Shown here: piece after piece, positions 1-64,000 of the stretch
How the letters are laid out: each line of letters opens with the position of its first letter
Numbering within the stretch: the first letter of the stretch is position 1
NCBI GenBank assembly: GCA_964036045.1
Contig: OZ038378.1
Coordinates: 141,856,001-141,920,000, forward strand
Source of the DNA: Eutreptiella sp. 'Long Island Sound 2002'
Lineage: Eukaryota; Protista; Euglenida
Length of the DNA: 64,000 nt
Direction of reading: 5' to 3'
Program-made: the position numbers and the translations under genes
The notes under the pieces: generated by a model
The model's database searches: none
What the model was told of the DNA's origin: nothing
The model's input: only the letters and a program-made list of their open reading frames with translations

Positions 1-1
1 C

Positions 2-2548
2 GAGCTGGACAGGCACAACATGGTGTGCAAGCCCACCAAAGCCTCACTCTTCGTGAAGGAAGTGGAGTTCGCGGGTCACGTGGTTGGTCACGGGCAACGC
101 CGTCCCATGCCTGGGAAGCTGGTGTCCCTGCACCACTGGGAGAAGCCCCAGACCATCAGCGAACTCCGATCCTTCATGGGGTTCTGCAACTACTATTCGG
201 GCTATGTCCGGATGTATGCAGAACTGTCGGGGCCGCTGCACAAGATGCTGCAGGTGGGCAAGTTCGATGGCCGGAAGGGGAGCAAGAAGAAGCTTGCCTG
301 GACCCCTGAGGCCGAAGATGCGTTCAGCCGCCTGAAGGAGCGACTCCTGGGGCAGCTGGGGCTATTCTTGGTGGACCCAGACAAGGGATTCGTGCTACGG
401 ACGGACGCCTCGGACTATGCTGTAGGGGCAGTCCTCGAGCAGATCCGGGACGACGGGTCGCACGTACCCGTGGCGTTTTGGAGTCGGATCCTGGCCGAGG
501 GCCAACGCCGCACCTGGACCGCGAGGGAGAAGGAGACGTACGCCATTGTCTGTGCGCTCAGGAAGTGGTCTGGCCACATCGGATTGCAACCGGTGGTGGT
601 TTGTACGGACCATCAGTCCTTGCAGAGCTGGCACAAGGAGCACGTCAACACCCCCTCGGGACCGGCGGCAAGGAGGGCCCGATGGCATGAGACGTTCGCC
701 AAGTTCGACCTCAGCGTCGTATACGTCCCGGGGAAGGACAACACTGTGGCAGATTGCCTCAGTCGATGGGCCTACCCCGCGGGCAAGGCTTGGATGGACA
801 TATCCAGCCATGGGGACGCCGAGGAGACCGAGGAGGCCAAGCGCATCATCGAGATGGAGAAGGCCATGGAGCAAGAGGGGGTCAAGTGCTTTGTGGTGAT
901 GGCAAACCGTACGGACCTGGCCAAGTTCCGGGGCGCCCGAGTCCAAGCAATTCGAGAGGAAACCCTCGAGCAGTGGATGGTGGCCCCTGTAGAGCTAGTC
1001 AGGTCGGTGCTCACAGAGGACTGGTCGGATGACTATGTGGCATCCGACCACTGGAGCAAGTACTGGAATGCCGTGAGCGCCCCGTCGGACGACGAATGGC
1101 CTGAGGGCTTGACCGAGGATGGGGATAAACTGCTCCTCAAGGACAAGCTATTGGTCCCTGAGAACCGAATGGAGGAGCTCATAGACCACTGGCATAACGC
1201 CCAGCTCATGCATCCTGGTCGGGACAGGATGCAGCAGGACCTGGAGTGGCGGTTCAAGTTCCCACCAGGGTACTACGCCCTCCTGGACAAGTACTGCAGC
1301 GACTGCGCCGTGTGTCGGGCCACGAAGAGCCCCAGCCACTCCACGGCGGGCAACCCGGTGTATACGGCTATACCGGAGGCCCCTATGCGGTCCGTGGCAA
1401 TGGATGTATTCGCCATGCCGGAGGTTACCGTGGAAGGAGAGACATACGACTGTGTCATCCTGGCGGTGGATAGGCACAGCGGGTATATCGTGGCGGTCCC
1501 GGGCAAGAAGTCCAAGAAGAGGGACAAGAAGGACAAGCATGGAGTGGGGCTGCAGGCCAAGACCGTCGCTAATGCCATGATCAGGCATTGGCTGACGATT
1601 TTTGATGTCCCAGCTGTCATCTGCAGCGATCGGGGCAGTCAGTTTGTGGGGACGTGGTTCAAGACGATGTGCAAGCACATGGGGATTCGGCACGCCAAGA
1701 CCGTGGCGTACCACAGCCGGTCGAATGGCCGGGCTGAGGTGGCCGGGCGGCAGATGTTCGAAAAGTTCCGCCAGCTGCACATCGACGAACCGGGCCGGAA
1801 TTGGTACAATTCGCTGTGGAGAGTACTCCAGGCGTACCATGACCTTCCGGGACCCACTGGACTGTCGCCCCATCGTATCCTGTTCCTACGGGATCGAGTG
1901 TCACGCACTCTCCCGTGGTTGAACCATGGCAAAGTGGCCCGGGATGCGAACGCTATGATGGCTGAGGCGGACGACACGGCGGCCAAGGTGTGCAAGGCAC
2001 TTCAGGACGAGCATGAGAAGAGGGCCAAGTACTTCAAGCAGGGAAAGGTCCAGAAGTATGCTCTCCAAGACACCGTGTGGGTGGAGCGGCACCACAAGGA
2101 TGTCCTGTCCAGGCATCGGCAGGCGTCCTGGTATGTGCCGGGGGTAATCGTGCGGAAGGTCGGGCAGGATGTGTATGCGGTTCGTGTGGGGGATAACAAG
2201 ATCCTGGACCGCGACCATACCCAGCTTCGTCCCCGAGCACCAGACCCCAGCGGACGTCCCGTCACCTTCGAGTTCACGGCCGGCGATGTGGACTCGGACG
2301 ACGAGGGTGAGGACGACGACTTCACCACCGAGAGAATCCTGGCAGACAAGCCGGACCCGGGGACGCCTGGGGGGAGGCTTTATAAAGTCCGTTGGAAGGG
2401 ATTCGCCGCATCCAGGGATTCGTGGGAGCCTCCGAGCAGCTTTGTGCCGAGGTACACCACGGTCTGGATGGATTATCTGAAGAAAAAGAACATTTCTTTG
2501 GATGTCAAGGACGTGTTGGCCCATTTGGTGGCTGCAGTAGCACCGTAA
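2..2548 (+). CDS. pol: Ty3/Gypsy (chromovirus) Pol polyprotein, 5'-truncated by the window edge: RT end, RNase H, integrase, chromodomain
   Basis: Frame open from base 2. RT tail (FVKEVEFAGHVV); RNase H (LRTDASDYAVGAVL, EKETYAIV, TDHQSL, NTVADCLSR); integrase Zn finger (H..HPG..CSDCAVC); DDE core (AMDVF, CSDRGSQF, NGRAEVA); C-terminal chromodomain (TERILAD..LYKVRWKGF..DSWEP). No internal stops. Confidence 0.96.
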   Translation, partial: ELDRHNMVCKPTKASLFVKEVEFAGHVVGHGQRRPMPGKLVSLHHWEKPQTISELRSFMGFCNYYSGYVRMYAELSGPLHKMLQVGKFDGRKGSKKKLAWTPEAEDAFSRLKERLLGQLGLFLVDPDKGFVLRTDASDYAVGAVLEQIRDDGSHVPVAFWSRILAEGQRRTWTAREKETYAIVCALRKWSGHIGLQPVVVCTDHQSLQSWHKEHVNTPSGPAARRARWHETFAKFDLSVVYVPGKDNTVADCLSRWAYPAGKAWMDISSHGDAEETEEAKRIIEMEKAMEQEGVKCFVVMANRTDLAKFRGARVQAIREETLEQWMVAPVELVRSVLTEDWSDDYVASDHWSKYWNAVSAPSDDEWPEGLTEDGDKLLLKDKLLVPENRMEELIDHWHNAQLMHPGRDRMQQDLEWRFKFPPGYYALLDKYCSDCAVCRATKSPSHSTAGNPVYTAIPEAPMRSVAMDVFAMPEVTVEGETYDCVILAVDRHSGYIVAVPGKKSKKRDKKDKHGVGLQAKTVANAMIRHWLTIFDVPAVICSDRGSQFVGTWFKTMCKHMGIRHAKTVAYHSRSNGRAEVAGRQMFEKFRQLHIDEPGRNWYNSLWRVLQAYHDLPGPTGLSPHRILFLRDRVSRTLPWLNHGKVARDANAMMAEADDTAAKVCKALQDEHEKRAKYFKQGKVQKYALQDTVWVERHHKDVLSRHRQASWYVPGVIVRKVGQDVYAVRVGDNKILDRDHTQLRPRAPDPSGRPVTFEFTAGDVDSDDEGEDDDFTTERILADKPDPGTPGGRLYKVRWKGFAASRDSWEPPSSFVPRYTTVWMDYLKKKNISLDVKDVLAHLVAAVAP

Positions 2549-2931
2549 TGGATCCCCCTTGGCATTTTTGTTTGTTTTTGTTCTTGGGAGACGGGTGAGG
2601 GCGTTCATCCGGGGATTTTTGGGCCTTGATTGGCCGTATACCCCCTTCACTCGATCTGCACATATATATTTCACTGTGGTATACTTATTTAGGTCGACCG
2701 ACGACGTTTTTCTATCTTTGATCCCCTTGGTCCATGTCGTAGATCAAGAGGAGACCGGATATGGCGTAGGGCACTGATTATCAGTGTCCTCACCCCTCCC
2801 ATGGGGCATGGGGGACGCCTACGACGTGTGTGGGGCCTCCATGTGTCCTTGGGACATGGGGGAGGGGGGTTGGAGCCCATTGGGGTCCTCCCGTCCTCTC
2901 TTCAATGACTTCCGAGCGGTAACAACGCTCT

Positions 2932-2942
2932 GAGAAGGGGGG
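2932..2942 (+). promoter_or_regulatory. Polypurine tract of the LTR retrotransposon
   Basis: GAGAAGGGGGG immediately followed by TG (2943), about 380 nt after the pol stop. Confidence 0.7.
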
Positions 2943-3400
2943 TGAAGCCGGTTCGGACCCCCGTGGCCATCTTTGGGTCACTTGGGGTGTGTATCTATGT
3001 GCCGGCAAGCCGCCATTGGCTGATATCATACTCTCCCATTCACATGACCTAACCCGAGGTGATAGTGTGATAGGTTTGGCCATTCCGGCTATGAGCGGCC
3101 ATATTCAGTACCGAGGCGCCGCCAGCTGAGATTTATATATCAGAATATCAGGAATCAACAGGGTTTTTTTATCATAATGTTTCCGTAATTTTTCCGCCTT
3201 CCGTTCTGATTGTCAATGTATCGGCGACTGTCAGTTGGCTCGCGATTTTGCGGTAACCGATTGGTTAACTGTTATTTACAGATATTTTGGCGGAAACCCC
3301 GATGAAGGGTCAGATTTCATCAGTAAAGGGTTCGTTGCTTCCTGTAATAAAACCCAACTTGGTCTTGGCTGAGGTCTATTCCTTGACCCTTGTTCCCATG
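2943..3400 (+). repeat. Probable 3' LTR (right end approximate)
   Basis: Starts TG after the PPT; TATA-like ATTTATATAT at ~3131 and AATAAA at 3346-3351. The 5' LTR is outside the window, so the end cannot be fixed. Confidence 0.55.
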
Positions 3401-5756
3401 GACACTGAAGCACATGCACTGATCCAAATACTCCAAAGCATTTTAGATCACGAGACGTGATCTACAAACATGCCTGTGCAAAACACAGCAAACTGTGCTA
3501 AACATGCCGAAAAATTTACAAAACACTCAGAATATTATAAAACCTAGAAAATTATAAAATCTGTAGATTTTACCTAAGTTTTCTTCATGTCAAGAATTGA
3601 AATCTACGACAATAATCGCGATGCGCGGCTGCCATCTGGCATTTTCCGTCCGCGAATTTAGCGGGCCATTCAGCAGCCCACATTATAATAAAATCGCATA
3701 ATCTACAATAAAATTGAAAACAAAATAGATAAGAGTATCTTCTACATTTGTGGACCCATTACACTTCCGCAATTTTCATATTATACACTCGCAAAATTAA
3801 TCCGATTTTTTCAGACTTGCAGAATCGGATTTTCGACTTCGACATCGCCGCACTCGATATGATGAATCTCGAGTGGTCATACATTTTTCCCCGATCACGA
3901 ATCAACCTTGCTTTTGTTGTGCCCTTCATTTTTCTTGGAGATATAGTCGAAACAAAAGTGATTCGTGAGACCACTTTGAAGAATCATATCTCCGGCTCAC
4001 CGCGAGGAAGACCAATTTCGAGAATTGGGTTGGAACCGCCTTGGTCTCAACTTAATTTAGGAAGCATCAAACGCCTTTGGTGTGTACACATGCCCGGTGT
4101 AGCAAGGGATAATGGCCAAGAGGGTAGAAAGTGGTTTACAACTCTTGGGCCATGCAACCGAATATTTAATTGCGACTTTCGAGTGTACCGCATGAGTGTT
4201 GGTGTTGCATAGAAACTTTCCTTGGGTTCCTACGTACTTTTAACGTGAAGTTATGTCCATGGAGGGGCATGGCATATCATGGTGGGAGCCACTTTTGGAG
4301 GGTATGTGTTATATGCATGGTATGTGCTTCGATATGCTCACGCCCATGTTATATATCTTCGTGTGGCCGAAGAGATGGGGAGCCACACGTGACAAGGGCT
4401 TTGCCCATGTCCCAATTGTGGAATTCAAAGCGCTAGACTAAGTCTACCGCGTATGTATTGCTCATGGTATGTTCGGCAAAGAGATCCATGAGTGCACTCC
4501 CATTTTCATGGGGCATGTAGGTATGAGTGGCGAAGGTATCTCCATGCGCCCGATTGGGGATCCAAGTGGGGGAATTGTTCGCAAATGGTTCCAATCATTT
4601 GTATATTGAACCATGCGCGGATATCATGGGTGAGCATAGAGATATACTATCATGACAACTTTGTATTTGGACATATTTTCATGTTTTTGACCTCAATTTT
4701 TGCTCATTTTTGCGTTTTGTGTACTTACCTGGTCGGCAAACAGCAAGAAGCCTATGGAGAGTCGAACCATGGTATGTTGTTCATATGTTGGCATATGCTT
4801 TGGAGTTGAACACCACCATATGCCGGATCGCGTACTCCATTTGGCTTGGCGCACGAAGGATTACAAGAATTGGTCTCAAGATCATGGGCTGACTTGGGCA
4901 GTGCGTGGCGCCCATATCCGAAGGGGTTTTGAGGGTAAAGTGGGGATGTACATGGGCATTGACCTTTGGTCTCTATCCTCCATGAATACTAGACTTCGAT
5001 TCCATGCATACTTCGAGCCTTCGGATAAGTGGTAACTTCAATTTTGAGCATATATTTGATATAATATGGCCAATATGGTGTGATTTGCCTGATTTTGCCA
5101 TGTTGTGAGGTCATCTTCATGGGGCAGTTCTCCAAGCCCAATCGACTCCAAGTCCAACCAAGGTTATGTCAGGGTAGGGCATGGTCCTGAGTGCCACTCT
5201 AGGCCATGACACGCCACCTCCCCTATTGGGCTAGGATTTATAGGCTTGGGAGGGAACACATTTTTGGGGTTTGTGTAGTGACTTTTGACACATGGCATTT
5301 GGCCATCTTATTTGACTGGGTTCAGGGCATCATGTTAGCGAGTCAAGGGAAGGTCTTGAGTCCAGGGAATGAGGGGTCTATGGTTGTGATTGTGTACGTT
5401 TCCATCTTTCCCCAACTTTGCTTTATTTGTGTTCATATGCCAATTTCAGGGCTTTCCTCTTTGGTGCAATTCTTGTACATGCCCGCCACCGTGAGACAAC
5501 CGGTGTGCTGAACGGAAGCCCGCAGTGTGGATTGGGTTATTGCTGTATTTGTGGGATCAGGTTGCTGTTCAGGGTTGAAGGAGGATTTTATTTTCTATAT
5601 TTTTGGATTTTGGACCCTGGACTTTGAGAAATGCAATCGCTGATCAGGAGCAAGTCAGCAGGGGTGACAGGCGGAAGGGGCACAGCAGGGGCCGGTCGTG
5701 GTAGGGACCTTCTTTAGTGGCAGGGAACCCCAGGTTTTCACTTCCACCATGGACAT

Positions 5757-7877
5757 ATGGTATTCAGGGACCCGGGGCTGGTGCGCCACTTCCACGGCAA
5801 ATTGCATCCAGACGTCTTTTCACAGAACATGAAAAACGCTACGCCCCCCTCCTGGAAAGTGCTGAAAGACCATGTCAACACGGCGTTTGAAGGCATCTTT
5901 CCAAACCTGCCTGACACACGCCAGGACACTGCAGTGGACATGGTCTGTGCGCTGCAAGCTTGTTGCCCGTCCAATTATATGGAAAAAATTCGAACCGCTG
6001 ACAAGCGGGTGTATGCGCCATACATAGAAAAACAACGCAAACTCCTGCCTGATTTTCTTGTCGTCTCCCCCATGGATAAGGCTGTTCAGGTTTTCATCTT
6101 TGCCTGTCACGAGTTCTGGAAACATGTCCACCATGACACCTTTTTTCAGGGTGGTCGCTATCGGGAACTGTTCCGGTTTTCGTCACACAATGACGCTAAC
6201 GTCGCCACGGCATGGAGCCTCATTGACTCAATGTCTTTGTGTGTTTTGGGTAAACCATCTGACCTGTCCAGATCCGTTGGACTGTCCCCACTCTCCAGAG
6301 ACGAGCAGGTGAAGGCTTTCTCCCATCATCGTCAATACCCCTCCTCCTTGAGGCTGAAACATCGTATATCCACACAGGTCGACAGCCAGTTGAAACGCAT
6401 ACGCTCCTCCCTGCCCTCTCCCGCGGCTTGGCCCAGATTGCTCACGCTGGGGTTTTCGCACACACTGTCCGTGGGTGACCTGCGCCATTCGACGCATCCT
6501 CCTGCAGCGTCGACACGCGTTACACGGAGCGCTCGGATTACCCGCAGCAATCGCACCCGACCACCTGCACGCTCACGCGCATGCACACAGACGCCAGCCA
6601 TTGGGCCGCCCCTACCGCACACAGACCGGGTTCAACCCAGTGATGTCCCGTTCTCCGCGCCCCTTTTCAAGCACCCCAAATCGCATCCACTTTCGGTCCG
6701 TGCCCCAACCACACGCCTACTCCCCAAGCACAAATGGCTGGATCATGACACAACAGCAAAAATTAAACTACGGGAGGTGATACAACACCACACACACCCG
6801 TTCCGTCAAACCTTGCGGCACCTGGGACGGGCCCTGACACTCCTGTGGAAATTTGCTGCCCGACAGCCCTCGTCCATCGAAATCATTGCAATGGACCAGC
6901 TGCTTAGCTTCGTTAGATCACACCCACCAGTGACACCCCAGCAAAACTGGACCGAGCTGGACCTGGTTGAGATGTTTCCCAATATACCGCGCCATGAAAT
7001 ACCGAAGTCTGTCGAATTTTTTTGGAAACTGTTTTGCGATGGTAAACCGAAACCGCACCACGACCTGGGTTTTAAAATCCATAAAGCAGGTGTGAAACAG
7101 CTGGACGCGCTCGCACGTAAGTCTGGGGATGCAAGTTTCCATTTTCTGACGTATAATGACCTCATGTGCCTGTTGTCCTGGGACACCCCTTTCAACGACC
7201 GCTTCTCGCATTTTTCCTCTGTGCTGGCCCAAACGACTGGTACACCGATTGGCGGGAGCTGCTCGGCCCAAGTGGCATGCCTCACCCTGCTCCTCTTGGA
7301 AACTAAACTCCGTACACTGCACCCTGACTTCCCGCCGGTGTTGCGCTACCGGGATAACTTTCTTGTGATTCCTGATTCGCCGGACAGTGTCAGTGGATAT
7401 AATATAGACCGTGTCCAGCAAGTCCTGTCTGAAATTTCTGGTATGGAACTAACTGTAGAGGGAGCAGGGCAGTCACTTGACTTCCTGGAATGCACACTCT
7501 CCATCAGTGAAGGAATCCCAGGTGTGTCATTGAAGCAACCAGTTTTCAGTGGGTATGCAGGCATGTCCTCCCCAACTTCCCCAGCAAAATTACTAGATGT
7601 GTTCAGCCCGAATACACCACGCATGCTCCGCTCACTGGTCCCCAATTTGGTAAAAAAGGCAGCCCATTACCGCCTGCCTGCAACAGGGACTCAGTTTGCA
7701 CATAACATCAGCACCATTGCACGTACCTTCCTCGCTAAAGGCTACCCAATAAACTGGTGGAAACACAGTTTACTACGCAAGGCCTCTTCCCTTGATCTGC
7801 AGGGCCCTGCGCGTGCGGGCATCAAGCTCGCGATGACCTCACCCCAGCCGGCAGTGAACGAAGGTCCGACAATGTAG
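5757..7877 (+). CDS. Penelope-like reverse transcriptase without GIY-YIG endonuclease (706 aa)
   Basis: PLE-type motifs in order: VVSPMDKA, LLPKHK..KLREVI, WTELDLVEMFPNIP (motif A), QTTGTPIGGSCSAQVA (QG motif), LRYRDNFLV (motif C), LDFLECTL, thumb with LAKGYP. The ORF ends with no nuclease domain. Confidence 0.82.
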   Translation: MVFRDPGLVRHFHGKLHPDVFSQNMKNATPPSWKVLKDHVNTAFEGIFPNLPDTRQDTAVDMVCALQACCPSNYMEKIRTADKRVYAPYIEKQRKLLPDFLVVSPMDKAVQVFIFACHEFWKHVHHDTFFQGGRYRELFRFSSHNDANVATAWSLIDSMSLCVLGKPSDLSRSVGLSPLSRDEQVKAFSHHRQYPSSLRLKHRISTQVDSQLKRIRSSLPSPAAWPRLLTLGFSHTLSVGDLRHSTHPPAASTRVTRSARITRSNRTRPPARSRACTQTPAIGPPLPHTDRVQPSDVPFSAPLFKHPKSHPLSVRAPTTRLLPKHKWLDHDTTAKIKLREVIQHHTHPFRQTLRHLGRALTLLWKFAARQPSSIEIIAMDQLLSFVRSHPPVTPQQNWTELDLVEMFPNIPRHEIPKSVEFFWKLFCDGKPKPHHDLGFKIHKAGVKQLDALARKSGDASFHFLTYNDLMCLLSWDTPFNDRFSHFSSVLAQTTGTPIGGSCSAQVACLTLLLLETKLRTLHPDFPPVLRYRDNFLVIPDSPDSVSGYNIDRVQQVLSEISGMELTVEGAGQSLDFLECTLSISEGIPGVSLKQPVFSGYAGMSSPTSPAKLLDVFSPNTPRMLRSLVPNLVKKAAHYRLPATGTQFAHNISTIARTFLAKGYPINWWKHSLLRKASSLDLQGPARAGIKLAMTSPQPAVNEGPTM

Positions 7878-8241
7878 GCAAAAATCAGGCGCAAACAAAA
7901 GCCAGTGTGAGTGGGAGTGTAACGTACACTGCATGGTCCCAGGGGCGCCCTGAGCTGCCCAGTACCAACTTGTTGTCGCTACACTCGCACCCTTCTTTGC
8001 ACAGAAACGCCAACGGCATTGTGTCCCCTGTTTTGTTGTCGTGTTGGGCTGAGGATCTTGCGTGTCTCTCCAACTTCGTCCTACAATCCCGGGAACCAAG
8101 CACCAGTCGACGTGCAAGGAAGTTATACACTGTTGTGTTTACTATCACTCTGTTAAACACAACAAACATGTCATTGTGGAAGAACTCAAATCTCAGAATT
8201 TCCATTCCATTGCGTTTGTTGCTCTCTTCTCTAATTGTGTT

Positions 8242-8267
8242 CTTTCTGAGTGTCTATTTTTTTTTCG
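8242..8267 (+). other. Euglenid spliced-leader (SL) exon relic in genomic DNA
   Basis: CTTTCTGAGTGTCTATTTTTTTTTCG matches the euglenid SL as I recall it (ACTTTCTGAGTGTCTATTTTTTTTCG), lacking the 5' A and with one extra T. It is followed by CTT-ATG, not by the GT donor of an SL RNA gene. Confidence 0.88.
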
Positions 8268-8270
8268 CTT

Positions 8271-8942
8271 ATGGAATCAATGTCCACTTGTTGAGTGCTC
8301 GTGGCTTTGGGTTGCTTTAAACAACATCCTTATGTGAGAGTCTAACTTGTAATCGCCAAGGTTCTCAATCACAAAAGAAACAACTACAATGCCCGTGACC
8401 CGACTAAGCTATGCTTTACAAGGATTTACATGGCACATCTAGGGAACCAAAGGGTCCCAAAAATCTGGTACGGTGACTTCTTGTCAACCCACAACCCAAT
8501 CCACATACTAGACCGGACATATGGACCTCCCCCCTCGAAGTACTTTGCACCGGGTGCGCCAAAGGACATACTTGTGGTCCTACATCCCATGACAAATGAC
8601 AAATCCATGTTACATGCATCCACATATATGCAACAACACCTGCACCTTTCACAAGAGTGACAAAAATGCCTCAAACCGACATCTCGATTGGTCGACATTT
8701 GCCGAGTTCGTGGCAAAGTTTCACACTTGGGAACTTTCAGTCTTGTGCTTGCTTTGTTGCTGGCACAAGTGCCTCCACGTAGACAAATTTCGAAAATCCA
8801 AATTACCTCATCACATACGAGCGCAAATGACTTCACCTTGCCACCATCGATGCGCGTCGTGACGAGTAAGACCCGAAGCCTACGATGGGGACATCAAAAC
8901 AAAATGTCACACATAGAGCGAATCCAAGATTCTACTCCCTGA
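8271..8942 (+). pseudogene. Decayed ORF of an SL-headed retrocopy (processed pseudogene or 5' end of a retroelement)
   Basis: ATG 3 nt after the SL. The listed ORFs 8430-8660 and 8688-8942 share this frame, which is broken by three in-frame stops. Product not recognised. Confidence 0.5.
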
Positions 8943-10272
8943 GGGAATAGCCACGAAGTGAGTGACTTGAGATTGTCAACTTTTCACCTTCTACAGTTGC
9001 CAGGATCGTTGTGTGCCAAGCAATATTCTAACCGCATGAATGGCTTCGCTGACCGTCGAGGAGCAAATTTGACCAAGCGATGTTTTTTTGTGATCCTCTT
9101 CTTAGGGAATCTCCCCTGGATGTACTTCTTTGCTTGGAGTTAGTGAAGGGATGGAGCGGACGATGAAGTTCCAAATTAGGAACGTCAGACGAAACGCGAA
9201 GCATGGGACTGAGCTAGAATACATGATGTGAGGATGGAGCACTTGGGGACCATGCATTTTCTACACCTATTACTGAGTCGGTTGCATTACAACTTCGTTA
9301 GCACAATAGGGTGACCGTTGCATGACGCGAAGCGAAGCGAAGCGTGAAGGGGATATTTACTAGAATCTGGTCCACAACCACCACAAGAATGTGAATGATT
9401 TGTGTTCTTATCAAGTTCAATTCTGGAGAGGCTATGAGTCAGTGTAAGCTGTGGAAGATTGGATCAAAACCGTCAAACTTGAAGACGACATATTTCCATT
9501 CAATGGCAGTGAAATGCTAATTAATGGCCAAGCCTATGCGTGGCGTATATTTGTAATAGGTGGCCACATGTGTCTCCATCCATTGCAGGTGCTAATGGCC
9601 CCACCTCCCTGTCCGAAGGCAAGCGAGCACCAGTTGATCCACTTTCCATTGCTTCTCCCCCTATTGCACGCCGTCGTGAACGTAAACCACATCCCCTACC
9701 ACAAGACTGTGGCCCGGGCTTTCCTTTTTTTTCAAAGCTAGGATTGCCTTGAGTGCGTCACCCTAGCTGTTTTTTCAAGGTGGAGCGCAAGGCCACTTTT
9801 CTAGTTTTGCAAACATCTGATGCTCAGGCTCCCAAGTCTCATCCCACGGAACACTGAATTTAAAACTTATTGTGGTGGTTACATCCTTGTTCTTTTGTCT
9901 GCCATCACTGATACCATGCAATGTTTCCTCCATGTGTGCACAACACCAGCAAGCAGCAATAAGCAACAAGCAACAACACAGTAGCAGCAAAAAGCAGCAC
10001 AGCAGCAGCAAATAACGACAACATGCCCGACGGTGCTTCAAGCTATGGTTTGAGCCTAGAGGTGAAGGTCCTTCCCCTAGCGGGTGACCGCTTGTCCTTA
10101 CACTGCATTGTCTAGACAATCACCCAGGGTTGTGCATACAAGGACGGGTGACCTCCCCGCGTCCCTCCGCCCCCCCCTCCCCCCGTCCCCCCCGCGTCCA
10201 AGGCACCAAGTTTGGGCGATTTTGGCATAATCAAAGGAAACACACACCAAACAACCTTTTGTACCAACCGCC

Positions 10273-10428
10273 GTTGTTGTGTTGTGTGTTGTGTGTTGTG
10301 TGTTGTGTTGTGTTGTGTTGTGTTGTGTTGTGTTGTGCTGTGTTGTGTTGTGTTGTGTTGTGTTGTGCTGTGTCATGTTGTGTTGTGTTGTGTTGTGTTG
10401 TGTCATGTTGTGTTGTGTTGTGGTGTGT
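10273..10428. repeat. (GTGTT)n microsatellite
   Basis: Directly visible tandem array; it explains the VLCC and TTQHN pseudo-ORFs. Confidence 0.95.
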
Positions 10429-10930
10429 TTTTTTTGAGGCATGGCGGTCCCCCGCCCAAAGCATTGCATCAAAGCGGCCTAACCATGGGCAAAATGAGCG
10501 TTCATGGTGAGCCGAAGTTCTCCGTTGTGGTGTGTTGTGTTTTGTTGTGTTGCGTTGTGTTTCCTAACAAGCTTTCTATTGCAACAACGAGCCATCGGTG
10601 GCAACACGGAATCGTGGGCCACCTCCTGTACCGGGAAGGAAATTCTGCGCGGTGATGACTGATTGACTCACGATTGATTCATTTGCTCTCATGTTGTTTG
10701 GCTATTGTGCTTTCTCCTTAGCATGCTCGCTCATTGGGGACCCTGCTTGTAGCCCCCCCCCAAGAAGCATTTGGAGGGGGGGCGAATTTTCAGGGGGTTC
10801 AATGCCCTCCCCGCATCCCCCCCGAGTCCCATCCCCGCGTCCCCCCCGCGTCCAGGTCACCCCCTACGATCGTCCTCTCTGCTATTCCTGGTTGGTTTTT
10901 CAAGCTCGCCTCACTATCAGCTGCTCTTGA

Positions 10931-12034
10931 ATGTCCTGTCATATCGCATTGACTGTGCCTTTAATTTGGACACTTTCCTCGTATGTGACAGTAACCTGCG
11001 GTCAAATATGCGACCATGAGCGTTACGGATCGCCCCAGGAAGTACCTTTTCTGAGTGCTCCCCGTCTTACTTCAGTCCCTGAGCACCCGGACAATTATTT
11101 AAGTACGGGGTTGTACTTAGTAAACCCTTTGGCACCAGAGACCATTTACCCTCACGGAGATTTGCGCATCCAAGCGTTTGCAACAAGCCATCGCCTCTAC
11201 ATCAACATGCAGATACCAGGACCATACCATTGCAGCGCGCAGGAGTTTGAGGCTTGCCCAGCGGTAGCAATGATGTTCCAGGTGGGGGACAACGCCACAT
11301 TTTGGGACATGGGTGGTTGTCCACCCGCAAAGGAATGTGACCCTGCTGCGTGTGAAGGCCATGAACTAGACGTCGTGCAGTTCAGAATTGGTGGCACCAT
11401 TCCCGGGCGCCTGTATCGTCCCCAGGACGTTGTTGGCAGCAATACCACCCAAACCCACGCCGTCTGGGACATGCATGCCACCAGCACCTTTTGCATCCGC
11501 ACCGACACCGCTGCCCCTGCCTCGGGGGATTGGATGGCCTCGTGGAGACACTCAAGCCTGCCTTCCCAGTTTCCTCATTTTGTGGAGGCTGGTGACCCGT
11601 TTGGGTCTGCAAATGAGGCAGGAATGTACAGCTTTACGCTGCACCGGGCGCTGCTGACAGAGGGCAAGGCTCGTGAGGACGTTCAATTTCATGCACAACG
11701 TGTATACCTCTTTGGGGTTGCATACTGGTACCCTGCTGGGGGGCGGCCATGGAAGCCTTGGGTGCATCATGCCACTTGTGGTTGGCTGGCATTGCGCGTG
11801 CGGCCCCAGCACGTGGAATCAACTACCCTTACGTTGCCCCGACTGGCCTGGGCGTTGAGTGCAGCATTGCCTGTTGTATCCATCGTCACAAGTATTACCT
11901 TGTACCTGTTTATGAGGACATGGCTCCACCATATGAAACGGAGGGAAAGGTCTGGGTTGCTGGACGAAGGCCAGGCCCATGACAGGGGTCGCGTTGCAGG
12001 ATTGAAGTTGGGCATATCCTCCACTCCACACTGA
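10931..12034 (+). CDS. Type I membrane protein with EB_dh/DOMON-like (putative heme b-binding) ectodomain, 367 aa
   Basis: Hydrophobic N-terminus; DLRIQAFAT..LYINMQ, AVAMMF, LDVVQF, YSFTLHRALLT, DVQF..YLFGVAYW..HH pattern of EB_dh-like domains; C-terminal TM (LAWALSAALPVVSIVTSITLYLF). AG at 10919-10920, 10 nt before the ATG, fits a trans-splice acceptor. Confidence 0.7.
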   Translation: MSCHIALTVPLIWTLSSYVTVTCGQICDHERYGSPQEVPFLSAPRLTSVPEHPDNYLSTGLYLVNPLAPETIYPHGDLRIQAFATSHRLYINMQIPGPYHCSAQEFEACPAVAMMFQVGDNATFWDMGGCPPAKECDPAACEGHELDVVQFRIGGTIPGRLYRPQDVVGSNTTQTHAVWDMHATSTFCIRTDTAAPASGDWMASWRHSSLPSQFPHFVEAGDPFGSANEAGMYSFTLHRALLTEGKAREDVQFHAQRVYLFGVAYWYPAGGRPWKPWVHHATCGWLALRVRPQHVESTTLTLPRLAWALSAALPVVSIVTSITLYLFMRTWLHHMKRRERSGLLDEGQAHDRGRVAGLKLGISSTPH

Positions 12035-14479
12035 CAGTGTGGCTCCTGCTGATCTACCGACATAAGAATTGGGTGAATCGTACTGAGTGATGCATCAGAT
12101 GTTGGTTACCAAGAGTTGTTGAGGGTTGTTTAGGGTGGTTGGCCGCACTTCCCTTCCCTGCTTGAGTGCTTTTCGTCATCAGCCAACAAAAACATCCGAT
12201 TTCGCTCCCCACCCCAACTCTCCCCCAGAGCTGGCCTCCACCAAGAGGGAGATGACACAAAACACATGGCACTGCACAATGGTGGTACTCCGCGCTAACC
12301 GACCAGCCTTCATGGAAACCCCGTCCCCACACCCCTAGAACTGACCACAGCAAGCAAGCAGCGCACACCAAAGACACAGCACTGGGCACCTAACCGATCA
12401 GCCTTCATGCAACCCACCTCCCTTGAATGACAACAATTGACATTGAGCAGGTGATTTTTTTTATGAAGAAATCCAGACGCAGTTCAGGGCGCATAGCATG
12501 CAGATTCAGGCAGGTGGCACATCTCACCCCCAATCCACCACCCCGGAATGTTTCTCATGGAGAGGCATATACGGGCACTCATGTAGGGAAGGGCTCAAGC
12601 TATGTAGATCTGCGCTGTTGACTCAGTGTCATGTCTTCATCGGAACTTCAACGGAAAAAAGGTGCTCAGTGCTTAAAACCCATCAGACAACAGCGACGCA
12701 AATCTGGGGAGCGAATTTTCCAGACAACAGGTTTTCCTGCCATTCCTTCCCCCCCATGAGACAACCACCAGACGAAACCAACGCCATGCCCTTTCAGTCA
12801 CCAAGTGGTGACTGTTTCATTTCTCAAGCAGTAGAACCAATTTTCTCTCTTGTTCAGGTTCGGTCAGGTCTCTCAAAACACGAATCTTTAAGTGCAGCAA
12901 CAGGCCAACGCCCTGCCTCCATCTGCCCTGCATTCACGGCCCCGTTGTGCAGTGTTGAGGTCGGAAGAAGTTGGAGAGCCCGAGAGACAGCATGATACCC
13001 TGGGGGGGGGGGGATTACAGGGTAATTTAGAATTTCTGTGTCACGCGCGACATTTTTGCGCAATTGGTTCGCGCCAGAATTTGTAGATTCGGATTTTCCT
13101 AGACATGGAAACCCCCCCCCCCCAGGTATTAGGGACGGGCCTGCTTGGGCTGAGGGCGGACCTGGGTTCTGTACGTTCCTTTTCATGCATTTTCCTGGAG
13201 TTAGGGACCCTCTCAATGAGTGCCAACGCTGCTGCTGATCAGGAAATGTGGCACAATCTCAAGGATGGTGGCATTTGTCCCAGGCCGGGGTTTCCGAACA
13301 CAGCTTTGCCCGGACACAAGCCCCTCGCCTTTTGTTAGACTTATGTCCGAGATGAACTGCCTTTTTATGAAAACGATCGACCGACCACTTTGAGGTTGCA
13401 CAGCACATCCCCAAATCCTGCGCTATGTTGCTCCTCCCTCCCTCCCTCCTGCGTTTGCAGTAGACCTTCACCTGTTCCAGGTGCAGTGTGGCATTGCAGC
13501 ATTGCATTTCAAGTCCAACACTGTCTAGTGGCTCAGCCCTGGCTGCCTCAGCTTCATGGCCGCTTTGATGTGGTATTAGCTGCTCCATTTCCCAATATTC
13601 CGTTTGCAGGCCCTGTCGGACCCTCTCGTTGTGAGGTTGCAGAGGAGGGTTTAGGACACGCAATTTGGTTTCCCCCTCGACAGCCAAGTGCTGACAACTG
13701 CATTTTCAAAGTTGTGAACGCTTGTCCAAGAGAGGCATATTAAACCCCATCACCGTAATCCTACGGGGTTCATTCGACAGCTAGGTGCTGCATTGGGCAG
13801 CGCCCATGAAATCCAGAAAACTGCGAGATGTGATGACATGCACTAGCTAGGGAGCTAGGGAGTCCTTCCCCATTGTGGCCTGCACAACAAGCCAGCCAAA
13901 AGACCGACCGCTGCATGGATGCCAGTAGAAGACAGTGGGTGGCATCCTCCGTACTTGCCCGATATCTCGGAAAGCTGCGTAAGCACTCAGCTATAATGGC
14001 TAGCTTTCTGGTGACAGAGACAGCCCACCTGAGCCTTCTCCTTTCCTTTTCCGCCACTCTTGCGCTGAAGTTTGCGAGCAACACTTCGACAGTCCTGACC
14101 TGGAACTCAAACAGCCGGCACAACACTTCTCCCCACGAGCTGCATACTTTTGTGGAGGCACCGGTGTGTCTTCTTGGACTCATTCATTGCCCCAACGACT
14201 GTCGCTTCAATTTTTCTGAGCTGGGGGCTGATTTCTAGCCCCTGCAACTGCATCACCCTCTTGTGAAACTCCTTCTTGTTGTCAAGCCAGAGGTCGACGA
14301 GGTGCTTAGGTGCTACGACTTGTTTCAGCTTCAATGCCTGAGAGATGGCAAAACGGGGGAAGTAAGGAAGCAGAAGTGGCAGCATCGAGGACCAAAAGGG
14401 GGGGCAACACAAGGACCACAGAAAAACGAAAGCAGAAGAAAGAACCTAAGACTCCACAGATTTGGGAAGGCACCTCCCA

Positions 14480-15300
14480 AATTTGCGCCCACGCCATGGG
14501 GATGAACAGCGTAGCCGTCCACGAGGTTGTGCATACGGTCCACATGACGCTCGACATGGCGCACCTTCGTGGGCAGGTGGTGGATGTGCTCATCACCGAC
14601 CTGGCCAAATACTTCTACATCATAGCCCGGGTTGTCCACCCGGTGGGCAGCCACATAGGCCTGGGCACCAAGGACCACCTCTTCACCTACACGGAGGGGT
14701 ACAAGTAGACAATGCTGATGGGCCCCTATAGAGTCGGATGCTGGAGCAGCTGCTGGGCATCCCCTAGGGCACAATACAGGGTGTGCATGTGGGGGCCACG
14801 GCGGCTATCCCCTTCATCAAATACATGGGCATGACCTATGGGGCGCACATGCCCCCCCCCCCAATGGCCCATCCTATGATGATGTGGGTGGATGACACCA
14901 TCACATTCTTCGCCTTGTGAGAGGACCAACCCATACAAGGGGTCCTCATGGACCAACGCACCTATTGCCAAGGGGTGCCGCGGCTCTCAATCCGGATAAG
15001 AAAGTCCAGTACGGCTCCACTAGGGACCTGCAGCCCCTACGATCCACGGCCCCGGCAGTTGATGCACACGTGGGGTGCACTTGGGTCACTGAAACCCGGG
15101 AGGCCAAGGAAAGGGCCTTACAACACTCGAAAGAGCTCCCGCTGGCCGTGGTCCTGCGGGACATGGGCACCGATATCTACCTCCAAGGGAGGCCCACGAC
15201 CCCGCGCAACATGTGGGCCATCAAGGTGGAGATATAAGGCCAATCGAAACCCAAGTGCATGGCCCCCAATGCGGTGATGATGGTCTTGGAGGCGCGTCAA
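14480..15300 (+). mobile_element. Degenerate non-LTR retrotransposon RT fragment
   Basis: Across stops and frameshifts: VLITDLAKYF (D..KAFD motif), GIP*GTIQG (QG motif), MMWVDD at 14885-14896 (catalytic motif), LRDMGTDIYL. Confidence 0.7.
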
Positions 15301-16329
15301 TGGCTTGCTGGACTATTGCGCACACCCATAGTGCGCAGCTAGAAACATATCACATGCATCTCCCGCCACACCTACACGGAGTCGCCGTAGGACCCGTGTA
15401 TATGTGTACCCTGGGGTTGCACGGGGTGCACAATCAAAGATTGGTTCCACCGACGCCGCGGAGCCCTGCAGACGCTGCTTAAGGCACCAACTGCCCGCTA
15501 GTAACTAGCGCCCAATGACTAGGCGCCAGGCCGTTATGCCCCATGCAAGTCCACGGTAGTCATGGGAGGCTAGGAGGCAAAAAACCGGTCGTGGAAAGGG
15601 GCTCCAAGGGCCACCAGCTTATTTCCTCAATACAAAGGCCTAAAATCTTGCCACCAGTGATTTCAAGGGGGGCTGGCAGTGCGTGTTCACAAGGCACACA
15701 CACACACACACACCCCGTTCTGGTTGCCAGATATGCCGGAATGTGCCAAAACAATATGCCGGAACATTGCGATTCTGTGAGGCTCGATGTTCTTCAGTGA
15801 AAACACTTACCTTTGGTATTTTACTCTTGTTGCATGGGGGCCTTTTACTTGGGGAGGGGGGGGGGTTGTGGAGATTTGAAATATTCAAGAAAAATATGGA
15901 AAAAAGAGAGCCGGCCTTTGGAGCCCCTGCAGGAGGGGGGTAGGAAAAGGGGCACCAAGGGCCCCCACTCCCCCAACTAAATTTTCCGGGAGCCCTAGAT
16001 ACCTTCCAAAACATGCTTTTTTTTTAACTCACCACCCTCAAAATAGGGGGGAGGGTAACCCCCCCCCCCGTGCCCAGAGCCAAGAGTGGGAGAGGGATGA
16101 GCGGACCCAAACTAGCCTAGGAAACATTCGATAGCCTGCTGGTGAATTGAGGGCAACATTCAGTAGTGGATTGGAAGTGATGCAGTGCCGCAGAAAATTG
16201 ATGAGCAGTGCCTGGTCGCATGTGACACGGGGGAGTTCGGTAGCTAAGTATTCGTTGCTTCATGGCCCAAAGCCCACCCGGTAGTGTGTGTGGTGGGGGG
16301 GTTGGAAATACTATTGCCATATTACGACA

Positions 16330-16920
16330 CCGCTCTCCCCTTAAATCTAGCTAGCAAGCTAGCAAGCAAGCAAAAAGCACGTCATCATTCCGTTTCGGCC
16401 ATCACTCCGTCCGAACGCTTTGGGTCCTTTGCTGATCTAGCATCCTAGAGCCTAGGTGGTGCCCTTGCCAAATCCAAGTTTTGAGCCAAAAAGTGAACCA
16501 TGGCGACTTAGGGCGGGGGGCACCAAGTCGGGAGGTGCCCTCCCAAATCCGCGCCATTTTGAGCCAAAAACAGCCTTTTTTCTGGCTGAAAACGGCCCTA
16601 GAACCCATTCAAAACGGCCAAACTAATGGAAATGGTTGCTACACTCCACATTCAACTTGATTTCCCCGTGACAAAGAGCCTCTTGTTGCCTTCTAACTCC
16701 ACGGTATGTCCGATTAGCGGCCCAAAAATGGCAAAAAATTGGCCTGGAATGTGCGCAATTTGTGTCATCCACAACACCAAAAAGGGGCTGTATCTTGGGC
16801 TACGGGGCTCAAATGAGGCCTCCGAGGGCACCTAGTCCACCTGCAACCCCCACTTTTTGTGGTTTCCAAGCCTTAGAATTGCCCAACGAGATCCCTAGAC
16901 CCTCGTACCAGTGGACACTT
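16330..16920 (+). repeat. Dispersed repeat module D, copy 1
   Basis: Colinear similarity to 18500-19107 (ctctccccttaaatctagc, ccttgccaaatccaag, gtgacaaagagcc, gcacctagtccacc..cacttgg). Confidence 0.85.
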
Positions 16921-16963
16921 GGGGGCGCACTTAGCGCAGTGCGCGCGCAGTGCAGGCGCACTG

Positions 16964-17210
16964 CAACTATTTGGGCCTGTGGCCGTACTAGAGACCCATA
17001 CTTTGTGGTACTAGGGGGGCATCATTGTTGTTTGAGGGTAGGTTTTGATACTTCTTCCACATTGGGGACATGGCATTTTTGGATTTTCACCTAGTTTCAC
17101 CCATTTCCATCCTTTTTCACACTTTTTTGCTCATTCCTGCCACATCCACTCTTACCTAGGTTGATGTCTCCCCACAGATGTATCCATGTTGTTTCCCCCC
17201 CATCATGGTG
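16964..17210 (+). repeat. Dispersed repeat module B, copy 1
   Basis: Similar to 58397-58625 (caactatttgg, cccatactttgtg, cacatccactc..taggttgat). Confidence 0.8.
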
Positions 17211-17689
17211 AACCCGAGCATGCACGGCTGATGTTGGACCTCAGTATCATGATCAAGGCCGAGGGACAATCCAGCATCCTCTCCAAGTGCTGTATCACGT
17301 CCAAGTACTATAATTGAAGGTGACCTCACGTGCTTGATCAATGCCAAGGATCCTTCGTGCTAGCCAAGACGTACCATGCCGTCATCCCGAAACGGTCGGC
17401 AGCGGGGCTATGCTAGACGGCCATACCCAGCACCCCCGGGTCCATCCTCCCACCCCCATTCGTGGAAGATGGACCACCTCCCGCCCCCACTGAAGGAGGT
17501 CTCCCGGGATCTACACTGGGACATGCTCCTGAGGCAGGGGTGACAGAAGAGCGTTTGGAAGGGGTGTGCTTGGGGACTCTGCAGGGGGTACCTAGTCTAA
17601 AAAGTAGCACGCAGTGTGCACGCAGTGCAAGGGCTCCCCCCTTGGTGGAGCTAGAGGGCAGTGGCTCAAACTGGCCGGGGCCCAACATG

Positions 17690-18050
17690 GGTCCGCTAGG
17701 GTCCCCGGGGAGAAAATATTCGATTTTCACAACATTTTTCCAAGAGCACTTGGGATGCTCAAACAATTGTTTCTAGCGATTTGAGCACATGTTGGCCCCG
17801 TTTGCCCCCCCCCCCCCAAAAAAAATCCCAAAATGCCTTGAAAATGGGCCGCTCTGGGACCAAAAATGGGTCAAAAACGCGTTTTTCCAATTTGATCTTG
17901 GAGCATTTTGGGTCCACAAACAAATGAAAAGTGTCCATTTTGAGCCAATTTTGAGCCATTTCCGCCTCTCTAGTGTCCCAAAAAGCCTTGAAAATGAGCC
18001 ATTGTGGGACCAAAAGCGTCTTGTAGAATAGGAGCATTTGGGCACACGAA
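17690..18050 (+). repeat. Dispersed repeat module E, copy 1
   Basis: Similar to 19915-20180 (gggtccc.gggg, ttgggatgctcaa, aaaatcccaaaatgccttgaaaat, tgggaccaaaaatgggtcaaaaa). Confidence 0.85.
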
Positions 18051-18496
18051 GGTGTGGGCCAGGCTAAAAAAAGGGTTTGTCATCACCATAATAGGGTCTT
18101 AACCAAATAACTCAAAGTAGCAAAATATGCAAGGTTTGGCCAAAAAATGGTAAGGTAGGTAGTGTTGGGCCTTCCCTTCCCCCTAGCAGAGCAAAAGGGT
18201 TGAGAATGGAAGCAAAGAGAGGTATTAATGTCATTGGGTTGGGGTTTTTTTGGGTTTTGTGAGGTGAAGCGAGCTATTGTTAGGATTTTGAGGCTATTTT
18301 GAGGGCTGATATCACTCGGTAAGTACACCGTAGTTTTAGCCATTTTTTGCCCTTGCACAGCCCAGCTAGTGTCTTGTTGGGCTCCGAAACCTGTTTTTTT
18401 TTAATTTCTCGACCCAAAAAAATAAGGGGGGGGGTCCTTGACCCCCGACCAAACCCCAGGTGGTGGTGGGAGGTTTACACGTCATGCCATATATTA

Positions 18497-20273
18497 CTAC
18501 ACCCCTCTCCCCTTAAATCTAGCTAACAAGCAAGCAAGCAAGCAACAAGCAAGCAACAAGCAAGCACTTCTCCTTTCCGTTTTGGCTATTGCTTCGCCTC
18601 ATCGCTACGGGCTCTACTCTACTCTAGCCACCCTACAGCCGAGGTGGTGGCCTTGCCAAATCCAAGTTCTGAGCCAAAAACCCACCGGCCCCGGGGCGGG
18701 GGTGGCAAGTTGGGAGGGGCCCTCCCAACACTACGCATTTTTGTGCCCCAAAACAGACTTTCGGGGCTTAAAACGGCCCCAAACCCTAGTCAAAACAGAC
18801 AAACAAAGGGAAACGGTGGCTACATTCCATGTGCGCCTTGATTGCCCAGTGACAAAGAGCCCTTTCTTGCCCTCTAACTCCACGATATGTCCGAGAAATG
18901 GCCCAAAAATGGCCAAAAATGGCCCAGAATGTGCGCAGTTTGCGTCAAACAACCCCAAAACCAAGAACGGGCCGTATCTTGGGCTACGTGGCTCAAATCT
19001 GAATTCGGATGGCACCTAGTCCACCCGCAACCCCCCACTTTTTGTGGTTTCCAAACCTCAGAATCGCCCAACGAGACGCCTAGACCCCCGTGCCATGGTC
19101 ACTTGGCCAGACATGTGGTTACAGCCGTGCACAAGGGTGGGGCTTTGCCGTGCGCAACCGTACATCCTCTTCAAATGTACCCGTGCGCAACCGTGCGCTG
19201 TCTTGTACTCCAGCCGTGCGCAACTGTGCGACCAATTTTTGACCGCAAATTTTGACTGGAAAGCACGGCAGGGGGGGGGGGGCGCCGGCACCGGACCCTT
19301 TACGCCGACCCTCCCCCCCCCTCTCCCTGCTGGTTTTTGGCTGGGAAGTGCCAGGCCATGGGCGCCAAAGGCGCCTGAACGAAATTTTGCTTGAACTAGT
19401 AGAGCGTGAAAAAATGGGTTTTCAGCCCATATGTCTATACTCAAAATACTCAGTTTTTTCAGGAGACCCCAATAATGGATGAAGACCAATATCGACCAAA
19501 TATCAATACCACCCCTGTACAGAGGACCATCAGAGATGGCCCATACCCTGGTGGGTAAAGCACTGCCTCTGCAACAGTGCAGGCAATTTGCAGAAATCTG
19601 GCTGGATCGGTAAGGCCATGGAACAATTTTTCTCTTGTTTATTTTTGTTTTCTTTGTGCTTTGATTGTGTCCCCTTTGTTGAGGATCCCCGAGAATGCAG
19701 CGGTGACGTAGCATTTCCGCCCACTTGTGGGCCCGGTTGAAGTGCTGCTCAACCGTGCGCAAGCGTGCGCCACCTTCCGATCTCGCCGTGCGCAACTGTG
19801 CATATCCGGAGAAATTAGCCATGCGCAACCGTACACGCACGGCTGTAACCACATGTCTGCACTTGGCGGAGCCATAGGGCAGCCCGGGCCGCGCACGGTG
19901 GGGGCCATCGGTGGGTCCACCAGGGTCCCTGGGGCGAAAAATTGTTTTTCCAAAAGTAATCCTGGACCATTTGGGATGCTCAATCAGGTGTTTTTAGCCC
20001 GTTTTGAGCCTGTGGTGATGCGTTTTGGCCCATGGAAAATCCCAAAATGCCTTGAAAATTTGCCGTTTTGGGACCAAAAATGGGTCAAAAATGGGTCAAA
20101 ATTTTTTTTTTACAAAAATGATCGTGAACTGTTTGGGGTGCACAAACAAGTGTTTTTAGCCCATTTTGAACCCGTTTAGCCCCTTCCGCCACAGGTATGC
20201 ACCAAGTGGCACACTTCGCACGTACCTTAGAGCCATATTGTGGAGGCACCTAGAGTTGGGGAGAGGGGTGTAG
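18497..20273. mobile_element. Candidate non-autonomous TIR element (modules D+E) carrying a nested MITE
   Basis: Perfect 16-bp inverted repeats CTACACCCCTCTCCCC (18497-18512) and GGGGAGAGGGGTGTAG (20258-20273); ATTA flanks both ends. Confidence 0.5.
19108..19859. mobile_element. hAT-type MITE (752 bp)
   Basis: Perfect 23-bp TIRs CAGACATGTGGTTACAGCCGTGC; 8-bp TSD CACTTGGC at 19100-19107 and 19860-19867; several subterminal CCGTGCGCAA motifs at both ends; no transposase. Confidence 0.88.
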
Positions 20274-20281
20274 ATTAGAGG

Positions 20282-21174
20282 ATCTCTCTCTCTCTCTCTC
20301 TCTCTCTCGGGATCATTCAGAGTGTGCCAACACGGTGGGTTTTGGCACTTTTCCTGGGTTTGATGAACTTTTGGTCCAATGTGCCCAAATTTTGTCCCGT
20401 TGGGGGGGTAATGTGTATACTTTTTGAAATCTGTGACAAAAAAGAGGCCGTTTCGGAAATGTATGGGTTGGGGGGGGGGGGTAGATGATCACATTTTTGA
20501 GCAAATGGGGCTGCAAAGTGGGCGATGCGCAAGACAGGGCAATGCTCGAGGGACCACAGATTACTCTCAATCCGAATCTAGTGTATTTATGCCACTGTGC
20601 ATGCTTGACATTTTTCTCCAAATCAACGTCAATGCATTGGGCCAGAAACTCGTGCTGCAAAGCCTTCGTGGGGTGAACTTTACGATCCCAAAATTGACTT
20701 GCAAAAGAAGCGGCCTCGCTGGTGGTCAAAATCTGGTGTTCCTGGTGGGTGCACGCAGGTTGCTGTGATCCGGCTGCACGAGGCCTTTTTGCATTGCTAG
20801 GGGAGGTGTGATAAGTGACACGCACCCAGTTTGCCCCGCCAGAGCGTGCCCGTTTCCGAACCAAGGGTTGTTGTGGTGCATCTGGGGATGCAACAACGCG
20901 GGGTGTGAATTTGTATGCGGACATGGTAGCTGCCTGTTGACAAAACGAGGCAGTGAGCAACACAGGCATCGTCCAAAACGGACGAAAATCTTAGACATAT
21001 CGCCAGTACAGCATGCAAACCTGGGGTGTTCCGAATAGTCCTTTTCAAGGGCTTTCCGAATATACCCCACATACCCCCCCCCCCCCCCCCCGGAACACTC
21101 AGTGGGCACAAATGAGTCAACAATGGCACCGACCCCTGAAAACCCACCGAGTTGGCGCAACGGTCGATGATGCC

Positions 21175-21221
<47 letters not shown>
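20282..21221. mobile_element. Fold-back element whose inverted termini begin with (TC)n/(GA)n
   Basis: (TC)n at 20283-20308 and (GA)n at 21181-21220 face each other and continue into imperfect ~40-bp inverted repeats (TCGG.ATCAT..GCCAAC.CGGTGGGTTTT). Confidence 0.6.
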
Positions 21222-21222
<1 letters not shown>

Positions 21223-21496
21223 TGAATGAATATCGTCATCTTGGGATGTATGCCAGAAGAGGGAGTCTGACAAAATGTAGAAGAGCAAAGGCCACACAAA
21301 ATGCACACTTGGAGTGAGGTGCGAAAGTCGTGACTTGTGGCCAATCCTCTGGATCTCGTGGTGAACCTCTGACGCTCCCCCTCAAGCGTGCTGGGGAGGG
21401 CGCAGGGCAGACGCCTCCCCTTTCCTCAGGCGGTATGTCGTGAGGCGAAGCCACCGGCCGTCGCACACATGGCATAGCACTGCATCAGCCCGTCTC

Positions 21497-22160
21497 ATGC
21501 TCCGATGCCTGCTCATCTCCGCCATGGTCCTGTTGATCACCTCCGCCACATACGAACATCTGCCGGGCAGGGCCTGCCCCGACCGCCACGAAGTGTTCTC
21601 CCGCGTTGACGTAGCGCTGGACGCGTGTCGCGATCTGTGCACAGATCAGCGCAACTGCCTGTCGTTCGCGTGGCGCCGCGCCGATGGCGCCTGCCACGCG
21701 TCCTCGTCCTGCACCGCCTCTCGGTCTGTAGTCGACCCCACCTTCGATCTGCACGTCAAACGAGTGCAGATCGATTGGGCGGTGGTCCCGGATTCCGCTT
21801 GCGTTGACCACAGCGAGACCACGGCGACCCGGCAGCCGAGCGCGGAGCAGTGCCGGGGGTTATGTGAGGCCGACGGGGACTGCGTGTCCTACGGATGGCA
21901 GGACCACACGAAGACGTGCCGCCCGTCGCACACGTGCGCCTTTGCCGCGGATGCCGTTGAGGCGCCCGGGTGGGTGCTGGGCCTCAAGGAGGTGCGGTAC
22001 GCCGAGGACTGCCTCTTGGGGCCCTGGAGCTACGCGCCGTGCTCCGCCCTGTGCGGCGCGGGGACCACCACGCGCACGCGGCCGGTGCTGGTACCGGCGG
22101 CGAACGGCGGCACGTGCGGCGCGACGCGAGAGGCCGTGGGCTGCACTGGGCCCTGTGCAG
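21497..22160 (+). CDS. Giant receptor-ADP-ribosyltransferase, exon 1: signal peptide, 2x PAN/apple-like, TSP1
   Basis: MLRCLLISAMVLLITSAT signal; two C..C..C..C PAN-like modules; CLLGPWSYAPCSALCGAGTTTRTR (TSP1). Donor GCAG|GTATTT, phase 1. Confidence 0.88.
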
Positions 22161-22715
22161 GTATTTGGATTGCATGGTCGGCTCTGGGGCCTTGAGCCCC
22201 ACGTTTTCACGGTTGTGAGCCAACTGCCCTTCCCCGTGCCCCCGCCCAAAGTCCCCCCGCCCTTCACGCGTTCCTTTGTCCTGCCCCACTACCGTTCCCT
22301 GCCACTTGCTTCGCCATTCCGCCTGGATAGGGCCTCTATCTTGCCTTTGTGGCCGTAGCAGGCGATCGCCAACGCACAGCCCCGAGATTGCACCTCAACA
22401 AGGGACGCGCACCTGGACAATGACCGTATGGTGCCCTCCCCCCCTCCCCCTTCAAGACGGGGCACAACCGATGGAGCGCGCGCGCGCATTGGAAGTGGCC
22501 ATATTCTGGGCACCCCGGGCCGGTGCGCGAACCGTGGCGCGCGCGCGCTTTGGGAACGAGCCTCTTTTTCACCCCCAGGCACGACGCCCAAGCGATGGGG
22601 CGCGTGCACACCGCAGGATGGGTAGTCACACTGTAGCCATGTCCCCCACTGTCATGGGGCGTCCGGGAGGTATTCCCGGGCACTCCGCCTTCCCGGCCCA
22701 TATCATTGTGCCCAG

Positions 22716-25700
22716 GAATCTGCCAACCGAACGTCAATGTCGCGGGCTGTTCCGCGGTCTCCGTCGACGTCACGACGTACGGCAGCGGCGATGAGGTCGG
22801 CTGGTACCTTCTCGAGGCCTGCCCCCCGGTCGCGGTGTTCCCCGGCGCCTTGGCCTCGCACTCCGTGTCCTCCACGTCCGTCTGCCTGGCTCCCGGCCTG
22901 TACACCGTCGTGGCCGTGGACGCCGCAGGTGACGGTTGGGACGGGGGCACGGTCTCCGTCTCGATGGCGGGGTACGCGACGCCCCTCGTTCCCATCGCCG
23001 CGGTCCATGGGCTCGGCTTCAGCGTCCCGTTCGAAGTGCCGGAGGTCGCGAATTGCGGTGTCCCGCGCCAACCGAACGTGGACTACACCGACTGCGACCA
23101 CACGTCCGTTGGGCGCTGCAGCCCCGCGTGTCGACGCGGGTACCGCGGCACGCCCACGGCGGTGTGCGGGTCCGACGGGCGGTGGAGGTACGGGGGCGCC
23201 TGCGTGTCCGGCGCGTGGCGGTGCGCGTTTGGGACGCTGCTGCGTCTCGGCGCGGCGGGGGACGTGCACTGCTACTCGACGGACGCGCGGCGCTGCGCGA
23301 GGGTGCCCCCGCAGGTCTGCGGGGCCCTTCGCACCGAGCCTCCCCCGGAGGCGTCCATCGTGGCGTGCGGCGCGGAGGAGAGGCCGGGGGACGGGCGTGG
23401 CGAGGGGCCGGGCTGGTGTCGGTCGGTGTACACGTGGCTGTCGGACGGTGCCGCCTGCGGCGACGGCATCCAGAACGGTCTCGAGACCGGGCCGGACTGC
23501 GGCGGTCCCGCGTGCGCGGCCTACCCGGCCGGCACCCCCCGCGGCCCTGCGCCGTGTGGCGCCGGGACGGGCCCGCGCCGCTGCCCCGCAGCCCGCCCGT
23601 GCTGCTCCCGGCGCGGCGTTTGTGGGGGCGGCCCCGGCCACTGCGGGCCCGGCTGCCAGGCCAACTACAGCCACGGGGCGGCCTGCGCTCCGGACCGCCG
23701 CATGGACGCCCTCAGCCCCGCCCGACCGGACGGGGCATTGGTCGGGCGTGGGATCGCTGGTGCAAGGCCCGCTTGGCACAGGCCCGTGCCGTGGGATCCT
23801 CCCTTTTCCACAGGCACAGGCCATGGGAATCCCCTGAAAGCGCGACGTATGGTCCCTCAGGGCGAGACCCCTTCGGCGACCGTTACGCACACCCCGACGC
23901 CCACACTCACCCTGACCCCTTCGCCTTCCGCAACTGCCTCCATGACGTCCTCTAATACCCCCACGGATACCCCTTCCGAAACGCCGTCGATCACCCCAAC
24001 CTCTACTATTTCCTCTAGTTCCACCTGCACTGGAACTCCTACCACCACTCCCAGTCACACCCCCACTACAACCTCCACACCGTCTTCCACACCATCCATC
24101 ACCCCCAGCAGCACCACAACCCCCACGGATACTCCCTCTGAAACGCCATCGGGGACTCCTACTCCCACCGCTACTCCCACCGCTACTCCCACCACTACTC
24201 CCACATTTTCTATCACTGCGACCAGCGCTATTAGCCCCACGGATACCCCTTCCGAAATGCCGTCGATCACCCCAACCTCTACTATTTCCTCTAGTTCCAC
24301 CTGCACTGGAACTCCTACCACCACTCCCAGTCACACCCCCACTACAACCTCCACACCGTCTTCCACACCATCCATCACCCCCAGCAGCACCACAACCCCC
24401 ACGGATACTCCCTCTGAAACGCCATCGGGGACTCCTACTCCCACCGCTACTCCCACCGCTACTCCCACCACTACTCCCACATTTTCTATCACTGCGACCA
24501 GCGCTGTTAGCCCCACGGATACCCCTTCCGGAACGCCGTCGATCACCCCAACCTCTACTATTTCCTCTAGTTCCACCTGCACTGGAACTCCTACCACCAC
24601 TCCCAGTCACACCCCCACTACAACCTCCACACCGTCTTCCACACCATCCATCACCCCCAGCAGCACCACAACCCCCACGGATACTCCCTCTGAAACGCCA
24701 TCGGGGACTCCTACTCCCACCGCTACTCCCACCGCTACTCCCACCACTACTCCCACATTTTCTATCACTGCGACCAGCGCTATTAGCCCCACGGATACCC
24801 CTTCCGAAACGCCGTCGATCACCCCAACCTCTACTATTTCCTCTAGTTCCACCTGCACTGGAACTCCTACCACCACTCCCAGTCACACCCCCACTACAAC
24901 CTCCACACCGTCTTCCACACCATCCATCACCCCCAGCAGCACCACAACCCCCACGGATACTCCCTCTGAAACGCCATCGGGGACTCCTACTCCCACCGCT
25001 ACTCCCACCGCTACTCCCACCACTACTCCCACATTTTCTATCACTGCGACCAGCGCTATTAGCCCCACGGATACCCCTTCCGGAACGCCGTCGATCACCC
25101 CAACCTCTACTATTTCCTCTAGTTCCACCTGCACTGGAACTCCTACCACCACTCCCAGTCACACCCCCACTACAACCTCCACACCGTCTTCCACACCATC
25201 CATCACCCCCAGCAGCACCACAACCCCCACGGATACTCCCTCTGAAACGCCATCGGGGACTCCTACTCCCACCGCTACTCCCACCGCTACTCCCACCACT
25301 ACTCCCACATTTTCTATCACTGCGACCAGCACTATTAGCCCCACGGATACCCCTTCCGGAACGCCGTCGATCACTCCAACCTCTACTACTTCCTGTAGTC
25401 CCACGTACACTGGAACTCCTACCACCACTCCCAGTCACACCCCCACTACAACCTCCACACCGTCTCCCACACCATCCATCACCCCCAGCAGCACGGATAC
25501 GCCCTCAGACTCCACCTCCGCAACGCCATCGCTCACGCCTACTCCCACCACTACTCACAGTCCCACTGCCACTACAACCCCCACTACTACTCCCACTGCT
25601 ACTCCCAGCCCTACCCCATCTACAACCTCCACGCCATCCTGCACGCCATTTACCACCCCCAGCAGCACCACAACCCCCACGGCCACTCCCTCTGACACGC

Positions 25701-28700
25701 CATCGATCACTCCGACTCCCACCACTACTCACAGTCCTACTCTTACCACAACACCCACTACTACACCCACAACTACTCCCAGCCCCACACCATCTACAAC
25801 CTCCACGCCATCCTGCACGCCATCTATCACCCCCAGCAGCACCACAACCCCCACGGCTACTCCCTCTGAAACGCCATCGATCACTCCGACTCCCACCACT
25901 ACTCACAGTCCTACTCCTACCACAACGCCCACTACTACACCCACTAGTACCCCCAGCCCCACACCATCTACAACCTCCACGCCATCCTGCACGCCATCTA
26001 CCACCCCCAGCAGCACCACAACCCCCACGGATACTCCCTCTGAAACGCCATCGGGCACTCCTACTTGCACCGCTTCTCCCACCACTACTCCCACCACTAC
26101 TCCCACATTTTCTATCACTGCGACCAGCACTATTAGCCCCACGGATACCCCTTCCGGAACGCCGTCGATCACCCCAACCTCTACTATTTCCTCTAGTTCC
26201 ACCTGCACTGGAACTCCTACCACCACTCCCAGTCACACCCCCACTACAACCTCCACACCGTCTTCTACACCATCCATCACCCCCAGCAGCACGGATACGC
26301 CCTCAGACTCCACCTCCGCAACGCCATCGATCACTCCAACATCTACTACTTCCTCTAGTCCCACCCACACTGGAACTCCTACCACCACTCCCAGTCACAC
26401 CCCCACTACATCCTCCACACCGTCTTCCACACCATCTATCACCTCCAGCAGCACCACAACCCCCACGGCCACTCCCTCTGAAACGCCATCGGGGACTCCT
26501 ACTCCCACCGCTACTCCCACCACTACTCCCACATTTTCTATCACCGCGACCAGCACTATTAGCCCCACGGATACCCCTTCCGGAACGCCGTCGATCACTC
26601 CAACCTCTACTACTTCCTGTAGTCCCAGCCACACTGGAACTCCTACCACCACTCCCAGTCACACCCCCACTACAACCTCCACACCGTCTCCCACACCATC
26701 CATCACTCCCAGCAGCACGGATACGCCCTCAGACTCCACTTCCGCAACGCCATCGATCACTCCAACTCCCACCACCACTCACAGTCCCACTCCCACGACA
26801 ACTCCCACTACTACTCCCAGCCCTACCCCATCTACAACCTCCACGCCATCCTGCACGCCATCTACCACCCCCAGCAGCACCACAACCCCCACGGCCACTC
26901 CCTCTGAAACGCCATCGGGGACTCCTACTCCCACCGCTACTCCCACCGCTACTCCCACCACTACTCCCACATTTTCTATCACTGCGACCAGCACTATTAG
27001 CCCCACGGATACCCCTTCCGAAACGCCGTCGATCACCCCAACCTCTACCACTTCCTGTAGTCCCACCTACACTGGAACTCCTACCACCACTCCCAGTCAC
27101 ACCCCCACTACAACCTCCACACCGTCTTCCACACCATCCATCACCCCCAGCAGCACGGATACGCCCTCAGACTCCACCTCCGCAACGCCATCGATCACTC
27201 CAACTCCCACCACCACTCACAGTCCCAGTTCCACCACAACGCCAACTACTACACAGAGTCCCACTCCCACGACAACTCCCACTACTACTCCCAGCCCTAC
27301 CCCATCTACAACCTCCACGCCATCCTGCACGCCATCTACCACCCCCAGCAGCACCACAACCCCCACGGCCACTCCCTCTGACACGCCATCGATCACTCCG
27401 ACTCCCACCACTACTCACAGTCCTACTCCTACCACAACGCCCACTACTACACAGAGTCGCACTCCCACAACAACTCTCACCAGTACCCCCAGCCCCACAC
27501 CATCTACAACCTCCACGCCATCCTGCACGCCATCTACCACCCCCAGCAGCACCACAACCCCCACGATCACGCCCTCTGGAACGCTCTCAATCACTGTGAC
27601 TCTCACCACTACCCCCAGTGTCAGCCTCACCGCCACCGGCACTTTGACACCGACTGATAGTCCTTCCGGAACGCCATCGCTCACCCCAACTCCCACCAGA
27701 ACGTCCACCACTACTTCCACACCCACATCCACCCCAACTCCCACAGTCACGACAAGCCCCTCACCTACCCTCACTGCTACGTTCAGTCCTTCTCCCACGT
27801 CTTCTGCAACCTCAACTGACACACCAACCCATACTCCTACGCCCACTACCACCCCAAGCCTCACGCCCACTCCCTCTTTCACTTCGTCACCAACCCCCTC
27901 GGTTTCTCTAACACTTACCCCCAGTACCACCCCGACCCGGAGCGCTTCCCCCACCGTCACCCCCAGCCTGTCGCCCACCCTCACCCCCACCATCACCTCG
28001 TCATGCACCCCCTCGTGGACAACCACCCCAACTTTTTCATTGAGCCCCACTCCCACGTGCACCCGGACGCCCACTGCCACCGTCACCCCGAATCCCTCCG
28101 TTACCCCTTCGCGAACGCTGACCCCGAAACAATCCGACACCACATCACTGACCGACAGCCCCACAGCCACAATGTCCTGGAGTGGCACTGTCACAGCCAC
28201 CCCTTCGTCCAGCCCCAGCCCCACCCAGACCCCCTCACCAACCGCGACACTCAGCCACACACCCACCGCCACCCGAAGCGCATCGTTCACCCTCAGCCGC
28301 ACCATTACCCTGACTGCCTCGCCCTCCCACACCCCGTCGAGGACGCCCACTCCAACTGCCACGACCACCCCCTCGCCCTCTCCAACACCATCCCCCACGC
28401 CCAGTGCCACCCCTAGTGCTACCCTGAGCACGACTCGCACCGTCACCACCACCCCAACCCCCACTGGAAGCCCTTCGCAAACCGCTTCACCAACGATGAC
28501 GCTAACCCCTAGTCCCACCCCCACCCAAAGCCATACCCGCACTTCCACCCCTACACCCACCCTCACCCCAAGCCCGTCCGCCAGTGCCACTCCCAGTACC
28601 AGCCCCACGCCCAGTCCCAGTGCCACCCCCTCATCATCCACCAGCGGAACCGGCACAGTGCTCCCGACAGCAACAGCCACCCCCAGCTCCACCTTCACCC

Positions 28701-31700
28701 TGACCCCCACGTCGACCGCCACCGTGACCTTCACCCCCTCCCAGAGCCCCACGGCATCGCAAAGCCCCACCGAGACAAAGACGGTGGGGGGCACCAACAC
28801 TCAGACTCAGACCCGGACGCCGACGCCAACCTACACACCCTCCGGCACCCCCTCCCTCTCCCCAAGCCCCTCGTCCACCCCAAGTCCATCCGCCACCCTC
28901 ACCTCCTCCTCCACCCCATCACCGACCCACAGCCCGACCCCGACGCGCACCGCCTACGTCACCCCGTCCATCAGCCCGACCGTCACCCTGACCCCGACGC
29001 CTTCCCCTACGCCTTCACCGACGGCCATCGGGACCCGAACAGCCACCGGCTCCCGGACCGCGACGGTGACAGTCACGCCCACCGCCTCGCGAAGCCAATC
29101 GGACACCCGATCCCGCAGCCCCACAACGACCGGGACGCCCACCGCGACGGCGTGCGCCACCGGCACGCAGACCAGGTCCTCGTCCGCCACCACGACCCCC
29201 ACCCCCACCCGGACCCGCACGCCGACGTACACCCACACCCCCACGTACACCTCCACCGCCTCTCTAACGGGCAGCCGCCCCCCCACCGCCAGCGCCACGG
29301 GCACGCCCACCGCCACCGCCGTGCCCACCCGCACCGCGACCCAGACCTCCACCGCGGAGCTGGTGCTGTGCACCGCCGGGGGCGCGGCCCCGAGCGTCAC
29401 TGACGGGCAGCTGCTGCTGGTGACCGGGCCCGGCCTGTGCGTCGAGTCCGTCGGCCTCGGGCCGGGCTCCACGTTCCTCTTCACGAAAGAAGTGCGCGTG
29501 CACGTCATCGCCCTAAACGGCGCCGCGAACCTCGCGCTGGAGGCCGGGTGCGCGGCCCCGCCGTGCGACTGGAACTTCACCGCCGCCGATCAGGGGCGGT
29601 CGGTCGCCGCGCTGCTCGACGCCACCCCCAACGTCACCGTCCTCCTCCTCTACTACCCCCCCGCAACCGCCGCCAGCCGCCGCGGGGCCGGCCCCCCACG
29701 GGCCGCGGCGGACACCCTCACCGCCCTCTTCATCGTCGTCCACGGGCCCTCGGTCGCGTTCTTCCTGCTCCTGCTCAGCGGGTTCCTCGCGGGGCTGCCG
29801 GTCTGGCTGGCCCTCGCGCACTGGCACGCGCGCCGCATGCTCAACACGGAGGTGAAGCCGAAGTACTGGGAGACGCACCACGACTGGCCCCGCTGCATCC
29901 ACCCGCGCTGGGCCAACCCCTGGATGGAGGTGGGGCTGGCGCTGGGCGTCTACCTCGTCGTGGGCGGGCTCCTCTGCCTCGGCGTGACCTGGGCAATGCA
30001 CCACTCCGAGGCCCCGGGCTGCCCCCAGGTCTGGTGCTGGGCCGCCACCGCCGCCGCCGGGGGCCTCGTGCTGCTGGTCCTGGGGCCGCGCGCGCTGCGC
30101 GACGACGCCGTCCACATCTGCCCCGCGTGCGACCGCCCCGTGTCGGCCTGGCGGTTCCGGGAGGCGTACCTCGCGCCGCTCCCGGCGGACCACCCGGCGG
30201 CCGCGCCCGCGGCGTGGGAGCGGAAGGGGCACCGGCGGTGCATGGCGTGCCGGCGGTGCGGGGGCGTGGTCTGCCACGGGCAGTGGCCGGACGGCCCCGC
30301 GCACCGCCCGTACCACGTCGGGTGCTGGGAGTACCTGGTCAGCGACGTGTGCTCCGGCGACGAGCGCGCGGCGGCGTGGCTGGCGAGCGAGCCCGGCCTG
30401 ACGGACCTCGAGCTGGCGTTCGTGCTGGCGGCGGCCATCGAGGCGGGCAGCGAGGCCGTCGTGGAGCGGCTGCTGGACCACTCGCCGGGGCTCCAGGACC
30501 ACCCGCTGCCAGGCGCGCCCAACGCGCGGCACTGCGCCGCGCGCTGCGGGAACCTCGGCGCCCTCCGCGCGCTGCTCGCGCGCCGCGCGCTCCCCGGGGG
30601 CCGGGGGCCGGGCTTCCTGGACGACTTCGCGCAGGCGGACGTGCCGGTGCACGCGCTGCACGTCGCCGGGCTGGACAAGGGGAAGGGGAACGACGTGTAC
30701 GTGCACCACCCGCCGCTGTACTACAACGGGCACCCCGTGTACGTCGGCCACGCCACCGGCCACTACATCTACTACTTCACGGGGAAGGGGGGCGACGGCT
30801 GGTGCCTGTCGGACTTCCTCGGGAACGGGGACACGGAGTTCCGGCTGCTGCTCGACCCGGTGGTGCTGGCGCCCGGGGCCGACGACGACGCCAGCGCCGA
30901 CGACGACGAGTCGGCGTCGGCGTTCCCGTCTTTCGGCCCCAAGGCGGGGTCGTGGCGGCACGGCTACTTCTCCCAGCCGCACCTGATCCCCAAGCGGCAG
31001 AAGTCCGAGAAGCGCAAGAAGTGGAATTGGCCGGAGGTCAAGGTCCGCTGGCGGAGCCCCGACTCCTCCGGCGCCACGCAGAAGGGGTCGGACGCGCAGC
31101 TGCCCACGGGGCCCTTCCCGCACCTGATCTCCGGCATCCCCGTCGCCGAATCGTTCCACAGCCCCGCGCCGGCCCAGGACAAGCCCAAGAAGACGCAGGA
31201 GGACCTCCGGCTGCGGGTGGTCCCGCACACGAAGTCGCTCCTGGAGGCCGCCGCGCGCTCGGGGGATCCCGCGACGGTCCTGTACGTCGTCGGGCTGTAC
31301 AAGGAGCACTGCCCGCAGTGCCTCTCGTGGCAGTACTACGTCGGCGACGGCCTGTGGGGCACGTACCCCCCCGCCGTCCAGCGCGACATCGGCGAGGCGG
31401 CGGCCCGCGGCCTCGGGGGCCTCACCATCAAACTGGAGAAGGCGGAGGTGGAGCTGCGCCTGGACGCCCTCGAGCACCGCCGGGGGGAGGCGGTGCAGCG
31501 GATGCGGTGCCAGCTCGCCACGATGTTCCAGTACCCGACGCGGGACGGGGCCTGGGCCGTCGACTCGCGCCCGACGCACGTGGACTGGGACGCGGCGTAC
31601 GTCCTGCACGCGGCCGGGGCGCTGGCGGTGGTGGCCCCGGACCGCCGCACGCTCGCGCTGCTCGTCGACGAGGGGGCCGTGGACCCGTCGCTGTGGGAGC

Positions 31701-32800
31701 CCCCGTGCAAAGACGCGAAGTTCCGGCAGTGGGCCCTGGAGCCGCCGCCGGAGCTCCGCGCCGCCGAGCGGCCCGAGGCCCTGGGCCCCGCCCCCCCGGC
31801 CCCGGCGTACGTGGAGCCGGGGCTGCCGCCGGATGCACCGCCCGCGGCGTCGTCGTGCGACCCCGACGCGCCCGGGCTCTGCGTCACCGCGGCGCAGCCC
31901 AATGCAGAGCCGAAGGCAGGCACCCCCCCACCGGACGGCGCAGAGGCCGCCGGGGGACCCGCAGCCGCACCGCAGGACGCGGCTGCGCCGCCGCCGTCGG
32001 ACTCGCCGGCGGGCTCCGTCCAGGCCCCACCTGCGCCCGACGACGCGGACAAGGACCCGTGCGCACTCCCGCGCGCGAATGCGGACGCGCAGGGGCTGCC
32101 TGACGAGCAGCAGCCGCAGGGGCCCGCGCCCGCGCCCGCGGCCGCCGACATGCGCACCGGTGCGGATGCCCACAGTAACACGACGTTGGATGTGGACAGC
32201 GACGCAGACGCAGACGCAGACACGAAGCCGCAGTCGAACGAGAAGAAGAAGTCGCATGCACCGCCCCCGGTCACTATCTCGCCGCCGTACGGTGATGCGG
32301 AGGCCGGGACTTGCAGCCAAGAGAACCCCGGCCCACCGCACAGCCCCGTCACACCGCACAGCCCCGTCACGCCACGCAGCCCCGTCACCCCAGGCTCACC
32401 ATACGGCCCCTGGAAACCCTCGAAGCAGCTCAGCACTGTGACACGGCGCATGCAGTGGTACTGGTTCGACCAGGTCCTCAGGAACTTCTTCGTGAGGGCC
32501 TTCCCGGAGCCAGACCCCAACGTGGAGGACATGCTGAACGTGCGGCGGCAGTCCTGGCAACCCGGGACCGCGCTGCCGCGGCCCACGGGCAGAGGGCCTC
32601 GAGGGGGGGCGGCGGGCGACAGCAGGTTCACAGACGGCCTGGAAGCGCCGGACGAGAGCCCGCGCAGCGAGTTCTATGGGGCAGACTACTCCTGCGACGT
32701 TGGGACGCTCGACTTCTGCATGAAGCTGCCTCGGAATCCGTTGGGGTTGCCATTCTTGCAGTTTCCCATCGTCGAGATGTGCCGGGAGGCCGTCATGAAG
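22716..32800 (+). CDS. Giant receptor-ADP-ribosyltransferase, exon 2 (10085 nt): Cys-rich modules, hevein-like domain, mucin stalk, TM helices, LIM-like, ankyrin-like, WWE
   Basis: Acceptor CCCAG|GA, phase 1, matches exon 1; lies within the 3416-aa open frame; donor ATGAAG|GTGTCT, phase 0. Confidence 0.9.
23960..25500 (+). repeat. Coding tandem repeat, 276-bp (92-aa) unit, about 5.5 near-identical copies
   Basis: Unit starts at 23960, 24236, 24512, 24788, 25064 and 25340; the antisense shadow ORFs recur every 276 nt. Shuffled variants continue to ~27600. Confidence 0.93.
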
Positions 32801-33900
32801 GTGTCTACACACGCTCCCATGGCCCTCGGAATGAGCGAAACCCGTGTCAAGAGTACCGTGGCGGGGGGGGGGGGATTTGGAATAGGCGAAATGTGGTACA
32901 ACAAAATTGTACCAAATTTTGCCATGTACCAAATTCCCACGGTATTTAAGGACTAGAGATTCGATTCTACACATGCTGAACAGTGGCCGAGCCGTTTATC
33001 CGGTCAACCACTGCGCTAGACTGCAGACTCACTGCTCTCCATCGCTCGTAGATGTAGGCTGCCAGAATTTTGTACCAAATATTGCCGTGGTATTTAAGAA
33101 TTCATACCAAAATTTCACTACACCGAATTTTTGCCATTGCAAATTTTGCACATTCCAAATTCTCCCCTCCTCCCCCTTTAGTCGCTGTGCCTGTTCCGTG
33201 ATGGCATCAGCGCCTTCTTATTCTCCTCTGGTTTTTGTGTTGGATCACGCGTCATTGTTGCCTCCTTGTGCACTCGTTCTGTCACTTGCTCGTTGTGGGG
33301 CGTGCAGACCGGGGCGACACAGTGCGAAGGGGTCAAAGCGTGCGGCGTGCACTTGACAGCCCGAGCCTAACCTTTGAGCCATATTTCCTTCACAACTCCA
33401 CCCGAAGTGACTGTGATCATGGAAGCAGGTATACACTGCGCAATGTGCCCAAGAAAGACATGGTAGCCCCCTGTTTCGTACTCTCGGTGGGCGGGGTGCG
33501 TGGTGTGCAGTGTCGAGTGCTCCCTCCCCCGTCAGCTTGGCCCCGATACTCCGTCTCTGTCGGCCAAGCCCTCAGGGCCGACCGCCGGTTGATGGTGAGC
33601 AATGGCCAAGGCCCTGTATGTCCCATCGGTTGACGGAGTAGACCGGACACCCGGACGGCCGGTTGTCTGCGAGCCGGCGTGTCTGCTGACATCCTTGTCC
33701 CGTTTCTTTCAACAAGCTCCATGAGCTGACCCCCACATGTCAAGGGTCGGGGGGTAGCAACGCAGCAAAGGCTCACGTGCCAGTGCTTCCCGAAGTTGAA
33801 GTTGAGAGATCACATCGTTCATCGGTGCACGTTCGACTTGTCTGGGGTGTTTGCGTGTCCGCATGCGATTGTTTGTGTGCTTTTGCCCATGGGCGGTCAG

Positions 33901-34173
33901 GTGCACGAGCTGCAGCGCCAGCGCGTGACCCTCAGCCCCCTCCACATCCTCCCAATCTACGTCTACACCTACGAGCTCACCGGCGATGGGGAGCAGATCT
34001 ACAGCGCCATGAATCGCGCCATGCGGCTGCACGACGAAGAGGCCATTGATTTCTGGCGCCCTTTGATCTGGCAGATCGACCGGGTGCTGCTGCTGCTGCC
34101 CCCGAAGAGGGCCAAGTTGTACCGTGGCATTGGCGTCCACTTCAATGAGACGAGCTACAAGACAGGGTCGCAG
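33901..34173 (+). CDS. Giant receptor-ADP-ribosyltransferase, exon 3: ART N-terminal part with catalytic Arg (LYRG)
   Basis: GGTCAG|GTG acceptor and TCGCAG|GTGTCA donor, both phase 0; YTYE..IYSAMNRAMR..KLYRGI. Confidence 0.9.
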
Positions 34174-35739
34174 GTGTCAGCTGTTTCGCGTGGCCCAAGT
34201 TGTACCACCCCATCTCTATGCCCGACTACCCTGGCGCCTTGCCCACCGTGCATCTTGTGCGTCGTGGTCGGCAGGTCCCCACATCCCCTGACCCGGTTCG
34301 GAGCGGTTGGGGCTCCCAGTCCTGCCTTTGGTTGGTCACCTGTGTTAATAGATGGAGAAGGAGGTGACCACGATGACGAATGGCGTGACAGCGCATACAG
34401 TTAAAACTTAGAACAAGGTAGCACAGAATGAATGAAGGCACATGCAATCAAACAATTGTACACATTCAGTGCTGTTCACCATGACACAGGGTATCCTTTG
34501 GCAATCATCCATGAAGACACTTTGTGTACATTCCATGTCACCAACGACTGTTTTTGGAAAGGGGATTCGCAGCAAAGGGTGCACCATGCAATGATACATC
34601 CAACATTCGTTTTTGGGAAGCTGGCCATCCAACATGCGTTGCAGTCCTATCAGTATGTCATATGTATGTGCACGCTTATATGCGCAAATGCAGACACTCA
34701 CGACAGCACCGGGACTGATTCTATGGGCCACGCGCAAGGCGCTTTGGAACCTCCAATGTAACGTTTCGGCCGGGGGACTACATTCTCCTGAAACCTCCGT
34801 TCAGCTTTGGGTGTCCAAGATGTGAGATGTGGGAGCCGCTCCAGGAACGGCACCCGAGCCTGCGCAACTTCCAAGCAGTGTTACCACACTTTTTGCAGCA
34901 AGGCAAACTTTTGCCCACGCACTTGGCACCATTGGTATGCTTTGCCGTGCACCCCACCCAACGCATCCGGTGAATCCCCAAAACTCACCGTTTTATTGTT
35001 TGCTTGTTTGACCTGGTGGATTGTTGCTCGCAGTCCGTCGTACTATTGATTTGTCTTTCATCAACCTTCAGGGGGGCACTGAATTCCCCACTCCCTATGC
35101 ATGGTCCGCTTGCAAAAAGAGGCAGCCCTAAAACATCCTTACCATTTTCAAACTGCATTTTCGACCCACATTTACAGCTCTGACACTGTGCGGGGATTCC
35201 CATGCAACCAACAACATATCGTAAGCACCAGCAGATTGGGACAATTTTTTTCAAACCGATGGCTCCCAATCAGGTGGTGTGTACATACCGTGCAAGGAGG
35301 GTGGGGTAGCAGGTGAGGAGTGCCAACACCGCATGAAATTGTGCAACATCGAATACGGTCGTTGGGCCACCGCATGACCGTCCATCGATCGGCCAATGTC
35401 TCTCATGATTCTCCCCACTATGGGGTCCTCGATGTTGGCCAATTTTTTGCAAATATAATTTGTGCGCCCACTACGGGCTGGCCCTCCATGTGGGCAAAGT
35501 GGTTTAATCCTCGCTGAACCCTAACCCGGTGATCAAAGGTGTTTGTTCATCATCTCGGTTGGTTCCAATGCAAATGGCCCCCTCCAAGGACATGCTAGGC
35601 ACCCAAACCGCCCCCAAAAGGGCATTTTTGGGCTATTTTTGACAGATTTTAAAAACCTAGGTCCATTCGCGGCCGCCACCATTGAGTTTCTTGCTCAAAT
35701 TATGTGGGATGACACCTCACACCCACAGCTATCATCCAC

Positions 35740-36365
35740 CAAAATCACCTCGAAGAGAGGTTTTTAAATCAAGCGCAGGTGCGGGCGTCGTATACCCCCC
35801 CCCCCCTTTTGGGGTCATTCGCGTAGCATACCCCAAGGCATGATATTTCATGTCCAACCCCTTGTAAAATCATTATTTTGCCCAATAAGAGCATCCATCC
35901 CCCAATGGACTTTTTGATTCTGAGGCCTCTGTCCCCTAAAACTGGATATCACTTTTTTGGGAGGGGGGGGGCTGGGGGGGGGTCAAAAGTTTTCGCCTAG
36001 AAGGCTCCAAGCAGTGGAGAGGCATATCGCTGTCACATCAGACGCCGGTCGAATGGTAACGCACCCGACTTCAAAGTTTTAGGCCGGCGCTTTGAATCGT
36101 GGTCGGTTGACTGTCGCCGGCGGCGCCATATTCGCCCGAACGGGGTTCGAACCGCCGACGGTGAAGTTCTGGCCGGCTGCATTACCATTCGGCCACTGCT
36201 TGTCCGGAGGTGAAACATCTCCCCACTGCTTGAAGCCGCGTCTGCCATTGACAAAAAATCCAAACTGTGTGTTTCTGTCTGACTGACTGCTGGCCTGGCT
36301 AAGGGACTGATTGGCTGACTGTCAGCTTCTCTTCGAGGTGCACTGCCGGAGGCAATAGAATTTGG
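35740..36365 (+). repeat. Dispersed repeat family A, copy 1 (contains inverted tRNA-like modules)
   Basis: Shares aaatcacctcgaagagagg, cccaatgga.ttttttgatt, tcaaaagtt and g.aggcaataga with 45560-46142 and 57560-58190. Confidence 0.88.
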
Positions 36366-38345
36366 GCCGAATCCGAAGCACCGTGATGGAGATCTAATTT
36401 TTGCCCATTTTGTGTGTGCTTGCTGATTGTTGCTTGTTGCTACTGCTCCTACTACTGCTACTACTGCTTGCTTGTTGCTTGCTGCTTGCCAAACTTGGTA
36501 GGTCCACCTTGGATACTAAAGAGGGTTACAAAACCTAGCTAGTTGCACCATCTTGGTAAGCGTAAGCCTAACCCCAACCCTTGCTTCCTCAAGGTCCGCA
36601 GTGTGGGACCTCAAGCCCAAGCCACGTCCGCGATCCCTGTGGCTCATATCAACAGTCGCTTAGCTGACCTACCCGCAAAGCTCGAGGAGCTAAAACACGG
36701 TGAGTTGGCTCATATGGTCTAGGTCCAGGGCATCCACGGCAATGTAGGTCGGGGTGTTTGGGTGGTCCCCCAAGGGAAGGGTGTTGACGGGTGAGGGCTG
36801 CTAGTTGGGGGGCGCAGGGTATTGGGCAGGCGGGTGCTTTTTGCCCGCGGGGACCATGGGCCGGCCATGGGGCAATGGTGAAGGATGTCATTCTAGGGGG
36901 TGTCAGGGTGGTGCACTGGTGGTGGCCTTGGGGAGGCAGTCTCTCGATGCAGTGGGTTTGGGGCTTTGGGTAGTGTGGGGATCAATATGGTGTGAAGTGT
37001 AAAGGAGCCCATGGCATTGACGTACAAGACTCTGATCGGCGCGCCGAAGACTGGCTATCAAACAAGGAAGACGAGGCACAGAAAGGTGGGGTGTTGTCTT
37101 CATCATCGTCGCCATCCTCCTCCTTGTCGGCATCTTCATCCTCCTCCTCTTCATTGTCATCATCCTCTTCGGCATCATCAAAGGAGGAAGTTCCACAGCC
37201 AAGTAAAAGGAATTGGTACATAAAGACCGTTGCTAGAAACGACAAGCAGACCACGCACTAAGGATTTCACAGCCCCACAACCCCACAATAGCTATCCGCT
37301 GAGGTGATACCAACACTGTGGAATGGGACAGCATGCAATGGCCATCAGTGGGTGGCTAGAATGGTCTGGTAGTGGTAATGCAACACTGATTGAATGGCCA
37401 TGGCGGGCCGACTTCACCACGTGGGTGGGCCCCACCAATCATGGTGCTAATATGTCTCGCTATGCAAAATTGTCACCCTGACCTTCAACACGATGTACTG
37501 TACTGGTTTGCGCCGGCGGCATTTGGTTACCAAGCGTTGTCAACCTATGGCCCGTGTGTAGAGCCCCCTTGTAGCATGGGCTGGCGAAACGTACCTGTTT
37601 TTCTTCTTCTTGATGAAGTTTGCCATGCGAGGCATGCTGTATTGGAATGGCCATGTGGAAATGCAATGACATTTTGGGGTCCACAATGGGATGAAACATC
37701 GCCACTCCATATACCACTAATTCGTCCACTTGGGTTTCCACCCCTTCCAGGATTCTTACCGCCTAGAGGCCTGAGTGGGGTGCCATGATGCCCTTTTTGG
37801 AAAGGTAGCCGGGGTAGTTTTGGGGTCCACGTGCCCTTAAACACAATACCACCCGTGTTAATGAACTTTGCCTTTTTTGGCCGATTTTCATTTCCTGATA
37901 ACAATGACTTTTTTTCCAGACCCCCATCAAAGAGTGGCACAAAAGGCCAAAACTACCCAGCACCAAAACACATAGAGGCCATAAGTCCAGAACCCCCCAG
38001 AGTCTGATGAATAGATGGGGGAAAGGGGCGAGTGGTGCCTATAGAAGTGCACTGCTGCCTGAGTGTTGTTTCCGTGCCCGTCTGCTTGCTAACTAATTTC
38101 CCTGATGTTATGCGGTGCCTAGAAAATCCCCCTGGGCTTTCCATCCTAAGCTCAAACCTGCACCCACATGCTCTGCTGCAGCCCACCGCCCAACCTGCAC
38201 CCACACCCACACCCACACCTGCATCCACACCCACACCCGCACCCTCACTTTCACCTGCACCCAGAGCCATGGCCACGTCCACGCCCGTACCCACACCCAC
38301 CCACACCGTTACTCATCCTAACACCGTTCTTGCTCCACTCTCCAG

Positions 38346-38622
38346 GTATGCTGGCCCGCCTTCTCCAGCGCCTCCGCCACCCGCACGGTGGCCGAAGACT
38401 TCGTCAAGGGGGACGAGGGGACGTTGTTCTTCCTGCAGAGCACAGCAGCCCGCGCCATCAGTCGCTTCAGCAAGTTCCCAGACGAGGACGAGGTCATCTT
38501 CCGCCCCAACACCGTTTTCGAGATTACATCGACGCTGTACGGCACCTCCGAGATTGGGGAGTTTTATGCGAGCGTCGACAACATCGCAATGGTTGAGCTG
38601 ACGACCGCTGACGCAACCCAAG
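38346..38622 (+). CDS. Giant receptor-ADP-ribosyltransferase, exon 4: ART FSSAS and EDE motifs
   Basis: CTCCAG|GTA acceptor gives YKTGSQ|VCWPAFSSAS..FPDEDEVIFRPNTVFEI; donor CAAG|GTCATT, phase 1. Confidence 0.9.
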
Positions 38623-38639
38623 GTCATTCCCGTCACTCT

Positions 38640-39755
38640 TTTCCATCACTCTGTGCCCTGACACCATCACTCTACAACGTTGCTCTACACTGTTACTCTA
38701 CCCCATAGCTCTACACCACAGCTCTACACCATCACTCTGCATCATCACTCGTGCTGGTGTAGACTGATGGTGTAGAGTGATGGTCCTGACTGCTGATGAT
38801 GAGTGATGGTGCAGCCTGAGAGTGTAGAGGTCGGAGGAGAATTCAAACGCCTGAGGGGATTCCCCAGGTGCTTCATAATGATAGGGATTGCATGTCTTGT
38901 GCGCCAGCCCTGCCTGATTCGGTGGTATGCTTCCCCTTCTGCACTCGAGGTTCAACCTGGAACCTGCGTTCTCAACCGGCTGCGTGACCGCTAAACTGCG
39001 AGGAACCACCCAAGCAACAGTATGCAGCAAGGCCAGATAGCAAAGGCACAGAGTAGAGTGATGGTGCAGAGCGATGATACAGAGCGTCCACACCATCGCT
39101 CTGCATCATTGCTCAACACCAGCGCTTGACAACACTGCTCTGCACCGTCGCTCCACCCCATCACTCCACCCCATCACCCTACATCATTGCTCTACCCCAG
39201 TATTCTACCACATCCCTCTACACTGTTACTCTACCAACTCTCTACGGCATCCCTCTACACCATCACCCGGGCCCATCACACTACCCTATCAGACTACGCC
39301 AGCGCTACAACATCACTTCGCCGTTACTCTACAGTGTTACTCTACACCATCACCCCACACCATCACTCTACACCAGCACTCTACAACACCCCCGCTCTGC
39401 ACCATTGCTCTACACCATCACTCGATAACACCATCGCTCTGCCGTTACAGCGTCTCTGAGATTTCCGTGATCTCGCTGAGAAGAACCTTCCGTGATTTAT
39501 CATGGCATTTCCGTGCCTCAAAAAATTTCCATATGCATCAAAAATCTTGGTTTTGGAGCCTCGGGGGGGGGATTTCATTGCTTTACCCCTACTTCCCCCA
39601 GATGCCATAGTGTAAAGTGAATCTGTACAGTGATGGTGTAGACTGATGGTGCAGAGGGATGGTGTACAATGTTCGCACTGCACCATCACCCTGTGCCACC
39701 CCCCACAGCCATGCATCATCCCTCTACATCATCTCACAACACCAACACACTCCAC
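38640..39755. repeat. Intronic minisatellite (~13-nt CACCATCACTCTA-like unit) in alternating orientation blocks
   Basis: Forward blocks ~38640-38750, ~39085-39430 and ~39680-39755; reverse blocks ~38755-38830, ~39050-39080 and ~39625-39670. Confidence 0.8.
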
Positions 39756-39761
39756 TCGCAG

Positions 39762-40789
39762 CGCAGCACGACGGCGGCGGCGCCAACAACTTGACGTACG
39801 TTGGCTTCTCCCTGAACAACACCTTCGCCTACGCGCTCCTCAATTTGGTGGTCAACTCCCCCATTGCCCTATTGGAGTCCCTGGAGACCCGGCCCGACCC
39901 CCAGGGCGGCCTGACGGCCCGCCTGGCCCTAAGGCGCAACCCCCACGGCGAGCTCACGGAGCTGCCGGGGCCCGAGGCCATCGAGACGGTGGAGGAGGGC
40001 CCCCCGGGGGCCGTGGCCGGGGACGATGCGCCGGAGGTCCCGTCCGACTGGTCGAGCGGCGACTCGGACTCGGACGCCCCGCCCAACAGCCCCGAGGTCT
40101 GGGACGAGGACGTCCCCGACCCCGTGGCGACGCTCGGGACGCTGCTGCGGGCGGACTTTGATTCGGCCGCGAGCCTCGACCTCGGGTTCCGGCGCAGGAC
40201 CGGGGGGGGCTCGGAAGGGCACGCGCCGGAGGCGGAGGGGGGGCCGGGGCAGCGGGAGGCAGCCGAGAGGGAGGGGGGGCCGGGGCAGCAGGAGGCAGCC
40301 GAGAGGGAGGGGGGGCCGGGGCAGCAGGAGGCAGCCGAGAGGGAGGGGGGGGTCGAGGCGGGGCCGGAGGCGGGGGGGGCAAAGGGGGTGATGGCGCCGT
40401 GGGAGGACCCGCGTAAAGGGCCAGTGGCCGAGCCGTGGCGTCCGCCGGAGGACGAGGAAGGCGAAGCGTCGGGGTCGCCCATGGTCGTCAGCAGCCGGCG
40501 CTTGCGGTGGCCATTGCACGTCAGTAGTTCGCAGACGGACGCCGGACGGCTCAGCCCGATATCGGACATTGAGAGTCCGAAGGAGGAGGCGTTTCCAAAT
40601 GCCCCTCTGCTGCCGGACCCCGTGGTCTCCGGCCATTCTCAAGTGCGGGACCCCACCGTCATCCCGGGGTCTGGGCCCGACGAGGGGGGGGGCGCGCGGT
40701 GGCACCCGCCCGCTGCCGTCGACCCTCAAGGGCTGTCAGGGGAGTTGCGGATTGATATGCGGGCGAGATCGGGAACGCTCCGTCCCTGA
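39762..40789 (+). CDS. Giant receptor-ADP-ribosyltransferase, exon 5: short folded segment and acidic disordered tail with 3x 12-aa repeat
   Basis: TCGCAG|CG acceptor, phase 1, matches exon 4; GC-rich coding style; GGPGQ(R/Q)EAAERE x3; stop at 40787-40789. Exon total is 12327 nt = 4108 aa plus stop. Confidence 0.75.
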
Positions 40790-40799
40790 CCCCCGGGAA

Positions 40800-40905
40800 A
40801 GGGAGGCAGGAAGGGCGGGAGGGAGGGAGGGAGGGGGGGAGGCAGGAAGGGCGGGCGGGAGGGAGGGAGGGAGGGAGGGAGGGAGGGAGGGAGGGAGGTG
40901 GAGGG
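40800..40905. repeat. (GGGA)n-like simple repeat
   Basis: Directly visible just after the exon 5 stop. Confidence 0.9.
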
Positions 40906-42066
40906 GAGGCAGTCAAGTACATGATACGGCGCGCCAGCTGCTCGCCCACATGGCTGCTGTTTGGACTTTGTACCTTGGAAAGGGCGCTTGTCGCTCCTGG
41001 AGTTGCAGTGACGCCCGGCATCCCCCACTGCTTTCGGCGGTGTAATTGCAGGGGCAGCTCCGACTTGCTTATGGTGGTTGGGGGCCACCTCTGATTCTGC
41101 CCCCCGCTCTGAAGCGGTGGGAACCCCCCAGGCGGCAGGGGTTATGTAGCCACCTTGCCCACTTGTGGGCCATCCCAGGCCAGACTCCTGATAGGAGGGG
41201 GGCGTTATACATGGGGTGATATGCGGGGAGATGGGCTGCGGAGTCAAAAAGGTGCAACCAAAGCTTTTGTTGTTATTTTCACTTCACAATGATGCAATGC
41301 CTGGGGGAGAGAAAGAGGATGTAGGTTCCGTGCACTGTAGATTCAATTTGAACGAGGAACTGATTTGACCTGCACATTTCACAGGTGTCCAAACTCTTTG
41401 TAGCAGAAGCATCCTCCCTCCCTCCCTCCCTCCCTCCCACCCCCCCTCCCTCATGACGCTTGAGGTTCTGGATAACGAAGCGCTTTGGATGACAGCAGCG
41501 TGTCATGGGGAGGTTTGTTGACATATCTCTTGATATACCCATCAATCCAGAAAAACGGGGGGCCTGAACAATGGTCGGCGGAGCATCCCACCTCTCAGAT
41601 CCCTCTAAGGGGGAGGGGTACCCTGTGACAGGGGGCGGCTCAATTGTGCTGAGGTGTCATCTCCTCCTCAGAAGTCGGAGCCCCGGGCCCTTCTCAGATG
41701 CACTCACGCCAGTGCGCTCTGTGCATGTGCACTACCCCCCCAGGATCCTGGGGCCCTTCTCATTTTGCCTCTTGCAGAACACTGGGGTCCTTGGGTCCCC
41801 TCCTGTAGTCCTTGCCCCCCCCCCCCCCCCCCAACCTCCATCACTTGATTGAAAACCACAGGGACGCGGTCAGGGTCTCTGTTCTGTTTGCTTCACCAGG
41901 CCCATGTATGTTGCCGGAAACCTCTCAGTTTGGGTGCATTTTCACGTCCTGCAGAGATGAAAAAAAAAGAGACACCCACAGTTGAGGCGGAGCGTATGGG
42001 ACTCAGTCGAAGCTTGTCGTTTTCCTGCGGCTTGGACCGAGCAGCCAGCAAGTGGTGGGCGGCTGG

Positions 42067-42141
42067 TCCTCCTCCTCCTCCTCCTCCTCCTCCTCCTCCT
42101 CCTCCTCCTCCTCCTCCTCCTCCTCCTCCTCCTCCTCCTCC
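42067..42141. repeat. (TCC)n microsatellite
   Basis: Directly visible; a second (TCC)n lies at ~63872-63916. Confidence 0.95.
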
Positions 42142-44338
42142 ACAGGGGCTGTAGACGTGCCTGTCCTCTGTTTCGGGTGATTCATGGGGAGTTATGAGGA
42201 TGGTGGATGTGCTTGTGACCCTTGTGGCCATGTGCTGTAGGGCAGCCCCCGAACCCCTCTTGGCCATTTTGGCACCATTTGGGTAGATCGCGGGGGAACA
42301 CCCCACTTTGACCCATAATTTCAAATATACTTTTCCCTCCATTTTTTAACAAGCCGAATCCACCCAAATAATTCACTCCCTGCGAAGACGGAAAATTTTT
42401 TTGCGCGTCGCGCTGCGCGCGCATATTGCCAAAGTCAGGTTGGAGAGGGGGGGGGGAGGGGGCACAGGGGAGTTCCGAGAGTTGGGCTGACCTGGGCTGA
42501 GGCCCCGAACCGTTGGGGGCCGGGATGGTCAGCCAGCACAGCCCTGAATGGGTAACCCCATCCCTTGTGTCCATCTTGCACCACGGTTGTAAAAGTGACC
42601 CACACCGCCCTGAACCCACCCATACCGCCCTTAACCCACCCACACCGCCCTTAATGCACTCACCCAGCCCATGACCCAGCCACCCATCTTTTGGCACACC
42701 TGTTGACCCACTCACAAGAGTCCTTGACCAGCCCCTGACAGTTTAGGCGATTTCTTGTGGTCGCAATGCCCTGACCTCAGCACCAATCCTTGCATTGCAC
42801 AGTCCGGTGTCTGCAAGCCTGCCTATCTACGGCACAAGGACTGCCGACAGGGGTCCAGCCGAGTGACGCCCTGGCTGTCCCCAGTGGCAGACCAATCAGG
42901 AGGCGTCATTGAGGTATCGCGAACAGTAGAGCTGCATCATAACATTGGTCCCACAAGTGTGTGTGTCAATACATTCAGTACAATCGTGCTCCTTACACTC
43001 ATCCCAAACTACAACGGTGGAGCATTATGGCAACACAACACACACACTTCTGCCTCATCCTCTGCCTCATCTTGCGTGCCACAACCAAGCGAACAGCTGC
43101 TCAATGCGTGCCCTATACCACCCGTGCACGTCATTGTAACATTGTTGGCGGGCTGTCAAAGTGCCATTCTTTCTTCCAATTAATGGCACAATGACATGAA
43201 TCCGGCCCTTATAAGCACCATCATGGCCCCCAACTTCGAAATCAAAGAAATCACCTCGGGTACGAGAAGGTCCATACCCATCCCAAATCTGCTGATGTCC
43301 CGGGGGCCAAGGGGCAAATCCATATAATGTTGCCCAACATATCAACGGCAAAAGTCCACCGGTAGGGCACGGGTCAAAAAAGATGCCCGGCGCGCGCCCG
43401 GCGCGCTAACGTTCCCCCTGAGGTGTCAAAATCGGGAAATTCATTGGGGGATCATTTCGTCTCCCCAGATGACAATTTTGCAAGGGGGTACACATCGAAT
43501 TTGATTGGGGTATGCTTCCCCCAAGAGGGGAAGCAATGTCACAGGAGCAGTGATGTGGAAGTAGTTTCACAGCCAAAGAGTCAGAAGGGGCCAATGGACA
43601 TGTTCACTCCCCCAATAACAAGCAATACCCCATTCGAACAGTAGTAAGGGACAGGAAACCCCTGCAGATTGCATCAAAGAGAATCAAACAAAGTGGACGC
43701 ACACCATCAGTGGACACCAAAACCCGTGAGGGTGCGTGCACACCACTCAACAGCTCCTCTTCTGGCCTGATACAACGAGACTTTGAGCCCTACACCTGGG
43801 GATTGGGTGTCAGTTGCCGTGGTGATGTCAACTGACTGCACTCGGCACACACCGTGTGCATACCATGCAAACATTGACATCTGACGCACACACAGTTTTT
43901 GCTTGCTGGACATGCTACAAAGGGGTCAGAGAGGCAAAATACAGTCAAAAACTCTTCTCAGGGCTTACTGAAGACTACAGCAAACCCCGCCCCAACGTCA
44001 GCCAACAATGCGGCTAGTCCGCTGATTGGGTGACTGCTTGCCTTCGGTGATGCTTGACTTCGTGAATTGTGTGTTGAATACATTAATTGGGATGGATCGC
44101 CTCTATGCTCTTCTGAGAGGTTACCCGGAAACTACACTACACTGAAAGCTACACCGTCGTACAATAGATGATGTCATGAAACTCTGGGACAGAAACTTGG
44201 CTTCGAATTGGTCTACCTAAAGGTGAACGAGTATCAGCAGGAGATGAATCCAGAAGGCCGGTTCGTCCAGGTCCACTCCGGGAGGGCTGGGTGCAGTAGT
44301 GTCTGCGGTGCACAGCAAATGCGAGACTGCCGTCGGGT

Positions 44339-44464
44339 TTGGAAGTGGACAAGGAGGCAGAAGCGCTGATGCGGTTGTGCTATCCTAACCCCCCATTCTC
44401 CCAACTTGCTAAGGTGTTGACCAAGACCGCCCTTAAAGGAGCGAGAGTGGTACTGTGTACCCCA
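44339..44464 (+). pseudogene. Fragment of a retrotransposon-type Dam-like N6-adenine methyltransferase
   Basis: LCYPNPPFSQLAKVLTK..GARVVLCTP resembles the Y.NPPF..l..vl.K..a.vilv.P segment of DIRS-type methylase domains; cut off by repeat sequence. Confidence 0.55.
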
Positions 44465-45559
44465 GTTTGCAACTTTCTTGAGCTGGGGCAGTTTGGGTCA
44501 CCTAATTCTAAGGGCGTTTCCAAGGGGTGTGCTTGGGGGCTCTTCGGGGGGAACATAGCCTAAAAGTAGCGCGCCGGGCGCGCGCCGGGCAAACATTCCC
44601 CCTCAGCCTCCCGTTGCTGGGTACTGTTTTTTTGGGGGGGAAGGTTGGGGTATGGGGGTGGGGGTCCAGGGGCGTCACAAATCGCAAATTTTGACCTGCC
44701 CCTCCCCCTTTGACGAAAACATCATAAGTTTGGAATCACCTTGCAGAGGTCATCAAAGCCACACAGACCCGCAACTATGGGAACACCACACACAAAACTG
44801 AATATCCTTTTTGATATTGTGCCCTCCCGCAGTGATCAACTGTCCCGCGTAAAGCAGGTTTGAGACTTTCTTTGTGGGGGTTTCACCTCACTTGACCATT
44901 GCGTGCAGGGGAGCGGGTTCCTTCGTAAGGGCCCTATCAACATGCAGTTTGCAGCCTCAATAGCTCAAACCGAAATTTCCGAAACTAATTTTTATTCATG
45001 TTGCTACCACCCGCAATTATCAAATCCCCCATGTAAAGCATGCCCCTTGACCTCTATACACAGGTTTATGGATGCAAAAAGACGAATGCCCACTTCGTGT
45101 GTCTTTCACCCCATTTGGCCATGGGATGCGGGAAGGGGGGCTTCCAAGGCACAGGCCCCCCACGCGCTTTCTGGTGCCTTGCCAAAGGCCATAGAATTCC
45201 GGAACATTTTTCTGCCTCCCTTAAGTCCTTGTTGCCTCCCTCCTTCGCCAGGTCTAGCTGAAGCAGCACCGGATTTTTCTGCAAGGAAGAGGTGTTCAAC
45301 AAGAGAACCACCGAGAAGGCAGGGATCATGTAGCCATTCCGCCCAACTCTGGGCCCCGGGGAAGGCAGGGGTTTTGTAATCATCTCTGATTTTGTCCCCT
45401 TTGTTGGGGACCCCCGAGAGGGCAATAATAATGTAGCCATTCCGCCCAATTGTCCGCCCCCGAGGAGGCAGGTGTTGCGTTGCCACTTCTGATTTTGTCT
45501 CCTTTGTTGGCATTTTGTGTAATTGATCTATCATCCATTGTTGGTCCATCGTCCTACAC

Positions 45560-46142
45560 AAATCACCTCGAAGAGAGGTTATTCGATCAAGCGCCAGCGC
45601 AAACCCGCACCCCCCCCCCCCTTTTTGGGACGTCGTTCTCATAGCATGCCCGAAGGTATGGTATTGAATATCTAACCCCTTGTAGAATAATTTTTTTCCC
45701 CAAAACAATCCCCCAATGGATTTTTTTGATTTCGAGGCCTGTATCCCCCTAAAACTGAACGTCACATTTTAGGGGTGGGGGTGGGGCGGGGTGGGGGAGT
45801 CAAAAGTTGGTGCGCAAAAGGATTGAACAAGGGTCGGCCGAAAACGAATAATGGATTGATTGCCCCGCACTTGTGATCGCGTGCTAGGATTTGAACCGCC
45901 GACCTTTGCGGCACAAAGGGAGTGTTCTAACTCTTGATCGCCGATTGATCCGGTGTAATCCCGGGTTCCCCACTGTTTATAGATGTAGTGGGCGACTGAA
46001 AAAAGGCCAAACTGTGTGGTCCTGTCTGCCTATCTGCCTGCTTGACCGACCGACTACTGGACTGACCGCTTGCTTGCTTGACTAACTGACTGATTGGCTG
46101 ACTATCGGCCTGTTTTCGAGGTGCCTTGCCGAAGGCAATAGA
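45560..46142 (+). repeat. Dispersed repeat family A, copy 2
   Basis: Same conserved blocks as copies 1 and 3; retains a minus-strand tRNA-like module at 45877-45944. Confidence 0.85.
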
Positions 46143-46154
46143 TCTTTTTGGTTG

Positions 46155-46400
46155 GGAAGGGTTGGGGAAATTATTGGGGAAGAGATTCGGGGGCCGAGTT
46201 GGAGAAGTGGTTGGGGAAGTGGTTCGGTAAATGGTTGGGGAAGTGGTTGGGGAAGGGGTTGGGGAAGTGCTTGGGGAAGTGGGTGGGGAAGGGGTTGCTT
46301 TACGTGGTTTGGGAGTTGGTTGGGAAGTGGTGAGGCAAGTGGTGTGGGATTTGGTTGGGGAAGGGGTTGGAGATTTGGTTGGGGAGGTGGTTGGGGCAGT
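46155..46400. repeat. Degenerate GTTGGGGAA(GTG) tandem repeat
   Basis: Directly visible array; source of the PQPL and TTSP pseudo-ORFs. Confidence 0.85.
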
Positions 46401-46939
46401 TGATAGGCCAACCACCACCTTTGCCATCCGGTCCCATATTTTTCCATATTCATGGGCATTTGCCCTGACACAAAGTTTTGGCACCCTGGGGACAGTGGTT
46501 GTTACAGCCTAGTAACACCCCAAGGACCAGATAGAAGCATCTCAAACTGCCCATTGTCGTCCACCCATGTGCGTAATGTCACATCGCTCTGTGACCGTTG
46601 GGTGCTCTTGGCTCCTTTCGCTTGATTATTATGACGGGGCTGATTCGACTTTCACGGATTGTGCCTCTTGAATCTCCACTGTTCCAACCCCGCGAGGACA
46701 TGTCGCATCGGGTTAGCAGGCTGCTACGGCATTTCCTCCACCAGTTTTATTAGCTCCTTTGCCAATGATCTGCCAATCGCCTTTTCCAACCACTCCTACA
46801 AGGGTTGCTCGATGCATTTCAAAGTGACATGTTGCACGATGTGGCTTTATTATGAAGTTTCCAACCTTCCTCCATGTTGTCTTTCATACATTGCTGTCTT
46901 TTGCTTCAATTTTTTATTCCGTCACCATCATTCTACGTC

Positions 46940-47041
46940 ATGGCTTGTGAGGGTGTAGAAGTATCTTGTTCTGGTTGTGCCGAGGAGCTACTGAGGGTCA
47001 CTAGGGTCTTAGCTAGTCGTTCCGTTGGGAATATTGCCATT
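46940..47041 (+). CDS. Kinase-fold gene exon 1 (degenerate Gly-rich loop)
   Basis: LRVTRVLASRSVGNIAI aligns to subdomain I; donor ATT|GTGGGT, phase 0. Confidence 0.6.
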
Positions 47042-47114
47042 GTGGGTTTTAAGTCGCCCGAGCTCCCGAATCCCTTGTTTGTACTCAAACAATTTTTTGC
47101 CTTCTCTTTTGTAG

Positions 47115-47520
47115 GCAGTTTTCTATCCACCCAGTCCGAGTTACATGAATCGTCCTGATTTGGTGCTGTGTGTTCCTTCCCCCCTTGGCAAACGTGACGT
47201 GGTCCTCAAAAAGCAGACCGTGGAGGACACTGTACATAAGGAAGGCATGATTAGGGAGTTGGCTATCCTCCAACGCATTGCGAAAGAATGGCCGCATGGT
47301 CACCCATGCCTCGTGCGCCTCCAAGAGACCTGGCGATACGAGTCTAGTTGTTACATGGCTCTTGAGTACTGCCAAGGCGGCCATCTGAGTGCACGGATTC
47401 GAGACGGACATGCGGTTGATTTGCTCGTTGCTGGGGCCTGTATGTTTGCAGGCCTCACGGGTCTTCATGCTCTTGGGGCAATTTGGCGGGACGTAAAACC
47501 TGACAATGTGCTCAGCACTG
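47115..47520 (+). CDS. Kinase-fold gene exon 2 (subdomains II-VIb; 3' end uncertain)
   Basis: TTGTAG|GCA acceptor, phase 0; VVLKK, IRELAIL, HPCLVRL, YMALEYCQGG, IWRDVKPDNVL. Confidence 0.8.
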
Positions 47521-47676
47521 GATTGATCTTGAACCGATGTTTTGCCAAGAGAAGAGCTGTACATGGACTGTCCGGAGATGTTTGACAGTACGAGACAGAA
47601 TGCGAATTGACTGACGTGCAGGGCAGGTGAGGGAAGCAATCACAAAACCCCGCTGTTCACGCAAAAGCTACACTAG

Positions 47677-47774
47677 AATTTAATGATGTGGAATTGTTCA
47701 AATTGGCCAACTTCGACAAAGGCATTGGGTTGCCGCAACCATCCGGTGATGGCTGTCCGACCCCAGTGGACAAA
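47677..47774 (+). CDS. Kinase-fold gene exon 3 (KLANFD in place of KLADFG; 5' end uncertain)
   Basis: ELFKLANFDKG..PVDK with strong donor AAA|GTATGT, phase 0. Confidence 0.6.
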
Positions 47775-48139
47775 GTATGTTCTGGGTGTCACCGTAGTAT
47801 GTTGGTGTGATCTAGTCCAAACAAGAATTGAATGACAAGTAAATTTGGCGTGGAAAGTGGAGCTAGGATTAAAATACCAAGCTGAAATGTAAATCCCATC
47901 CTTCCCAAAGCAAACAAAAACCATTTCGGCTAATGGTCCTACTTGCCAATGGTAACATGAAAACAACAAGGAAAAACAGAATGCCTGCTGCCATACCTAA
48001 AGAGGTTCAAGCATGTGTCACCCTGTGTGTGCACGCAAAGTAAGAACCGTGCGGGAAACGGAGGTGCTGTGGTAGGTAGGCAGAGGGTAAGGACCAAGAT
48101 AGACAGACTATCCGGTCACTGACCCGATGTGCGGGGCAC

Positions 48140-49300
48140 TTAGGCAGTAGGAAGACCGCGGATCATTACTAAAATAGTGGCAGTACAACGAATCGAAGGT
48201 GTATCAACAGAGCCCATGGTGTGTGTGGGGCGGGAAATGGTGCCCAGATGTGGTGGTTTATGAAGGTAGATGGCATTGGTGACCAGGAGGATATTTGGCT
48301 TTGTGAGAGCATGGAAATAGTGCAGCATCGGGGCAAGGCTTGGGCAAGAAATGCAGGGAGTGGGGGTACGTGCAGTCAATGGAGGAGCGGTTTGGGGTAG
48401 TGCTAGTCGGCATGATTGAAGGGCCTGGGGCGTGCTTAGGGGGGTGGACGGCACTGAGATCAATGCTTCAATGATGCGCTGCTGGAAGTGTCCAATTTCT
48501 CGTTGCGCCTCACGTACGTTTCTGTGGTGTGTACAATGAGGTGGGAACAACCGGCCGAGCAATGATGTGCACGTCTCAACGTACGCGATTGGTGCACTGC
48601 AGGGCAGCACATGCAGCCCATATGATTTTGGGATCCGGCTCCCATCGGAACTGAGGATGTTTGATTGCAACCTGTTGGTGACATTTTGCAAGAATGCCCC
48701 TTTGTGGGGCCTCCAAAAAGTGTCTTCCCTTGTCTCCACCAAACTGCACTGTAATTGAAATCGGTCTGACAATGCGTCCTGCAACTTGTTTTGTTTGACG
48801 ATGATGCACATGATTGCTTTCAATGATTCAAAACAAGTTATTCTCCAATCGGAGTTTTCAGAAATGGTGGTATGGCACAGTTGCTTAGTAGGGGCTCCAA
48901 AAAAAGATGTACCACTTTACCCGCAAACGTTTGCTGTTGGACAGTCATTGATTTTACCCCTTCAAACCGATCTCCTCATTTGCATTCAACGTTCGGAATT
49001 TTCAGATATTGCAACAATTTATTTGTGCTATGTGGGTGCTACGCCGCTTATAGGGCAGGTACATAGCCCACTAGGTTGCCTTTCCAGGGGATAACCGTGC
49101 AAGGGGCTTTGTGCTACATGGCAGGCTGCTAGACGCCATGGGTGTTGGGGCCCAGAGGGAACGGGACAACGGTGGCCCGTATTTGGGACCAAGTGGTCTT
49201 CCAAGGTTTTGAGGCTTGAGCAGCGCTGGAATGTGGGCTTGGTGATGAGGATATGGCGTGCTTGTTGCACTGTGCATGCCTCTCCTAAGTCCTTGGGGAC
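48140..49300 (-). mobile_element. Possible decayed non-LTR element C-terminal region inside the kinase intron
   Basis: 227-aa ORF remnant and neighbouring frames with PK..G.. segments (RIPKSYGL, RVPKDLG); no diagnostic RT core seen. Confidence 0.3.
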
Positions 49301-49801
49301 CCGGAGAGTATGGTTCGGACACTACACAAAAGAGCTTGGACGGGCATGGGAGGCTGGAGGGGGGGGGTGAACCTCCTTCCCCCGCGGTAATGATAGGAGC
49401 ATCGGACCCCACGAAGTTAGTGGCATTTCCTACCCACCGAGGGACCACAATCATCCAAAGCCAGCAGCCCCTGTTGTCTACTTCGCGTAGCTAATTGAAA
49501 ACAATCTGTTCCTGGTCTTTTGTCGCTCACGTTGAATGTCCACGTACACACATCCGCTACACATGCAATTCAATACTATGCTTCACGCCCCTTTATGCGC
49601 AAAATTGCTGGTTTTTTCACGCCCCACACCGGGGCTGTACCGTGCCAGAGCATTGAGAAAGGGGTCTCTTATTGATTGCATGGTGCACCGAATATGCAAT
49701 ATAATTCCCCATTTCCTCCGAATAGTGATTGTTTCAATATCACAACTATAATCTATAAACAATCCTCTTTAAACTCCATCCCAATGCCTTTCCTTGCACA
49801 G

Positions 49802-50287
49802 GTTCAAACGTTCGAATATCTTCCACCAGATGAAACACTGTCCTGTGCATCTGATGTCTGGGCGCTTGCAATGTGTGTGCTCGAAATTCAGAAGCAGGCC
49901 ACGCCTTTGACCGCTCTGGATGTTACAGCTCTTCACTATGGCTACCGTCACAATTTGCAAGATCTTGTCGAACATGTGCACAACATGGTCCTAGCCATCG
50001 TCGAACAATTGAACCCAGCTGTTCGGAAGATCATGGCATGTGCCGTGGCCATAAATCCAGGAGACCGACCACCCGCTTTGACTGTGTATGAGACTTTCCT
50101 ATCAGCGCTGCAAGACAGGAGTGACAAGCATCGTGTGTTTTTCGACTCTTACATTGAGCCTTTTGTTCCACGCCAACCAGCGACGGAAAAGGTGCCAGCC
50201 TATGCAACCCGTGATTTCGTGGAGGCCGGAGATACCAAGGCTCTAGATGATATTCTTACGCTGCTTTCCCCGTATTTGGATAAATAG
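49802..50287 (+). CDS. Kinase-fold gene exon 4 (C-lobe)
   Basis: GCACAG|GTT acceptor, phase 0; VQTFEYLPPD, ASDVWALAMCVLE, NPGDRP. Confidence 0.8.
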   Translation, partial: VQTFEYLPPDETLSCASDVWALAMCVLEIQKQATPLTALDVTALHYGYRHNLQDLVEHVHNMVLAIVEQLNPAVRKIMACAVAINPGDRPPALTVYETFLSALQDRSDKHRVFFDSYIEPFVPRQPATEKVPAYATRDFVEAGDTKALDDILTLLSPYLDK

Positions 50288-52956
50288 GAAGGTAAATACC
50301 TCTCCTCTTCTCTCAGCATGTCACCCCTCTTGGTGACCCTCCCCCACATTACCAAAGAGGACACTTTGCACGCTTTCTTGATCTAGGGTCTCGAACGTTA
50401 GCATTTTGATTTGCAACCGGACGAGCAATTTCAGGAGCTTGTTCTCTCCACAATTTTTCAACCGTGCATTGTTAGTGTCACGAGTAGGTCCTTTTCCATT
50501 TTCCACTCGATCCAAGTGTTTGTTGTCAGAACCTCGACTTGCAATTCATCGTCAAAAACAGGTGACATCAAAATGTTTGTGGCTGTGGCGCCGCACAGTT
50601 TAGTATTGGCATCACTTTTGGTCTGAACCTCCGTTGTCTGCACTGTCCCAAAAAACATTATTTTAAGACCCTGGGTTGATGGCGCCCCCCATCACATAGT
50701 GCACCCCAAGTTATTGGTTCAGGACGGCGTCAACATCGCTGACGGACAACACGGCATCCTTTCCCAACAACAGCCGTGGGGGTCCCTTTGCTGCTCCAGC
50801 AGCTGTACAAACTCCGTCCTCGGAAATCACGAAGTGGCTTTCAAAACGGCAATAGACAGACTATGTGCATTGAGGGTGGTGTTGCGAAGGACACCCCAGG
50901 TAGTATTGAAGAGGACACCTGACAGCTTGTTCTTAAGACTAGAAGCGGGGCCTCATACCCGTGCAAATGAAGCATATTCCTTCTGTCCCTTCCCCCCTCT
51001 CCATGTCATTGGCTTCCTTGCATCATGTGAAGCGCACCATGATTTCGGGGAGTCGATATCCTGCTTTGTTGTTTGCCTTGTGGTATCCTTGTGCCATTGC
51101 ACTACCACCACACCATTGCATCGCTGTGTTTGGGGTGTGTGTGATGGAGAAGACTGTGCTAGTGTTCTTTCGGCTTTGCTGAGACCCAACGGTTTGCCTT
51201 TACTGTGCTATGACCCTGATGAAGTCTGATTTGTGGTGGTACAGGACCGGGTTCTGCGTGACTCCCTGCCAGGTGCCTTACCTACGATTGGCTCATGAAG
51301 GCGAGCTTCATTGAACTGTTTCGGTTTGCCATGTCCAGTCGACACCAGCACCCGATGCTTCATTGCACGAGGGACCTCTCTTTTGTTGCAGCACCACTTT
51401 TGTCTCACGAAACGGGTTTGGGTGTGGGTGTAGGTGTAGGTGTCAGTCTGGGTGTTGTGGTGTGCTCTTGCTGTTTGCTGTACCGCCAGTCTAGCAAACT
51501 GGCACCCCCTTCCCCTTGCCATCTAACAAGAAGCCACTGGTCCCCCCCTGGTTTCGACATTTCTAATGCCCGTTCGGTTGTAGCATAGATTGCGAAATCT
51601 CCCAGCAGCAATTGCTCTGCCAGAAAACGGAATGCTAAAACAAACTGCCTTCTTTCCGAAGGTGTTGTCAGGGTAGCATGGTGCACATCCCGGTGCATCT
51701 GCCCACCAGCTGCAGACGCAAATTTATTTGTCACATAGTATGCAAACACCTGCCCGGAGGAGTTCGCACTGTGCAAAAAATGTCCAGTGTGCAGGCAACT
51801 TCCAAACCGTCTTCAAACCACTGAAGCAGGTTTCTGACATTGTGCAGACACATGCACACACTTTCATGCAGTGTGAGGCTGGCTGCATAGGGTTGCTTGC
51901 AGTGTGCACCCACCGTAGTTTCCGAAAGGATGGGTTTGCATTTGAAATGCATCAGAGTCCAGCATTCCTCCAAGTACCTGACGTTAGCCGTATGGGCTGA
52001 TGCAATCCTTTGGATTGGAGCATAACAAGGTGTTTGATGATGGCTCTATGAAATTTGTTCGCTCTGTATCCTTCTAGTCATTTTCTTCCTTGAAGTGGAT
52101 GATTAGTGTAGCATAAGAAATATTTGCCGTTGCCAAGGTATTGATACTGTTCAGTGCATTATTCCCACGAGAGTGTCATGAGAATGGGTATCCTGAGCTC
52201 TCTCCCTACTGACGCATTTGCTGCTTTCTGCATGGTTTTCAGATGTTTTTTCAGCAGCTTGATGCTGCTCAGGTCGATGCATTTCAGGAATATCAAATTT
52301 GTATGCTTTGTGAAGTGAATTCTTTATCATTGAGGTGTGATGCATCGCCTGGTGCACCCTAGACCAACATAGGCTTCATTCTTTTTATTTTTTGTAGTGT
52401 TGTGTGTCTTATTGTGTTCATTTTCTGTTTGCTAGAGACTGTGTTGTATTTTCCCCACTCAATTAGGGTTGATCTGGCGGCGTGGGGCCACACGGGAAGT
52501 GTTGTCGACCGTGCCATCCACGGCGCCCATGATTGCGGGGGCAATACCTCCTAGGGCTAGGGTTCCTGACCCCGAACACTGTAGCACGTATGCCCACCCA
52601 AGCGGTGCGAATACCCACACCGAGCGTACCCGAATGTCCCCCTGCGACCAGGGAAGGCAAAGCGGTGCCTCCGCGGATAGCACGGCTAACACTTCAACTG
52701 CAACCGTCACCTAAGGCTTCAACAGTGGGCCTGGCACAAGCGCACACAATGCGTGTGGCACCAGCAAGGGCACTAGTGCCTAGACCATGCCCCACAAAAC
52801 CACCCCACCCAACATCTGTCCCACAGCCAACACAAGACGCAGTATGCGTTGGGGCGAGTATGCCCTAACGGTCGCGTTAGCAATCGCAGGATGCCACGGC
52901 ACACAGCAACTCGGGAATGTCCTGTTGGCCCCCGGTAGTCACATCCAGCTGGACAA

Positions 52957-54373
52957 GTGCCTTTTCGCCCTCCCCGGCGGGACCCCATGTGGTCACCAGC
53001 AGTAGCCTCTGGGGCCGCCATAGATGACACGTTGCGGCCAATGTGCTTAGATGACCTACTATCACGTGAAGCTAGCCGCCCAATGAGCCCTGACCATCAT
53101 TGTGACTCTGATGACAACTGGGAAATGCCCATCAACGGGGGTTTCCTTGACAGTGAGCCACCGATTAGAGGGGAACCACCAGCCGAGTGCAATGAGGATG
53201 ATGGATATGAGGTGCCAATGGTACCCTTAGAGAGCGTCGGGGGTGGGGCTGCACCCCCCCCCCCCCCCAACCAGGGTATGCCAGAGTCTGTAGGGCCATC
53301 CCAGGGCAAGCCACAGTGAATGGCAACGCCCCCTTCCAAATGAGGCATAGCCTTCCCCTGCAACATCACACCATGGTGTACAGCATGCAGCCTAACCCGC
53401 CACTGTCGCCCAGATGGCCCCACATGGCCGGGTAAACCACAGAGCAAACATAACCACGGTAGTGTGGCTTGGAGGTGCCGCCACATATTTATTGTTAACA
53501 GTGACGATTGTGAACGGCTCCATTGGCTTCTTTGTGCCATCGACTGCAAAGTCCCAGTATGGGCCTTCAAAGTCCACATTTGGGAGCCACTTTGTGGTAA
53601 TTCTTTGGTCTAGCCAATGTTGAGATGCCTCCAGTCAAAGGGTGTTGCTGCACATTGTCAAGCTTTGGGTTTTCAAGAGGATGGTTGGTCATGTGGCTAT
53701 CAATCGCTGCATCTTTGTGATGAGGTTGCTGGCCAAAGGGGAAGCCTGGACGATGTTGTTGTTACACCTATGCCGAAAGGATGCATCAAGGAAGCACTGC
53801 GCATCATCAATCCAGATCGCTCCGTCCGAGTCTCCGGCACCATCCCGGAGATTGGGTGGGAGGGGGAGGTGACTTGCCGGAAGCCTGGAGAATCTCCTCC
53901 TGCCCAAGCCTCCAACCCTGAGTCCCCGCCCCCATCTACTTCCCCTCTCTCTTTTGATGAATACGATCCTCTTGCGGACTCCGAGGGCAACATTGCTGCC
54001 TCCTCCTCGGAGCCAACAGTTGGAGAATCTCCTGCCTTCCCGGCCTCCAACTCTGAGGACGTGCCCCAAGATGGGAAGTCAGTGAAGGGCAATGTTAAGG
54101 CCCCTCTACAGACCCCGTAGTCCATTTCCTCTTCTAACCCCCCCCACAAGTGATGATGCCCGTCCATACATGTTCATCCGTGGGAAGCTTTTCAAGGTGC
54201 CCGAGGCGTACCCAAAGGGCGCAAAGGGTCGGTTGGGGAACGACCAACGATTTATTCGAGAGTTTGAAGAGTTCCTTGCGAAGGACATCCGTGACGTTTG
54301 TGCGCGGAACACGAAGGCATCGGACACAAAGTCTGATTTGATCTACAAGCGTGTGTTTGGCGACTTCTTGTAG
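52957..54373 (+). pseudogene. Decayed Ulp1/C48-type cysteine peptidase gene, probably transposon-borne
   Basis: One frame from 52957 with internal stops: IFIVNSD..LHWLLCAID..HIWEPL..GFQEDGWSCGY (His 53521, Gln 53674, Cys 53692); TAG at 53611. Confidence 0.7.
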
Positions 54374-56399
54374 TTGGCCCCGCGCCATTATGGTTGCACG
54401 TGAATAATGTAGTTGGCCCGAGGTGACCGGACTCAGGTAGTATCGCTGGCTTGAGCTTCGTAGCCGGTGGCACCAACAACAATATAGTCATTTTGATACG
54501 ACGTTCCAAAGGCCGAAGGGCAAATTGCATTTTTTGTTTGCGGTCATGATGAGTGTGCTCCACGTTATTTCCGCCATCTGCCGGCGATGCGTACAAAAAC
54601 CACCCTTCACGCCACGGCTCCATTGCTTTACCCGTGCCGGAGGTACCCAACATGTCCGTGGGGGCTATATGCTTCGCCTCCTCCGGTAGAAATGGCGGTT
54701 GTTGGGTGGTTCTTGTGTTTCCCTGCCTGTTTTTTTTTTGAAAAGGGGTTTTTTTTCCCCGTACGCGACTTACGCCAAAAAAGTTTTCCGTCAAAAAAAC
54801 GTGACTTACGCCGAACAAAAAGCGACTTACGCTTATTTCCACAATCGAGCCACGCTTTCCTCCTCATGATGCTTGACACCTGCAAATCCTAGTGAAGCAG
54901 CAATTAATGTGATGTGCTGTGATAGAAGTCAGACCTGCTGGCTGTAGTTCACTATGGATTCAGTGCACAAACACCACCACTCTGGTCCCGCAAGCTATAC
55001 AACACCCGCTTTAACATCCGAGCTTGCTCTCCCATGCCCGCTGGCGATTTCAACTGCATGGGTTGTGCAATAGCAGATGTGCTGTCTACAACCAGATGTA
55101 TTTGGACCCACTCGGGATTGCAAGCCAATGTGACAACCATCTCCAGTTATTTTGTTTTTCCGCTCTCAGAGTCCGTTTTCCTGTTTTTGATTTGCTTTGT
55201 AACTTGTTTGGAATTTCATCTGATTATACTGTTTGTGGGAATTCGAACTCCACTCTTCGGGACACAGGCGCCCCTACTTCACGAGCAGACACCACATGCC
55301 GCCCATGATCCTGAACCTGAGAAAGTGCTGTGAAATCAGGCCATTTTGTGCAGGTCAATTTTCTCCCACTTTTTATGTGTGGTGCCACCTACGAGGGGTG
55401 AAAAATGAAGTGCAGCAAAAAAAAATGAGTATGACAAAGGAGGACAAGATGGATGCTTTGGTTTGATGTGCATGCCCTAAACGCTTGTTTACGAGCCTTG
55501 GGAGTATATGCGCGATTCAGACATCTTTCTTGCTCAGCCTGTCATTTTTATGGCTTGGCAAGCCCAAGACCGTTGCCCTGCCTAGCAGCGACCGCACAGC
55601 ACTAATCTTTGTGAAGCAACCTTTGGGCCGGAATGTCTTGACCGTCGAGTACGGCACAACGAGACACTCACGAAATTGATGCTGCTATGACTTCATTTGC
55701 ATGCCCAAAACACCTATTTCTCGTTCCCGTCTTCCCCTGTGACAATTTGTGCGTGATTTGGTTTTCTCGTGCTTGTGACCCACCCTGTCTCGGACCACTC
55801 GGCACACAAATGAAGCTGACGATAGTGACAGAAAGTCTTGGGATACAGACTTGACAAACTAGTTGAGTTGCCTATACAAGATACCGTCCACAGCAGAATA
55901 ACCCACAAATATGGCAAGGTACAAGGGCATTCAGTATGCATATTTGTGGACAAAAGAAGTCAATTTTCTACACTCCACTTTTTGTTGCACAACGCAGGGA
56001 TTTTGCTCACAACCAAGTTCAAAAGCCACCCATTTCTACCATTTTGATGGAGGATGCTATTGACCCATATTTACGAGTCAGCATGCCTTGTCTACTGAAC
56101 CCCCAATTCCAATCCTTGCACCGACCCCAATACCCATCTCCCCTGCTGACGCTCGGCAATACCTACCAGCTTTGTACTGACTGTCCATACCACAATACCA
56201 GTCTCTAGAGCAACACACCATACCAACCCTTGTACCAAACCCCATACGAACCTACTTTACCAATTGTGCAGCACCAATTTACCATGCTTGGCACACATGC
56301 GCGCTGTCTGAGGTTGTTTCATGCGCATTTTAGATAGCGCATGACCTTGTGTAGCCACAAAATTCTGCCCATGAAAAGGTAATAGTTCTTGGACAGTTG

Positions 56400-57150
56400 T
56401 GCATGTACTGCCTTCATTCACCAGAACAACAACCAAAGAATAGTCACAGGCCAAGGTACTAAGTGATCCAATTGAATAGACTTCAAGCCAATTTAAGCCA
56501 GATGGGTGGTTGTTTCGTGAGTGGACCAGAGGCAAGTCTCAGGCTATTCATGGTACGTGCATGCTCAATGGCAACACATTTCGCGATGCAGTGGGGTACC
56601 AAGCTAGATTGGGCCAAGAGCACTCGGTATAGCCCTGATGGATTGGCGGGTCTCCCCACTGGATGGGAACCATGGCATTGCACCCGGAAGAGTGTGTGGG
56701 GTGGGGGGGTGGGGGGGGGTGGCAGTGTGCCCAAGGATGCATTGGGGCAAGGGCGAGGTGTCAGGCGCTGCTATGAAGGCGTTGCAACTGGGTTGACAAA
56801 GGGTCTGCAGTGGTTATTGTCGGTGATAAATGCCCTTGAGGGGCACCATTGAAGGAGAGAGGGCTGTATCGCATGCTCGGCATGCAAAAAGCGGGTTGGG
56901 GTGGGAGGGCTGACCTCCCCTTCTCCAAATCCTCTTTTAGCACTGCTTTGGGCTCCGGCAAGGGTTGCGTGCTGCTTGGCCCTAGGATTGCTGTGAGTGA
57001 AAATGGCGACTCCAAACCGCTTGCCAAACGATGATCAATTTTCTTAGAACCAACAGTGCACGTGGGTAAGGTACACACCAAGGTACACAAACCGTTTGAA
57101 GTAGCCTGAAGGCAGTGCCATGCAATGCACGATCATGCAGTGCATTACCA
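56400..57150 (-). mobile_element. Possible decayed non-LTR RT C-terminal fragment
   Basis: KRFVYLGVYL (RT motif 7-like) followed by broken frames. Confidence 0.35.
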
Positions 57151-57559
57151 GTACAAAGAGACCGCCCAGTATTCTGCGGACAAGGAGGTTCAGGAGGTGC
57201 ACAGATGCGCCGTGTGCCTCTTGCAGTCTGCCTTCACATATGCTGCACCCATGACTTTGACCTCTCTCCACTATTCTTTCTCGCACCCTCTGCCGCCTAC
57301 TTCACCTGAGAGACAGGGTTCCCGATCAAATAAAACCCGGGGCCGTAGGCTTGCAACACACCAGAAAGGCAACAGACAACGAAGGAGGAAGTGATTGGCA
57401 CGTAAGAGACCCGTCTAGAGTGATGATGGGTTGACTCTACTCGAGGGCCACGGTGCCTTTCCGGCGTACCAGGCTCATATGCCAGTGAAAATGGCCATGA
57501 GGTCATCCGACGAGACAGGGGTGAGGGACAATTTGGTGCGGGGATTATTTCACCGGGGA

Positions 57560-58190
57560 AAATCACCTCAAAGAGAGGTTGTTAGATCAAGCGCAAGCGT
57601 GGGTGTTGTACACCACCCTTTTCGGGTATCATTTGCGTAGCATACCCGAAAGGATGATATTTGATGTCCAACCCCTTGTAAAATCATTATTTTGCCCAAC
57701 CAGACAATCCCCCAATGGATTTTTTGATTCTGAGGCCTCTATCCCCTGAAACTGGATATCACTTTTTTTGGGGGGGGGGTTCAAAAGTTTAAAAGTTTGT
57801 GCTCAGAACGGTTCAAGCAGTGGGGAGAACAGCCCCTGTCAGAACAAGTGGTGGTGGAATGGTAATGCAGCCGACTGCGGACATGCAGGTCGGCGGTTCC
57901 ATTCCCGGCTGGACGGCTATCGCAGCTGCACTCGGCCGACCGGGATTCAAACTGCCGACCTGCATGCCTGCGGTCGGCTGTTTTACCACTCGACCGTTGC
58001 TTGTTCTACAGCAGCTGTCCTCCCCACTGCTTGAAGCCGAGTATGCCACTTAAAAAAAACCCAAACTGTGTGTTTTTGTCTGCCTGCTTGCTTGCCCGAC
58101 TGACTGTGTGACTGATTGCTGGCTTGACTAACTGACTGGTTGGCTGACTGTCAGTCTCTCTTCGAGGTGCACTGCCGAAGGCAATAGAAT
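57560..58190 (+). repeat. Dispersed repeat family A, copy 3 (best-preserved fold-back, 57812-58035)
   Basis: 22-bp inverted arms (21/22 match) enclosing two convergent A-box/B-box modules. Confidence 0.88.
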
Positions 58191-58396
58191 TTCGGAAGGG
58201 GAAAATTTGGCCACCTTTGCAAATACCAAAGTTTACACTGCCTCACGCACACACTGCGCTGCCAAAGCCCCCAGATTTCGCCAGGGGAAAATTTTGGCAC
58301 ATGCCTTAAAGGGGGAGCGTTAGCGCGCCGGGCGCGCGCCGGGCATCTTTTTTGACCTGTGCCCCACCGATGACCTTTTAGGGGCTGCACTAAGCA

Positions 58397-58625
58397 CAAC
58401 TATTTGGACGTCTAGCTGTCCTAGAACCCCATACTTTGTGATACTATGGGCATTATTGTTGTTTGACAAGGGGTATTTTGATGCTTCTTTCACATTTGGG
58501 ATATGGTATATTTGTATTCTCACCCAGTTTCACCGATTTTCTTCCATTTTTTGCTCGTTTCCACCACATCCACTCCTTACTAGGTTGATTTCTCCCCACC
58601 ATGGGGACCCCAAGAATGCAGGGGT
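58397..58625 (+). repeat. Dispersed repeat module B, copy 2
   Basis: Similar to 16964-17210. Confidence 0.8.
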
Positions 58626-61600
58626 AATGTAGCCATATTGATTTCTCCCCACCATGGGGACCCCGAGAAGGCAAGAGTGATGCAGCGAATACTGAGTTTG
58701 CCCTTTGTTCTTATGACGTGAGGCAGAAACGCCGTCCAAACCGCTTGCGGCTTGGGGACTCATTACCATAGCGAAATCTATGGGAAAGGTAAAGGCAAAG
58801 TACCGTTTGTTAAGTACAATACAAAAGACGTTTGGAGTTGTTGAATTCACAGCTATTGTCTAATTATGCAACGTGCTTTGTAGGGAAGGTGTGCAGTCCA
58901 TAATGGTCTATTTGGGGGGCCTTCTCCATCAGAGGGTAAATCTCGGGCTGAAGTCGGGATAGTTAATAGAAAGGTAGCACGCCGGGCGCGTGCCGAGTGC
59001 GCGCCGGGCGCGCGCCGGGCAAACATTCCCCCAAAGACAAAAATTTCCCACAAAATTATCCCTGCCCGAGATTATCCCCCTCGTTTTGCACCCCTTGCGA
59101 GGCTCCGCTTTGATGCGGAGCCCTGCCGGTCTGTGGAGATGAGAGTGATTTTTGAACACCGCTCCTGGGGACTCACGTCACATTGGACGCTCAACTCCGA
59201 TGGAATTTTTTGCAGGACTGGGCTCAGCGCGTAGTGCCCAGAGCTCATTGGGAATTCGAGACCACTTGGTGGTTTGGCTCTCAAATGGTCCACCGGGAGA
59301 TGATGAAGCCCTCGAACAGATAACTGTCGCACTTAGGCGGTTTGGGATTCAAATGGTCCACCAGGAGATGATGGAAGCCCTCGAACAAGTAACTGTCGCA
59401 TTTAGGGGGGAGTTTGCCCTGCACGCGCCCTGCGCGCTACTTCCGTATTAACTATCCTGAAGGGTCCACAGTGGTGAAAATTGGCCAAAATTGGCCTGCC
59501 AAACTTCGTGTTTGGGCATCGCGGGGGGGACCCCCTCCCCCACTATGGGAATGCTGTGCACACAGTGCGCCTGCAGTGCGCACGCACTTTTGTATGTCGG
59601 CAACTACTTGAACCCTAGTGTGGGCCTTTTTTCCCTAGTTGGTTGTTCCATAACAGAAAATTTTACGCTTCTTGTGCATTGAGGATGTAGCACATTTGAA
59701 TTGCCACCCATGTTCACCCATTTTCAGCCATTTTAGCCCATTTTTACCCGGTTTGTTGCACGTTCTTTGTTATAGGTGGATGCTGGAGTATGATGATGGG
59801 GAATCATTGGATGTTGTGTACATTCACAATTCAACAAATCGGCAAGTGGGTTGTTACACACTCCAAAGCGGATTCCAACCTTCATGGTCATTGCCTTGCT
59901 ATCTCTAGGAAACAATGTCTTTGTGGATTCTCTTTATGAGCCAGCACTTGAACTCTCCATCCGCACTCTCGGATCATTGCGATTCAGTAGCATGGTTTAT
60001 CAATAACGGCCCACATAGTGCTACATATTGCTACAAGTTGCACTCGGATGGGGTCAAGGCAGAATGCCTACGTCCCCAGAAGGCTGCCACCATCTTCCAA
60101 CACACTCACGCAACAACACAGTGCGCTTGGCCACGGCCACCAATCACCAAGTATATGAAGACCCTTGTGATGCTTGCATAAATGCATGGGGGTTTCCTCC
60201 CTTCCTACCTGGCTAGGTTTCATTGTGTCGGCACTGCACGCAGTGCCCACGCAGTGTGCTCGCAGTGCGCACGCAGTGCACCAACTTGGCCTATATTCAT
60301 CTGTGACGCTTGGTGGTACATCGGTGTCGTGTTAGAAGAATGTATTGAATGGGATGGGACAAGGGTGCAGATCCCTGGAAAGGCTACCATAAGGGCTTTG
60401 TGGGGGATTTGTCCTGCTGGTACTGGTGTGGGAGGGGCAGTCTTCACTTCGTGCCGCCGCGCGGACTGTGCCAAAATCCTATCCATGCAAGTGTGTGGAA
60501 TTTCTCGGGAGCATCATCTGGCGCTTGAAGTATGGCCGGGAAAAGGGGGAACACGCAAAAACGAAGAGAGGCCGGAAACAATCATGGAAAGTACAGAGGG
60601 AAGGTGGTGAAATGAATCTTGCATTGTGCCATGTTGCGGTGGAGGCAGCGCTTCAGCTTGGAGATATCACATGTAAATGGGACCCAGCGTCACCCCAACC
60701 CACCCCATAGGGAACGTGCAGAGCTGATTCAGCAGGCTGAAATGTAGATGGACAACCCACCGGATGTGTGGTTGTGTGCAGGCAGGTCGTCTACCATTGG
60801 GTGCAAGGGGGCGCAACACTCAGTCGCCGTCTGTCGACCACCATCTTGGTCCTTGAACTGGTTGACACCATTTTACGGTGCACGCCATTGGCGCAGGTTC
60901 GCCATATGTATGGTAAGCTATACTATTGGACTGAGGACACTGTGTTTGATTGCAAAAAAAAACAACAAGATCCAACGCCTCTCCAGTCCCCCACTGCCGC
61001 CAGGTGACGCTTGCATACCTCATCAGTATGAAGGGAGTTCATACACGTACCCATACATCTCAAGTCTATGTGTGCTGGTTGTGCTCATTCTTGCATTCCT
61101 CTTGTGTGAGCACGGCATTGTCTAAGGGGACGCCTTTGCACGCAGCAGTGCAAGAATTGTGCACTACCAGAAGTACTGAGTCCCTATTTCAAGCCTCATT
61201 CTGCTGTCGGTATCATGCGTCCTGGGCCAACGAGGATGTTGCTATGATGGCTTTCATGACCTCATGACCTCGTGGGCATTTAGTATGTGTGCCAGCAACA
61301 AGTGTAAATGCATTGCCCACACAGTGCAAAGCTGTTGCCTAAGCACCAGATCCACGTCCGACAGTTCTTCTCCTTGACATTGCAAGGGGGAAGCGGGTGC
61401 GGGGGGGGGGGGGGGCGCAGCGAGGCAGGTTGTGGACGGCCTGAGGACGGAGGTGTGTGGACAGCAAAAACAGTCAAACGACCCCCGCAACAGCCAGCAC
61501 AACCCCAATACGCCAACTACTGGGCGCCGCTGACGCCCAAACGGCACATCCCGCCACATCCAGCAAAGCCCCAGCACACCAACCACTGGGCTCCGAGTAC

Positions 61601-61913
61601 GTGGGAATGACACCAGCAGGAGCACCGGCCGCAGCGGCTGACAGGAAGCAGCGACCCGATGCAACATGCGAAGGGAAGAACGGGTGACTGTCCAGGGCCC
61701 CATAAAGAAACAACAACCCGACGGAATGTCACAAGGGGGGGGGGGGGGGCGACTTCTTTGTACACACGATTCGTCAAGTTTTTCCGCTTCTGGGAACGTC
61801 TCTGGGAACACTGTCAGATTGCCACCCGGAGCATCCGTTGGGCAGTGGCGTGCAGGTTGCTTTGCGTCACTGCTGTTGCTTGTTTTTCCGGAGTGTTGAT
61901 GTGCTGATGACTG

Positions 61914-64000
61914 ATGCAACCGGCAAACGGTGTTGCATCGGCTTTGGGGACCATTACCGCTTTTGTTGCCACCGGATACCTCCTCGGGGCATGTGGCGTT
62001 TGCACTCCCACCGTCAGCCGAGTCTTGAATCAGTATCTGACGTGGGTGGCCTACCCGGCGGTGATCTTCCATGGCATCACCACGCTGGATCTGTCCCAGT
62101 TCTCATGGAGGGTGTACAGCGCCATACTGGTCGGTAAGGTCTGCCCCATGGTCTTCATTGTGGCGCTGGTGTCACTCACATCCACCGCCCCCAAGGCCCG
62201 TCGCCTCAAGATGGCGGGCATCTTCGCCCTGTTTGTCACCATGAGCAACGACGTGGCGGTTGGGGTCCCGGTGGTCAGGGCCACGTACCCCGAGTTCGAG
62301 TCGTATCTGTACCTGCCCCAACAGTTCCTTCTCTTTAATCCCGTGGGCATCGTCCTCTTGGAGCTTGGGGCGGCCCTGGACCCCTCCCGCCCGCACACGG
62401 GGCATAGCCAAAGGGGGGCTTCGCAGGGGAGTGCCCCTCGTAAGGGCCCTGCTCCTGAAGGTGCTGCGAAACGTCGTGACCAACCACATCCTCCTCATCT
62501 CCGTCGTGGCCCTCGGGGGCAACCTGTTCCTGCCCCCCCCGCCCGCCCTGACGCGGGCCACGGGCCTCGTCGCGCGCACCTTCGCCCCGGTGGCGCTGTT
62601 CAGCCTGGGGCTGCAGATGGTGGGCAAAGTGCGCGGCCTGTTCGGCCGCGGGTTCGTGTGGCCGCTGGTGCTGGTGCTCGTCAAAGTGGTCGTGACGCCG
62701 GTCCTCATGCGGGACTTCGCGACCCTCGTGGCCCCCGACTGGACGGACTTCCACGGCTTCGCGTACGTCCACGGGTGCCTCCCTGCCGGCGTCCCCGTGG
62801 TCTTGTTCGCGGTCGAGTACGACGCCGTGCCCGAGATCGTGTCCGGGGCCGTGGTGCTGGCGCTGGTGCTCTCCGCCCCGTCCCTCGGCGTCGCGATGAT
62901 GTTCCGGGACCTCTCGACCGCCCTGCGCCGCACGGCCGAACTCCAGTCGGCTCTGAACTACGTGAGCGGCACCGCCGTCGTGCTGCTGCTGGCGCTGCTT
63001 TGGAGACGGGAGCGCGCGCCCGGACAGCGGGGCGACCCGCCGGAGCGTGAGATGGGCCGCTGCGACCCGCTGGACGCGGCCGCAGCGTGCGGGTGCGACA
63101 CGCCGGACGCGGTGGATGTCAGCGGGTGGACCGCTTGGCCGGGGCTGGTCGGGCATCTCACCGTTTCCACTTTGTTCGCGTGCGCGGCCAATCAGGCGTG
63201 CCTGACGGTCGTCTCCTCCGACGTCCAGCGCAGCCCCTTCGTGCACTCGGCCCTCTTCCTCGTGGACCACTTCCTCCGCCTGCAGGGGCACGCGTTGTAC
63301 GGCCTCCTCGCCTTTGAGAGCGCGCGCGACCGCCCCCTCACCGCCCCGCGGGGCCTGTGGTGCTACGCCACGGCGGCCTGGCTGCTGCCGCTCCTCGCGG
63401 CCCCCGGGCTGCTCCTCGCCACCCCCGCCCCCCCGCCGCACTACACCTGTTGGATGGGCCACGGGACGCTGTACCTCGGCCTCAGCGCCGCTCTGCTACT
63501 CGGCCCCTTCGCGGCCGTCGTCTGGGGGCTGCTCCGGGGCCTCCGCCGGGCGGGCGGCGGGGGGCTGGCCCCGCCGGCGCACCGCTTCCGCGTCCAAGTT
63601 CTGTTGGGGCACTTCATGTTCGCGGCGTTCTGCCGCCTCCTGTGGCTCGGGTTCGCGGCGGTCGAGGGCCCGCAGCCGCCGGGGGACCAGCCGCTGGAGC
63701 TGCTGCAGCGGCTCGTGCTGGTGCTGCTGAGCCACTCCGCGGGACTGGCCCAGGCCCTGGCCCTCGGGGCCCCCTCCGCGCAGGCCCAGGCCTTAAGGCC
63801 CCCCCCGGCCGAGGCCCCGGGGCCCGGGGGCCGCGCCCGCCCCGACCGCCCGCTGCTGAGCCGGGCCCGGGGCTCCTCCTCCTCCTCCTCCTCCTCCTCC
63901 TCCTCCTCCTCCTCCTGCGCCTTCGCCCCCGCGCCCGGCGCCCTCTGCGCCACTGCCCACGGCCTCTCTGCCACGGGCCGCCCCCGTTGCGGCGAAGGGG
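61914..64000 (+). CDS. GPR155/LYCHOS-like protein (PIN-type transporter domain fused to a 7TM domain); frameshift at ~62375-62420; runs off the window
   Basis: FVTMSNDVAVGVPVVRATYPEFESYLYL..NPVG matches GPR155 QSNDFALGYPIV..TYPEY..YIYL..NPIG as I recall it. After a frame change: ALFSLGLQMVGK, KVVVTPVLMR, FAVEY..EIVSG, then further TM helices with no stop to 64000. Confidence 0.8.

Follow-up and report, generated by a model that had tools for sequence, protein, structure and literature searches.

A predicted euglenid gene for a receptor-type mono-ADP-ribosyltransferase and its family

A 64-kb stretch of the Eutreptiella genome, analyzed here as a whole and referred to as the window, holds a giant reading frame with a mucin-like stalk and, downstream of it, the scattered motifs of an ADP-ribosyltransferase (ART). 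The locus raises the question of whether these parts belong to a single gene and, if so, on which side of the membrane the enzyme would act and to what end.

Gene structure

The initial annotation had proposed five exons joined by four phase-compatible GT-AG introns, and all of its coordinates check out. The exons (12327 nt in sum) form a single frame of 4108 codons ending with TGA, and the introns begin with GT and end with AG in four of four cases. The codons split by the two phase-1 introns are GGA and GCG in the spliced frame, and therefore neither is a stop.

21497..22160, + strand: exon 1; start ATG, signal peptide, two PAN/apple domains, TSP1 repeat (GC3 0.85)
22161..22715, + strand: intron 1; 555 nt, GT..AG, phase 1
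22716..32800, + strand: exon 2; ectodomain head through ART N-terminal helices
32801..33900, + strand: intron 2; 1100 nt, GT..AG, phase 0; holds a moderately repeated element
33901..34173, + strand: exon 3; helical part of the ART and first catalytic strand, with the catalytic Arg in LYRG
34174..38345, + strand: intron 3; 4172 nt, GT..AG, phase 0; very high-copy repeats and a microsatellite
38346..38622, + strand: exon 4; catalytic core of the ART, with FSSAS and EDE
38623..39761, + strand: intron 4; 1139 nt, GT..AG, phase 1
39762..40789, + strand: exon 5; conserved post-ART element, acidic low-complexity tail, TGA stop

The exon set fits together far better than chance would give. In blastn comparisons, similarity to the closest paralogue starts 4 nt upstream of the ATG of exon 1 and breaks off exactly at 22161..22715, and intron 1 is the sole GT/AG pair of 555 nt that leaves the frame open. 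Introns 2 and 4 are absent from the closest paralogue, and intron 2 also from three others; the paralogues read uninterrupted across the intron-2 junction (...VMK-VHEL...). The equivalents of exons 3 and 4 in paralogues are contiguous or 1-4 codons apart in one open frame, and in the closest paralogue the exon-4 equivalent runs into the exon-5 equivalent in one frame of 507 aa. Three paralogues have the parts that correspond to the end of exon 2, to exon 3, and to exon 4 joined without a gap in single open frames (5511, 5993, and >6800 aa). The edges of blastn similarity to the closest paralogue fall no more than 4 nt from all six splice sites reached; the similarity ends 14 nt before the exon-4 donor, and exon 5 was not detected in this comparison. 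The latter exon shows 45% identity with the tail of the closest paralogue; it encodes a tail of 341 residues and contains a 36-nt tandem repeat at 40234-40351.

Codon composition was examined along the same frame. GC3 is 0.82-0.98 across the non-repeat coding parts and 0.61 in the Thr/Ser/Pro-rich stalk, and it falls to 0.39-0.57 in open-frame read-through past the donors and upstream of the exon-5 acceptor (introns 2-4). In particular, exon 5 has a GC3 of 0.87 versus 0.53 just before its acceptor, and intron 2 a GC3 of ~0.56 with a repeat depth of 250-540; word depth in intron 3 reaches 150,000 at 35450-36650. The candidate RNA runs of the species are tiny and empty, and this copy turns up in none of them. 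The exon structure is borne out by paralogue colinearity, the blastn edges, and GC3, and the proposal of one gene by colinearity, GC3, and the dN/dS values given below. Sequence comparison confirms the predicted five-exon structure as one intact gene.

The ADP-ribosyltransferase domain

The R-S-E signature with ExE is characteristic of arginine-specific mono-ARTs of the toxin/ARTC type. The ART lies ~3360 residues into the spliced protein, and its first part precedes intron 2:

32617..32800, + strand: ART N-terminal helices (end of exon 2), homologous to residues 1-60 of the paralogue domain modelled below

The catalytic Arg codon of LYRG (34123-34125), FSSAS (38361-38375), and EDE (38484-38492) lie exactly where they had been placed. 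Pfam PF01129 matches exon 4 with an E-value of 8.9e-10 (positions 147-203) and a contiguous paralogue with 3.4e-16, and the PDB profile matches of the domain are the Vis toxin (2.4e-13), ART2.2 (1e-8), and Tre1 (1e-8). An AlphaFold2 model of the ART domain of a paralogue that is 65-85% identical to the gene under study in this domain has pLDDT 93.6 and pTM 0.91, and a Foldseek search with it gives probability 1.00 to XopAI, Vis, HopU1, Tre1, ART2.2, and C3. The agreement of Pfam, PDB profiles, and Foldseek upholds the earlier assignment to the R-S-E/ExE class: by predicted fold and motifs, the C-terminal domain is a genuine ADP-ribosyltransferase domain.

Ten of ten paralogues keep the Arg, the Ser motif, and the two Glu of ExE unchanged. 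In a set of 69 sequences, the Arg, the Ser, and the second Glu never vary, and the first Glu is present in at least 90%. Relative to the closest paralogue, exons 3 and 4 have identities of 89% and 98% and dN/dS ratios of 0.062 and 0.010, respectively, in a comparison with dS >1. These alignments show strong purifying selection on the ART exons with their intact predicted catalytic triad.

Membrane topology and domain layout

Besides the exons, the following features were delineated in the predicted protein.

22716..24037, + strand: ectodomain head (exon 2); Cys-rich beta module, Sushi-like unit (~23051-23203), hevein-like chitin-binding module (~23555-23662)
24038..29353, + strand: mucin-like Thr/Ser/Pro stalk (exon 2); ~1770 residues, 162-438-nt tandem repeats
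29354..29752, + strand: conserved juxtamembrane ectodomain module; two N-glycosylation sequons
29753..30088, + strand: three predicted transmembrane helices, TM1 (29753-29824), TM2 (29921-29998), and TM3 (30029-30088)
30092..30334, + strand: Cys/His zinc-finger-like module; CxxC ... HxxCxxCxxC ... HxxC, LIM-like spacing
30356..30580, + strand: weak, unconfirmed ankyrin-like helical repeats; Pfam Ank_2 E-value 0.0083, 17.1 bits, below the cut-off
30680..30880, + strand: conserved beta-rich module; motifs NDVYV, PVYVGH, GWCLS
31217..31669, + strand: WWE domain region; core ~31319-31456
31780..32616, + strand: Pro/Ala/Asp-rich low-complexity linker, an insertion in the alignment found only in the gene under study and its closest paralogue

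About three transmembrane helices had been anticipated, and three hydrophobic segments conserved in paralogues are indeed found at 29711-30097. Their Kyte-Doolittle peaks are 2.26, 2.36, and 1.87, and five paralogues have segments of the same lengths (24, 26, and 20 residues). No Lys or Arg precedes TM1, whereas loop 1 contains 3-7 such residues and loop 2 contains 0-1. The placement of the ART inside the cell is consistent with the odd number of helices, the positive-inside charges, and the position of a WWE domain between the membrane and the ART; together with the signal peptide and the conservation of the three helices, hydropathy and charge rules support a cytoplasmic location.

The outer part is predicted to comprise a signal peptide, two PAN domains, TSP1, the Sushi-like and hevein-like modules, the stalk, and the juxtamembrane module. 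A signal peptide, an adhesion head, and a stalk of ~1800 residues had been described previously, in good agreement with these domains. The signal peptide covers approximately the first 18 residues (Kyte-Doolittle 1.75 for the hydrophobic N-terminus), and exon 1 matches Pfam PAN_1 with an E-value of 1.7e-11 and TSP_1 with 24.5 bits (cut-off 21.6). The hevein-like module is borderline, scoring 27.1 bits with Chitin_bind_1, marginally below the cut-off of 27.8. The Sushi-like unit of 51 residues is repeated many times in paralogues, in one of which Sushi repeats are called by Pfam. Thr, Ser, and Pro make up 78% of an 1820-residue sample covering the stalk (Thr 39%, Pro 20%, Ser 20%), which is probably O-glycosylated; Tandem Repeats Finder detects arrays with periods of 276, 174, 162, 438, and 198 nt. 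The juxtamembrane module, for which a search for a family assignment found none, can be aligned in five of five paralogues and in Euglena gracilis transcripts 4 and 47.

The inner part is predicted to consist of the zinc-finger-like, ankyrin-like, and beta modules, the WWE domain, the linker, the ART, and the exon-5 tail. Six ligand positions of the zinc-finger-like module (CxxC, HxxCxxCxxC) do not vary among nine members of the family, and the terminal HxxC is present in every alignment row that extends so far; LIM membership is unconfirmed, with E-values of only 0.5-5 to LIM domains in PDB profile searches. Eleven columns of the beta-rich module are invariant in the family alignment, and no relative of it was found in PDB or Pfam. 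The WWE domain of the gene under study alone is below the Pfam threshold (E-value 0.088); the family profile matches the WWE domains of TRIP12 (1.3e-6), DTX1 (6.7e-6), and Deltex (4e-5), and the E. gracilis and E. longa relatives clear the Pfam cut-off. The linker has a GC3 of 0.84, indicative of coding sequence and not of an intron.

Family context and possible function

The genome contains at least 150 ART matches, dozens of loci matching the whole receptor cassette, and recent tandem duplicates among the family members. The ectodomains of paralogues are varied (SRCR, MAM, FG-GAP, RCC1 propeller, EGF, PAN, Sushi). In many of them the stalk is missing or substituted, and the juxtamembrane module, three helices, and cassette are retained, which suggests that transmembrane coupling is what has been selected. 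A search of other euglenids for the same architecture was successful: the cDNA-derived E. gracilis ORFs EG_transcript_4 and EG_transcript_47 share the juxtamembrane module, the three helices, WWE, and ART, and a complete E. longa ORF (GGOE01024141) aligns from TM2 on, with WWE and ART recognized by Pfam. The relatives from these two species carry other ectodomains (EGF, TSP1, RCC1 propeller) and are only 29-59% identical; therefore, they represent the family in other species and are not orthologous transcripts. All three are unannotated transcriptome proteins, and the E. gracilis transcriptome paper makes no mention of EG_transcript_4 and EG_transcript_47. As these alignments show, the gene is not unique and belongs to a large euglenid family sharing a predicted TM-to-ART cassette behind varied ectodomains.

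Vertebrate ARTC enzymes (ART1, ART2.2; PF01129) have the Pfam family, the fold, and the R / S-x-S / E-x-E signature in common with the euglenid ART. However, they are disulfide-stabilised extracellular enzymes of ~250-300 aa, GPI-anchored or secreted, whereas here the ART follows three TM helices and cytosolic modules in a 4108-aa protein. The best sequence and structure matches are bacterial R-S-E toxins and effectors (Vis, Tre1, HopU1, XopAI, C3, ExoS), which act in the cytoplasm of another cell reached via secretion systems; in contrast, the euglenid protein is host-encoded and membrane-anchored and, if active, would act in its own cytoplasm, and no immunity partner for it is seen in the window. 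The logic of a variable ectodomain, a membrane span, and conserved cytoplasmic catalysis, and family expansion with ectodomain shuffling, are shared with receptor kinases, guanylyl and adenylyl cyclases, phosphatases, and TIR-domain receptors, from which the euglenid family differs in its predicted output, mono-ADP-ribosylation, and in a membrane module of three helices instead of one. WWE is similarly joined to ADP-ribose chemistry in PARPs and E3 ligases (PARP11/14, RNF146, Deltex, TRIP12, HUWE1), but these are soluble and combine it with H-Y-E (PARP-type) ARTs or ubiquitin ligases, not with an R-S-E ART on a predicted membrane receptor. Literature searches found no published receptor of the R-S-E ART type, in line with the earlier remark that this layout had not been described.

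Of the ways to read this layout, we consider probable an intact five-exon gene for a euglenid receptor-type mono-ADP-ribosyltransferase with ectodomain-to-ART relay signalling. An unlikely though serious alternative is a receptor for defence or self/non-self recognition that carries a death effector, part of an ectodomain-variable innate-immune or allorecognition repertoire, in which the ART, on encounter with a pathogen, prey, or foreign cell, would disable essential proteins, the cell's own or the invader's, in a toxin-like and not reversible manner. The size of the family with its shuffled ectodomains, the recent tandem duplicates, and the bacterial toxins and effectors as nearest solved relatives are in favor of it; on the other hand, strong purifying selection acts on the catalytic cassette and no arms-race change is seen in the ART, a WWE reader and genomic ARH erasers suit reversible signalling equally, and no immunity-type gene is adjacent within the window. 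It is rather improbable that the protein is a structural surface mucin or adhesin whose constitutive ART modifies cytoskeleton or trafficking machinery in its vicinity, with no ligand-gated signalling. Mucilage secretion and a complex pellicle are features of euglenids, the stalk dominates the protein, and no known regulatory or dimerisation domain lies beside the ART, all in agreement with such a role; yet many paralogues lack the stalk or have something else in its place, whereas the juxtamembrane module, the three helices, and the cassette are conserved.

Very unlikely, in our opinion, is an ART located outside or in the lumen, as in the vertebrate PF01129 ecto-enzymes, with one hydrophobic segment not spanning the membrane. 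The hydrophobicity of TM3 is moderate, but the lengths of the three segments are conserved across paralogues, the charges obey the positive-inside rule for a three-TM, N-out, C-in protein, WWE and Cys/His zinc modules are cytosolic domain types, and the region after the helices is neither Cys-rich nor glycosylated in character. Most improbable is a set of separate genes or a dead copy, that is, a mucin gene (exon 2) ending at the in-frame stop 32954-32956 next to a fragment of exons 3-5, or an unexpressed pseudogene. Such a reading would suit a locus known from DNA alone in a repeat-rich genome with transposon-like high-copy DNA in intron 3. However, the ART fold already begins in exon 2, and therefore exons 3-4 alone cannot form the domain; moreover, a separate gene would be devoid of start codon context, 12.3 kb of frame is intact, every splice site is canonical, each exon has coding-like GC3, and dN/dS is 0.01-0.06.

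For the preferred signalling receptor, binding or pulling of the ectodomain would be relayed through the three-TM module, switching or relocating the ART, which would then move ADP-ribose from cytosolic NAD+ onto arginine residues in the receptor itself or in neighbouring proteins. This mark may in turn be read by the WWE domain, which would make a writer-reader pair, and could be erased by ARH-type hydrolases, for which the genome has about a dozen loci or more. Members of the family may in this way couple contact or glycan sensing to signalling or defence by ADP-ribosylation.

Gene structure and coding evidence

The central part of the gene is an open frame of 3416 codons (window 22706-32956, forward strand), which encodes, in order, a Cys-rich head, a Thr/Ser/Pro stalk of approximately 1770 residues, three hydrophobic segments, and a long non-repetitive tail. 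An upstream ATG at 21497 starts a frame that encodes a typical signal peptide followed by two PAN domains and a TSP1 repeat. Two short downstream frames hold the motifs LYRG (Arg codon at 34123), FSSAS (38361-38375), and EDE (38484-38492) of an ADP-ribosyltransferase (ART), at the very positions assigned to them in the initial annotation. The same annotation had joined these frames through four GT-AG introns (555, 1100, 4172, and 1139 nt) into one protein of 4108 aa, and this model was confirmed. The following exons are the only set that combines an open frame with GT..AG introns of these sizes:

21497-22160, forward strand, exon 1
22716-32800, forward strand, exon 2
33901-34173, forward strand, exon 3
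38346-38622, forward strand, exon 4
39762-40789, forward strand, exon 5

The exons sum to 12327 nt, that is, 4108 codons and a TGA stop, and the codons split by introns are GGA and GCG. In the read set covering the window, exons and introns are equally deep (~7x), and thus these reads represent DNA. Among the runs of this species, no RNA run covers the region, and three small runs from 2013 contributed no reads to it.

Examination of the 2.28-Gb source genome revealed at least 150 matches for exon 3 and likewise at least 150 for exon 4. In three paralogues, the equivalents of the end of exon 2, exon 3, and exon 4 occur in the same order and without interruption within single open frames, so that the protein continues unbroken over the exon junctions of the window gene:

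Contig C11, 13.54 Mb, paralogue with a contiguous frame of 5511 aa
Contig C12, 47.79 Mb, paralogue with a contiguous frame of 5993 aa
Contig C20, 7.33 Mb, paralogue with a contiguous frame of >6800 aa

The closest paralogue (C11, 68.59 Mb) lacks introns 2 and 4 and retains one where intron 3 lies in the window gene; the ends of exons 2 and 3 abut in it. Its blastn comparison with the window yielded similarity blocks at 21493-22164, from 22713 onward, up to 32803, at 33899-34177, and at 38343-38608. The block edges lie at most 4 nt from the six splice sites reached, the last block ends 14 nt short of the exon-4 donor, and exon 5 was not detected by blastn against this paralogue. Relative to the same paralogue, dN/dS is 0.062 in exon 3 and 0.010 in exon 4, with dS >1.

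The third-position GC content (GC3) is 0.82-0.98 across all non-repeat coding parts and 0.61 in the stalk. It is 0.57, 0.52, and 0.39 where the open frame reads on just beyond the three downstream donors, 0.53 directly before the exon-5 acceptor, and approximately 0.51-0.56 in introns 2-4. Furthermore, the ART fold starts within the final 60 codons of exon 2, and thus exons 3 and 4 alone could not make a domain. On the combined evidence of four independent lines (paralogues, similarity edges, composition, and selection), a single functional gene is by far the best reading of the locus.

The introns are partly repetitive. Intron 3 contains very high-copy repeats at 35450-36650 and 38050-38300 (Logan word depth up to ~150,000, versus ~7 for single-copy sequence), intron 2 contains a moderate repeat at 32850-33250, and a CA/C-rich microsatellite is located directly upstream of exon 4. 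Other open frames in the window are the following:

2-2545, forward strand, Ty3/gypsy-type retrotransposon pol fragment with RT-RNaseH, integrase zinc and core domains, and a chromodomain, in an open frame cut off by the window start
10931-12031, forward strand, 367-aa ORF matching EB_dh (ethylbenzene dehydrogenase-like, PF09459; E 5e-9)
62245-63999, forward strand, GC-rich open frame cut off by the window end and matching Mem_trans (PF03547, auxin-efflux-carrier type; E 1.2e-6)

Domain architecture and predicted topology

Pfam analysis of the window protein identified PAN_1 (E 1.7e-11) and TSP_1 (above its cut-off) in the head, and a hevein-like chitin-binding match that falls just under the cut-off (27.1 versus 27.8 bits). 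A Sushi-like unit of 51 residues is represented by many repeats in paralogues. The stalk is encoded by tandem repeats of 162-438 nt, and a sample of 1820 residues covering it consists of 39% Thr, 20% Pro, and 20% Ser. The layout proposed initially, with a signal peptide, an adhesion head, a long stalk, and three transmembrane (TM) helices, is supported by the signal peptide, the PAN and TSP1 matches, the residue counts, and the hydrophobic segments. The modules around the membrane are arranged as follows:

29354-29752, forward strand, conserved juxtamembrane module, for which no relatives or family were detected
29753-29824, forward strand, first hydrophobic segment (24 residues)
29921-29998, forward strand, second hydrophobic segment (26 residues)
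30029-30088, forward strand, third hydrophobic segment (20 residues)
30680-30880, forward strand, conserved beta-rich module with the motifs NDVYV, PVYVGH, and GWCLS, for which no relatives were detected

The lengths of all three segments are kept in five paralogues. Lys and Arg residues are absent from the 15 residues before TM1, number 3-7 in loop 1 (32-36 residues), and number 0-1 in loop 2 (10 residues). Together with the N-terminal signal peptide and extracellular-type domains, this distribution is the pattern expected of a three-span protein with the N-terminus outside and the C-terminus inside.

The tail contains several further modules. In particular, a Cys/His module has six invariant ligand positions (CxxC and HxxCxxCxxC) and a terminal HxxC in every sequence that reaches that far. 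Its spacing is LIM-like, but its first loop exceeds that of LIM domains in length; Pfam gives no hit, the matches to LIM domains in the PDB are weak (E 0.5-5), and membership of the LIM family was not confirmed. Ankyrin-like repeats are also weakly matched by Pfam in the window. The WWE domain (PF02825) scores 13.6 bits in the window protein alone, under the cut-off of 21.1, whereas the Euglena gracilis and E. longa members of the family score above it (25.6 and 28.2 bits), and an 11-member family profile matches the WWE domains of TRIP12 (1.3e-6), DTX1 (6.7e-6), and Deltex (4e-5). By this profile and the Euglena relatives, the module can be assigned to the WWE family. It is followed by a Pro/Ala/Asp-rich linker of 837 nt with coding-like GC3 (0.84, which rules out an overlooked in-frame intron), the ART domain, and a tail that includes a short conserved element. 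Both WWE and zinc-binding modules belong to domain types of the cytosol. The placement of the enzyme inside the cell, as suggested previously, is supported by these modules, the three conserved TM helices, and the positive-inside pattern, and the ART very probably lies in the cytoplasm.

The ART domain itself was analyzed using single exons or naturally contiguous paralogues as input for database and fold searches; in the script alignment of the window protein with paralogues, an X was placed at each exon junction. Exon 4 alone matches PF01129 with 38.7 bits (cut-off 22.3, profile positions 147-203, E 8.9e-10) and exon 3 alone gives no match to this profile, while for a contiguous paralogue the match extends over positions 61-203 (59.7 bits, E 3.4e-16). 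Comparison of a 10-paralogue profile with solved structures retrieved the Vis toxin (2.4e-13), rat ART2.2 (1e-8), and the T6SS effector Tre1 (1e-8). The fold was modeled with AlphaFold2 for a paralogue domain, which is 65% (exon 3) and 85% (exon 4) identical to the window protein. The 10-paralogue alignment gave an unusable model (pLDDT 40) and was replaced by an alignment of 69 sequences, which gave pLDDT 93.6 and pTM 0.91. Foldseek matched this paralogue model with probability 1.00 to XopAI, Vis, HopU1, Tre1, ART2.2, C3, and ExoS (E = 4e-11 to 4e-9 for the first five). The catalytic Arg, the Ser motif, and both ExE glutamates are invariant in 10 of 10 paralogues (53-69% identity), and the Arg, the Ser, and the second Glu are invariant over all 69 sequences, down to 28% identity. 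Within the R-S-E clade, arginine is the acceptor associated with an ExE ARTT motif. Judged by its profile, its catalytic motif, and the modeled paralogue fold, the window domain belongs to the R-S-E/PF01129 family; the R-S-E/ExE identification made initially from the motifs holds, and HMM comparison of the window exon and structure comparison of the paralogue model both lead to the ART families.

Related proteins in euglenids

A profile search of 1.84 billion representatives yielded 111 proteins at E <1e-30, several of them giants with the ART near the C-terminus. Named members include the following:

Euglena gracilis EG_transcript_4, 5356 aa
Euglena gracilis EG_transcript_47, 2363 aa
Euglena gracilis EG_transcript_309
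E. longa, complete ORFs
Proteins of Rhabdomonas, Ploeotia, and Entosiphon

In E. gracilis transcripts 4 and 47, ectodomains with EGF, TSP1, and an RCC1 propeller are joined to WWE and ART, and their alignment with the window protein begins at the juxtamembrane module, spans the three TM segments, and extends to the ART. Pfam finds no domains other than WWE and ART in the E. longa ORF, whose alignment begins at TM2. The predicted architecture, which we sought in euglenid proteomes, is thus present in cDNA-derived proteins of related species. In deeper-branching euglenids, the ART alone was detected.

Transcripts 4 and 47 reach no more than 37-65% identity to any locus in the Eutreptiella genome. 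A query of 1157 residues from the conserved cassette (three TM segments, zinc-finger-like module, WWE, and ART) identified dozens of loci in this genome, many within open frames of 1000-7500 aa. The ectodomain of one paralogue combines SRCR, FG-GAP, MAM, PAN, Sushi, and an RCC1 propeller. A word-based homologue search with the cytoplasmic region of the window protein had the ORF-called protein P0004 as its sole match in a collection that does not include the window's own spliced protein; the same search with a paralogue cassette, its words drawn from the TM/linker part of the query, gave no match. By sequence comparison, the window gene is one member of a large euglenid family.

Two four-copy arrays contain identically scoring copies of the ART family. 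The array at C20:1188615-1291448 (1.19-1.29 Mb) has four cassette loci, three in frames of 2666 aa and one in a frame of 1536 aa; the array at C12:23967629-24228013 also has four copies. Both indicate recent local amplification of family members. The genome also contains about 12-24 loci for ARH-type ADP-ribosylglycohydrolases (PF03747), e.g., C14:50501563-50502633, which are candidate erasers for an arginine ADP-ribosylation system.

Comparison with known systems and possible function

R-S-E mono-ARTs of eukaryotes are known mainly as vertebrate ecto-enzymes and toxins. In vertebrate ecto-ARTs (ARTC), the enzyme is outside the cell, directly after the signal peptide, and is GPI-anchored or secreted, whereas the ART of the window protein follows three TM helices and the WWE and zinc-finger modules; because of this location, it is not a vertebrate-type ecto-ART. 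A polymorphic-toxin or teneurin-like surface protein would carry its toxin at the extreme C-terminus, exposed or delivered outside. This possibility was rejected, since the predicted location of the ART is cytosolic, a 341-aa tail follows it, and none of the other open frames of the window (retrotransposon pol, EB_dh protein, and Mem_trans transporter) resembles an adjacent immunity gene. With receptor enzymes, the window protein shares the working layout of a signal peptide, extracellular binding domains, a membrane span, and a predicted cytosolic enzyme in one polypeptide, and differs in its output chemistry, which is predicted to be ADP-ribosylation. Searches of full texts for ADP-ribosyltransferases of euglenids or for mono-ARTs of the receptor type gave no result, ADP-ribosylation is nowhere mentioned in the E. 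gracilis transcriptome paper, and a polymorphic-toxin survey does not mention euglenids. Within these searches, this is a known enzyme family in a receptor layout that has no published description, and the original remark to that effect stands.

The evidence establishes the parts and their order, catalytic residues that are intact and constrained, and a juxtamembrane/3-TM/cytoplasmic cassette that is kept behind interchangeable ectodomains. An event at the ectodomain (a ligand, a particle, a glycan, or mechanical pull) could be relayed through the 3-TM module, upon which the ART would ADP-ribosylate arginines of itself or of nearby cytosolic proteins; the WWE domain may bind the product, and ARH enzymes may reverse the modification. 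Such a function of the window protein is plausible. The outcome could be either signalling or a defence or death response, and the large size of the family, the shuffling of ectodomains, and the toxin-like relatives sustain the latter reading. On the receptor reading, the family would form a previously unrecognised euglenid class of "receptor ADP-ribosyltransferases", in which a single conserved 3-TM/zinc finger/WWE/R-S-E ART cassette would serve dozens of shuffled ectodomains for adhesion or recognition, and arginine ADP-ribosylation, written by ART, read by WWE, and erased by ARH, would play the role that phosphorylation has for receptor kinases. We put forward this broader proposal, which would amount to an independently evolved form of transmembrane signalling or innate recognition, tentatively and at somewhat less than an even chance.

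A host-encoded, membrane-anchored, cytoplasm-facing R-S-E ART with a large recognition ectodomain would be a new transmembrane information route. E. gracilis offers a tractable test case, as it is cultivable and its transcripts 4 and 47 are full-length cDNA-derived sequences. The expansion of the family suggests that ADP-ribosylation is a major signalling or defence currency of this lineage: ART copies in the genome number at least 150, receptor cassettes number dozens, and E. gracilis and E. longa share the conserved cassette.
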